A DNA stretch of 37,897 bases. Source: Actinomycetota bacterium. GTDB taxonomy: Bacteria; Actinomycetota; UBA4738; HRBIN12. A program made the translations under genes and the position numbers. The stretch covers positions 47,120 through 85,016 of the forward strand of contig JBBDWS010000097.1 of NCBI GenBank assembly GCA_040902755.1, read 5' to 3'. The number at the start of each line of letters is the position of its first letter. Position 1 is the first letter of the stretch. A model generated the notes under the pieces. That model had not been told where the DNA came from. It made no database searches and saw nothing but the letters and a program-made list of their open reading frames with translations. Below, one piece after another: positions 1 to 37,897 of the stretch.

Positions 1-567
1 GTTACTGGGGCGGGGATGATGGACTCGAAGCGGGCCTTGCAGGAAGCCGACGGGGATCTCGAGAAGGCGCAGGAGATCCTCCGCACGAAGGGGCTCGGCG
101 ACACGAAGGGCCGCTCCGGGCGGGTCGCGAACCAAGGGCGGATCGAGTCCTACATCCACTTCAACAACACCGTGGGCTCGCTGGTCGAGCTCAACTCCGA
201 GACGGACTTCGCCGCGAACACCGACGACTTCAAGCAGCTCGCCAAGGATATGGCGCTGCACGTCGCGAGCCCGAGCGCGCCGCGTTACCTCACGCGCGAG
301 GAGGTCCCCACGGAGGTGGTCGAGGCCGAGCGGCGGATCTACGAGGCGCAGGCCAAAGAGCTGGGCAAGCCGGACCACGTCGTCGCGAATATCGTGGAGG
401 GCAAGATGAACGCCTTCTACGAGCAGACGGTGCTGCTCGACCAAAAGTACGTGAGGGACGACTCGAAGACGATCCAGCAGCTCCTGGACGAGGTCTCGGT
501 CAAGGTTCGGGAGAAGGTCGCCGTGCGGCGCTTCGTCCGGTTCAAGCTGGGCGAGGAGCCGGAGTAG
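1..567 (+). CDS. tsf: Elongation factor Ts, 5' end outside window
   Basis: Frame 1 from base 1 reads VTGAGMMDSKRALQEADGDLEKAQEILR, the UBA-like N-domain of EF-Ts, then continues through the dimerisation/core region to the stop at 565-567. It is followed by pyrH-frr, the classic tsf-pyrH-frr order. Confidence 0.9.
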   Translation, partial: VTGAGMMDSKRALQEADGDLEKAQEILRTKGLGDTKGRSGRVANQGRIESYIHFNNTVGSLVELNSETDFAANTDDFKQLAKDMALHVASPSAPRYLTREEVPTEVVEAERRIYEAQAKELGKPDHVVANIVEGKMNAFYEQTVLLDQKYVRDDSKTIQQLLDEVSVKVREKVAVRRFVRFKLGEEPE

Positions 568-576
568 GGTACGGGG

Positions 577-1329
577 ATGCCCGAGGACGATCGGACCCAG
601 GAGGCCGCGGCGCGGCCGCTGTACCACCGGGTCCTCCTGAAACTCTCCGGGGATGCGTTCGCGCCGCCCGACACCGGATACGGGATCTCGACGCAGACGA
701 CCGGGATGCTGGCGCGCGAGCTCGCCGACGTCGTCGACCTGGGTGTTCAGTGCGCGGTCGTGGTCGGCGGCGGCAACATCTTCCGAGGACGGCAGGCGCC
801 GGAGATGGAGCGCTCGAGGGCGGACTACATGGGGATGCTCGCCACCGTCATGAACGCGCTCGCGCTGCAGGACGCCCTCGAGAAGGTGCATCTTCCCACC
901 CGCGTGCAGACGGCGATCCACATGGCGCAGGTCGCCGAGCCCTACATCCCGCTCCGAGCGATCCGCCACCTCGAGAAGGGACGGGTCGTGATCTTCGCGG
1001 CCGGGCTGGGCGCCCCATACTTCTCGACCGACACGACGGCCGCCCAGCGCGCTCTGGAGATCGGAGCCCAGGCGTTGCTCAAGGGGACGAAGGTGGACGG
1101 CGTCTACAACGCCGACCCGCACGTGGACCCGAGCGCAACGCGCTTCGAGTCGATCGAGTATCTCGACGTCCTTCGCGGGGGATACTCGGTGATGGACGCC
1201 ACCGCAATCAGCCTCGCCATGGAGAACAAGCTCCCGATCATCGTCTTCGACTTCCGGCACGAGGGGAACATCCGTCGGGCGGTGTCGGGCGAGCCGATCG
1301 GCACGCTCGTCCACGGGGGTGGAGCGTGA
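577..1329 (+). CDS. pyrH: UMP kinase
   Basis: 250 aa with KLSGDAF and [10 protein letters not shown] amino-acid-kinase motifs. Position between tsf and frr fits. Confidence 0.93.
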
Positions 1330-1886
1330 CGGTCGAGTCGGCGATGAAGGAAGGCACCGACAAGATGGCGAAGGCGATCGTCGTCTTGAAGGACGAGCTC
1401 GCGGGGATCCGGACGGGCAGAGCCACGCCCGCCCTGCTCTCGAGGATCGTGGTGGATTACTACGGAACGCTGGTTCCGATCCAGCAGCTCGCTTCGTTCA
1501 GCGTGCCGGAGCCGCGGACGCTGGTGATCCAGCCCTTCGATAGGAACGCGATCTCCGCGATGGAGAAGGCGATCATGTCCAGCGACGTGGGGATCACGCC
1601 GGGCAACGACGGGAACGTGATCCGGCTCAGCTTCCCGCCCCTCACCGAGGAGCGCCGCAAGGAGCTCATCAAACTCGTGCACCATCGCGGCGAGGAGGGA
1701 CGGGTTGCTGTTCGGAACATCCGGCGCCACACGAAGGAGGAGCTGGAGAGGCTTGAGCGCGAGGGCCGCATCTCCGAAGATGACCTCGTCCGGTCCGAGA
1801 AGGAGCTCCAGAAGCAGACCGACAAGCACGTGGGGCAAGTCGACGAGGTCGTGGCGCACAAGGAAGCCGAGCTGAAGGAGATCTAG
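1326..1886 (+). CDS. frr: Ribosome recycling factor
   Basis: GTG at 1326 overlaps the pyrH stop (GTGA); an ATG at 1344 is an alternative start. The sequence [26 protein letters not shown]...[11 protein letters not shown] is typical RRF. The track ORF 750..1886 is over-extended at its 5' end. Confidence 0.92.
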
Positions 1887-3544
1887 TGTCGAAGGGCGAG
1901 GGCCGAGGCGAAGGCGGCTCGGAGAGCGGCGAGGACCTGTTCGAGGATCTCGACAAGTTCTTCGCGCCGATCCAAGACGTCGACTGGCCCGAGACGAGCG
2001 ATCCCGCGGCGTCGCCGAAGGAAGGGTCCCACGAAGCCTCCGAGGACGACGAGGTTTCGCCCTCGACCGAGGACGGGCCCGGCTCGGCAGGGGCCGCCGC
2101 TCCCTTCGAGGGGCCGGTCCGGATCGAGTCCGACGAGGAGGACCTCGATCCCACGACCCGCCCGGCCCCCGGGCAGGAGGACCTGTTCGCAGGCCACGCC
2201 CCCGGAGGGGAGCGGTCCGAGGTCTCGGTGTGGTCCGCCGAAGCGAGCGGCACGGCCGAGGACGACACCGAGGACGACACCGCGGGGGACGGCGTCAGCT
2301 CGTTCCTGTTCGAGTCCGAGGCGGAGGAAGACCTGGAGCCCGGTGATCTCTCCGAGTCCTCGTTCGCCGGATCGCCGAGCGCCTACGTCGACCTGCCGGG
2401 TCCGAGCGCCGAAGACGAGTCCGTCGCCGAGCTCGAGGAGGGCGCGATGGAAGCGCCGCCGGACCTCGAAGCGGTCGAGGCGGCCGCCGACCATTTCGCG
2501 GAGTCCGTGCGCGGCGACGTGAGCGCCGAGACCGAGCCGCCCGCGGCCACGGCTCGGCCGACTGAGGAGATCCAGATCTCCGCCCTCCTGGGCGACGACG
2601 AGGACGAAGCCGGTACCGACGTGGGGCAGCCCGAGGGGACACGCACCGTGCGGGTCGGCGCGGAGGGCCTCGGTGGCCCGAGCTGGCAGGAGCCAACGGC
2701 GATGGAGGTCGGCACGGAGCCCGAGCGTCGGGCCGGGCGCGACGTGCCCATGGCGTTCGTGACTGGAGTGGTCCTCGCGGCCCTCGCGCTCGGCGCCCTC
2801 GCGATCGGCTCGGGTGCCTTCGCCATCGTCGCGGGCGCGTTCGTCCTTCTGGCGCAGGGCGAGTTCTACTTCGCGCTGCAGAAGCGCCACTACCAGCCGG
2901 CCACAGCGCTCGCGTTGGTATCCGGGGCGCTCGTTCTCGGCGCGGCCTACTACCGGGGTGAGGGCGCGATGCTGGCCGTGGTCGGCCTCACGGTCGTGGC
3001 GACCTTCCTTTGGTACATGACCGTCCCGCCCCAGCACCGCCGGAACGTGGTCACGAACATCGCCCTGACACTCCTCGGCGTCATCTATATCCCGCTGCTC
3101 GCGGGCTACGCGTTGGTGGTGCTCGAGCTTCCGAACGGACGCGGCCTCGCGCTCTCGATCATCGGGCTCACGGTCGCCTACGACGTCGCCGCCTTCGTCG
3201 TCGGGACCTGGTGGGGCAGCCGCCCGCTCGCGCCGAACATCAGCCCGAAGAAGTCGTGGGAGGGCGCGATCGGAGCCACCTTCGTCACAGCCGCGGTCGC
3301 CGTCGGCGTCGTGGCGTCGTCGGTGGATCTGCTCGAGACGATCCCGCGGGCGGTCGGCCTGGCCGTCGTGGTGAGCATCTTCGCTCCACTCGGCGATCTC
3401 GCGGAGTCCCTGCTCAAGCGGGACCTCGAGATTAAGGACATGGGCAGCGTCCTGCCCGGCCACGGCGGCGTCCTGGACCGGATCGACGCGCTGCTGTTCG
3501 TGGCGCCCGCGGCCTTCATCTACCTCAGGCTCATCCTGCTCTGA
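1886..3544 (+). CDS. cdsA: Phosphatidate cytidylyltransferase with a long acidic N-terminal extension
   Basis: The C-terminal ~280 aa is multi-TM and carries SPKKSWEGAIGA and DLAESLLKRDLEIKDMGSVLPGHGGVLDRIDALLF (CTP-transferase 1 signature). GTG 1886 overlaps the frr stop. The N-terminal ~270 aa is D/E/S/P-rich low complexity, so an internal start (e.g. ATG 2701) cannot be excluded. Confidence 0.8.
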   Translation: MSKGEGRGEGGSESGEDLFEDLDKFFAPIQDVDWPETSDPAASPKEGSHEASEDDEVSPSTEDGPGSAGAAAPFEGPVRIESDEEDLDPTTRPAPGQEDLFAGHAPGGERSEVSVWSAEASGTAEDDTEDDTAGDGVSSFLFESEAEEDLEPGDLSESSFAGSPSAYVDLPGPSAEDESVAELEEGAMEAPPDLEAVEAAADHFAESVRGDVSAETEPPAATARPTEEIQISALLGDDEDEAGTDVGQPEGTRTVRVGAEGLGGPSWQEPTAMEVGTEPERRAGRDVPMAFVTGVVLAALALGALAIGSGAFAIVAGAFVLLAQGEFYFALQKRHYQPATALALVSGALVLGAAYYRGEGAMLAVVGLTVVATFLWYMTVPPQHRRNVVTNIALTLLGVIYIPLLAGYALVVLELPNGRGLALSIIGLTVAYDVAAFVVGTWWGSRPLAPNISPKKSWEGAIGATFVTAAVAVGVVASSVDLLETIPRAVGLAVVVSIFAPLGDLAESLLKRDLEIKDMGSVLPGHGGVLDRIDALLFVAPAAFIYLRLILL

Positions 3545-3567
3545 GCGGAGGCCGGTCCGGCTTCCCC

Positions 3568-4758
3568 ATGAATCCCGCCCCGCGGGGGTACTCTTTCTCG
3601 GTGCGCACGCTGGTGATCCTCGGTTCGACGGGGTCGGTCGGCACGCAGGCACTGGACGTCGTTCGGCGCCACCCCGACGGTTTCAAAGTCGTCGGTCTGT
3701 CTGCTGGGACGAACCACGAGCTGCTCGTCGGCCAGATCCGCGAATTCATGCCCCCGTACGTTGCGCTCGCCGACGAGGAAGCCGCGTCCGACCTGCGTGA
3801 GCGCCTTTCCGGCATCAAGGGCGTCGACCTCTACGTCGGCCACGACGCGGCGGAGACCCTCGCCCGCGAAGCCGAGGCGGACATGGTCCTGAACGCGCTG
3901 GTGGGCTCCGCCGGACTCGGCCCGACGCTCGCGACGTTGCAGGCCGGCAAGACGCTCGCGCTGGCGAACAAGGAGAGCCTCGTGGTCGGCGGCGAGCTCG
4001 TCATGGATCTCATCAAGGGCGAGCCGGAACGCCTCATCCCCGTCGACTCCGAGCATGCCGCGCTCGCGCAGTGCCTCCGCGGCGAGCGGCGTGAGGACGT
4101 GAAGCGCGTGATCCTCACCGGTTCCGGCGGGCCCTTCCGCGGATGGACCCGGAACGAGCTCGCGAAGGCCTCGGTGAAGGAGGCGCTTGCGCATCCCGTC
4201 TGGCAGATGGGCCCGAAGATCACGATCGACTCCGCGACGCTCATGAACAAGGGTCTCGAGGTGATCGAAGCCCACTACCTGTTCGGTCTCGAGTACTCGC
4301 AGATCCACGTCGTGATCCACCCGGAGGGCATCGTCCACGCGCTCGCGGAGTTCCGGGACGGATCGATGATGGCCCAGTTCGCGGTCCCGGACATGCGGCT
4401 GCCGATCCAGCTCGCCCTGGGGTGGCCCGAACGGCTCCCGACCGGTGTCGACTCCGTCCCGCTCACCGACGGCAAGCTCACGTTCGAGCCCGTGGACCGC
4501 GAGGCGTTCCAGGCGCTCGATCTCGCCTACCGCGTCGGAGAGCTCGGGCTCACCTTCCCCGCGGTCATGAGCGCGTCGAACGAGGTCGCGGTGATGGCGT
4601 TCCTCGAAGGCAAGATCCCGTTGACGCGGATCGTCGAAGTCGTCCAGACCGTCGTCGACGAGCACCAGGCGCCCGCATCGGTGGTTTCGGTGGTGAATCT
4701 GGAGCGGGCCGACGCGTGGGCTCGCCGCCGCACCGCCGAGATCATCGAGGCGCGGTAG
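3568..4758 (+). CDS. dxr: 1-deoxy-D-xylulose-5-phosphate reductoisomerase
   Basis: ILGSTGSVGTQALDV NADPH-binding motif, NKESLV, and HPVWQMGPKITIDSATLMNKGLE. An alternative in-frame GTG start lies at 3601. Confidence 0.93.
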   Translation: MNPAPRGYSFSVRTLVILGSTGSVGTQALDVVRRHPDGFKVVGLSAGTNHELLVGQIREFMPPYVALADEEAASDLRERLSGIKGVDLYVGHDAAETLAREAEADMVLNALVGSAGLGPTLATLQAGKTLALANKESLVVGGELVMDLIKGEPERLIPVDSEHAALAQCLRGERREDVKRVILTGSGGPFRGWTRNELAKASVKEALAHPVWQMGPKITIDSATLMNKGLEVIEAHYLFGLEYSQIHVVIHPEGIVHALAEFRDGSMMAQFAVPDMRLPIQLALGWPERLPTGVDSVPLTDGKLTFEPVDREAFQALDLAYRVGELGLTFPAVMSASNEVAVMAFLEGKIPLTRIVEVVQTVVDEHQAPASVVSVVNLERADAWARRRTAEIIEAR

Positions 4759-4767
4759 ACCGAGCGG

Positions 4768-5889
4768 ATGGGCGCCCTCGGTCAGGTCTCCTTCTTCGTC
4801 GCCCTGATCTTCGTGATCGTGATCCACGAGGCGGCGCACTTCGGCGTCGCCAAGGCGTTCGGCATCAAGGTCACCGAGTTCTTCGTCGGGTTCGGACCCC
4901 GGATCTGGTCCACCAAGCGCGGAGACACCGAGTACGGCTTCAAATGGATCCCCGCCGGCGGCTACGTGAAGATCGCCGGGATGAACCCGTACGAGCAGGT
5001 CCTGCCCGAGGATCTGCCGAGGACCTACGGCGCGAAACCGGCGTGGCAGCGTGCGCTCGTCATCGTCGCGGGCCCGGCAACGCACTTCGTGCTCGCATTC
5101 CTGTGCTTCGCCATCTGGCTCGGCTTCGTCGGCGAGCCACGGTTCGTGGATCCCGTGATCGATCGGGTGCCGCAGCAGCTCGGCAACCAGCCATCACCCG
5201 CATTCACCGCGGGGCTTCAAGGGGGCGACGTGATCGTCCGTGTCAACGGGGTCTCGCATCCCTCTACCGAGGAGCTCCTGGCGTACACCCAACAGCACGT
5301 GGGCGAGCCGATCGAGATCACGGTTCGTCGCGACGGCACCACCGTGACCACCGAGGTCGTACCGGTGCCCTCCACGATCGCGGGTGAGCGCATCGCTCGG
5401 ATCGGGGTGGTGCTCCGGAGCGGCCGCGAGCTACGGGAGACGCGGGGTGCGCTCGGCGCGATCACCGGTGGGGCGGACCTGGTGAGGGAGTCCGCCGTGG
5501 CAACGGTCGACGGTGTGGGTCGCGTATTCGGTCCCTCGGGGATCGAGCGGGTGATCGAGCTGGTGTTCACCGATGCGCCGCGCACGCTCGAGGATCCCGC
5601 GAGCGTCGTCGGCGTGGGGCAGGTCGCCGGAGACTTCGCGTCGCGCGGCGACTACTGGGACATCCTGTCGCTGTTCGGATACGTGAACGTGTTCGTCGGC
5701 CTGCTGAACCTGCTGCCGCTCCCGCCGTTCGACGGTGGCCACCTCGCCGTGCTGGTCCTGGAGAAGATCCGCGGAAAGCCCGTCGATATGCGCAAGATCA
5801 TTCCCGTCTCCGCAATGGTCGCGGCGTTCTTCATCCTGTTCACGATCGCCGTGGTCTACGTCGATCTGGTGAAGCCGCCGAGCTTCTGA
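4768..5889 (+). CDS. rseP: Site-2 (M50) zinc metalloprotease, RseP/Rip1-like, with PDZ domain
   Basis: HEAAHF (HExxH) lies in the first TM region and NLLPLPPFDGGH lies near the C-terminus, with a central PDZ-like segment. The dxr-rseP-ispG neighbourhood is conserved. Confidence 0.85.
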   Translation: MGALGQVSFFVALIFVIVIHEAAHFGVAKAFGIKVTEFFVGFGPRIWSTKRGDTEYGFKWIPAGGYVKIAGMNPYEQVLPEDLPRTYGAKPAWQRALVIVAGPATHFVLAFLCFAIWLGFVGEPRFVDPVIDRVPQQLGNQPSPAFTAGLQGGDVIVRVNGVSHPSTEELLAYTQQHVGEPIEITVRRDGTTVTTEVVPVPSTIAGERIARIGVVLRSGRELRETRGALGAITGGADLVRESAVATVDGVGRVFGPSGIERVIELVFTDAPRTLEDPASVVGVGQVAGDFASRGDYWDILSLFGYVNVFVGLLNLLPLPPFDGGHLAVLVLEKIRGKPVDMRKIIPVSAMVAAFFILFTIAVVYVDLVKPPSF

Positions 5890-5923
5890 GCGCGCGCCGG
5901 CGGCGCCACCACGATTTCTCAAC

Positions 5924-6664
5924 ATGCCGCCGGATGTGAGGCAACAGCCTGCGGATACGATTGCTCCCGTGACCCACCAGACGGTCCTGGTCGTCGACGA
6001 CGAAGAGACGATCGCCGAGGCGGTCCGAGCACGCCTCGAGAACGAGGGCTATCGCGTGCTCGTGGCCGGCGACGGCGGCCAGGCCATCGAGACGGCGGCC
6101 CGGGAGCGCCCCGACCTCGTCGTCCTGGACCTCATGCTTCCGGGGATGGACGGGCTCGAGGTCTGCAAGGAGCTGCAACGCGAGCGGTGGGTCCCCGTCC
6201 TGATGCTCACGGCCCGGACGGAGGAAGCCGACAAGGTCGCCGGGTTCGCGGTCGGCGCCGACGATTACCTGACCAAGCCGTTCAGCCTGCGCGAGCTCGT
6301 CGTGCGGGTGCGCGCGATCTTGCGGCGCGTCGAGCGCATCGGCCAGGCGTCCACGACCGAGCCGTTGCAGCTCGGCGGCATGTCGATCGATCCGACACGC
6401 CGGCGGGTCGCCGTCGACCGGACCGACGTGCCGCTCACCCCGCTCGAGTTCGAGATCCTCCTCACGCTGGCGCGGGAGCCGGGCGTCGTGTTCACGCGCG
6501 AGCAGCTGATGGAACGCGTGTGGGGCTACCGGGACTACGCCGGTGGACGCGTCGTCGATTCCCACGTCGCGCGGATCCGGCGAAAGCTCGGCGAGGAGGG
6601 CGACGGACCGCGGTTCATCCGAACGATCCACGGCATCGGCTACGCCTTCCGGGAAGACGCGTAA
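5924..6664 (+). CDS. OmpR-family response regulator
   Basis: Receiver domain (VLVVDDEE, LVVLDLMLPGMDG, KPF) plus a winged-helix output domain (LTPLEFEILLTLA...VDSHVARIRRKL). Confidence 0.88.
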   Translation: MPPDVRQQPADTIAPVTHQTVLVVDDEETIAEAVRARLENEGYRVLVAGDGGQAIETAARERPDLVVLDLMLPGMDGLEVCKELQRERWVPVLMLTARTEEADKVAGFAVGADDYLTKPFSLRELVVRVRAILRRVERIGQASTTEPLQLGGMSIDPTRRRVAVDRTDVPLTPLEFEILLTLAREPGVVFTREQLMERVWGYRDYAGGRVVDSHVARIRRKLGEEGDGPRFIRTIHGIGYAFREDA

Positions 6665-6666
6665 CC

Positions 6667-8028
6667 ATGCGACCGTTCGAGAAGCTCCCGACGATCCGGT
6701 CCAAGCTCGGGTCCGTCATCGTGTTCGCCGTCGGTCTGACCGTCGTCCTCGTGTACTTCCTGCTCGGGTTCGCGCTGCGGAACTCGTTCCGAGATGCCGA
6801 TCTCGTCGAGCTGCTCGGGATCGCGCAGGAGCGCAGCACGACCGCCTCGGCGTCACCGGCGCCCGAGGGAACCTCGCTCGCGCGGCTCCAGAGCGGTGAG
6901 TTCGTCTGGGTGGGGGCCGAGCTCGCGGAGCCGCCGCGGTTCGCGGGCGGTGTCCACGTCGGCGTCGCGAACGGGATCGAGTACGCGGCGGTGCCGGTTC
7001 GCGACGGCAGCGGGCAGATCCTCTACGCCGTGCGAGAGGAACCGGGGTTCTGGGTCGCCTCGACGCGCTTCCTCTTCGAGTTCTGGTGGCAGCTCCTCGT
7101 CGCGGGCGCGGTCGCCGCGGCGACGGCGTTGGTCATCGCCCGCTGGCTCGCACGCGGGATGACCCAACCGCTGCGCGAGATGGCCAAGGCCGCGCAGAGC
7201 ATGGAGGCCGGCGACTACGGCCAGCGTGTGCAGACGCGCTCCCGCGACGAGGTCGGCCAGCTCACGGTCGCGTTCAACCGGATGAGCGGCGAGCTCGAGG
7301 ACCTCGAACGGCTTCGCCGGGATCTCGTCGCCAACGTGTCGCACGAGCTCCGAACGCCGATCTCGGCATTGCGCGCGCTCCTGGAGAACCTGCTCGACGG
7401 CGTCGAGCGACCCGATCCGGAGACGCTCCAGGTGATGCTCGCGCAGACCGAACGGCTCGGGCGCCTGGTCGACCAACTGCTGGAGCTGTCTCGTCTGGAG
7501 TCCGGGGACGTGCCGATGGTGCGCGAACGCGTCGCCCTGCCACCGCTCGTCGCGCGGGTGCTCTCGGAGATCGACGTCATGCGGGGCCGCCGCGACGTCG
7601 AGCTGGCCGAGGACCTTCCGAAGGACCTGCCTCCGGTGTACGCCGACGCCGAACGCGTGCACCAGGTCCTGTTCAATCTGCTCGACAACGCCGTGCGATT
7701 CTCGCCGTCGGGGGGCCGGGTGACGGTGCGCGCCTCGACCCGGAACGGATCCGTCGACGTCGCGATCGCCGATACGGGGCCCGGCATCGCGTCCGAACAT
7801 CTGCCGCGCGTGTTCGAGCGCTTCTACCGCGTGGACCCGGGACGCTCGCGCGACGAGGGAGGGACCGGCATCGGCCTGGCGATCGCGCGTTCGGTCGTGG
7901 AGGCCCACGGGGGCCGCATCTGGGTCGAGAGCGAGCCGGGCAAGGGCAGTGTGTTCACGTTCGAGCTCCCGGTCGACGACGGGCGGGAGTCCGAGACCGG
8001 AAGCGAGACGACAAGGAGGAGCCGTTGA
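6667..8028 (+). CDS. Sensor histidine kinase (2 TM, HAMP, HisKA, HATPase_c)
   Basis: ATG 6667 lies 2 nt after the regulator stop. H-box SHELRTPISAL, N-box LLDNAVRFSP, G1 DTGPGI and G2 GTGIGLAIAR are all present. The track ORF 6187..8028 is over-extended at its 5' end. Confidence 0.87.
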   Translation: MRPFEKLPTIRSKLGSVIVFAVGLTVVLVYFLLGFALRNSFRDADLVELLGIAQERSTTASASPAPEGTSLARLQSGEFVWVGAELAEPPRFAGGVHVGVANGIEYAAVPVRDGSGQILYAVREEPGFWVASTRFLFEFWWQLLVAGAVAAATALVIARWLARGMTQPLREMAKAAQSMEAGDYGQRVQTRSRDEVGQLTVAFNRMSGELEDLERLRRDLVANVSHELRTPISALRALLENLLDGVERPDPETLQVMLAQTERLGRLVDQLLELSRLESGDVPMVRERVALPPLVARVLSEIDVMRGRRDVELAEDLPKDLPPVYADAERVHQVLFNLLDNAVRFSPSGGRVTVRASTRNGSVDVAIADTGPGIASEHLPRVFERFYRVDPGRSRDEGGTGIGLAIARSVVEAHGGRIWVESEPGKGSVFTFELPVDDGRESETGSETTRRSR

Positions 8029-8474
8029 AGTCGACCACGACCACCATCGAGGTGACCCCGCCGGGCCGCTACGCCTACCTCGACCTCACGGACGAGCTCG
8101 CGCGGGCGGTCAAGGACTCGGGAGTCACGGACGGCGCGATCGTCGTGTTCTGCCCGCACACGACGTGCACGCTCCTGATCAACGAATGGGAGGAGGGAGC
8201 CCTGGAGGACTTCCGCGAGCGGGTCACCCGGCTGGTGCCGGAGGACGGGTACTTCGCGCACGACGACCTCGCGCGACGGAAGCAGAACCTGGACGATCCG
8301 CACGAACGGCGCAACGGCCATTCGCACGTCACGGCGATGCTGCTGTCGTCCTCCTCGCACGCGATCCCGCTCTCGGGCGGCGAGCCGATGCTCGGTCGCT
8401 GGCAACGGCTGATCCTGCTCGAGCTCGACGAGCCGAAGGAGCGCCAGGTCGTGTTCCACGTGTTCGGCGACTAG
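8025..8474 (+). CDS. yjbQ: YjbQ/UPF0047-family protein (secondary thiamine-phosphate synthase-like)
   Basis: TTG 8025 overlaps the kinase stop (TTGA). The sequence YLDLTDEL...VFCPHTTCTLLINEWEEGALEDF...NGHSHV...GRWQRLILLELD matches the YjbQ fold family pattern. The start codon is uncertain. Confidence 0.72.
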   Translation: MKSTTTTIEVTPPGRYAYLDLTDELARAVKDSGVTDGAIVVFCPHTTCTLLINEWEEGALEDFRERVTRLVPEDGYFAHDDLARRKQNLDDPHERRNGHSHVTAMLLSSSSHAIPLSGGEPMLGRWQRLILLELDEPKERQVVFHVFGD

Positions 8475-8494
8475 CCCCTCGCCTGGGAAACTGA

Positions 8495-9607
8495 GTGGCG
8501 ATGCTCGCAGAGCGCCGGAAGACCCGTCAGATCCGCGTCGGCGATGTCGCCGTGGGCGGCGATGCCCCCATCAGCGTCCAGTCGATGACCACCACGAAGA
8601 CCGCCGACGTGAACGCCACCCTGCAGCAGATCGCTTCGCTCGTGGCCACCGGGGTCGACATCGTCCGGGTCGCGGTTCCGCACTGGGACGATGCCGAGGC
8701 GCTGACCGCCATCGCCGCCAAATCGACCGTTCCGGTCGTCGCCGACATCCACTTCCAATGGAAGTACGCGATGGCGGCGCTCGAGGCGGGTATCCAAGGA
8801 TTACGGATCAACCCGGGCAACATCAAGTATCAGGACAAGGTCCGTCTGATCGCCCGCGAGGCGAAAGCCCGAAGCGTTCCGATCCGCATCGGGGTGAACG
8901 CCGGCTCGTTGGAGAAGGAGCTCCTGGAACGACACGGCGCGCCGACCCCCGAAGCGCTCGTGGAGAGCGCGCTGAACGAAGCGAGGATCCTCGAAGAGGA
9001 GGACTTCTTCGACATCAAGATCTCGGTCAAGCACTCGAACCCGCGCGTGATGATCGAGGCGTACCGGATGCTTTCCGCGCGCTGCGACTATCCGCTCCAC
9101 CTCGGCGTCACCGAGGCGGGCCCCATGCCGATGGGCGGGGTGAAGAGCTCCGTCGGGATCGGCACGCTGCTCGCCGAGGGGATCGGGGACACGATCCGCG
9201 TGAGCCTCACCGACGATCCGGTCGAGGAGGTCAAGGTCGGGACGCAGATCCTGCAGTCACTCGGCCTTCGCAAGCGCGGCCTCGACCTGGTCGCGTGCCC
9301 CAGCTGCGGCCGCGCCGAGGTCGACGTACTGGGTCTGACCAAACAGGTCCACGAGGCGCTCGAGCGCGAAGGGCTGAAGGTCCCGATCCGCGTCGCGGTG
9401 ATGGGATGCGTGGTGAACGGACCCGGCGAGGCGCGCGAGGCCGACCTCGGGATCGCCGCGGGCAAGGGACAGGGGTTCCTCGTGGTGAAGGGCGAGGTCA
9501 TCGAGAAGATCCCCGAGGATCGCTTCGTCGAGCGCCTGATCCAGGAGGCCAAGAAGATCGACGCGGAGCGGGCCGCCGTCGGGAGCGACGGCGCCGAGAT
9601 CGGCTAG
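8495..9607 (+). CDS. ispG: 4-hydroxy-3-methylbut-2-en-1-yl diphosphate synthase
   Basis: 370 aa with [32 protein letters not shown] and a C-terminal CPSCGR...GCVVNGPGE Fe-S cluster motif. Confidence 0.93.
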
Positions 9608-10176
9608 CGGCGAGCAAGGGAGAGGAAGTTGCGGACGATCGTCGGTCCGTCGGGCGTGAGGATCGACTCCGGGTGGAACTGCACGCCGAAGCGCGGAAGC
9701 GTTCGGTGCTGCGTGGCCATCACCAGGCCGTCGTCGCTCCACGCCGTGAGCTCGAGCTCGGAGGGCAGGCCGTCCCGCCGCACCACGAGCGAGTGGTAGC
9801 GGCCGGCCTCGAACGGGTTCGGCACGCCGGCGAGGATCCCCGCACCCTCGTGATGGACGAGCGACGCCTTGCCGTGCACCGGCGCCGCGCGCTCGACCAC
9901 GCCGCCGGACGCGAGGCCGAGCGCCTGGTGCCCGAGACAGACCCCGAGCACCGGTGTCTGGGGCGGCAAGATCGCGAGCAACTCGGGGAAACACCCCGCA
10001 TCCTCGGGCCGCCCGGGGCCGGGCGACAGGATCACCGCCGCCGGGTCTCTCGCCACGAGTGCCTCCGCGGGCTCCGCGTCGCTCTTCACCACCTCCGTCG
10101 GCTCGCCGAGGCTCTCGATCAGCTGCACGAGGTTGTACGTGAACGAGTCGTAGTGGTCGACGACGAGGATGGTCAC
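9604..10176 (-). CDS. trpG: Anthranilate synthase component II (glutamine amidotransferase)
   Basis: 190 aa with [25 protein letters not shown] (catalytic Cys) and [11 protein letters not shown] (His/Glu). The first two codons (GTG ACC, 10171-10176) lie outside the 51-bp repeat, i.e. in island DNA. Confidence 0.85.
10120..10170. repeat. Left att-type direct repeat (51 bp, perfect)
   Basis: cagctgcacgaggttgtacgtgaacgagtcgtagtggtcgacgacgaggat is identical base for base to 18345..18395. It lies inside codons 3-19 of trpG. Confidence 0.85.
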
Positions 10177-10224
10177 GGTCGTACGGCCTGGCAGACGGGC
10201 AGGAGGAGAGCTTCTCGGGCGCTT

Positions 10225-10246
10225 GGAGTCAGCACGGAGTCAGCAC
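10225..10246 (+). repeat. Tandem 11-mer GGAGTCAGCAC x2 (candidate recombinase arm-type sites)
   Basis: Perfect tandem duplication 55 bp inside the left repeat. A related pair sits in the same orientation 70 bp inside the right repeat (18253..18274). Confidence 0.45.
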
Positions 10247-10264
10247 GGGGCCAGGGTACCGGAA

Positions 10265-10288
10265 GGCCCCAGGCGGCTCCCTGGGGCC
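10265..10288. promoter_or_regulatory. 9-bp perfect inverted repeat directly upstream of the integrase SD
   Basis: ggccccagg-cggctc-cctggggcc abuts AAGGAGG (10289-10295) and GTG 10300. It could be an operator or a translational hairpin; function is inferred only. Confidence 0.3.
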
Positions 10289-10299
10289 AAGGAGGCGCT

Positions 10300-11352
10300 G
10301 TGGCGAGTATCCGTAGGACGGAGGCGGGCACGTGGCAGGTCTACTGGCGGGAGCCTGGCAGCGGGAAGCAGGTGGCCCGGAACCTGTCAAGCCAGGCTGA
10401 TGCCAGAAGCCTCCGAGCCGAGGTCGAGCACCGCATGGACCGGGGGACCTATGTCAGGGAGGCTGCCCGTCGCATCTCGCTGGAGGACTACCTAGACGGG
10501 GTCATCTCCTCGTTGTCCTGGCGACCGCAGTCCCGCCAGAACTGGGCGCTCGCGGCTCGCAAGCACATCGTCCCGGTCATCGGCGGCTACCGTCTCTGCG
10601 AGGTCACCCCCGCCACCGTCCGGTCCTTTCTCGCCGAGCTAGAGGCGAGCGAGTGGACTAAGAGCCTCTGCTACGACATCCTCTCCCGCGCCTTCCGCAC
10701 CGCCGAGACGGAAGGGCTCGTGATGAGTCCCATGCGAGCCGTGCGCCGCCCGTCGCCCGCCGCTCCGGCTGTCCAACCCTTGGCACCACGGGTCGTGGAG
10801 GCACTCGCGTCCGCCATCACGCCCCGGTACCGGCTGGTGGTCCTGCTCGGCGGGTTCGCTGGTCTCCGCATCGGAGAGGTCGGGGGGTTGCACGTCGACG
10901 ATTTCGACGGACAACGGCTCCGCATCCATCGGGCTGCGCTGCCTCATGACGGTGGCGTCTTGGGCCCGACGAAGACGAAGGCGAGCCGTCGCACCATCGT
11001 GGTGCCGTCCTTCCTTGCCTCCGAACTCGGCCAGGTGGAGCCGCAGCCGGACGGCAGACTGTTCGCGACCCGGACGGGCGGGTTGGTTCACCGTCAGTCC
11101 GTCGGCCCCCGATGGCAGCACGCCTGCCGCATCGTCGGCGTCGATGCACGGTTCCATGACCTGCGTCACACGTGCGCCTCGCTCCTCATCGCTGCTGGTG
11201 AGCAGCCGAAGGTCATCCAGCACTTTCTCGGTCACGCCAACATCCGGGTGACGCTCGACGTGTACGGGCACCTGTTCGAGGAGTTCGCTGCGTCGGCCGC
11301 TGAGCGCCTCGACGCAGCTTGGGAAGGGCGTTCGTTGAGAGCCGTCATTTGA
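10300..11352 (+). CDS. int: Tyrosine recombinase / phage-type integrase
   Basis: GTG 10300 is preceded by GGAGG. There is an N-terminal SAM-like/arm domain, and the catalytic residues sit in GLRIGEVGGL (Arg), HDLRHTCASL (H-x-x-R) and LGHANIRVTLDVYGHL (His..Tyr). The track ORF 8758..11352 is a read-through artefact upstream of 10300. Confidence 0.9.
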   Translation: MASIRRTEAGTWQVYWREPGSGKQVARNLSSQADARSLRAEVEHRMDRGTYVREAARRISLEDYLDGVISSLSWRPQSRQNWALAARKHIVPVIGGYRLCEVTPATVRSFLAELEASEWTKSLCYDILSRAFRTAETEGLVMSPMRAVRRPSPAAPAVQPLAPRVVEALASAITPRYRLVVLLGGFAGLRIGEVGGLHVDDFDGQRLRIHRAALPHDGGVLGPTKTKASRRTIVVPSFLASELGQVEPQPDGRLFATRTGGLVHRQSVGPRWQHACRIVGVDARFHDLRHTCASLLIAAGEQPKVIQHFLGHANIRVTLDVYGHLFEEFAASAAERLDAAWEGRSLRAVI

Positions 11353-11460
11353 CCTGTAGGCGTCTCTTGAAGGGTCCTTGGGCCCCAACTGACCTCGCGG
11401 CTCGCTCCGAGACGACGTGTCGCCACCGGTGGGCCTCCAGACACCCACCGAACTTAGGGG

Positions 11461-11488
11461 TTGCGCCGATTCTCCCCGCCGCTATAAT
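11461..11488 (+). promoter_or_regulatory. Sigma-70-like promoter candidate upstream of the RT gene
   Basis: TTGCGC (11461-66), a 16-nt spacer, then TATAAT (11483-88). A perfect -10 hexamer is conspicuous in this high-GC context. The predicted start near 11495 falls just before the RT frame opens at 11502. Confidence 0.45.
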
Positions 11489-11681
11489 CACCTACCTGTA
11501 GTTTCACGTATGTGACGCTGAACCTTCCCCTAGGCGCTCAACGGGGGAGGGACACGCTTTCAAGAAGCGGCATCTGCTAGCGAACCTGAGTCGCCTCGGC
11601 CAGGCGGACAGTACAAGCCTGCTGCCCGACGTCGTCGGATGGAACGACTTCGTCTTCATCGGCGACGAACTCTGCCACGAG

Positions 11682-12989
11682 TTGAGCCAGTCTTGGCGCG
11701 CCTTCGTGCCGGGCCCCGTGGAGCTGTTCCCCTACCCCAACGGCGAGAAGCTGCGCCATCTCGCGGTCCTTCGTCTCCCAGACCTGCTGCTTTACCGAGC
11801 CGCCGGGGGACTAGTAGCGTCGACGACTGACCCGCTTCTGTCGCCCCATGTCTTCTCCTCCCGGCTTCGGTCACCATGGCCGAGCTGGTCGCTCCGTGAC
11901 GGGCACACGGCGCACAGGCGCTGGCGCGAGGTTGCCGTGAAGACCATCTCCGAAGACCCGCTGACGGAGGCGTGGGTTACCGACGTGGCGAACTACTACG
12001 GGTCCATCTCTCCGCACCGGCTGATTGAGATGCTCACGAAGCTCAACTGTCCGTTGCCGGCCGTCAGGATGGTCACTACCTTCCTCGACGAGTGGTCATC
12101 TGCTCGCGTCCCAGGACTGCCCGTCGGTCCAGAACCCTCCAGCGTGATGGGAACGGCGTTCCTGATGCCGCTCGATGACGCGCTCGCTCGCAACGGCCAC
12201 ACGTACTTCCGCTACACGGACGATGTCGTCGTCGTAGGCCGAGACCTAGCACGGGACGACCTCGAAGGCATGGTCACCGAAACGCTGGCCGAGCTGCATC
12301 TCGAGCGGTCCGCAGAGAAGACGCATTGGTTCCCGCCGTTCTTCGCAACGCAGGCCGTCGATGACATCATCCTCAGCTACATTCACCGAGGGGGACGACT
12401 CCAAGCGTCGGCGGAAGAACTCATGAGCATTCTCGAGCAGGAGGCATCCGCAGCCCAGCCCGACGTGAAGCGTCTCCGATTCGTCCTCAAAGGCCTAAGT
12501 TCGGTAGGAGAGTCGTTCGCTTCCTCGACCCTGTGCGCGAACATGAACCTGCTGAACGCCGACCCGAGCAACACCTGCTCCTACCTGGCTAAGACATCGC
12601 TGCGCTCTGCCGTGACGCGCGAGACGCTGCTTCACATCCTCGAACTCCCGCCCGCCGACGAGCGAGAGGCACTCCGGTTCCACGCTCTGCTAGCCATGCG
12701 CGACAGTAGCTGGGGAAGTGCCGAAGGACGGGTGTTCATGGCGGTGGCATGCGATGAGCGCGCTCCATCGGCGACTCGAGCGCAAGCGTGGATGACTGCC
12801 GCGCGGACCCCCGCGTGGCGGTCGCGAGAAGTGATGGACGCTGCCGACGCGGAACGGCATCCGGCGGTCCGCCGCGCAGCGGTGTTGACTCTGCGACGGG
12901 CCGCACCTTCGCACGAGAAGGATGCGTTCCTGAATAAGATGACGGCGGACCCTTACGCGTGCGCGGCTGCGAAGTGGGCGGCCGCTTAA
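11682..12989 (+). CDS. Reverse transcriptase with helical HEAT-like C-terminal domain (UG/Abi defence-RT-like architecture)
   Basis: RT motifs occur in order: PYPNGEKLRHLAVLRLPDLLLY (1/2), VTDVANYYGSI (A), GLPVGPEPSSVMGTAFLMPLDD (B), FRYTDDVVVV (C, YTDD at 12213..12224) and LHLERSAEKTHWF (D/E). The C-terminus has ERHPAVRRAAVLTLRRAA-type repeats. The start is uncertain: TTG 11682 is the first canonical start, but the frame is open from 11502. Confidence 0.8.
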   Translation: MSQSWRAFVPGPVELFPYPNGEKLRHLAVLRLPDLLLYRAAGGLVASTTDPLLSPHVFSSRLRSPWPSWSLRDGHTAHRRWREVAVKTISEDPLTEAWVTDVANYYGSISPHRLIEMLTKLNCPLPAVRMVTTFLDEWSSARVPGLPVGPEPSSVMGTAFLMPLDDALARNGHTYFRYTDDVVVVGRDLARDDLEGMVTETLAELHLERSAEKTHWFPPFFATQAVDDIILSYIHRGGRLQASAEELMSILEQEASAAQPDVKRLRFVLKGLSSVGESFASSTLCANMNLLNADPSNTCSYLAKTSLRSAVTRETLLHILELPPADEREALRFHALLAMRDSSWGSAEGRVFMAVACDERAPSATRAQAWMTAARTPAWRSREVMDAADAERHPAVRRAAVLTLRRAAPSHEKDAFLNKMTADPYACAAAKWAAA

Positions 12990-13114
12990 GGCGGTGTCGG
13001 GTAGTCCGCGACGGGGGCAAGAACAAGCGCGAACTCCAAGCTGAGTCCTGTCGCCTTCAGCATCGACGCATCCGTGCCGATGGTCTACCTGCGTCTAGTT
13101 GAACCGGAGGCGTC

Positions 13115-13213
13115 ATGCGAAAGCTCGAGGAGAATGACTGGAAGTTCCTCGCGCTCCTCTTTGGGACGATGGTCCTGATGGTGTTTCTCTCGAACTGCCT
13201 GCCAACCCGCTAG
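13115..13213 (+). CDS. Candidate 32-aa hydrophobic peptide MRKLEENDWKFLALLFGTMVLMVFLSNCLPTR
   Basis: ATG 13115 is preceded by GGAGG (13106-10, 4-nt spacing). The peptide has a charged N-terminus followed by one TM-length hydrophobic stretch. It falls below the ORF-track size cutoff, there is no homology evidence, and it overlaps an antisense ORF. Confidence 0.3.
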   Translation: MRKLEENDWKFLALLFGTMVLMVFLSNCLPTR

Positions 13214-13609
13214 CCGCCCGCATCCTGGGGCAGCACTCGACTTCTGACCGAAGTCGCCCTGCCCGTCTCTTGTTTTTGCCGGGACGGCATCCATCTCCCA
13301 TCCCACGTCCCCCGTGGATGCCCCAAGAGCCCTGATGGTCTCCACGCGATGGACTCGGCAATCCTCGACGGATGAGACCCGGAATAGGTCCTCGTCTGGG
13401 ACGAACTCGACCGCCTACCTCTGCCGCCCATCGCCCGAACGATTCGGCACGTCCCCAAGACGAGATGACTGCTGCTCCGCTTGTGCAGAGAGACGGACAC
13501 GCCCGCGTCCGCTTCTTGACAGCTTCTAACCTTGTCGCCTAACAGGCGCGGCTTTTGTCCGTCACTCGCCCGTCCCGCATGGCACCATCGCAAGCCAGTC
13601 AGTCGGAGG

Positions 13610-14176
13610 TCAGCGCGGGCGTACTTCAGCCTCGACTACCTTCGCTCGTTCCTTCCGAGCCTCTCGGCCCCAGCCCGTCATTCCGTGCCAGCCCTCGGAG
13701 AAAACGGCATTTCGGGCGTCTTCGGAGAGTGGAGGCGCGAAGTCCTTGTAGGTCGTTTGGAATAGCTTCTTCACCTTCGCTCCGGTCCACCCCTCATCCG
13801 CGTCGTCCGCTCCCTTGACGTACAGCGTGGTCAAGAGGGTTGTGACAGCAGCCAACGCGGCGGCCGAGAACTTCTTGCTCTCAACCGACCACGTTTCTTC
13901 AGGCTCCCATTTGACCCCGATGATGATGATGATGGCTGCCGCTGCTGCAGCGATGGCACCCGGTACTAAGACCCAGTAACTCAGCCATGTCACCGCGCCA
14001 GCCGGGTACTGTGGGAGACGACTTCGGCCGACGAAGTAGCAAATGACGCCTCCGGCTACTGCGAGGGCAACCAAACCGACGGGCGCCACCCAATCCGCCG
14101 CGAAATACAGCCAGGCAAGACAAAGACCACCTATGCCGACAAGAAAAGCAGGCAAGGCGTCACGAAACCGGTCCAC
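13610..14176 (-). CDS. Hypothetical integral membrane protein (3-4 TM, charged C-terminal domain)
   Basis: GTG 14176 immediately follows the stop of the upstream 84-aa ORF. Hydrophobic helices are ALPAFLVGIGGLCLAWLYFAA, VAPVGLVALAVAGGVICYFVG and TWLSYWVLVPGAIAAAAAAIIIIIGV. I recognise no family. Confidence 0.6.
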   Translation of the reverse strand: MDRFRDALPAFLVGIGGLCLAWLYFAADWVAPVGLVALAVAGGVICYFVGRSRLPQYPAGAVTWLSYWVLVPGAIAAAAAAIIIIIGVKWEPEETWSVESKKFSAAALAAVTTLLTTLYVKGADDADEGWTGAKVKKLFQTTYKDFAPPLSEDARNAVFSEGWHGMTGWGREARKERAKVVEAEVRPR

Positions 14177-14431
14177 CTACGCGAGTCCCACCAACGGCTT
14201 CGACCGGTGCGCCTTACCCTCGTGGGTACACTCGAACACGAGCCCTTCCTTCATCAGGACAGGACGTAGGTCCGCGAACGGCTCATCAAGTCGGCACTCT
14301 CCTGTTGCCTGCAAGATGGCGGACAGCGCACGGAAGGCAAGCGCGTCCCGCCCGGGCTCGTCCCTCCACTGGCGGTTCCTCGCTGCGCTTTCCAGGTCCC
14401 TGTTGATGCCGTCGCGCGTTCGTCGTTCCAT
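14177..14431 (-). CDS. Hypothetical 84-aa soluble protein, adjacent (stop/start abutting) to the membrane protein
   Basis: The internal ATG 14431 is preceded by AGGAGG at about 6 nt. The track ORF extends to 14536 but lacks an SD. The TAG stop at 14177-79 abuts the downstream GTG. Confidence 0.55.
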   Translation of the reverse strand: MERRTRDGINRDLESAARNRQWRDEPGRDALAFRALSAILQATGECRLDEPFADLRPVLMKEGLVFECTHEGKAHRSKPLVGLA

Positions 14432-14467
14432 ATCCACCTCCTGAAGGAACCGTTGTGGGAGCGTAGG

Positions 14468-14481
14468 GCTTCCTAGGAAGC
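14468..14481. promoter_or_regulatory. 14-bp perfect palindrome upstream of the 84-aa/membrane-protein pair
   Basis: gcttcctaggaagc lies 37-50 nt upstream of ATG 14431 on the minus strand. It is an operator-like dyad; function is inferred only. Confidence 0.3.
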
Positions 14482-14901
14482 GAGTCGAACCACGCCTACT
14501 CCGGGGGGCCGGAGGGGTTACCTGACCCCACCCCAAGCAGTGCGATGACTTCTCGCCGCAGTGCGCAGGACGCGTCTACCAGGTAGTTCTGCGCGACAGC
14601 CCGGTTTGGACAGGCCTCCTGGAGTCACCAGCTAGGCGCTGCTGAGGCGGGACTAAGTCGGCTTGTAGTGCCGCCGAACCCCCTGAAAGTCACGCCCTCA
14701 CGGTCGCAAGGCGGTCTCGGACCACGCGGCCGGGACGGGATACCACCACGGCCGCGGGTCCCATTGTGCAGAGTCACTACGTCCTGACACCCTGCGTCAT
14801 TTTCCAGGCGACCGCGCGACTGTTAGGGCGTGACCAGCGTAGACGCCTCCTACCCCTGTCTTTCCTTCCCACTTATTAGAGGGGTCGCGGGAGGAGGAGG
14901 G

Positions 14902-15264
14902 ATGGACGGTCGAGCTTCTGTCGGTGGGGCGAGTTTCGTTGGCCAGGCATCTAACTGCGTCGAACGAAGACTTATCCTGCATGTCCCTGGCCCTGTAGTT
15001 ATAGAGGGCCGGAGGCGAGACGCGCTTACCCGGCCCAGTAACTCTTGTAGGTGGTCACACACCGAAGAGCCGCGACGGGCACTCTCAGGTAGGAGCGGCG
15101 AACGGACGGGCCGCATTGCGGTCCAGTCCCTAGAAACCACTGCCCGTCTAGGCCTAAGGGATAGCTGTGTCCAGAAGCAGTTCAAGCAGTTCGCCAACGT
15201 CAGGCACCTCCAGGCTCTAGCGACACCCTTGCGCGGGTCGGCATTGCGCCGCGGGTTGCCGTGA
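14902..15264 (+). CDS. Doubtful 120-aa Arg-rich ORF
   Basis: ATG 14902 sits directly behind GGAGGAGGAGGG, and its TGA overlaps the GTG start of the next gene (GTGA at 15261-64). However, the composition (R/S/G-rich), rare codons (aga, ata, cta, agg) and lack of recognisable motifs make coding status weak. Confidence 0.25.
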   Translation: MDGRASVGGASFVGQASNCVERRLILHVPGPVVIEGRRRDALTRPSNSCRWSHTEEPRRALSGRSGERTGRIAVQSLETTARLGLRDSCVQKQFKQFANVRHLQALATPLRGSALRRGLP

Positions 15265-15881
15265 GCAGCCGAGGCGGGCCCATCTCACCTGATGTCTTGA
15301 GAGTCGTCCGCAACTATCCGCAGCTGGTGGAAGCGGACGCCGATTGCCGCGCGTTCCTCGACGAACACCCGGAGTTTGCTCCCGGCTTCAACCCGAACAA
15401 GAGAAAGCGACCACGAAACACTGACGGGCGCAGGCTCACCACGTACTCCGTGGCGCCGGGAAGCGTCGACTCGTATGCGCCTCTCTACGCGCCTCAAGAG
15501 ACCGATGTCGACGAGGCAGCAAGGGATGGCTTGACGAGCTTCTTCGCTGAAGCCATGTGCTTTGTGAAACCCGAACAGAGGCAACTCTTGGAGTGGCGTT
15601 ACTGGGAGGGACTCAAGCAGCACGAGATTGCCGAGAAGCTCGGGATTATGCAGCCGACGGTGAGTCACAATCTCGCTGCAGCGCACCGTGCTCTCGTGGA
15701 TGCGATAGCGCTTTTCGAAGGCCCGCTACCCGTGATTCGGACGGGTGGGCGGCCAAAACGAGATGAGGCAGCGACGCAGGAACAAGCTCTGCAGGCTTTG
15801 GTGCGCCGCGGACTCTTGCCCGCGCCGCCCCTGTACGCGCGCGCACCTGAACACTGGCACCGCCAGTCGCTGGGGAGTTGA
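15261..15881 (+). CDS. Sigma-70 region-4-like HTH protein (no recognisable region 2)
   Basis: EQRQLLEWRYWEGLKQHEIAEKLGIMQPTVSHNLAAAHRALVDAI matches the sigma70_r4_2 / LuxR-type HTH pattern. The N-terminal 110 aa has no recognisable sigma region-2 motifs. Confidence 0.62.
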   Translation: MSSRGGPISPDVLRVVRNYPQLVEADADCRAFLDEHPEFAPGFNPNKRKRPRNTDGRRLTTYSVAPGSVDSYAPLYAPQETDVDEAARDGLTSFFAEAMCFVKPEQRQLLEWRYWEGLKQHEIAEKLGIMQPTVSHNLAAAHRALVDAIALFEGPLPVIRTGGRPKRDEAATQEQALQALVRRGLLPAPPLYARAPEHWHRQSLGS

Positions 15882-16026
15882 GACCGGTCTAACCGTGGAG
15901 GAGCTGGCGCGTTCAGGAGACGACGCGTGACCCTTGCGTAATACGACGCATACTTGCGTGCGTACCTGCCTGCGTACTCACAGACCCTTCACCCATTGAC
16001 CCATTTCTTCTACAGCGTCGTCGGAG

Positions 16027-16743
16027 CTAGCTTGTCGAATGATTCCCCTCGAAGACGATGCTCAACGTCTGCTGCCCGTCTAGGTAGCTGAGCCGTTCCG
16101 GAACCATGCCTGTCACCCGCCCATCGAACGTCAGGTACCCGACGAGGTTCGACTTCGGGGGAAGTTTCCCAGTCTCGGGGAGGAAGTTCGGCGGGAACTC
16201 AGCTTGGGACCGGACGTTCACAGGACCAAAGGTCCGGGAGTCCCGCGCAGTTACAACGAAGTTGCGAAGGTTGAATCGGACTGGCCGGTTCGTTGGGTTG
16301 CGAAGGCCGACGTAGAAGAGGAGGACGTCGTAACCGTCGCTCTCCCACGACTGGCAGTCGGACTCGTACGCCCCGAGCGTTTCCTGCTCGACGGTGTACG
16401 CATGGACGGTGCAGCCGCTGACTTCGCGTGGGAAGTCAACGACGGTCAGCCACAGCCGTTCTCCCTTCAGCCACTCCTGCTGGTGAAACGTCTGCTCGAC
16501 CCGACGAGGGCTGGTCGTGGGGGGGGTGGCGCTGGCGGATGGAGATGGCGACGAGCTGGGTATTGGGCTGGGCGATGAGGTAGGGGACGCGACAACGGTC
16601 TCGGTGTCGTCCCGCAAAGCCAGAACTGCACCGACCAGTACGACGGCGACGAGTAGCGAGACCAGCAACCCCACCACAACCCCTGACGTGAAGGTGCGCT
16701 GCTTGGGCGCGGGTGGAGTTGGACTCGCCACAGCCGGAAGCAT
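16027..16743 (-). CDS. Membrane-anchored protein with S/P-rich linker and DUF4352-like beta-sandwich ectodomain
   Basis: The N-terminal TM is GVVVGLLVSLLVAVVLVGAVLAL, followed by the linker SPTSSPSPIPSSSPSPSASATPPTTSP. The C-terminal pattern is ...LFYVGLRNPTNRPVRFNLRNFVVTARDSRTFGP...LVGYLTFDG, typical of DUF4352. Confidence 0.62.
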   Translation of the reverse strand: MLPAVASPTPPAPKQRTFTSGVVVGLLVSLLVAVVLVGAVLALRDDTETVVASPTSSPSPIPSSSPSPSASATPPTTSPRRVEQTFHQQEWLKGERLWLTVVDFPREVSGCTVHAYTVEQETLGAYESDCQSWESDGYDVLLFYVGLRNPTNRPVRFNLRNFVVTARDSRTFGPVNVRSQAEFPPNFLPETGKLPPKSNLVGYLTFDGRVTGMVPERLSYLDGQQTLSIVFEGNHSTS

Positions 16744-16819
16744 GACCCCTGCATGAGAGCCCGTGCAACGAAGCCCGGGGTACGGTCGGCCAGGTCCCTG
16801 ACGGGGGTTAGGAGCCGGT

Positions 16820-17101
16820 CTAGTGCCCTCTCACTCTCGCTCCCCACCGCGCAGTTCCGCCTCTATACTGGCGAACCCAAGGCTGCACGTCGCTCTTGCT
16901 CCAGAGCGACCCACGCGCGTACCGAGCCGAAGGTGGTGGAAACGAAGGGTCATGGCGTAGCTGGTCAGCGCGCTGCTTGGAGATTCCCAGCAGCCCGGCG
17001 ATGTCGACGAGTCTGAGTACGTCCGCCCTTGGTTGTTCGTCATTGCGGCCCGCTGGCTGGCCGGTGGCAGTCCGCCTATTCAACCGCGGAAGGCCCATCA
17101 T
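16820..17101 (-). CDS. xis: Excisionase/AlpA-family (MerR-like HTH_17) DNA-binding protein
   Basis: LRLVDIAGLLGISKQRADQLRHDPSFPPPSARYARGSLWSKSDVQPWV follows the Xis/AlpA pattern of a helix-turn-helix followed by a wing with conserved W. It overlaps the upstream gene by 26 nt; an alternative TTG start lies at 17083. Confidence 0.68.
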   Translation of the reverse strand: MMGLPRLNRRTATGQPAGRNDEQPRADVLRLVDIAGLLGISKQRADQLRHDPSFPPPSARYARGSLWSKSDVQPWVRQYRGGTARWGARVRGH

Positions 17102-18191
17102 CAGAACTCGCGCCGCTCCGTTGCGATTTCGACCAGCAGCTCAAGCAGCGAGGACCTTCCGGGTCCTTCTCCTTGCGCGTGAGGTGCGAGTCGCACGCGA
17201 GGTTTCCACACACCACACAGCTCTCCGCGGCGTCGAAGCGACCGCAGATGCTGCATTGCGAAATGCGTCGGACACGCCGCTGCTGTTTTACGAGGTCCGA
17301 CAAAGCACGTGTGCGCTCGATTGATGGGAAGTCGGGAGGAACATCCACATTGGGCACCGCTTCTGGCATCGTGGTCGGCCAGAAGGTGGTGCCGGTGGTG
17401 AAGCCGCTCAAGGACTCTGCCGGGAGGAACGTTCCTTCCGGGATGGTAAGCGGACTCCTTTCCTGCAAGGCGGTGAGTTCTGTCCTCGACTTTTCGAGTG
17501 AAGCCTCGAGCTCGGCTACGCGATGCTCAGCAGACTCAAGTCGCTCCTCCTGTGCCTTGCCTGCTTGACCCAAGGCAAGTGCAGCCCCGCGCGTCTTCGT
17601 CAACTTCTCCTCCAAGTCGGCGACACGGGAGGCGAGCGCGTACTGCTCCTTCAACATGCGTGACTCGTCCGGAAGGATGTCACTCCAGTCCTCGATTGCG
17701 TCCTTCGCTGCAGCCTGCTGCTCCTGGACGACTCCAGCGAGCTTGTCAAGGGACTGCCGGGCTTGGGTGGTGAAGAGAATGGCATCGAAGGACTTTTCGT
17801 CCTTGTCAAGCACGAACTCCCGCCTCTCTCGGTTGACGAGGGCAGCGAGTCGGTCAAGGGCTCCCGAGAGTGTGACAACTCGGCGCAGAGCACTCCTCGC
17901 ATGGGGACGGATGCTCGCTTGAGCCGCAGCCTCCGTGCTCTGTCTAGCCGCCAGGAACGTAGCCCATATTGTGAGTCCAAAGGCGACGCCGCTGAAGAGT
18001 GCGACCTCGGGGCCTGTCAGCGCGCGCTCACGACTGACCAGCACCTGAAGCCCCACCGTCACGGCAGCCAGCGTTCCGAGCACGAGGGTCTGCCAGTACA
18101 GTTGCCACCAAGACCTTTTCTCGGTGTTCTGATTCATGACCGTGAGCCGTCCCCGCTCCGTACCATCATCCGCTGGGTCCATCGTGAGCAA
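17076..18191 (-). CDS. Hypothetical 2-TM protein with long coiled coil and C-terminal Cys-rich zinc-ribbon-like module
   Basis: TM helices are WWQLYWQTLVLGTLAAVTVGLQVLV and VALFSGVAFGLTIWATFLAA. A heptad-rich segment follows (LKEQYALASRVADLEEKLTK...RVAELEASLEKSRTELTALQ). The C-terminus reads CSICGRFDAAESCVVCGNLACDSH...RCLSCW. The start is ambiguous (TTG 18191, ATG 18182 or ATG 18137). Confidence 0.58.
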   Translation of the reverse strand: MLTMDPADDGTERGRLTVMNQNTEKRSWWQLYWQTLVLGTLAAVTVGLQVLVSRERALTGPEVALFSGVAFGLTIWATFLAARQSTEAAAQASIRPHARSALRRVVTLSGALDRLAALVNRERREFVLDKDEKSFDAILFTTQARQSLDKLAGVVQEQQAAAKDAIEDWSDILPDESRMLKEQYALASRVADLEEKLTKTRGAALALGQAGKAQEERLESAEHRVAELEASLEKSRTELTALQERSPLTIPEGTFLPAESLSGFTTGTTFWPTTMPEAVPNVDVPPDFPSIERTRALSDLVKQQRRVRRISQCSICGRFDAAESCVVCGNLACDSHLTRKEKDPEGPRCLSCWSKSQRSGASSDDGPSAVE

Positions 18192-18252
18192 TGCGGACCT
18201 TCACCGCAACCTCCACCGCCCGTTGGTCCCCCCTTTCCTCTCTTCATCCCTA

Positions 18253-18274
18253 ATAGTCAGCAAGGAGTCAGCAG
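18253..18274 (+). repeat. Tandem 11-mers ATAGTCAGCAA/GGAGTCAGCAG related to 10225..10246
   Basis: They share the AGTCAGCA core with 11-bp periodicity, in the same orientation as the left-end pair, and lie 70 bp inside the right repeat. Confidence 0.42.
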
Positions 18275-18341
18275 CAGCCATCTGGCCGATGTTGTTGGCG
18301 GCGGTCCGCCGGTAGCATCCCTGCAGCGTCCGCGGCTCTTC

Positions 18342-18398
18342 CTACAGCTGCACGAGGTTGTACGTGAACGAGTCGTAGTGGTCGACGACGAGGATCAC
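18342..18398 (-). pseudogene. trpG: Orphaned 5' remnant of trpG (18 codons, then TAG)
   Basis: GTG 18398-96 overlaps the trpE TGA (GTGA). It reads [18 protein letters not shown] and then stops at 18342-44, where island DNA begins. Confidence 0.75.
18345..18395. repeat. Right att-type direct repeat (51 bp, perfect)
   Basis: Identical to 10120..10170. The duplicated peptide [16 protein letters not shown] also appears in two track ORFs (8758..11352 and 17763..18608). Confidence 0.85.
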
Positions 18399-19891
18399 GA
18401 CGGGCTCGCCTCGGCATCGAGGACGGCGGGCAGGAGCGCGGCCGCCTTCGCCTTCGTCTCCGCGAGCTCGACCTCGGGGTCGGAGTCGGCGACGATCCCT
18501 GCACCCGTCTGCACGTGCGCGCGTGCGTCGGCGACGACGGCCGTGCGGATCGTGATGCAGAAGTCGAGGTCGCCGGCGAAGGTGCAGTATCCGACCGCGC
18601 CTGCGTAGGGCCCGCGCGCGGTTGGTTCGAGCTCGGCGATGAGCTCCATCGCTCGGCGCTTTGGCGCGCCCGTCACCGTCCCGGCGGGGAACGTCACGGC
18701 CAGCGCGTCGAGGGGGTGCCGGCCCTCGGCGAGCTCGCCCTCGACGGTGCTCACGATGTGCATCACCTTCGAGAACCGCTCGACGACCATGAGCTCGGTG
18801 GGCTGCACGGTCCCGGGGGTGCAGACGCGCCCGAGGTCGTTCCGCGCGAGGTCGACGAGCATCGCGTGCTCGGCCCGTTCCTTCGGGTCGGCCAGGAGCT
18901 CGTGCTCGAACAGGCGATCGCGCAGCTCGGTCTCACCGCGCGGCCGCGTCCCGGCGATCGGCCGGGTCGTGACGCGACGGCCCTCGACGCGCACGAGCGG
19001 CTCCGGCGACGACCCGGCGAGCTCCAGCCCCAGCATCCGCACGAAGAACATGTACGGCGCGGGGTTCGTGACGCGCAGGCGCCGGTAGACTGGGAAGCCT
19101 CCCCGCGAGGAGGCGAAGCTCACGCGCCGGGACGGCACACCCTGATAGATGTCGCCGGCGAACACGTGCTCTTTCATGGAGCGCACGATCTCGCGGAACC
19201 GCTCGTCCGGCATGTTCGGTTCGCCCGCCCCCTCGTCGGCGAGGCCGTCTCCCGGTGGCTCGGGCCGAGGGGAGGCGGGGGACGAGAGGCGCGCGGCCAG
19301 ATCCTCGAGCGCGGCGATGCCGTCGTCGTACGCGCCGGCCGGCACGTGCGCGACGAGCAGGAGGCGCTGCCGCCAGTGATCGAACACGACCGCCCGGTCG
19401 ACGACGAGGAGCCCGATCGGCGGACCGGGCGTCTCGCCGGGGGGGAAGGGGTGTCCGTCGAGGAGCACCGCCGCCTCGTACGACAGGAAGCCGACAAGCC
19501 CTCCGGTGAGCGATGGCAGGCCCTCGACCCGCGGCGCGTGCAACCGCTGCGCCAGCGCCACGAGATCCGTCCGCGCTTGGCCCGTCCCCTTCACGTCGAA
19601 CCCGAGGTCGCGCGCGACGTCGTCGACTCGCAGGCCCTCCTCGTCCAGGATGACGACCGCCGCCGGATCGCCCGCGACGAAGGAGTACCGCCCCCAGCGC
19701 TCGGAGCGTTCCACGCTCTCCAGCAGGACCCCGGGGCCATCGCCTGCGAGGGTGGGGAACACGCCCACCGGCGTCGAGACGTCGGCCAGCAACTCCGTCC
19801 ACACGGGGACGAGCCGGTTCGCCCCTGCGAGCGAATCGAAGGTGTCCCGATCCGGCCGGACCTTCACGTCATCACCTCGTGAGCCGAACAA
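18395..19891 (-). CDS. trpE: Anthranilate synthase component I
   Basis: 498 aa with LLESVERSERWGRYS (the LLES-X10-S Trp feedback motif) and the chorismate-binding core (GAPKRRAMELIAELE, GPYAGAVGY). The start is TTG 19891 or GTG 19868. Confidence 0.9.
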   Translation of the reverse strand: MFGSRGDDVKVRPDRDTFDSLAGANRLVPVWTELLADVSTPVGVFPTLAGDGPGVLLESVERSERWGRYSFVAGDPAAVVILDEEGLRVDDVARDLGFDVKGTGQARTDLVALAQRLHAPRVEGLPSLTGGLVGFLSYEAAVLLDGHPFPPGETPGPPIGLLVVDRAVVFDHWRQRLLLVAHVPAGAYDDGIAALEDLAARLSSPASPRPEPPGDGLADEGAGEPNMPDERFREIVRSMKEHVFAGDIYQGVPSRRVSFASSRGGFPVYRRLRVTNPAPYMFFVRMLGLELAGSSPEPLVRVEGRRVTTRPIAGTRPRGETELRDRLFEHELLADPKERAEHAMLVDLARNDLGRVCTPGTVQPTELMVVERFSKVMHIVSTVEGELAEGRHPLDALAVTFPAGTVTGAPKRRAMELIAELEPTARGPYAGAVGYCTFAGDLDFCITIRTAVVADARAHVQTGAGIVADSDPEVELAETKAKAAALLPAVLDAEASPS

Positions 19892-19898
19892 CGGCGAA

Positions 19899-19918
19899 CC
19901 CCGGGAACCGGCCCGGGG
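19899..19918 (-). terminator. Candidate attenuator terminator hairpin just upstream of trpE
   Basis: The minus-strand RNA reads CCCCGGG-CCGGUU-CCCGGGG. The 7-bp stem extends to 9 bp with flanking A-U and G.U pairs and is followed by UUCGCCGUUGUU. It ends 8 nt before TTG 19891. Confidence 0.3.
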
Positions 19919-19963
19919 CTCTCGTCGCGATGCGTTCGGTTTTCGAGCGCGCGGACCCGGGCG

Positions 19964-20008
19964 TCAATCGCCCCGGGGCCAGGACCAGCGGTTCTCGCGC
20001 TCGGCCAT
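19964..20008 (-). CDS. trpL: Candidate trp leader peptide MAERENRWSWPRGD
   Basis: A 14-codon ORF with two Trp codons (W-S-W) lies 72 nt upstream of the trpE start. Its 3' codons (UGG CCC CGG GGC) are part of a CCCGGG-type repeat set able to form alternative hairpins. There is no strong SD. Confidence 0.35.
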   Translation of the reverse strand: MAERENRWSWPRGD

Positions 20009-20143
20009 CTGGCGCCGATGGTCCCATCGCCGGCCGCGCCGCGTCAACGGAACGTGGAGCGATGCATCGATAGCGATGGTGCATGGACGAGCCACGCAGC
20101 CTGGCGGTAGGGTCCCGGCCAGCCGCGCAGGGGAGGCCCGCAT

Positions 20144-21730
20144 ATGCGCTCGTTGATCCGGCCGATGCTCGTCCTGTTCGTGCTCGCCCTCACGGCGTCG
20201 CCGCTGGCGGCTCCGGCGACGACCGATCCGGATCGTGCTCGTCCGGACGCGAGGATCGCCTCGCGAGCCGTCGTGCACGGGCGCGGGGTGTCGAGCTCGC
20301 AACCGCGTTCCACGTCCTTCGAGGTGTTCGGGCAGAGAGAGCGCGCGGCCAGCCGCCTGCGCGCGACAACCGCTCCCGAAGCCCGCGCTCCTTCCTCGTT
20401 GTTCGGCTTCGACGCGCAGGGCCCCAACGTCGAAGATGCCAAGCCCTCGGACACGATCGGGGCGCTTGGCGACACCTTCTTCGTCACCGCAGTGAACGTA
20501 AGGGTCGCCGTGTACGACCGCCTCGGGGTCGAACTGGTCCCGCCCACACTCCTCAGGTCGCTCCATTCCGATTCGGCGGGGCGCTTCGCCTTCGACCCGA
20601 AGGTGGTCTACGACCAGTACAACGACACCTTCGTGCTCGTGTACCTGGTTCAGGAGGACTCGCCGCGACTCTCCCGCATCATCGCGGTCGCGATCCCGAA
20701 CGCGACCGCGACCGACCTCAACACCTGGTGCGCGACCTCGTTCCCCGGCGACGCCCTCGCGGGTCCGCCGGCCGTGTGGGCCGATTATCCGGCTCTCGGC
20801 TACAACGAGGACCGCGTCACGATCACCTCCAACCAGTTCACGTTCCCCTCCTCCAAGGGGCGGTTCCGCTTCGCCCAAGTCATGTCGATCCCGAAGGCGC
20901 CTTTGTACGACTGCACCCAGCCGTCGCCGGTACCGGACGTGTTCGGCGGGACGCAGACGCGTGACGCGAACGGGATCCAGGCCTTCACCCTCCAGCCGGC
21001 GCAGACGGTGGGGACGCCGGCGTCGTCACAGCTCCTGCTCTCCGTCCAGCTCGCCGGGCGGAACTCCTACCTGGCGCTGTGGCGGATCAAGGAGACCGCG
21101 ACGAGGGTGGTCCTGAAGAAGGGGACGGTCACGATCGGGAAGACGACGTTCCCGCCGTTCGGGACCCAGGCCGGTGCGGGGATCAACAACCGCGACCTCT
21201 GGTGGGATGCCGGCGACATGCGGCTGATCAACGCGTACTTCGACGCCGATCGCAACGAGCTGTTCGCCGCGCACGCCGTCGGCAAGAACCTCAAGCCGGA
21301 CTCCGTCACGGGTGGGTATCTGGAATCGGTGGCGCGATGGTACGAGGTCACCCCTAGGATGCGCCTGGAAAACTCGACGCTCGCGCGCAAGGGCACCATC
21401 GGGGCGCCCGAGGTGGATGTGGGATGGCCGTCGGTCGCCACGGATGCCTCGGGGAACCTCTTCGTCACCTACAGCCGGGCGGGATCGCCGACCAACGAGT
21501 TCCTCTCCGCGTGGGTGGCCGAGGTGGGACCGACCGGGACCGCGGCGACGCAGCTCCTGCTCGCGCCCGGCCTGGACACCTACGACGCGACCGGGGGGCC
21601 GGAGCGGTGGGGCGACTTCACGGGCATCAACCGCGACCCCGTCGTGCCGACGAATCTCGCGACGTTCAACCAGTACGCGCTCGACGGTCTCACGTGGCAG
21701 CAGGTCGTGAACGTCGTCACGCACAGCTGA
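20144..21730 (+). CDS. Secreted hypothetical protein (signal peptide)
   Basis: ATG 20144 follows AGGGGAGG. The N-terminus MRSLIRPMLVLFVLALTASPLAAPA looks like a Sec signal. The remaining ~500 aa is beta-rich and I recognise no family. Confidence 0.7.
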   Translation: MRSLIRPMLVLFVLALTASPLAAPATTDPDRARPDARIASRAVVHGRGVSSSQPRSTSFEVFGQRERAASRLRATTAPEARAPSSLFGFDAQGPNVEDAKPSDTIGALGDTFFVTAVNVRVAVYDRLGVELVPPTLLRSLHSDSAGRFAFDPKVVYDQYNDTFVLVYLVQEDSPRLSRIIAVAIPNATATDLNTWCATSFPGDALAGPPAVWADYPALGYNEDRVTITSNQFTFPSSKGRFRFAQVMSIPKAPLYDCTQPSPVPDVFGGTQTRDANGIQAFTLQPAQTVGTPASSQLLLSVQLAGRNSYLALWRIKETATRVVLKKGTVTIGKTTFPPFGTQAGAGINNRDLWWDAGDMRLINAYFDADRNELFAAHAVGKNLKPDSVTGGYLESVARWYEVTPRMRLENSTLARKGTIGAPEVDVGWPSVATDASGNLFVTYSRAGSPTNEFLSAWVAEVGPTGTAATQLLLAPGLDTYDATGGPERWGDFTGINRDPVVPTNLATFNQYALDGLTWQQVVNVVTHS

Positions 21731-21763
21731 GGCGGCACACGCGAGCGCTATCCTGAGAGGCCC

Positions 21764-23473
21764 ATGAGGCTCTCGCATCTGTTCGCCCCCACGCTTCGCG
21801 AGGATCCCGCGGAAGCGGAGGCGGCTTCGCACCGGCTGCTGCTGCGCGCCGGGTTCATCCGCCAGGTCGCCTCGGGGATCTACGTCACGCTCCCGCTCGG
21901 GCTCCGGTCGATCCGCAAGATCGAGCGCATCGTCCGCGAGGAGATGGACGCCTCGGGCGCGCAGGAGCTGCGGATGCCCATCCTGCTTCCCGCAGAACCG
22001 TGGAAGGCCACGGGCAGGTGGGAGCTGTACGGCGACACGCTGTTCCGGCTAACGGACCGGCACGGCCGCGAGCTGCTGCTCGGTCCGACGCAAGAGGAGG
22101 TCGTCACCCTGCTCGTCGCCGGGGACCTGCCGTCGTACCGCGACCTGCCGGTGAACCTGTATCAGATCGAGTGGAAGTACCGCGACGAGTTCCGCCCCCG
22201 CTTCGGCCTGCTCCGCGGCCGCGAGTTCCTCATGAAGGACGCGTACACGTTCGACCGCGACGAGGACGGCATGGCGCGCTCCTACGACGCGATGTTCCAG
22301 GCGTACCGCCGCATCTTCGACCGATGCGCCCTGTCGTACGTCATCGTCGAGGCGGAGCCGGGACAGATCGGCGGGGGGGTGAACCACGAGTTCATGGCGC
22401 GCGCGGACGTCGGCGAGGACCTGTTCGCCGAGTGCGTGAACGGCGACTATCTCGCCGACCTGAAGGCCGCCACGCCGCAACCGCCGGAGCCCGCCGCGCG
22501 CGACGGGTCGGCACCCCTCGAGAAGGTGCACACGCCGAACGCCGCCACGATCGACGCCGTCTCCACGCTCCTCGGGCTGCCGGGGAAGCGGATGCTGAAG
22601 ACGATGCTGTACGAGGCCGGAGGGACGACGGTCGCGGTCCTGCTTCCGGGGGACCGCGAGGTCGAGGAAGCCAAGCTCGAGCGGTTGCTGTTCCCCGCCC
22701 CGGTCCGGCGGTTCGAGGACGGTGACTTCGTCGCCCGCGGCTTCGTCAAGGGATACGTCGGTCCCCAGGGACTCGAGGAGGGCGTCACCGTCCTCGCCGA
22801 CCACGCGGTTCGGGGAGCGAGCGACTGGGTGACGGGGGCGAACGAGGCCGAACACCACGTCACCGGCGCGAACACACCCCGAGACTTCCGCGTGGACCGG
22901 TACGAGGACCTCGTGGCGCTCCGCGACGGGGATCGCTGTCCGAAGTGCGGCGGGGAGCTCCGCGTCGGTCGTTCGATCGTGGTCGGCCACATCTACCAGC
23001 TGGGCACCCGGTACTCCGAACCGCTCGAGGCGACCTTCATCGACGAGGACGGGTCGCAGCGGCTGTACCAGATGGGGAGCCACGGGATCGGGATCTCGCG
23101 CGTCCTCGCCGCGGCGGCCGAGCAGTTCCACGACGACGGGGGGTTGCGCCTGCCCAAGGTCATGGCGCCCTTCGCCGCGGTCGTGATCGTCGCGAACCGG
23201 GACCACGAAGGGGTCGTCGCGGAAGCCGAGCGGATCTACCGCGAGCTCGCCGAGGGCGGCGTCGAGGTGGCGCTCGACGATCGCGAGGAGACGGCCGGGG
23301 TCAAGTTCGCCGACGCCGACCTGATCGGGTACCCCGTCCAGGTCGTCGTCGGCAAGCGCGGCGTCGCGGTCGGCACGGCCGACCTCAAGCTGCGCGCGAG
23401 CGGCGAGCGGTCGCAGGCGCCCCTCGCGGAGGCTGCGAATGCCGTCGTGGACTTGCTCGAGACGGCGCCGTAG
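21764..23473 (+). CDS. proS: Prolyl-tRNA synthetase (bacterial type with editing insertion)
   Basis: 569 aa with class II motifs (FRLTDRHGRELLLGPTQEE, EFLMKDAYTF, HGIGISRVLAA) and a C-terminal anticodon-binding domain. Confidence 0.93.
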   Translation: MRLSHLFAPTLREDPAEAEAASHRLLLRAGFIRQVASGIYVTLPLGLRSIRKIERIVREEMDASGAQELRMPILLPAEPWKATGRWELYGDTLFRLTDRHGRELLLGPTQEEVVTLLVAGDLPSYRDLPVNLYQIEWKYRDEFRPRFGLLRGREFLMKDAYTFDRDEDGMARSYDAMFQAYRRIFDRCALSYVIVEAEPGQIGGGVNHEFMARADVGEDLFAECVNGDYLADLKAATPQPPEPAARDGSAPLEKVHTPNAATIDAVSTLLGLPGKRMLKTMLYEAGGTTVAVLLPGDREVEEAKLERLLFPAPVRRFEDGDFVARGFVKGYVGPQGLEEGVTVLADHAVRGASDWVTGANEAEHHVTGANTPRDFRVDRYEDLVALRDGDRCPKCGGELRVGRSIVVGHIYQLGTRYSEPLEATFIDEDGSQRLYQMGSHGIGISRVLAAAAEQFHDDGGLRLPKVMAPFAAVVIVANRDHEGVVAEAERIYRELAEGGVEVALDDREETAGVKFADADLIGYPVQVVVGKRGVAVGTADLKLRASGERSQAPLAEAANAVVDLLETAP

Positions 23474-23483
23474 GCTCGCGGGC

Positions 23484-23768
23484 ATGGCGGCCGGGCGCGC
23501 CCCCAACGGGCTCCGGGACTTCGTGAAGCTCCATCGAGAGGTCGAGGCCGTCCTCCAGCACGCCGGCCTTCGGACGTGGGACCTCGTGTTGATCGACGTC
23601 GAGGGCAACTGGGTCCGCGACGTCTTCGAAAGCGACGAGACGGCCGAGCGTGCATGCCACGAGCTCGGGATCCGGATGCACCGCGGTTGGGACGACCCCC
23701 GGCTGACGCGCCGCATGAACAGCCGCGACCACTGGAACCGTCCGGGCGGGCAGCGCCGGGCCCTGTAG
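23484..23768 (+). CDS. Small hypothetical protein (94 aa)
   Basis: ATG 23484 lies 8 nt after the proS stop. Codon bias is consistent with neighbouring genes. I recognise no motifs. Confidence 0.5.
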   Translation: MAAGRAPNGLRDFVKLHREVEAVLQHAGLRTWDLVLIDVEGNWVRDVFESDETAERACHELGIRMHRGWDDPRLTRRMNSRDHWNRPGGQRRAL

Positions 23769-23875
23769 CCCCCCGCCGATCGCTCGAGTTGCCCTGCTCA
23801 GCAGAGCCGTGACCGGGTCCGGACGTCCCTTGTCCGGTATACTTTTCCGCGCAAGCAACGGAGCGGTTTCACCCG

Positions 23876-23902
23876 AAGTGGGCTCGCGCCCACTTTCTTT
23901 TT
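23876..23902 (+). terminator. Intrinsic terminator / leader attenuator upstream of rimP
   Basis: aagtgggc-tcgc-gcccactt forms an 8-bp perfect stem with a 4-nt loop, followed by tcttttt. It ends 15 nt before GTG 23918 and immediately precedes the rimP SD (GGAGGGA, 23904-10). Confidence 0.6.
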
Positions 23903-23917
23903 CGGAGGGACCCTTCG

Positions 23918-24424
23918 GTGGGTGCGGCAGCGGAGCGGGGGATCGTCGAGCAGCTCGTTCGGCCGGTCGTGGAGGCCGCCGGGTTGGAGCTGTGGGACGT
24001 CTCGTTCGAGAAGGAGGCCGGCCGGATGGTCCTGCGGGTCGTCGTCGACCGCGACGGCGGGATCGATCTGGACACGATCTCCTCGACGTCCGAGCGCGTC
24101 TCCAGACGGCTGGACCTCGAGGGGTTCTCCCTCGACCGGCCGTACTCGCTCGAGGTGAGCTCGCCCGGCCTCGAACGGCCGCTGCGCGAGCCCCGGCACT
24201 TCGAACGGAGCGTCGGGCAGTCCGTCAAGGTGAAGACGGTGGTGCCGGTCGGCGGCAGGAAGACGCACGAGGGCGCGCTGGTCTCGGCCGACTCGGAAGC
24301 GATCGTGATCGCATCCGACGGCGGAGAGCTGCGCGTCCCGTACGCGGACATCGCGTCCGCGCGCACCATGTTCGAGTGGGGCCCTGCGGTGACGAAGGGG
24401 CGCGTGAAGGGGAGCGACACATGA
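23918..24424 (+). CDS. rimP: Ribosome maturation factor RimP
   Basis: VEQLVRPVVEAAGLELWDVSFEKEAGRMVLRVVVDRDGGIDLD...YSLEVSSPGLERPL is typical RimP. It lies upstream of nusA. Confidence 0.88.
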   Translation: MGAAAERGIVEQLVRPVVEAAGLELWDVSFEKEAGRMVLRVVVDRDGGIDLDTISSTSERVSRRLDLEGFSLDRPYSLEVSSPGLERPLREPRHFERSVGQSVKVKTVVPVGGRKTHEGALVSADSEAIVIASDGGELRVPYADIASARTMFEWGPAVTKGRVKGSDT

Positions 24425-25707
24425 ACCAAGAGATGATCGCGGCGCTGCGGGAGCTCGAGCGCGAGAAGGGCATCGCATTCGAGACGATCCTGGCTGGACT
24501 GGAGGAGGCGATGGCCTCCGCCTACAAGTCGTGGTGGAAGCAGCAGCATCCCGATCTGGACGAGGAGGCCTTCGGGGTCCGCGCGAAGATCGATCCCGAG
24601 TCGGGAGATCTCCGCGTTTGGGTCCAGCAGCTCGAGGAGATCGAGCACGAGGGCGACGACGGCGAGGTGACGACCGAGAAGAAGGTCCTCTCCGAGGAGG
24701 AGGTCGGGGTCACCGACGAGTTCAAGGGGCGCATCGGCGCGCAGACGGCCAAGCAAGTGATCTTCCAGAAGCTGCGCGACGCCGAGCGCGAGATGACCTA
24801 CGAGGAGTTCGCGGGGCGCGAGGGCGACATCGTCACCGGCATCGTCCAGCAGTCCGAGCGCCGGTACACGCTGCTCGACCTCGGCAAGGTGGAAGCGCTC
24901 TTGCCGCAGGCGGAGCAGGTGCCGTCCGAGCCCTACCGCAACGGTGAGCGCCTCAAGGCGTACATCACCGAGGTCCGCAAAGGCACGAAGGGGCCCCAGA
25001 TCGTCGTCTCCCGCACGCATCCGGGCCTGCTGAAGAAGCTGTTCGAGCTTGAGGTCCCCGAGATCGAGGAGGGCATCGTCGAGATCAAGGCGGTGGCCCG
25101 CGAGCCGGGGCACCGCTCGAAGATCGCGGTCTCCTCGAACGAGCCGGCGGTCGATCCCGTCGGTGCGTGCGTGGGCCCGAAGGGCTCCCGGGTGCGCAAC
25201 GTCGTGACCGAGCTGCGTGGAGAGAAGATCGACGTGGTGCCGTGGAGCGCCGACGCGTCCGCGCTCGTCGCCAACGCGTTGCAGCCCGCGAAGGTGAAGG
25301 AGGCCCGCGTCGATCCCGAGACGCAGACGGCCCTCGTCATCGTGCCCGACTACCAGCTCTCGCTGGCCATCGGCAAGGAGGGCCAGAACGCCCGGCTCGC
25401 TGCGCGACTGACGGGATGGAGGATCGACATCAAGAGCGAGACTCAGTTCGCCGACGAGCAGCGCGCGCCCAAGCCCGCGCCGGTTGCCCCGGCCGCCGAG
25501 CCTCCGGAGGAGGCGCCGGCAGCGGCCGAGGAGGCGCCGGCAGCGGCCGAGGAGGCGCCGGCAGCGGCGGAGGAAGCCCCCGACGTCGTATCCGTCGACG
25601 AGTCCGTTTCGGTGCCGGCGGCCGAGGCCGATGGCGCGGCCGAAGCCGCTTCGGCCGACGGGACCGCTGCGGTCGAAGAGACAGCCGAGGAGCCGGCGGA
25701 GGCCTGA
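24421..25707 (+). CDS. nusA: Transcription termination/antitermination factor NusA
   Basis: ATG 24421 overlaps the rimP stop (ATGA). It has an N-terminal domain, an S1 domain and two KH domains (GPKGSRVRNVVTEL, AIGKEGQNARLAARLTGWRIDI). The acidic A/E/P-rich tail contains a 21-bp tandem repeat. Confidence 0.93.
   Translation: MNQEMIAALRELEREKGIAFETILAGLEEAMASAYKSWWKQQHPDLDEEAFGVRAKIDPESGDLRVWVQQLEEIEHEGDDGEVTTEKKVLSEEEVGVTDEFKGRIGAQTAKQVIFQKLRDAEREMTYEEFAGREGDIVTGIVQQSERRYTLLDLGKVEALLPQAEQVPSEPYRNGERLKAYITEVRKGTKGPQIVVSRTHPGLLKKLFELEVPEIEEGIVEIKAVAREPGHRSKIAVSSNEPAVDPVGACVGPKGSRVRNVVTELRGEKIDVVPWSADASALVANALQPAKVKEARVDPETQTALVIVPDYQLSLAIGKEGQNARLAARLTGWRIDIKSETQFADEQRAPKPAPVAPAAEPPEEAPAAAEEAPAAAEEAPAAAEEAPDVVSVDESVSVPAAEADGAAEAASADGTAAVEETAEEPAEA
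25507..25569 (+). repeat. 21-bp tandem repeat x3 inside the nusA tail
   Basis: gaggaggcgccggcagcggcc occurs three times, with a C-to-G change in the last base of copy 3. It encodes (EEAPAAA)3. Confidence 0.9.
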
Positions 25708-25710
25708 ACC

Positions 25711-25989
25711 GTGCGCGACCCGCACGAGCCCGAGCGCACGTGCGTCGGATGCCGGGGCAAGGCCCCGAAGCGATCGCTCCTCCGACTGGCGGTCGACTCG
25801 GACGGGAGGGTCGCGGTGGATCCGACCGGGCGGCAGCCGGGCCGCGGGGCGTATCTGCATCGCGACCGCTCGTGTGTGGACGCGGCGTTGGCGCACGGCG
25901 CGCTCGTTCGGGCGCTCGGGGCAGGGGCGGCACCACCCGACCCAGCCGCTAGGCTTAGGCAGGAGATCGAAGGGGAGTTGCACGCGTGA
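25711..25989 (+). CDS. ylxR: YlxR/DUF448-family RNA-binding protein
   Basis: RTCVGCRGKAPKRSLLRL...GRGAYLH motif. It occupies the canonical position between nusA and infB. Confidence 0.85.
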   Translation: MRDPHEPERTCVGCRGKAPKRSLLRLAVDSDGRVAVDPTGRQPGRGAYLHRDRSCVDAALAHGALVRALGAGAAPPDPAARLRQEIEGELHA

Positions 25990-28154
25990 GGGTTCACGAA
26001 CTGGCGAAGGAGCTCGGCGTCACGAGCAAGGAGCTGCTCGAGGCGTTGAAGGAGATGGGCGCGGACGGTCTCACCGCGTCTTCCTCCGTGCCCGACCAGG
26101 CCGTTCCCCGACTCCGCGCATCGGGTGGCAAGGCGGTTCCCGAGGCCAAGATGAAAGAGGCCGTCGAGGAGCCGACGCCGAAGGCGCGTCCTCGGAAGAA
26201 GGCCGCGGTGAAGGCGGATGCCTCCGCGCCCGGCCCGCCGGGGGCGGCGTCGACGGCATCGTCCGTGCTCCCCGGCGCCGTGGGCGTCGACGAGCCCCCG
26301 GCGGCTCCGGGCGCTCCGGCTGCCGCCGCTACGGCTCCCGCTGCCGCCGCGGCTCCAGCGGCGGCTCCAGCTCAGACTGCCGTGGCTGTTGCGGAGCCTG
26401 AGGGGCCGGTCCTGCCTGTGCTCAAGGTGGCGCGGGGTGCGACGGCACAGGACATCGGCGACAAGACGGGGCGAAGCGCGGCCGACGTCGTGAAGGTCCT
26501 CTTCTCGCACGGCGAGATGGCGACCGCGACACAGTCCCTCTCGGACGAGGCGATCTCGCTCCTCGCCGGTGAGCTCGGCTACGAGGCCGAGATCGTCGGA
26601 TTCGAGGAGGAGGAGGCCGAGGAGGAGGTCGACGAGAGCCGGCTGGTTAACCGCGCCCCCGTCGTGACGATCATGGGGCACGTCGACCACGGCAAGACGC
26701 TGCTGCTGGACGCCATCCGTCGTACCGACGTGGTGTCGCAGGAGTTCGGCGGCATCACGCAGCACATCGGTGCCTACCAGGTGCACACGAACGGCCGCGA
26801 GGTCACGTTCATCGACACTCCCGGACACGAGGCTTTCACGGCGATGCGAGCCCGGGGAGCGAAGGTGACCGACATCGCGGTCCTCGTCGTGGCGGCCGAC
26901 GACGGGGTCAAGCCGCAAACGGTCGAGGCGCTCGACCACGCCAAGGCGGCGGGGGTTCCGATCGTCGTGGCCGTCAACAAGATCGACAAGCCCGAATCCG
27001 ATCCCGCCCGCGTGCGCCAGCAGCTCGTGGAGCAAGGGATCGTCCCCGCCGAGTGGGGTGGAACCCACGAGTTTGTCGACGTCTCCGCGAAGGCCCGCAC
27101 GAACCTCGAGGGACTCCTCGAGACCATCCTCCTCGTCGCCGACGTCGAGGAGCTGAAGGGGGACCCCGAGGGGCGCGCCCGAGGGGCCGTGCTCGAGGCG
27201 CATCTCGACAAGGGACGCGGCCCCGTCGCGACCGTCTTGGTGCAACGGGGCACGATGGAAGTGGGCGACACGGTCGTGTCCGGGACGTCGTGGGCGAAGA
27301 TCCGCGCGATGCTGGACGAGAACGGCCTTCCCGTGAAGCAGGCAGGTCCGAGCAAGCCCGTGCAGATCCTCGGATGGTCGGCGACCCCGAACGCGGGGGA
27401 GGAGGTCCGCGGGGTCGAGGACGACCGTGCGGCGCGTCACCTGACGCAGGAGCGCGAGGCGAAGGTCCGCGCGGCCGAGCAGGTCTCGGCGCGCCCGCCG
27501 ACGCTTCCGGAGCTCATGGCGCAGGCCCGTTTCGACGCCGTGCCCGAGCTCAACCTGATCGTGAAGGCAGACGTGCAGGGCTCGATCGGAGCGCTCAAGG
27601 ACGCGTTCGCGAAGCTCCCGTCGGACGAGGTCCGCGTGAATGTGCTCCACAGCGCCGCCGGCGCCATCACTCAGAGCGACATCGCGCTCGCCCTCACGTC
27701 CAACGCGATCGTGCTCGGCTTCAACGTGCGGCCCGATGTTCAGGCGCGAGAGCTCGCCGAGAAGGAGGGCGTCGACGTCCGTCTGTACCGCGTGATCTAC
27801 GACGCGATCGACGACATCCGGGCTGCGCTCTCGGGCATGCTCGCTCCGGAACAGCAGGAGTCGGAGCTCGGTGCCGCGGAGGTCCGGGCGCTGTTCCGGG
27901 TTCCGAAGATGGGCGTCATCGCCGGGTGTTACGTCACCCGCGGCACGATCGCGCGGAATTCTCGGGCCCGGGTCGTACGCGACGGCGTCGTCGCGTACGA
28001 CGGCCGGATCGGGTCGCTCCGCCGCTTCAAGGACGACGTTCGGGAGGTCTCGGAGGGCTTCGAGTGCGGCATCGGGATCGAGAACTTCAACGACCTGAAG
28101 GAAGGTGACGTCATCGAGGCGTACGAGGTCCGCGAGGTTGCCCGCGAGCTGTAG
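25986..28154 (+). CDS. infB: Translation initiation factor IF-2
   Basis: GTG 25986 overlaps the ylxR stop (GTGA). The N-terminus is MRVHELAKELGV, and the G domain carries GHVDHGKT, DTPGH and NKID. The C-terminal domains are conserved. Confidence 0.94.
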   Translation: MRVHELAKELGVTSKELLEALKEMGADGLTASSSVPDQAVPRLRASGGKAVPEAKMKEAVEEPTPKARPRKKAAVKADASAPGPPGAASTASSVLPGAVGVDEPPAAPGAPAAAATAPAAAAAPAAAPAQTAVAVAEPEGPVLPVLKVARGATAQDIGDKTGRSAADVVKVLFSHGEMATATQSLSDEAISLLAGELGYEAEIVGFEEEEAEEEVDESRLVNRAPVVTIMGHVDHGKTLLLDAIRRTDVVSQEFGGITQHIGAYQVHTNGREVTFIDTPGHEAFTAMRARGAKVTDIAVLVVAADDGVKPQTVEALDHAKAAGVPIVVAVNKIDKPESDPARVRQQLVEQGIVPAEWGGTHEFVDVSAKARTNLEGLLETILLVADVEELKGDPEGRARGAVLEAHLDKGRGPVATVLVQRGTMEVGDTVVSGTSWAKIRAMLDENGLPVKQAGPSKPVQILGWSATPNAGEEVRGVEDDRAARHLTQEREAKVRAAEQVSARPPTLPELMAQARFDAVPELNLIVKADVQGSIGALKDAFAKLPSDEVRVNVLHSAAGAITQSDIALALTSNAIVLGFNVRPDVQARELAEKEGVDVRLYRVIYDAIDDIRAALSGMLAPEQQESELGAAEVRALFRVPKMGVIAGCYVTRGTIARNSRARVVRDGVVAYDGRIGSLRRFKDDVREVSEGFECGIGIENFNDLKEGDVIEAYEVREVAREL

Positions 28155-28163
28155 GCGGCCGAG

Positions 28164-28457
28164 ATGCTCGTCGCGCTCGAGCGGTTCGATCTCCGGATCC
28201 CCGGCTGCGGGTCGTTGAAGGAGAAGCGTCACGTCGTGAAGACGCTCACGAACGCGATCCGCGCGAAGTTCAACGTTTCGGTCGCCGAGGTCGACCACCA
28301 CGAGCTGTGGCAGCGGACGGCGCTCGCGGTCGCGGTGGCGGCGGGCGAGGGGTACCACGCGAAGCGCGTCCTGCACGAGGTCGAGCAGCTCGTCGAGCGC
28401 TGGGGCGAGGTCGATCTGATCGCAGCGGAAGTGTCGCTGCACTATCCGGAGGACTGA
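28164..28457 (+). CDS. DUF503 (YlxP-like) protein
   Basis: 97 aa with DLRIPGCGSLKEKRHVVKTL. It lies in the conserved slot between infB and rbfA. Confidence 0.8.
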   Translation: MLVALERFDLRIPGCGSLKEKRHVVKTLTNAIRAKFNVSVAEVDHHELWQRTALAVAVAAGEGYHAKRVLHEVEQLVERWGEVDLIAAEVSLHYPED

Positions 28458-28461
28458 GTCG

Positions 28462-28863
28462 ATGCCAGAAGGCGCCCGGCCGATCCGCGTCTCGGAGGAG
28501 TTCCGGGAGATCCTCGCCGAGGAGATCCCGCGGCTGAAGGATCCGCGGGTCGGATTCGTAACGGTGATCGGCGTGAAGGTGACGCCCGATCTCCGGCGCG
28601 CCCGCGTGTTCTACAGCACGCTGGGCGACGAGCGCGAGCGGAGATCGACGGCCGCCGCCCTGCGCTCGGCGCGAGGGCACCTTCGCAAGCTGATCGCGCA
28701 TCAGGTCCGCATGAAGGTGCTGCCCGACCTGGAGTTCGAAGAAGACGAGACGCTGCAGAGCGTGGAGCGGATCGAGGAGCTGCTCCGCCGTGTGCGCGAG
28801 GGCTCAAGCAGCGAAGCGGTAGCCCACGAGCGGGGATCGAACGCCGAAGCGGAGGAGGAATGA
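28462..28863 (+). CDS. rbfA: Ribosome-binding factor A
   Basis: RVSEEFREILAEEIPRLKDPRVGFVTVIGVKVTPDLRRARVFYS is typical RbfA. Confidence 0.9.
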   Translation: MPEGARPIRVSEEFREILAEEIPRLKDPRVGFVTVIGVKVTPDLRRARVFYSTLGDERERRSTAAALRSARGHLRKLIAHQVRMKVLPDLEFEEDETLQSVERIEELLRRVREGSSSEAVAHERGSNAEAEEE

Positions 28864-29846
28864 TGAAGGACATGCTGGGGCGGGCCGCCGCGGCGCTCGA
28901 GGAGGCCTCGACGGTTGCCCTCGCGGGTCACGTCAACCCCGACGCCGACGCGCTGGGCTCCATGCTGGGCCTCTCGAACTTCCTGCGCGCGAGAGGGAAA
29001 CAGACGATCTGCTCGTTCCCCAACGAGCCCTTCGAGCTCCCCCGTTGGGCGTCGGTCCTGCCGGGTCACGAGACGCTCGTTCCACCGCGGGAGTTCCCGA
29101 AGGAGCCTGGCGTGATGGTGACGTGCGATGTCGCGTCGCTGGACCGCCTCGCCATGCTGGCGCCCGTCGCTGGCAAGGCGAACACGCTCATCTGGATCGA
29201 TCACCACGTCAGCAACGAAGGCCTCGGCACGATCCCGCTGATCGACCCGCAGGCGAGCTCGACGTGCGAGGTCGTCTGGCGTCTCTTGAAGGAGATGGGC
29301 GGCGAGATCCCCGTCGAGACGGCGACGTGTCTGTACGCAGGGCTCGTGACCGACACGGGCCGGTTCCAATACCAGGCAGTGACCCCGGAGACGCTCCGTC
29401 TCGGAGCCGAGCTGCGGACGTTCCCGTTCGACCACACCTGGCTCGTCCAGGCGCTGTACGAGGACGGCTCCATCCCGTACCTGAAGGTCCTCGGCGTGGC
29501 GCTCGAGCGCGTCACCCTCGAACCCGACGCCGACCTGATCTGGACCTACCTCACCCAGGCCGACCTCGCGGAGGCGGGGGTCGATACGACCGAGACGGAC
29601 GATCTGATCGACGTCGTCCGCACGGCGCGGGAGGCGGACGTCGCCGCGGTCATCAAGCAGCAGCGCGACGGCCGCTTCAAGGTGAGTCTGCGCTCGAAGG
29701 GCGGACACGACGTCGCGTCGGTCGCCTCCGGGTTCGGGGGCGGCGGCCACCGGCTCGCCTCCGGGTACACGTCGAAGCACGGGCTTTCCGAGACCGTGGA
29801 GCGGCTGAAGGCGGCCGTGACGGGAGCGAGCGCGGACGACGGGTAG
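28860..29846 (+). CDS. nrnA: DHH/DHHA1 phosphoesterase (NrnA-like oligoribonuclease/pAp phosphatase)
   Basis: AGHVNPDADALGS, IDHHVSN (DHH) and GGGGHRLASG (DHHA1) motifs. The start overlaps the rbfA stop (ATGA). Confidence 0.85.
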   Translation: MMKDMLGRAAAALEEASTVALAGHVNPDADALGSMLGLSNFLRARGKQTICSFPNEPFELPRWASVLPGHETLVPPREFPKEPGVMVTCDVASLDRLAMLAPVAGKANTLIWIDHHVSNEGLGTIPLIDPQASSTCEVVWRLLKEMGGEIPVETATCLYAGLVTDTGRFQYQAVTPETLRLGAELRTFPFDHTWLVQALYEDGSIPYLKVLGVALERVTLEPDADLIWTYLTQADLAEAGVDTTETDDLIDVVRTAREADVAAVIKQQRDGRFKVSLRSKGGHDVASVASGFGGGGHRLASGYTSKHGLSETVERLKAAVTGASADDG

Positions 29847-29855
29847 CCTGCGGGC

Positions 29856-30704
29856 ATGCCGCGCGGGCCCGAAGGGCTGCTCCTCCTCGACAAGCCGATG
29901 GGGATGACGTCGCACGACCTCGTCGACGCCGTGCGACGCACCCTCGGGACGCGGAAGGTCGGGCACGCGGGAACGCTCGATCCGATGGCGACCGGTCTGT
30001 TGCTCGTCGGCGCCGGACGCGCGACCCGGCTCCTGCGTTTCTTCGGCGATCTCCCGAAGGTCTACGAGGGCACCGCACGCCTCGGTGTCGAAACCGACAC
30101 GCTGGACGCGGACGGGACCGTCGTTCGCTCGAGCGACGTGGACGTATCCCTCGCGCAGGTCGAGGGGGCCGTCGCCGCGCTGGTCGGCGAGTCGATGCAA
30201 CGTCCGCCGGCGTACTCCGCCGTCAAGGTCGGGGGGCGCAAGCTGTACGAGGCCGCCCGGGCGGGCGAGACGGTCGAGGCCCCGCCCCGCCGCATCCGGG
30301 TGGACGCGTTCGAGGTCCGCTCGTTCGACGGACGCGATGTGGAGTTCGGCGTGACCTGCTCGGGCGGAACTTACGTCCGCGTCCTCGCCGCCGACGTGGG
30401 CACGGCGCTCGGCTGTGGTGCCCACCTCACGCGCTTGCGGCGCACCGCGATCGGGCCGTACCGCGTCGAGGACGCCGAGGAGCCCGGAGGCATCACTCCA
30501 CCCCGGCCCGTGGAGGCCGCCGTGGCCCATCTCCCACGCGTCGACATCTCCGGCGAGGAGGCGAACGCCGCGTCGAACGGCAGCATCCTCGGTCCGGCCG
30601 GTCTGGCGGGGCCGTACGCGGTTTTCGGACCGGGTGACCGACTGATCGGGATCTACCGGGACGACGGCGCGAAGGCTCGCCCCGAAGTCGTCCTTGCTTC
30701 CTGA
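29856..30704 (+). CDS. truB: tRNA pseudouridine-55 synthase
   Basis: LLLLDKPMGMTSHDLV and GHAGTLDPMATGLL (catalytic Asp) motifs. Confidence 0.92.
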   Translation: MPRGPEGLLLLDKPMGMTSHDLVDAVRRTLGTRKVGHAGTLDPMATGLLLVGAGRATRLLRFFGDLPKVYEGTARLGVETDTLDADGTVVRSSDVDVSLAQVEGAVAALVGESMQRPPAYSAVKVGGRKLYEAARAGETVEAPPRRIRVDAFEVRSFDGRDVEFGVTCSGGTYVRVLAADVGTALGCGAHLTRLRRTAIGPYRVEDAEEPGGITPPRPVEAAVAHLPRVDISGEEANAASNGSILGPAGLAGPYAVFGPGDRLIGIYRDDGAKARPEVVLAS

Positions 30705-30723
30705 GTCGATACCCTGCGACGAG

Positions 30724-31668
30724 ATGGAACGGCGGACGGGGCTCGATGCGATCCCGCTCGAGCACGAGGGCACGGTCGCCACGGTCGGCTTCTTCGACGG
30801 CGTCCATCTCGGGCACCGCAACGTGCTGGCGGCGACGGTGGCCGCCGCGCGGGAACGCGGCGTTCCGGCCGTCGCCGTCACGTTCGACCGGCATCCGCGC
30901 GAGGTCCTCACGCCGGGCAGAGAGCCGAGGCTCCTTACTACCGTCGAACGCAAGAGCCGGCTGATCGAGGAGACGGGGATCGATGTGCTCCTCGTCCTCG
31001 AGTTCACCGAGGAGTTCTCGCGCTGGCCGGCCGAGCGGTTCGTCGGCGACGTCCTTCGCAACGGACTGCATGCCGTCCACTGCGTCATGGGCGCCAACTT
31101 CACGTTCGGGCATCGCGCCCGCGGCAACGTCGAGATGCTCATCTCCGAGGGAAGCCGCCACGGTTTCACGGCGGAGCGGGTCGAGCTCGTCCAGCTCGAC
31201 GGGCGCGTGGTGTCCTCCTCGTCGATCCGCGAGGCGCTGTCGCAGGGTGACCTCGGATGGCCCGACCGGGCGCTGGGGCGCCGCTTCGTCCTCGACGGAG
31301 CGGTCGTCGAGGGTGCGGGCCGGGGGCGTGTCCTCGGATACCCCACGGCCAACCTGGAGACGTGGCCGCGACTCCTCTTGCCCGGACAAGGCGTGTACGC
31401 GGGCCGCGCAGAGGTCGACGGTCGAACCCACGTCGCCGCGATCGACGTCGGCACGAACCCCACGTTCGGCACCGAGCCACTGCACGTCGAGTCCTACCTG
31501 TTGGACTTCGAAGGCGATCTCGTTGGACGGGAGATGGCGGTGGAGTTCTGGGCGTACCTGCGCCCCGAGATCAGGTTCGACTCCCCGGAAGAGCTCGTGG
31601 AGGCGATCGATCGGGACGTTCGTCATACCCGCGAGCTCGTGGACCCCGTGCGAGGATCGGAGCCATGA
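30724..31668 (+). CDS. ribF: Bifunctional riboflavin kinase / FMN adenylyltransferase
   Basis: GFFDGVHLGHRNVL in the FAD synthetase domain and GRGRVLGYPTANL...E in the riboflavin kinase domain. The track start TTG 30694 overlaps truB, so I prefer ATG 30724. Confidence 0.9.
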   Translation: MERRTGLDAIPLEHEGTVATVGFFDGVHLGHRNVLAATVAAARERGVPAVAVTFDRHPREVLTPGREPRLLTTVERKSRLIEETGIDVLLVLEFTEEFSRWPAERFVGDVLRNGLHAVHCVMGANFTFGHRARGNVEMLISEGSRHGFTAERVELVQLDGRVVSSSSIREALSQGDLGWPDRALGRRFVLDGAVVEGAGRGRVLGYPTANLETWPRLLLPGQGVYAGRAEVDGRTHVAAIDVGTNPTFGTEPLHVESYLLDFEGDLVGREMAVEFWAYLRPEIRFDSPEELVEAIDRDVRHTRELVDPVRGSEP

Positions 31669-32771
31669 CCCCTCGCCACGCCCGCCGATCCCGCCTCGCC
31701 TTCACGGCCCTGATGGTCGTCGTAGCGGTGGTGGCGGCCGGAGCATTCGCGTGGGCGACGACGAGAGACGAGGGTGGGAGCGACGGGGAAGGGGGCGCGG
31801 CCGCGGAGGGCGCCAGGGGCTCGTCGACGCCGACGAGCGCACCGAGCACCAGCGCCCCCGTCGACGGTTCCCCTGGCGCCGCAGCGGCCGCGCCCCCCAC
31901 GCCGAGCCCCCGGCCGTCGCGCGAGAAGATCGTGATCCACGGGACCGGCGACGTGAGCCTTGACCCCGGATACATCGCCGCGTTCCGTTCCAACGGTTAC
32001 GGGTGGGCCTGGAGCGGCCTGGACGGGCTCTTCCGCGACGACGACCTGAGCGTGATCAACCTCGAATGCCCCTCGACCGACATCGTCGCACCGATCCCGA
32101 AGACGTTCAGCTTCCGCTGCGATCCCGCCGCGTTGCCGGTCGCGAAGCGGTTCGGGGTCGATGTGGCGAACCTGGCGAACAACCACGGATACGACCAGGG
32201 GCCGGACGCGCTGCTCGATTCGATCCGCAACGTCGAGCGGGCCGGCCTCGTCGCCGTCGGCGCCGGTGAGGATGCCGAGGAGGCGGACGCGCCGCGCTAC
32301 GTCGAGGTGAAGGGGTGGAGGATCGGCATCGTCGGCGTGGGCGAGGTGCTCGACCCGATCGACCAGGTCGCGACGAGGGACAAGCCGGGGACGTCGGTCG
32401 GTCACGACTTCCCCCGCGCCCTGCGGGCGATCCGCGAGGCCGAGGCGAACGCCGACCTCGTCGTCGTCGTGATCCACTGGGGCGTCGAGCTCGACACGCA
32501 GCCGCGGGACTATCAGGTCGACGAGGCACACCGCATGATCGACGCCGGCGCCGACATGATCTTCGGGCATCACGCGCACCGGCTCCAGCCGATGGACATG
32601 TACGAGGGACGACCGATCTTCTACGGGCTCGGGAACTTCGTCTGGCCGAACTTCTCCGTCGCCGGCTCCACCACCGCCGTGGCCGAGGTCGTCGTCCTCC
32701 CGAACGGGGAGATCCGAGGGCGCCTCCTCCCGGCCTTCATCGAGTCGCCGGGTCACCCGGTGCTTCGCTGA
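31665..32771 (+). CDS. CapA-family (PGA_cap metallophosphatase-like) membrane-anchored protein
   Basis: ATG 31665 overlaps the ribF stop (ATGA). There is an N-terminal TM (LAFTALMVVVAVVAAGAFAWA), then NLECP, NLANNHGYDQG, IHWGVE, GHHAHRLQP and GLGNFVW. The track ORF 31257..32771 is over-extended. Confidence 0.8.
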   Translation: MTPRHARRSRLAFTALMVVVAVVAAGAFAWATTRDEGGSDGEGGAAAEGARGSSTPTSAPSTSAPVDGSPGAAAAAPPTPSPRPSREKIVIHGTGDVSLDPGYIAAFRSNGYGWAWSGLDGLFRDDDLSVINLECPSTDIVAPIPKTFSFRCDPAALPVAKRFGVDVANLANNHGYDQGPDALLDSIRNVERAGLVAVGAGEDAEEADAPRYVEVKGWRIGIVGVGEVLDPIDQVATRDKPGTSVGHDFPRALRAIREAEANADLVVVVIHWGVELDTQPRDYQVDEAHRMIDAGADMIFGHHAHRLQPMDMYEGRPIFYGLGNFVWPNFSVAGSTTAVAEVVVLPNGEIRGRLLPAFIESPGHPVLR

Positions 32772-32798
32772 ACCCCGCACGAACCCGCGCATGGGGCC

Positions 32799-35051
32799 GT
32801 GGTCTGTTACAAAGCCCCGGTGAGCGCAGACCTCGGGGCGGGCTCCACCTTCGGTCTCTACCGGATCGAGTCCCTGGGACGCGGCGGGATGAGCGTGGTC
32901 TACCTTGCCGAGGACACGCGTCTCGGCCGGCGGGTGGCGATCAAGGTCCTTTCCGCCGAGCTCGCCGCGGACGACGCGTTCCGTTCGCGCTTCGTGCGCG
33001 AGTCGCAGCTCGCGGCGGGCCTGGAGCACCCGAACATCGTCCCGGTGTACGAGGCGGGCGAGGCCGAGGGGCAGCTCTTCATCGCGATGCGCTACGTCCG
33101 CGGTACGGACCTTCGAACGTTGCTCACGCGGGAGGGCCCGTTCGAACCCGACCGGACGATCGCGCTGCTCCGCCCGGTCGCGGCGGCCCTGGACGCGGCG
33201 CACCGCCGTGGCCTGGTCCACCGGGACGTCAAGCCCGCGAACATCCTCATCGCGACCGACGAGGGAGAGGAGCACGTCTACCTCTCGGACTTCGGCCTTT
33301 CCAAGCACACGAGCTCCCGGAGCGGGCTCACGAAGACCGGCACGTTCATGGGGACGGTCGACTACGTGGCTCCCGAGCAGATCCAGGGGCACGACGTCGA
33401 CGGGCGGACCGACGGCTACTCGCTCGCCTGCGTGCTGTTCGAATGCTTGACCGCGAAGGTCCCCTTCGCGAAGGACAGCGACGTCGCGACCCTGTTCGGA
33501 CACATCCAGGACCCGCCGCCGCGCGTCACCCAGGCTCGAGAGAGCCTGCCCGGAGAGATCGACGAGGTGATGGCGCAAGGGATGGCGAAGAACCCGGACG
33601 ACCGCCCACAGACCGCGACGGCGCTGATCGACCGGGCGGCGCGGGCGCTCGGCGCGCCGTCCGGACCGAAGGAAGCGCCGTCCGTTCCGGCCGCACCGAC
33701 GGTCCTGGCGCCGCCGCCTCCGGCACCGGGCTGGGCCGCCTCCACGGCGCCACCGGCGTCGGCAGCCGGCACGGCGTCGCCGGTCTCACCTTCCGCGGAG
33801 CCGCGGTGGGCCGAACCGCCCTCGAAACGCGGGGGGTCCAGCAACGCCCGGCTGATCGCGATCTTCGGGGCCGCGGGTCTCGCGATCGCCGCGATCTTGG
33901 TGGTCGTAGGCCTCTCGCTCTCCGGGGACGACGATGGCCCCGGTCCGTCCCCGTCCCCGGTCTCTCCCACGCCGCAGCCGCCGATCGAAGCCGCGAACGC
34001 GAACGTCATCACGATCCCGGACGTCGGCACCGCGAACGCCTACCCGGCACCGATCGAGGTCTCGGGCGCCACCGACACTGTCTCCCGGCTCACCGTGACG
34101 CTCAGCGGTTTCTCGCACGTGTTCCCGGAGGACGTGGACGTGCTCCTGGTCGGTCCGAGCGGCGAGAGCGCGGTGCTCATGGCCGACGTCGGTGGCGGCA
34201 ACAGCGTGAGCGATCTCACGCTCACGTTCGACGACGCCGCCGATGCCGGCCTTCCCGACCGAGGCCGGATCTCGTCGGGGACCTTCCTGCCGAGCCTGGG
34301 GACCGACCGCGGTGGGGGAGCGTGCTGCGACTTCCAGGGCGGCGCCCCAGCGCCGTCGCCGCCCTACGGCACGGCGCTCTCCGTCTTCGAGGGGACCGAT
34401 CCGAACGGCGAATGGAACCTGTTCGTCTTCGACGACAGCACCGGGGATGCGGGGGAGATCGCCGCGGGCTGGAGCCTGCTGATCGAGACCGGGGACGGTG
34501 CCGGCACCGGGGAACCACCTCCGACCGAGCCAACCGTCGCCCCGTCGCCGACCGTGGTCTCCAGCACCCAGGAGATCGTGATCCCGGATTCCGGCCAGGG
34601 TGCCCCCTATCCGTCCTCCATCGAGGTCTCGGGCCTCGTCGGAACGGTCGCGGAGGTGAAGGTCACGCTGGCCGGGTTCGGCCACGAGTTCCCCGACGAC
34701 GTCGACGTCCTGCTGGTCGGGCCGTCGGGCCAGAGCGTGGTCCTCATGGCGGACATGGGAGGGTTCGACACCGTCGGGAACGTGTCGCTCACGTTCGACG
34801 ACGCCGCCGCCGCGCCGGTCCCGGATGAGACGCTGATCGTCTCCGGCACCTATCGGCCGACGAGGGAGAAGCGATGCTGCCGCTTCGACGGGACCGCTCC
34901 CGCCCCTCCCGCGCCGCACGCGGCCGCGCTCTCGGCCTTCGACGGGACGGATCCGAACGGGACGTGGAGCCTGTTCGTCTTCGATGACGGAGTCGGCGAT
35001 CAGGGCGCCCTCTCCGGCGGCTGGAGCCTCGAGATCAGCACGGCCGTCTAG
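32799..35051 (+). CDS. Transmembrane Ser/Thr protein kinase with two C-terminal P-domain-like repeats
   Basis: The Hanks kinase has GRGGMSVVY, AIKVL, HRDVKPANIL, DFGLS and APE. A P/A-rich linker leads to the TM IAIFGAAGLAIAAILVVVGLSL (~33849..33920). Two ~160-aa homologous modules follow (34002..34490 and 34572..35042). An alternative GTG start lies at 32821. Confidence 0.88.
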   Translation: MVCYKAPVSADLGAGSTFGLYRIESLGRGGMSVVYLAEDTRLGRRVAIKVLSAELAADDAFRSRFVRESQLAAGLEHPNIVPVYEAGEAEGQLFIAMRYVRGTDLRTLLTREGPFEPDRTIALLRPVAAALDAAHRRGLVHRDVKPANILIATDEGEEHVYLSDFGLSKHTSSRSGLTKTGTFMGTVDYVAPEQIQGHDVDGRTDGYSLACVLFECLTAKVPFAKDSDVATLFGHIQDPPPRVTQARESLPGEIDEVMAQGMAKNPDDRPQTATALIDRAARALGAPSGPKEAPSVPAAPTVLAPPPPAPGWAASTAPPASAAGTASPVSPSAEPRWAEPPSKRGGSSNARLIAIFGAAGLAIAAILVVVGLSLSGDDDGPGPSPSPVSPTPQPPIEAANANVITIPDVGTANAYPAPIEVSGATDTVSRLTVTLSGFSHVFPEDVDVLLVGPSGESAVLMADVGGGNSVSDLTLTFDDAADAGLPDRGRISSGTFLPSLGTDRGGGACCDFQGGAPAPSPPYGTALSVFEGTDPNGEWNLFVFDDSTGDAGEIAAGWSLLIETGDGAGTGEPPPTEPTVAPSPTVVSSTQEIVIPDSGQGAPYPSSIEVSGLVGTVAEVKVTLAGFGHEFPDDVDVLLVGPSGQSVVLMADMGGFDTVGNVSLTFDDAAAAPVPDETLIVSGTYRPTREKRCCRFDGTAPAPPAPHAAALSAFDGTDPNGTWSLFVFDDGVGDQGALSGGWSLEISTAV

Positions 35052-35087
35052 GGCTCGTCGGCTCGTCTGGTAGCCTTTCCCCTGGTC

Positions 35088-35357
35088 ATGACACTAACGA
35101 AGACGCAGAAGGCCGAGATCATCGGCGAGCACCGGCGCTCCGACGGCGACACGGGTTCCGCGGAAGTACAGGTCGCGGTGCTGAGCAAGCGGATCTCCGA
35201 CCTCACCGAGCATCTGAAGTTGCACAAGAAGGACCACGCTTCGCGGCGTGGTCTGCTCATGCTCGTCGGCCGGCGTCGGCGGCTCCTCGAGTATCTGCGG
35301 GGCGAGAACATCGAGCGGTACCGGGACCTCGTGGCCAAGCTCGGTCTGAGGCGATAA
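35088..35357 (+). CDS. rpsO: 30S ribosomal protein S15
   Basis: 89 aa with [51 protein letters not shown]. Confidence 0.95.
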
Positions 35358-35373
35358 GGATGCAGGACCAAGA

Positions 35374-35393
35374 AGGCGCTCGAGGGAGCGCCT
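35374..35393 (+). terminator. GC-rich hairpin after rpsO (candidate terminator/processing site)
   Basis: aggcgctc-gagg-gagcgcct forms an 8-bp perfect stem starting 17 nt after the rpsO stop. There is no U-tract, so the terminator call is tentative. Confidence 0.35.
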
Positions 35394-35575
35394 CCTCCAC
35401 GGCAGGAGGGATGCGAACGAACCACTGAACGACCGGAGCACGGCGGTCCCGGTCGGTTCTCAGTCGCGAGCCTCCGAGCCAGCTCGGCGGTTCCCCACTG
35501 ACAACCGGCCCCTCCCGCCTCAACACTCGCGCGGCGCGACCGCACCGCGCGGACCCTCTGAAGGAGGATCGGCCG

Positions 35576-37897
35576 ATGGCCACGACACTTTCCCGCCAGA
35601 TCGGGAACCAGACACTGACGTTCGGGACCGGCAAGCTTGCCAGGCAGGCTCACGGCTCGTGCACCGTCCAATACGGCGAGACACAGATCCTCGCCACCTG
35701 CACCACCGCGAAGCCCCGCGAGGGGATCGACTTCTTCCCGCTGACGATCGACGTCGAGGAGCGGATGTACGCGGCCGGCAAGATCCCCGGCGGGTTCTTC
35801 CGCCGCGAGGGCCGGCCCTCGGAGACGGCGATCCTGACGGCGCGGCTCACCGACCGGCCGATGCGTCCGTCCTTCAAGGACGGGTACCGCGACGAGGTCC
35901 AGGTCGTGATCACCGTGCTGTCCGCCGACATGGCGAACCCGTACGACATCCCCGGCATGAACGGCGCGAGCCTCGCCACCATGATCAGCGGCATCCCGTT
36001 CGAGGGTCCCGTCGGCTCGGTTCGGCTCGGCCTCATCGGCGGCGAGTGGCAGATCAACCCCACGTTCCTGGACGTCGAGGAGGCCACGTTCGACATCGTC
36101 GTGGCCGGCCGGCGCAACGATGCCGGCGAGATCGACATCCTGATGATCGAGGGAGAGGCGCCGGACAACACCTGGCAGCTCCTCGGCGGGTCCGAGGGCG
36201 CCGTGGCGCCGACCGAAGAGGTTGTGGCGCAGGGCCTCGAGGCCGCCAAGCGCGCGATCGCCGAGCTGATCGACTTCCAGCTCGAGTTCCTCAGCAAGCT
36301 CGACGTGAAGCCGAAGCCCTTCGAGCCACGCCCGCTGTACGAGCCCGACACGTGGTCGATCGTGGAGGCGTACGCGAAGGAGCGCCTCGAGACGGCGATC
36401 GTGACCGACAAGCAGGAGCGCGAGACGGCGCTCTCCGAGATCAAGGATCTCCTGAAGGGTCACCTGCTCGAGACGTGGGGCCAGGAGGTCTATGCCACCC
36501 GCGAGGCGGAGATCTCGCCGGCGTGGAAGGACCTGCAGAAGAAGGTCATGCGGGCCCGGGTGATCGAGCACGGCGTGCGCCTGGACGGCAGGGGACCGAA
36601 GGACATCCGTCCGCTCTCGGCCGAGATCGGTCTCATCCCGCGCGCCCACGGCTCGGCGTTGTTCAACCGCGGGGATACCCAGGCGCTGAACGTCACCACC
36701 CTGGGGATGCTGCGGATGACGCAGATGATCGACACGCTCGACCCCGAGGACAGCAAGCGCTACATGCACCACTACAACTTCCCGCCGTTCTCCACGGGCG
36801 AGGTGGGCCGGATCGGCTCGCCCCGCCGCCGCGAGATCGGCCACGGCGCGCTCGCCGAGCGGGCGCTCGTGCCGGTGATCCCACCGGAGGAGGAGTTCCC
36901 GTACGCGCTCCGCCTGGTCTCGGACATCCTCGCCTCGAACGGGTCGACCTCGATGGCGAGCGTGTGCGCCTCGACGCTGTCGCTGATGGACGCCGGCGTG
37001 CCGCTCAAAGCGCCGGTCGCCGGCATCGCGATGGGGATGATCGCCGAGAACGGGACCTTCGTGACGCTGACCGACATCCTGGGGGCCGAGGACATGCTCG
37101 GCGACATGGACTTCAAGGTCGCCGGGACGAAGGACATCGTCACGGCGATCCAGCTCGACATGAAGGTGACCGGGCTGCCGGGGAACGTGCTCGCCGGCGC
37201 GCTCGACCAGGCCAAGGAAGCGCGGTTGAAGATCCTGGACGTGATGCAGGCCGCCATCCCGGTGCCGAGGACCGAGGTCAACCCGAAGGCGCCGCGGATC
37301 CTGACGCTGAAGATCCCCGTCGACAAGATCGGCGAGGTCATCGGGCCCAAGGGCAAGAAGATCAACGAGATCGTCGCCATGACCGGGGCGGACATCGACA
37401 TCCAGGACGACGGGACGGTCTTCGTCGGTGCCCGCGACGGTGCCGGCGCGGACGAGGCGGCCCGGATCATCGACGAGATCGCGAACCCGCGTCCGATCAA
37501 CATCGGGGAGCACTTCACCGGGACGGTCGTCAACACGACGACGTTCGGCGCGTTCGTGAACCTCGTGCCGGGTCGCGACGGGCTGATCCACATCTCGAAG
37601 CTCGGCCGAGGCAAGCGCCTCGCGAGCGTCGAGGAGGCCGTGAAGGTGGGCGACACGGTCGAGGTCGAGGTCGTGGACATCGACGACCGCGGCAAGATCA
37701 GCCTCAAGCCGGTCGGCGAAGAGTGGGCGATCCCGGAGGGGATGGAGGTCGAGGACGACCGGCCCCCGCGCCGTGACCGCGGCGACCGCGATCGCGGTGG
37801 CCGTGGCGGGCGAGACGGCGGCCGCGACCGCGACCGGCGGCCCCGCGACCGCGACCGGGCTCCCAGGGAGGACCGGGCCGTTCGCGAGAACACGCCC
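35576..37897 (+). CDS. pnp: Polynucleotide phosphorylase, 3' end outside window
   Basis: ATG 35576 is preceded by AAGGAGG (35561-67). My translation reads MATTLSRQIGNQTLTFGTGKLARQAHGSCTVQYGETQILATCTTAKPREGIDFFPLTIDVEERMYAAGKIPGGFFRREGRPSE... and continues in frame through the RNase PH, KH and S1 regions to the window end. It is absent from the ORF track because no stop lies in the window. Confidence 0.93.
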   Translation, partial: MATTLSRQIGNQTLTFGTGKLARQAHGSCTVQYGETQILATCTTAKPREGIDFFPLTIDVEERMYAAGKIPGGFFRREGRPSETAILTARLTDRPMRPSFKDGYRDEVQVVITVLSADMANPYDIPGMNGASLATMISGIPFEGPVGSVRLGLIGGEWQINPTFLDVEEATFDIVVAGRRNDAGEIDILMIEGEAPDNTWQLLGGSEGAVAPTEEVVAQGLEAAKRAIAELIDFQLEFLSKLDVKPKPFEPRPLYEPDTWSIVEAYAKERLETAIVTDKQERETALSEIKDLLKGHLLETWGQEVYATREAEISPAWKDLQKKVMRARVIEHGVRLDGRGPKDIRPLSAEIGLIPRAHGSALFNRGDTQALNVTTLGMLRMTQMIDTLDPEDSKRYMHHYNFPPFSTGEVGRIGSPRRREIGHGALAERALVPVIPPEEEFPYALRLVSDILASNGSTSMASVCASTLSLMDAGVPLKAPVAGIAMGMIAENGTFVTLTDILGAEDMLGDMDFKVAGTKDIVTAIQLDMKVTGLPGNVLAGALDQAKEARLKILDVMQAAIPVPRTEVNPKAPRILTLKIPVDKIGEVIGPKGKKINEIVAMTGADIDIQDDGTVFVGARDGAGADEAARIIDEIANPRPINIGEHFTGTVVNTTTFGAFVNLVPGRDGLIHISKLGRGKRLASVEEAVKVGDTVEVEVVDIDDRGKISLKPVGEEWAIPEGMEVEDDRPPRRDRGDRDRGGRGGRDGGRDRDRRPRDRDRAPREDRAVRENTP

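Follow-up and report, generated by a model that had tools for sequence, protein, structure and literature searches.

Boundaries of the probable island

The locus described here raises the question of how trpE and trpG, which adjoin each other in related Actinomycetota, came to be separated by 8.2 kb of DNA, and how trpG has nevertheless kept a full-length reading frame. The window, i.e. the whole stretch of 37,897 nucleotides that was analysed, contains a perfect 51-bp direct repeat (CAGCTGCACGAGGTTGTACGTGAACGAGTCGTAGTGGTCGACGACGAGGAT), the two copies of which (10120–10170 and 18345–18395) are identical at every base, as the original prediction had claimed. The 51-mer is present in exactly two copies, against a chance expectation of 0 and no occurrence in 100 dinucleotide shuffles, and no third copy is found at up to 3 mismatches. 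The features at the two ends of the block are the following:

9604..10176, minus strand: trpG (anthranilate synthase component II), intact (Pfam GATase 2.5e-50; NCBIfam trpG_papA 2.8e-55)
10120..10170, no strand: att core on the trpG/integrase side (integrase-proximal junction), perfect 51-bp repeat
10171..10176, minus strand: island-supplied trpG start codon and extra Thr codon (GTG ACC), read from the sequence
18342..18398, minus strand: orphan trpG stub of 18 codons, read from the sequence and its alignment with empty sites
18345..18395, no strand: att core at the trpE end (integrase-distal junction), perfect 51-bp repeat
18395..19867, minus strand: trpE (anthranilate synthase component I; Pfam Chorismate_bind 4e-89, Anth_synt_I_N 8.7e-17)

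To the left of the 10120–10170 core lies the host trpG, collinear with the closest relative (L001), and on the minus strand the 18345–18395 core follows the same overlap of the trpE stop codon with a GTG as is seen at empty sites. The GC content falls from ∼0.70 outside the block to 0.61–0.64 inside. The lower third-position GC noticed earlier is borne out, with values of 0.67–0.76 for the island genes versus 0.85–0.95 for the host genes. Flanking repeats, an intact integrase beside the att core and empty sites in relatives, three features that characterize islands inserted by tyrosine recombinases, are all present. The segment 10171–18344, taken with one of the two 51-bp core copies, is thus very probably a small (8.2-kb) integrative genomic island.

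trpG and trpE at the ends of the probable island

Read on the minus strand, the 51-mer encodes 17 residues, corresponding to codons 3–19 of the 190-aa GATase at 9604–10176; translation of this ORF confirms the codon range that had been proposed. The attachment site is thus located in a protein-coding gene rather than in a tRNA gene; the window contains no tRNA genes. Codons 1 and 2 of trpG (GTG ACC) are island DNA. In relatives the gene starts with (A/G)TG ATC CTC, and GTG ACC is absent from 73 of the 77 empty sites, where an NTG directly precedes ATCCTC. The insertion lies inside the 5′ coding region of trpG, the frame is restored by island sequence and the ORF is full-length. At the other end, the trpG stub comprises the original GTG, overlapping the trpE stop codon (GTGA), followed by the 17 core codons and an island-borne TAG.

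Because the stub overlaps the trpE stop codon and the new trpG start is located on the island, the ancestral GTGA coupling of the two genes is lost. Moreover, trpG now lies 8.2 kb from trpE and its promoter, so that its transcription would have to come from island DNA. A scan with the sigma-70 consensus, which captures actinobacterial promoters poorly, reveals no promoter-like sites between trpG and the integrase gene, nor anywhere in the region 9500–19000.

Empty sites in related species

The window was compared with 80 trpE-bearing loci of related Actinomycetota species. In 79 of these trpG follows trpE and the site is present in one copy only, and the NTGA overlap of stop and start codons is kept in 69 of the 77 loci that contain a core-like site; judged from these sequences, the overlap is the ancestral state. 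The core shows 0–3 mismatches in 29 of the 77 species. The closest relative, L001 (92% nucleotide identity across 10 kb), aligns collinearly with the window once 10171–18344 is left out. Island genes are absent from all 80 related loci, including any arrangement in which the same 8 kb would lie there without terminal repeats, and no second occupied trpG site was found. The search proposed earlier for sibling islands at trpG in other taxa thus yielded none; the nearest non-self homolog of the integrase is only 41% identical.

Integrase, arm repeats and candidate excisionase

The following features of the island are likely to concern its recombination:

10227..10245, plus strand: AGTCAGCA repeat pair with an 11-bp period, candidate arm-type protein-binding sites (P arm)
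10300..11352, plus strand: tyrosine integrase, 350 aa (Pfam PF00589 (Phage_integrase) 6.7e-17; PHROG 1 2e-57)
16820..17101, minus strand: candidate excisionase/AlpA-like HTH protein, 93 aa (PHROG 66 E=3e-3; PADLOC PDC-M06B 4e-5)
18255..18273, plus strand: second AGTCAGCA repeat pair (P′ arm), conserved in the sibling element L170

The integrase gene begins at 10300, 129 bp from the left core, which together with the Pfam and PHROG matches agrees with the tyrosine integrase originally placed about 130 bp inside this copy. The R..K..HxxR..H..Y residues (GLRIGE, TKTK, HDLRH, LGH..Y) align to those of a solved integrase (PDB entry 3nkh), and by its sequence the integrase is intact, with the catalytic residues present. 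Its best relatives are actinobacterial and actinophage integrases, with 32–41% identity.

The AGTCAGCA motif occurs only four times in the 37.9 kb (0.67 expected; 0 of 100 shuffles reach 4), each time within 90 bp of a core. The pairs lie inside both island ends in the same orientation, and at ∼60–90 bp from these ends they probably represent arm-type sites to which Int or the Xis-like protein would bind. As for the Xis/AlpA-like HTH gene that had been placed near the right end, the ORF is indeed present, and its profile matches weakly hint at an excisionase role; the 93-aa protein has no Pfam match even at E=5 and its AF2 model has a pLDDT of 54. A 70% identical copy is found in L170.

In the proposed mechanism, the integrase would have recombined an element-borne attP, which carries a 51-bp copy of the first trpG codons, with a chromosomal attB formed by the trpG 5′ end, immediately past the point where the trpE stop and the trpG start overlap. 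The crossover would probably take place close to an inverted repeat, GTCGT-N8-ACGAC, within the portion of the core nearest to the start. Integration would duplicate the core, leaving on the trpE side a dead stub of 18 codons, terminated by the island TAG, and on the other side bringing the island GTG ACC in frame with the core, by which full-length TrpG (M-T-ILVVD...) would be restored.

A sibling element with different cargo

The contig L170 matches the window island in the core (from its position 10), in the TAGGAAGAGCC segment and arm repeats, and in the genes for o353 (listed below) and the Xis-like protein; this common module is 83–85% identical between the two. L170 differs in the other flank and in its cargo, which comprises a DarT-like toxin and a helicase, and its visible junction is not at trpE/trpG. 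The combination of a shared core and module with a different flank and cargo indicates that the trpG-like core is element-borne and that the module is mobile. The presence of the same att module beside different, defence-like cargo suggests a small, modular integrative island instead of a remnant.

Cargo genes and missing functions

The remaining ORFs of the island are:

11574..12989, plus strand: class 1 UG/Abi-type reverse transcriptase (RT), UG32/UG23-like, with YTDD motif (PADLOC; Pfam RVT_1; alignment)
13610..14176, minus strand: predicted membrane protein, 188 aa, with coding-like GC pattern and hydrophobic segments in the translation (no family match)
14177..14536, minus strand: 119-aa ORF (84 aa in the Logan call; no family match)
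14902..15264, plus strand: 120-aa ORF overlapping the start of the next gene, of doubtful coding status (L085 gene call; weak codon-position GC signal)
15261..15881, plus strand: 206-aa protein with HTH of the sigma-70 region 4 type (Pfam Sigma70_r4_2 1.8e-7; NCBIfam sigma70-ECF 2.2e-8, below cut-off)
16027..16743, minus strand: 238-aa protein with N-terminal TM helix, Pro/Ser/Thr-rich linker and C-terminal domain (no family match)
17076..18137, minus strand: 353-aa protein (o353) with TM helices, a long coiled coil and a C-terminal Cys-rich zinc-ribbon-like motif

The RT was classified with PADLOC profiles and the scheme of Mestre et al. 2022 (PMC9226505). The extended 495-aa ORF matches RT_UG32 (4e-41, profile positions 32–478 of 521) and RT_UG23 (2.3e-35), the RT domain and C-terminal region covering nearly the whole length of the profiles, and the catalytic YxDD is present in the motif FRYTDDVVV. 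The start of the protein is uncertain: a conserved CTG is found at 11574, and a canonical start first appears with the TTG at 11682. Only four close homologs (43–48% identity) were found in 5.8 billion proteins; in this clade four of the five members have a CTG at the conserved N-terminus, where the island RT has no canonical start codon. UG32 proteins carry a fused HTH, UG23 proteins have a NUDIX or SLATT partner, and the defence prediction for both was rated 'inconclusive' (PMC9226505). The island RT resembles these classes in its profile match and YxDD motif. Unlike UG32, it lacks a fused HTH (none in the 435-aa RT by Pfam or NCBIfam, and PADLOC yields RT profiles only for the 495-aa ORF), and unlike UG23 it has no NUDIX or SLATT partner detected in the island. 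Class 1 UG/Abi RTs have a C-terminal alpha-repeat (HEAT-like) domain; for the island RT the UG-profile match extends through the C-terminal region, and no Pfam HEAT match is observed. By its sequence the RT is a rare class 1 UG/Abi member, UG32/UG23-like, and by analogy this cargo is most likely an anti-phage module.

o353 has only two non-self homologs (P0129, 84%; P0130, 69%), both of which adjoin integrative modules; it is part of the att-adjacent module common to the siblings, and its AF2 model has a pLDDT of 54. The expected cargo of regulatory, membrane and RT genes is recognized in the RT, membrane and HTH proteins listed above.

Searches of the island ORFs with Pfam, NCBIfam, PHROGs and PADLOC reveal no Rep, FtsK-like Tra, relaxase or capsid protein, in line with the original prediction. 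None of the ORFs corresponds to the RepSA/RepAM/prim-pol and FtsK/SpoIIIE-like Tra proteins by which AICEs are recognized, nor to the capsid, terminase, portal or satellite-type primase and packaging genes of prophages and phage satellites. The PHROGs matches are limited to the integrase, the RT, HTH regulators and a weak excisionase. No tblastn match to o371, the RT or sig206 was obtained in 50,697 phage records, and no viral-contig relatives of the island were found. Lacking genes for replication or transfer, the island would depend on a helper or on some other way of passing between cells.

Alternative explanations

A Logan contig of 8234 bp (L085), from an independent k=31 assembly, is identical to window positions 10141–18374 (0 mismatches) and contains both island/core boundaries. 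It stops exactly 30 nt (k−1) into each repeat, so that the assembly graph branches at the core. Such branching is compatible with a mis-join, in which the chromosomal trpE–trpG site would be empty and the element, existing as a free circle or in another strain, would have been threaded through the core. At k ≤51 both states would share all k-mers and an integrated island would give the same de Bruijn graph as an empty site plus a free circle, whereby the integrated state rests on the submitted assembly. However, the usual metagenome assemblers finish with rounds at k >51, and both junctions lie within the public contig of 104,956 bp. L170, moreover, has a chromosomal-type junction for the same module. 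A mis-join is therefore quite improbable, and even if true it would leave an integrative element with an attP that matches trpG perfectly, changing the biology little.

The lack of Rep, Tra and capsid genes, the 620-bp non-coding gap at 12990–13609, the weak coding signal of several ORFs and the failure to find an identical or near-identical copy elsewhere could also indicate what is left of a once larger AICE or prophage that has decayed and become immobile, with the repeats as old integration scars. This is nevertheless unlikely, since the 51-bp cores are still identical, the integrase is full-length with its catalytic residues, and PHROGs and Pfam detect no pseudogene fragments of phage or conjugation genes. 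In addition, the closest relative (92%) has no island, which makes the insertion recent relative to species divergence, and L170 is a sibling of small genes and defence cargo in style, not phage-like. Of the two natures that had been left open earlier, the minimal island is thus supported by a modular sibling, whereas positive evidence for the decayed AICE or prophage was not obtained. A vertically inherited block, a segmental duplication or a transposon target-site duplication, instead of site-specific integration, would explain the presence of a direct repeat and nothing more. The absence of the block from 80 of 80 related loci, its foreign composition and the lack of a transposase and terminal inverted repeats argue against it, and 51 bp is far longer than known target-site duplications; such an origin can be given hardly any credence.

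Comparison with known systems

AICEs of the pSAM2/SLP1 type usually insert at tRNA genes, and they encode a replication initiator as well as an FtsK/SpoIIIE-like transfer protein. The integrative island at trpG resembles them in its actinobacterial host, the tyrosine integrase beside att and a small Xis-like gene (a weak call here), but no replication initiator, FtsK/SpoIIIE-like protein or tRNA target is found.

A closer parallel is provided by dusA-specific elements (e.g. IMEVchUSA3) and the SXT/R391 ICEs at prfC, in which a tyrosine integrase inserts the element into the 5′ coding end of a housekeeping gene; these elements supply a new start or N-terminus and a new promoter, and the gene stays intact (PMC8409611). 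Likewise, the trpG island supplies an in-frame start (GTG ACC), and by functional analogy it appears to work like these 5′-end-targeting elements. The strategy is already known and the trpG example is new. Unlike those elements, the island targets trpG in a host of the phylum Actinomycetota, and its integrase appears to be of a different lineage, with best matches of actinophage type at ∼32%. The new TrpG N-terminus is only one residue longer, because 17 codons are duplicated exactly. Integration at trpG, the second of two translationally coupled genes, also disrupts the coupling of the operon, in contrast to the dusA and prfC cases. The trpG island further differs in having no known mobilisation genes, oriT or helper link, and any promoter that it supplies to trpG is putative.

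Foreign DNA at the trpE–trpG junction is also known from Pseudomonas aeruginosa, where the R/F-type pyocin (phage-tail) cluster sits between the two genes (PMC7344871). In that proteobacterium the cluster is fixed and domesticated, a 'group of genes' for which no integrase or att structure is reported (PMC7344871), whereas in the 8-kb island the integrase is intact and the att repeats are perfect, and none of the relatives carries the island.

The trpG island overturns no current understanding; with it, trpG joins the few protein-coding genes known for 5′-end integration with built-in gene repair, and this strategy is extended to uncultured soil Actinomycetota. A bolder and rather doubtful reading is that the window island and L170 belong to an undescribed family of small actinobacterial integrative cassettes, with an attP that mimics the first 17 trpG codons, swapped anti-phage cargo (the rare RT in one, the DarT-like toxin and helicase in the other), tryptophan synthesis under island control and an RT clade that apparently starts at a non-AUG/GUG codon. 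If so, such control, gained as trpG is cut off from the trpE promoter, could make the island more stable or couple metabolism to island regulation. Given the high conservation of the core DNA, the integrase/attP pair could serve as a broad-range integration tool for a poorly tractable actinobacterial group, and the clean, minimal context of the rare RT clade makes this RT easy to clone and test.

The 51-bp repeat and the trp genes

The two copies of the 51-mer (10120-10170 and 18345-18395), which the original prediction took as the borders of an integrative island at the start of trpG, are indeed perfectly identical, with 0 mismatches. No third copy is found in the window at up to 3 mismatches, nor in 100 dinucleotide-preserving shuffles. 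The features at the two island ends are as follows.

Features at the ends of the island
9604-10176, minus strand: trpG, 190-aa class-I glutamine amidotransferase (Pfam GATase 2.5e-50; NCBIfam trpG_papA 2.8e-55)
10227-10245 and 18255-18273: pairs of the octamer AGTCAGCA with an 11-bp period, each 57-90 bp inside an island end
10300-11352, plus strand: integrase, 350-aa tyrosine recombinase (PF00589 6.7e-17; PHROG 1 2e-57)
18395-19867, minus strand: trpE (Chorismate_bind 4e-89), adjoining the right copy of the 51-mer

On the minus strand the 51-mer consists of 17 codons (ATC CTC GTC GTC GAC CAC TAC GAC TCG TTC ACG TAC AAC CTC GTG CAG CTG), and its left copy lies within trpG. Since trpG opens with GTG ACC, the repeat corresponds to trpG codons 3-19, exactly as had been proposed; the target is a protein-coding gene and not a tRNA gene, none of which is present in the window. 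At the other end, the trpE stop codon TGA (18397-18395) is overlapped by a GTG (18398-18396), and an orphan trpG reading frame is terminated by a TAG of the island (18344-18342). Core positions 7-24 form an inverted repeat, GTCGT-CGACCACT-ACGAC. An extension of the homology beyond 51 bp, as a fossil trpE 3′ end or as further trpG codons in the island, was considered and rejected; the upstream 60 nt and the downstream 40 nt, aligned locally to 74 relatives, score no higher than shuffled controls.

Across the 37.9 kb of the window, AGTCAGCA is found four times, always in the same orientation; the expected number is 0.67, and four copies are reached in 0 of 100 shuffles. From their sequence and placement, we read the two pairs as candidate arm-type binding sites.

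Empty sites in related genomes

A TrpE scan of 185,579 species genomes yields 80 loci, all from metagenome-assembled genomes of uncultured Actinomycetota, with TrpE identities of 66-97%. As expected for an unoccupied site, trpG lies downstream of trpE in 79 of these 80 loci, and the closest one (L001) aligns at 92% identity to window positions 169-10170 and 18330-19816, the two blocks joining in one core. One core-like site, 0-10 mismatches away from the 51-mer, is present in each of 77 loci, including one with a 51/51 match (L002). An NTGA overlap between trpE stop and trpG start is found in 69 of these 77, which indicates that translational coupling is the ancestral state. Relatives carrying the same 8 kb without the repeats are not seen, as no protein related to any of the island's is encoded at the 80 loci. 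An unoccupied version of this strain was sought through exact matches to the trpE, trpG and ispG proteins, and no record was obtained.

At the nucleotide level the first 17 trpG codons appear unusually conserved, with at most 3 mismatches per 51 bp in 29 of 77 species despite TrpE identities down to 66%. This conservation across the 77 species would make the segment a stable landing site.

In four relatives other genes are located between trpE and trpG (L022 2791-4319, L041 2056-2718, L052 11459-12859 and L061 7386-8774), so that the trpE-trpG junction is not always tight in this clade. The intervening genes are ordinary and of high GC3, encoding a SAM-methyltransferase-like protein, a trypsin-like protease and a glycosyltransferase/methyltransferase fusion, and no integrase is found between trpE and trpG in these four loci.

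Composition and gene content of the island

The GC content of the island is 0.61-0.64 versus approximately 0.70 in the flanks, and the predicted drop in third-position GC is evident (0.67-0.76 versus 0.85-0.95); the island is compositionally foreign. The integrase expected near the left repeat copy is confirmed by its Pfam match and by its Arg, Lys, HxxR, His and Tyr positions, which align to those of a solved integrase. Of the other open reading frames, two are small minus-strand genes, one of them for a multi-TM protein, and another, of 120 aa, is doubtful. A sigma-70 region-4 HTH is recognised in a 206-aa protein, a 238-aa protein is TM-anchored, and a protein of 353 residues at the trpE end is of the TM/coiled-coil/Cys-rich type. 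Together with the reverse transcriptase (RT) described below, these annotations agree with the mostly regulatory, membrane and RT cargo noted earlier. For the supposed Xis/AlpA-like HTH protein near the right end (93 aa), the AlpA/excisionase-like sequence pattern is present, and the statistics are weak. The AF2 models of this Xis-like protein and of the 353-aa protein (pLDDT 54 each) are too poor for a fold search. No replication, FtsK-like, relaxase or capsid families are detected among the island ORFs, in line with the absence of rep, FtsK-like and capsid genes reported at first reading.

The RT and membrane-protein genes converge on a 620-bp stretch (12990-13609) in which no convincing ORF is seen. 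The non-coding gaps of the island, including this stretch, show no similarity to any fetched locus, and an Rfam search of the island returns no family.

Sibling elements

Apart from itself, the 353-aa protein has just two homologs, P0129 and P0130. P0129 is 84% identical and is encoded on a 16.5-kb JGI contig (L170; Ga0506529_0007635, sample 3300051852), of which 1.55 kb aligns to the right end of the window at 83% identity. The alignment covers the core from position 10 on, followed by TAGGAAGAGCC, two TGCTGACT repeats, the 353-aa gene and the Xis-like gene, whose product is 70% identical in amino-acid sequence. Left of position 10 in the core, the contig is unrelated to trpE; the same module next to another flank shows that the trpG-like core and the following stop codon belong to the element. 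As the homology breaks off beside the inverted repeat, strand exchange probably takes place in that part of the core which lies nearer the start.

The sibling contig encodes in a row (5117-9110) a DarT-like protein with a DarT domain, an ADP-ribosylglycohydrolase and a UvrD/GajB-like helicase. Judged from domain content, this cargo may represent a DarTG-like toxin-antitoxin defence variant in which the glycohydrolase replaces the macrodomain. Comparison with the window shows that differing cargo of a defence-like type travels with the att-proximal module. The integrase P0025, 38% identical to that of the window, is located on a JGI contig equal in length to L170 and possibly identical with it.

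The gene for P0130 (69% identity) directly follows that of a short, unrelated integrase, and a resolvase gene is found near the 353-aa homolog on two of the surrounding contigs (L171 and L172); the 353-aa protein therefore seems to travel with differing integration modules. This arrangement, with the homolog behind a 244-aa Phage_integrase, is observed at L171 337-2359 and L173 72-2094.

The search for sibling islands at trpG by way of the integrase was unsuccessful: among 5.8 billion proteins no homolog other than its own entry exceeds 41% identity, and the contexts of the homologs P0002 and P0005 lack trpG. Actinophage integrases are approximately 32% identical. A second occupied trpG site was not found, and neither viral-contig scans with the att junction, the 353-aa protein and the integrase nor a plasmid megablast of the island gave a match.

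Proposed mode of integration and parallels

The island being real and its original interpretation correct, it appears to be an integrase island of a known sort, one that enters a housekeeping gene at its 5′ end and repairs that end. The most likely mechanism is classical recombination of attP with attB at the 5′ end of trpG, in which the element would bring the first 17 codons of its target together with its own start codon, thereby restoring TrpG with one extra residue. Being the second gene of a coupled pair, trpG is now parted from trpE and would have to be expressed from island DNA. A simple scan detects no sigma-70-like promoter, a result that is not decisive for Actinomycetota.

Insertion at a 5′ end with repair of the target gene is likewise found for dusA-specific integrative elements and for SXT at prfC, where the incoming DNA also brings a promoter (PMC8409611). 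Particular to the present island are the length and exactness of the duplicated segment and the choice of the second gene in a translationally coupled pair as target. Foreign DNA at the trpE-trpG junction is also known from P. aeruginosa, where it takes the form of the R/F pyocin cluster (PMC7344871). The island combines a new target, trpG, with a divergent integrase and a rare RT as cargo.

The integration of the island at trpE-trpG rests on the assembly. A Logan contig of the island (L085; SRR27977660, k=31) measures 8234 bp, i.e., the 8174-bp interior plus 30 nt (k-1) of each repeat. As this is the length that a k=31 graph branch predicts, the contig was rejected as evidence of a circular form and is uninformative on circles. 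It represents a clean de Bruijn graph break at the att repeats, and such a contig could pass for a circular form.

The reverse transcriptase

The gene following the integrase encodes an RT that matches nearly the whole PADLOC profiles RT_UG32 (4e-41) and RT_UG23 (2.3e-35) and contains the motif FRYTDD. UG32 and UG23 are class 1 UG/Abi RTs, for which a defence role is graded 'inconclusive' (Mestre et al., PMC9226505). Four close homologs exist, with 43-48% identity, and a metagenome scan with the RT alignment finds only relatives at ≤35% identity. SLATT/NUDIX partners or an HTH fusion are not detected for the window RT. It shares with its four close homologs a conserved region of approximately 130 nt upstream of the annotated start.

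Conserved region upstream of the RT gene
11502-11681: window
2640-2782: homolog locus L086
1580-1718: homolog locus L087
126-253: homolog locus L168
808-937: homolog locus L169

Within this region, a -10-like box (TAGAAT/TATAAT) is accompanied by a hairpin rich in C/T and by a Shine-Dalgarno-like GGAGG motif. When the ORF is extended through it, the UG23 and UG32 matches reach profile positions 5 and 32, and the longer match implies that the region is at least partly coding. An in-frame ATG or GTG is absent from it in all five sequences, and TTG also in four; a conserved 'ELLANL' codon is CTG in four sequences and TTG in L168. Non-canonical initiation is possible in this RT clade, the candidate start codons of the window RT being CTG at 11574, CTG at 11622 and TTG at 11682. 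Genes for N6/N4 DNA methyltransferases adjoin two of the four close homologs (L086 372-1244 and L087 179-1015), and by its gene content this neighbourhood appears restriction-modification-like and of the defence-island type.

What the first reader, a model, noticed from the sequence alone, without database searches (positions are those of the whole stretch)
11461..12989. Orphan reverse transcriptase with HEAT-like C-terminal domain on a mobile island: candidate unclassified defence RT
The ORF has a complete RT palm in canonical order: motif 1/2 PYPNGEKLRHLAVLRLPDLLLY, A VTDVANYYGSI, B GLPVGPEPSSVMGTAFLMPLDD, C FRYTDDVVVV, D/E LHLERSAEKTHWF. The ~200-aa C-terminus looks all-helical and ends in HEAT/PBS-type repeats (ERHPAVRRAAVLTLRRAA, APSATRAQAWMTAART). 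I see no group II intron maturase/endonuclease region or intron boundaries. I also see no retron-type VTG motif, no DGR-type [LIV]GxxxSQ motif B, and no TR/VR repeat pair. RT plus alpha-repeat C-domain, encoded alone on an integrative island, is the architecture described for UG/Abi-class anti-phage RTs (AbiA/AbiK/Abi-P2/DRT families). I cannot place it in a named group from sequence alone. A second oddity concerns the start. The frame is open from 11502, and the 60 codons before TTG 11682 (..KKRHLLANLSRLGQADSTSLLPDVVGWNDFVFIGDELCHEL) look protein-like yet contain no ATG/GTG/TTG. A near-consensus promoter (TTGCGC-N16-TATAAT) would start the transcript near 11495. So either a non-canonical start is used (CTG 11574/11586/11619/11622, ATC 11658), or there is a ~185-nt leader. 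In that leader CCTTCCCC (11523-30) can pair with GGGGAGGG (11544-51), and the leader could be an RNA partner of the RT.
Basis: partly seen in the sequence, partly recalled or inferred. Interest (0 to 1): 0.85.

Follow-up and report, generated by a model that had tools for sequence, protein, structure and literature searches.

The report
Defence reverse transcriptase without start codon
An 8.2-kb integrative island carries an AbiK/DRT4-like (Class 1 UG/Abi) reverse transcriptase whose conserved coding region begins at a Phe codon behind a strong ribosome-binding site with no normal start codon, a trait shared by its relatives that makes gene finders truncate the family.

Summary
Window 11559-12989 (+) encodes an intact 476-aa reverse transcriptase with a C-terminal alpha-helical repeat domain. 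It sits next to an integrase on an 8,225-bp island bounded by perfect 51-bp direct repeats. It is a Class 1 UG/Abi RT. The nearest profiles are RT_UG32 and RT_UG23, but the scores are too weak to file it in either group. The best whole-chain structural matches are DRT6, AbiA and DRT4. No partner gene, Rfam RNA or TR/VR pair was found. The most likely function is a single-gene, protein-primed, untemplated DNA polymerase acting in abortive infection; this is inferred, not shown.

The codons upstream of TTG 11682 are coding. They are homologous to the N-terminal helix of distant relatives, evolve under dN/dS about 0.3 with a third-position bias, and are modelled at pLDDT 94-98. Conservation begins at TTC 11559. 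Ten loci, some only about 30% identical, have no in-frame ATG/GTG/TTG between the nearest in-frame stop and this codon. In an eleventh, the only such codon lies upstream of the conserved -10 box. In all eleven a Shine-Dalgarno-like GGAGG ends 4-7 nt before the codon. The initiation mechanism is unresolved. The leader as an RNA partner of the RT is not supported.

The parts
10120..10170 (.). Left copy of the perfect 51-bp direct repeat (att). It overlaps the 5' end of the glutamine amidotransferase gene (9604-10176, minus strand).
   Evidence: D1, 100% identity, spacing 8225; GATase, E 2.5e-50
18345..18395 (.). Right copy of the 51-bp direct repeat (att). It abuts the chorismate-binding enzyme gene (18395-19891, minus strand).
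10300..11352 (+). Tyrosine integrase of the island
   Evidence: Pfam Phage_integrase E 6.7e-17; PHROG 1 integrase E 2e-57; gene call in the identical Logan contig L053
11483..11488 (+). TATAAT, a -10-like hexamer. It aligns with the TAGAAT that is invariant in six relatives.
   Evidence: The promoter scan tool does not call a full promoter here.
11499..11504 (+). TAGTTT, a second -10-like hexamer inside CTGTAGTTT, which is shared with the closest relative L138. Its TAG is the in-frame stop that opens the RT frame.
   Evidence: Its role as a -10 element is inferred.
11510..11515 (+). ATG TGA start-stop mini-ORF. Equivalents in relatives: GTG TAA (L048, L049, L050) and ATG TAA (L051, L137, L138).
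   Evidence: Function unknown.
11523..11530 (+). CU-rich tract CCTTCCCC (anti-SD-like). It is conserved in all nine high-GC relatives and pairs with the SD in the predicted fold.
11543..11551 (+). Shine-Dalgarno-like GGGGGAGGG. The best duplex with the 16S 3' end (-11.8 kcal/mol) ends 7 nt before TTC 11559.
   Evidence: A GGAGG-type element ends 4-7 nt before the same codon in all 11 loci without a usable canonical start.
11559..12989 (+). Reverse transcriptase coding region as supported by conservation (476 codons plus stop). The first conserved codon is TTC (Phe). The true initiation codon is unknown but lies at or within a few codons of 11559.
11565..11612 (+). N-terminal helix (residues 3-18 of the model). 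It lies entirely upstream of the first canonical start, TTG 11682.
   Evidence: AlphaFold2 pLDDT 94-98; homologous to the N-termini of distant relatives
11982..11984 (+). Motif A aspartate (D142)
   Evidence: Invariant or nearly invariant column in A3/A5
12213..12224 (+). Catalytic YTDD (motif C; D221 and D222)
   Evidence: Invariant columns in 85 family sequences; sequence
12411..12986 (+). C-terminal alpha-helical repeat (alphaRep/HEAT-like) domain
   Evidence: 13 helices at pLDDT above 90; alphaRep hits in the PDB at E 2e-8

Best explanation
The gene encodes a stand-alone Class 1 UG/Abi reverse-transcriptase-like polymerase: an RT palm and fingers plus a C-terminal alphaRep domain, with an AbiK/AbiA/DRT4/DRT6-like architecture. 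It is carried as cargo on an 8.2-kb integrase-bearing island inserted at the 5' end of a trpG/pabA-like gene.

By analogy with the characterised Class 1 enzymes, it most likely makes protein-primed, template-independent single-stranded DNA. Accumulation of that DNA during phage infection would be toxic and abort the infection. This step is inferred, not shown.

The protein is about 476 aa and starts at or next to TTC 11559, not at TTG 11682. Translation is directed by a strong Shine-Dalgarno element (11543-11551) onto a position that has no ATG/GTG/TTG. The SD position and the coding status of this region are shown. The actual initiating event is unknown.

This weak, non-canonical initiation probably keeps a potentially toxic enzyme at a very low level. 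An SD-sequestering CU-rich tract (11523-30) and a 5' ATG-TGA mini-ORF may contribute. All of this last point is inferred.
For: RT class:
- PADLOC RT_UG32 E 4e-41, RT_UG23 2e-35, Drt8 9e-30.
- AlphaFold2 model with pLDDT 95.6 and pTM 0.93.
- Best whole-chain Foldseek TM-scores are to DRT6 9wy8 (0.60), AbiA 8oz7 (0.55-0.58) and DRT4 9vdv (0.55), with AbiK and Abi-P2 at 0.47.
- The C-terminus matches alphaRep proteins.
- All invariant or nearly invariant family residues are retained.

Stand-alone gene:
- No PADLOC or Pfam partner on the island.
- Neighbours differ between relatives.

Island.

Mechanism by analogy:
- DRT4 makes random ssDNA from a priming Tyr, and the structurally related DRT6 shares its phage-encoded activator (PMC12783706).
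- AbiK and Abi-P2 (abstract of PMC9508834).

Start of the protein:
- Distant homologs with ATG starts carry F-x-x-H-E-[LI]-x-A-N-[LF]..LPxW..FEVPDV aligned to window codons -21 to 0.
- Window versus L138, codons -21 to -1: differences by codon position 4/4/11 and dN/dS 0.35. Codons 0 to +19: dN/dS 0.18. Rest of the gene: 0.21.
- The helix formed by these codons is modelled at pLDDT 94-98.
- No in-frame canonical start lies between the nearest in-frame stop and codon -21 in the window, L138, L001, L049-L052, L134, L139 and L141; in L048 the only one (ATG -72) lies upstream of the -10 box.
- In L141 the in-frame TGA is only two codons before TTC.
- In L138 the first canonical in-frame start lies after RT motif 1.
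- The best anti-SD duplex ends 4-7 nt before codon -21 in all 11 loci.
Against: - No experiment bears on activity, priming, template independence or defence.
- The Mestre et al. defence-island analysis was inconclusive for UG32 and UG23 (PMC9226505).
- The island carries no other recognisable defence gene.
- The initiation mechanism is unexplained. UUC is not a known start codon, and the following codon is AAG, AAA or AAT, so it is not consistently near-cognate either.
- Three relatives carry frameshifts (L001, L134, L140), so some copies of the family do decay.
- Evidence for the RNA structure is weak outside the window copy.
Confidence: 0.6

Rival explanations
1. RT plus cis-encoded non-coding RNA system, like DRT2, DRT9 or DRT10. 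The conserved 5' leader would be a structured RNA that the RT binds and copies.
For: The leader between the -10 box and the coding region is conserved at nucleotide level across relatives only about 45% identical in protein. It has a hairpin-forming GGCCTG..CAGGCC and a CU-rich/GGAGG complementarity, and a GCYTTCAAGARGC hairpin shows one C-G to U-A exchange. DRT2, DRT9 and UG8 ncRNAs lie next to their RT genes (PMC9226505).
Against: The remaining 45-65 nt has fold z-scores between -2.2 and +0.8. RNAalifold keeps only one 5-bp helix with a single compensatory pair. There is no Rfam match even at E<=1. The conserved GGAGG sits at SD distance from the coding start, which explains its conservation. 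The lower-GC relatives L139 and L141 lack the CU-rich tract. The fold and domain architecture are Class 1, whose studied members are untemplated.
Confidence: 0.08
2. A decaying pseudogene. The start codon was lost and the ORF is no longer expressed.
For: There is no canonical start. Gene callers truncate it to 350 aa (P0001). The window and L138 have lost the family's LPxW motif. Some relatives are frameshifted.
Against: The absence of a start is shared by 10-11 loci spanning about 30-58% identity, so it is ancient. Yet the ORFs are intact, all catalytic and family-invariant residues are kept, and dN/dS is 0.2-0.35 including the start-less N-terminal codons. An SD element is maintained at a fixed distance. 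The identical island sequence was recovered in an independent sample without differences.
Confidence: 0.07
3. Recoding rather than odd initiation. Translation would start at a canonical codon in another frame or at the 5' mini-ORF, and enter the RT frame at or near UUC. Possible routes are a +1 slip (NUU to UUC with a rare CAA in the A site and the GGAGG acting as an RF2-like stimulator), a -1 slip, or ribosomal bypassing over about 45-56 nt.
For: The frame one nucleotide behind the RT frame has a canonical start just upstream and reads ..YTT|CAA or ..ATT|CAA in L001, L048, L138, L139 and L141. UCAA is invariant at the junction. The GGAGG lies a few nt upstream of the putative slip codon. RTG-stop mini-ORFs lie 45-56 nt upstream in seven loci.
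Against: There is no suitable out-of-frame start in the window, L049 or L050. L051, L052 and L134 would need the opposite (-1) shift. There is no matched take-off and landing codon for bypassing. The frame relation between the mini-ORF and the RT varies (0, +1, +2).
Confidence: 0.1
4. The RT serves the mobile element itself (maintenance, replication or transfer of the island) rather than phage defence.
For: It sits directly next to the integrase on a small island whose other genes are unknown. Defence enrichment was inconclusive for the nearest UG groups.
Against: The leader-plus-RT module occurs in unrelated gene contexts without a conserved integrase or shared island genes. That is the behaviour of cargo, not of an element core function. 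Every characterised Class 1 relative is a defence enzyme.
Confidence: 0.12

Closest known systems
UG32 and UG23 groups of Class 1 UG/Abi reverse transcriptases (Mestre et al. 2022, PMC9226505)
   Same: Best profile matches, nearly end to end (RT_UG32 profile 32-478 of 521; RT_UG23 5-385 of 489). RT core followed by an alpha-helical repeat domain, the Class 1 hallmark. No experimentally known function for either group.
   Different: Scores are low for a 476-aa protein (138-139 and 120 bits). The 85 sampled family members peak at only E 1e-43 to 1e-49 against these profiles, while they score 300-800 bits against their own profile. No HTH fusion (reported for UG32) and no NUDIX or SLATT neighbour (reported for UG23) was found. 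It is probably a sister group or a deep branch.
DRT4 (UG15) and DRT6 (UG12), single-gene Class 1 defence RTs
   Same: Stand-alone RT plus alphaRep. Best whole-chain structural similarity (DRT6 TMq 0.60; DRT4 0.55). The expected working model is protein-primed random ssDNA synthesis whose product is stabilised by a phage DNA-binding protein, leading to cell death (PMC12783706).
   Different: Only 11-14% identity in the structural alignments. NCBIfam Drt4 scores 23.5 bits against a cut-off of 450. The priming residue was not identified. Different hosts: here high-GC, Actinomycetota-like (records of L001 and P0004).
AbiK, Abi-P2 and AbiA abortive-infection polymerases
   Same: RT-like palm with a helical repeat C-domain in place of a normal thumb. 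Template-independent, protein-primed synthesis is the family paradigm (abstracts of PMC9508834 and PMC11077055). Foldseek TMq 0.47-0.58.
   Different: No significant sequence-family membership. No HEPN domain (AbiA-large). Oligomeric state unknown.
DRT2, DRT9 and DRT10 RT-ncRNA systems (Class 2)
   Same: A conserved non-coding stretch directly upstream of the RT gene.
   Different: Here the conserved stretch is short, looks like a translational leader (SD, anti-SD, mini-ORF), has no covariation support and belongs to a Class 1-type enzyme.
Known weak or recoded bacterial starts: infC AUU start, prfB (RF2) +1 frameshift, phage T4 gene 60 bypass (from my own knowledge)
   Same: Expression depends on an SD-like element placed a few nt from a non-AUG decoding event. 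A likely role is limiting or regulating the level of the product.
   Different: The codon at the SD-defined position is UUC (GUC once), which is not a recognised initiation codon. There is no in-frame stop at the putative slip site as in prfB, and no matched take-off and landing codons as in gene 60.

Membership tests
Reverse transcriptase superfamily (Pfam RVT_1) | RVT_1 profile match above the gathering score, with motif A Asp and motif C YxDD | tested here: met
   30.4 bits against a cut-off of 29.6, E 4.1e-7. D142 and Y-T-D221-D222 are invariant across 85 relatives. The RT core matches group II, retron and Cas6-RT chains in the PDB at E 1e-17 to 1e-19.
Class 1 UG/Abi RTs | RT domain fused to a C-terminal alpha-helical repeat (alphaRep/HEAT-like) domain | tested here: met
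   Model helices over residues 285-475 at pLDDT above 90. AlphaRep hits at E 2e-8. Best whole-chain folds are DRT6, AbiA, DRT4, AbiK and Abi-P2.
Class 1 UG/Abi RTs | Protein-primed, template-independent DNA synthesis | not testable with these tools
   Biochemical property, known for AbiK, Abi-P2, AbiA and DRT4 (papers found). The priming residue was not mapped here.
UG32 | Strong match to the group profile | tested here: inconclusive
   RT_UG32 is the top hit, but at only 138-139 bits, with RT_UG23 close behind at 120 bits. No phylogeny with reference sequences could be run.
UG32 | Fusion to an HTH domain (PMC9226505) | tested here: not met
   No HTH family in the Pfam scan at E<=1. The match stops at profile position 478 of 521. 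The model shows only the RT core plus helical repeats.
UG23 | Association with a TM-NUDIX or SLATT gene (PMC9226505) | tested here: not met
   Island and flanking ORFs give no PADLOC or Pfam hit of that kind. There is no conserved neighbour in relatives.
Group II intron RT/maturase | Equivalog profile, maturase (X) and En domains, intron RNA | tested here: not met
   TIGR04416 scores 30.8 bits against a cut-off of 300. No group II intron RNA in Rfam scans. The C-terminus is alphaRep.
Retron RT | Retron RT profile and an adjacent msr/msd RNA | tested here: not met
   NF038233 scores 25.5 bits against a cut-off of 235. No retron RNA family in Rfam scans.
Diversity-generating retroelement RT | TR/VR repeat pair near the RT | tested here: not met
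   Apart from the 51-bp att repeat, direct repeats in 10000-18600 are at most 28 nt and about 70-80% identical, which is chance level. The DGR RT aligns only over the core (TMq 0.42).
DRT4 / DRT5 / DRT2 / DRT3a (NCBIfam equivalogs) | Score above the curated cut-off | tested here: not met
   Drt4 23.5 against 450; Drt5 26.4 against 550; Drt2 22.1 against 390; Drt3a 36.8 against 200.
Integrative genomic island | Integrase, flanking direct repeats, compositional shift, insertion into a conserved locus | tested here: met
   An independent contig (L053) covers exactly the island, repeat to repeat, with 0 differences in 8,234 nt.

The most novel reading that the evidence does not exclude
A whole family of Class 1 RT genes may be translated without any canonical or near-cognate start codon. 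A strong Shine-Dalgarno element would place the ribosome on a conserved UUC (once GUC) followed by an AAN codon. Initiation there, possibly gated by an anti-SD hairpin and a 5' AUG-stop mini-ORF, would serve as a built-in throttle for a toxic enzyme. If so, this would be a conserved natural case of SD-defined initiation at a non-start codon. It would also explain why about half of the family's database entries are N-terminally truncated.
Probability: 0.3. Interest if true: 0.8.

Novelty: new variant of a known kind. Interest (0 to 1): 0.6.

Why it matters
1. Diversity. The gene adds a sizeable, mostly uncatalogued branch to the defence-associated RTs: at least 151 clusters at 50% identity with E<=1e-30. 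It lies next to UG32 and UG23, two groups with no known function.

2. Annotation. About 47% of 150 representatives are N-terminally truncated gene calls, against about 11% truncated at the C-terminus (my count from the table). The window's own gene is in the database as a 350-aa stump lacking the fingers. Surveys that rely on called proteins will under-detect or misjudge this family.

3. Translation. A start-codon-less but SD-equipped and clearly selected coding start, conserved from about 58% down to about 30% identity, gives a directly testable question about initiation or recoding in Actinomycetota and about how toxic immune enzymes are kept at trace levels.

4. Regulation. The LexA-box-like palindrome upstream of five relatives suggests SOS control of some members. 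That would link this RT family to DNA damage or prophage induction.

Tried and rejected
- GTG before PDVV as the true start. All six first relatives have GTG where the window has CTG 11622. Rejected: it is the conserved Val of the family motif FEVPDV, and the upstream codons are homologous coding sequence.
- YTG at codon -16 (CTG 11574), bridged to the SD by the GCYTTCAAGARGC hairpin. Weakened: L138 has CTT there, and the F-K-x-H-E codons upstream are conserved as protein in distant homologs.
- Near-cognate AAG at codon -20. Not conserved: AAA in L051, AAT in L139 and L141.
- Stop-codon read-through from upstream in-frame ORFs. No consistent upstream ORF or start.
- Frameshift or bypass models. 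Only partly consistent.
- Pseudoknot or covariation analysis. The MAFFT alignment is out of register across the hairpin, and RNAalifold kept one 5-bp helix. Duplex energies are significant only for the window. No covariance model was built because only about 9 sequences exist.
- Searches for more relatives. The genome scan gave one close locus. The metagenome scan gave none closer than 29%.
- Shared island backbone between the window and L048. No protein similarity.
- A note on method. In one search the L138 row was empty because an alignment file overwrote the locus record. This was fixed from then on.
Full report
**1. What is in the window**

The ORF list gives TTG 11682..12989 (435 aa) as the only long ORF on this stretch. 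Translation from 11502 shows the frame is open for 60 more codons after TAG 11499-11501. None of those codons is ATG, GTG or TTG.

The product is a reverse transcriptase:
- Pfam RVT_1 scores just above its gathering score (30.4 against 29.6 bits).
- PADLOC gives 57 RT/DRT profile hits, led by RT_UG32 (E 4e-41, almost end to end), RT_UG23 (2e-35) and Drt8 (9e-30).
- NCBIfam equivalogs for group II intron RT, retron RT and Drt2-5 all score an order of magnitude below their cut-offs.
- No tRNA and no Rfam family is found in the window.

**2. The island**

- GC falls from about 70% to 61-65% between about 10.5 and 18.3 kb.
- A perfect 51-bp direct repeat lies at 10120-10170 and 18345-18395.
- The repeats bracket 8,225 bp inserted between a glutamine amidotransferase gene (9604-10176, minus strand; the repeat covers its 5' end) and a chorismate-binding enzyme gene (18395-19891, minus strand).
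- The island encodes a tyrosine integrase (10300-11352), the RT, a protein with sigma-70 region 4, and several proteins with no family match. None matches a PADLOC model convincingly.
- An independent Logan contig (L053, 8,234 nt) covers the island from repeat to repeat with no differences.

**3. Relatives and the family**

- The word-indexed search of 5.8 billion proteins found only six close relatives, 43-49% identical.
- An exhaustive profile search found 151 cluster representatives at E<=1e-30 and 1,210 at E<=1e-10.
- Scanning 85 of them against PADLOC gives best E-values of only 1e-49 (UG23) and 1e-43 (UG32). They score 300-800 bits against their own profile. The family is therefore a neighbour of UG32 and UG23 rather than a clear member of either.
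- Mestre et al. place UG32 and UG23 in Class 1, defined as RTs fused to alpha-helical repeat domains. They list an HTH fusion for UG32 and NUDIX or SLATT partners for UG23, and call the defence prediction for both inconclusive (PMC9226505). I found neither the HTH nor those partners here.

**4. Structure**

- An AlphaFold2 model was built from TTC 11559 with an 85-sequence alignment. It has mean pLDDT 95.6 and pTM 0.93.
- It shows an RT core followed by 13 helices over residues 285-475.
- Family profile positions 410-485 hit artificial alphaRep proteins in the PDB at E 2e-8.
- The best whole-chain Foldseek matches by TM-score are DRT6 (0.60), AbiA (0.55-0.58) and DRT4 (0.55), with AbiK and Abi-P2 at 0.47. 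Group II, retron-type and DGR RTs align only over the core.
- Class 1 enzymes studied so far make protein-primed, untemplated DNA (abstracts of PMC9508834, PMC12783706 and PMC13174585). DRT4 primes from Tyr125.
- That is the mechanism I infer here. It is not tested.

**5. The start codon problem: where coding begins**

The six first relatives all have GTG immediately before the codons for PDVV, where the window has CTG 11622. This looked like a lost start, but it is not. In more distant homologs that begin with ATG 20-45 residues further upstream, the same Val sits inside a conserved N-terminal motif, F-x-x-H-E-[LI]-x-A-N-[LF]-x-x-L-P-x-W-x-x-x-F-E-V-P-D-V. Most full-length family members have 22-44 residues before it.

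The window's upstream codons align to this motif starting at TTC 11559, which I call codon -21. Several results show these codons are translated:
- Between the window and its closest relative L138 (58% identity), codons -21 to -1 differ at codon positions 1/2/3 in the ratio 4/4/11, with dN/dS 0.35.
- Codons 0 to +19 give dN/dS 0.18, and the rest of the gene 0.21.
- Upstream of TTC the two sequences stop being alignable as protein (GEGHA against TGGKH).
- The model folds these codons into a helix at pLDDT 94-98.

The 41 codons before TTG 11682 are therefore translated, and the conserved protein begins at or within a few codons of 11559.

**6. The start codon problem: no canonical start in relatives either**

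I read the DNA of 13 independent loci.
- Ten have no in-frame ATG/GTG/TTG between the nearest in-frame stop and codon -21: the window, L138, L001, L049, L050, L051, L052, L134, L139 and L141.
- L048 has only an ATG 72 codons upstream, beyond the conserved -10 box.
- L137 and L140 do have in-frame starts.
- In L141 the in-frame TGA is two codons before TTC, and in L139 seven.
- In L138 the first canonical in-frame start lies after RT motif 1, so no working RT could be made from it.

In all 11 of the first two groups, the strongest complement to the 16S 3' end within a 65-nt window (-7.6 to -15.4 kcal/mol) ends 4-7 nt before codon -21. That codon is TTC ten times and GTC once, and it is always followed by AAG, AAA or AAT. 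This is ordinary Shine-Dalgarno-to-start spacing, with no start codon at the expected place.

Gene callers have responded by truncating. By my count from the table, about 47% of 150 representatives are cut at the N-terminus against about 11% at the C-terminus. Many begin at a conserved Met two residues before motif A. The window's own database entry is a 350-aa stump (P0001).

**7. What the leader looks like**

In the high-GC clade, the following elements occur in order upstream of TTCAAG:
- a -10 hexamer, invariant TAGAAT in six relatives and TATAAT in the window;
- a start-stop mini-ORF: GTG TAA, ATG TAA, or ATG TGA in the window at 11510-15;
- a hairpin-forming GGCCTG..CAGGCC around a CU-rich tract (CCTTCCCC);
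- the GGAGG element.

The GGAGG is read in different frames in different loci. It is therefore conserved as nucleotides, not as codons.

The CU-rich tract can pair with the SD. In the window this pairing is in the minimum-energy fold, at -21.1 kcal/mol, and only 2.7% of shuffles do as well. In the other loci the energies are not better than shuffles. RNAalifold retains only one 5-bp helix with a single compensatory pair. There is no Rfam match at E<=1.

I read the leader as a translational control region. An RNA partner for the RT is unlikely, though not excluded.

**8. Mechanisms considered for initiation**

- Initiation at the SD-defined codon (UUC or GUC) or the next codon (AAN). This fits the spacing and the A-rich second codon, but neither is a known start.
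- A +1 slip from the frame one nucleotide behind (NUU to UUC, with a rare CAA next). A canonical start is available in that frame in L001, L048, L138, L139 and L141, but not in the window, L049 or L050. L051, L052 and L134 would need a -1 shift.
- Bypass from the 5' mini-ORF over 45-56 nt. There is no matching landing codon.
- Read-through of the upstream in-frame stop. There is no consistent upstream ORF.

None of these is established. The shared, selected absence of a canonical start is the solid result.

**9. Verdict**

- The RT is a new member or deep branch of a known kind (Class 1 UG/Abi). Its likely function is that of a single-gene abortive-infection polymerase, by analogy only.
- 'Long leader or RNA partner' is not supported.
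- The family-wide start-less architecture is the unusual feature and deserves an experiment.

Noticed in passing
L001 5913-5926, L049 1530-1543, L050 80-93, L051 2578-2591, L052 740-753 (not in the window): The palindrome (T)CGAAC-N4-GTTCG(A) occurs in exactly 5 of the 141 loci held at that point. All five are close relatives of this RT, and the palindrome lies 32-54 nt upstream of the conserved TAGAAT. It matches the mycobacterial and Gram-positive LexA (SOS) box consensus as I remember it. A TAnGnT -10-like hexamer follows it directly. The window copy and L138 lack it.
   Followed up: partly
window 10120-10170 and 18345-18395; genes 9604-10176 (-) and 18395-19891 (-): The island sits between the anthranilate/aminodeoxychorismate synthase-type component I and component II genes. 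It duplicates 51 bp that include the 5' end of the amidotransferase gene, so it separates two genes that are probably co-transcribed without it.
   Followed up: partly
family-wide (table; sequences): About 47% of 150 family representatives are N-terminally truncated gene calls, against about 11% truncated at the C-terminus. About 15 begin at the same conserved Met two residues before motif A (MCRTDV...). This looks like a systematic annotation artefact caused by missing canonical starts.
   Followed up: partly
L134 198-225; window 11486-11505: Imperfect inverted repeat AATCACA-N4-TGTGATT (perfect in L134) overlapping the -10 box and the start-stop motif. It could be an operator rather than, or as well as, a mini-ORF.
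   Followed up: no
L001 about 6525; L134 1408-1690; L140 about 470-530: Three relatives have a broken RT frame. L134 (seen in three samples, L134-L136) carries the C-terminal end as a separate 53-aa ORF. L001 comes from a MAG and may be a sequencing error. So some copies do decay.
   Followed up: partly
window 13114-13212 (+) and 13610-14176 (-): A 32-aa hydrophobic ORF (MRKLEENDWKFLALLFGTMVLMVFLSNC...) lies 125 nt downstream of the RT, and a 188-aa protein with long hydrophobic stretches converges on it. Neither has a family match, and neither is conserved next to the RT in relatives.
   Followed up: partly
window 15261-15881 (+); L048 1-458: Both the window island and the contig of relative L048 encode a protein with sigma-70 region 4. 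The two neighbouring proteins I compared between them show no similarity, so the contexts otherwise look unrelated.
   Followed up: partly
L049 about 3100-3490: ORFs downstream of the RT in L049 translate to '...SNPGPTPYHG(V/H)..PTEL..'-type peptides. In my experience these are typical of spurious ORFs across tRNA genes, which suggests that this copy lies next to tRNA genes.
   Followed up: no
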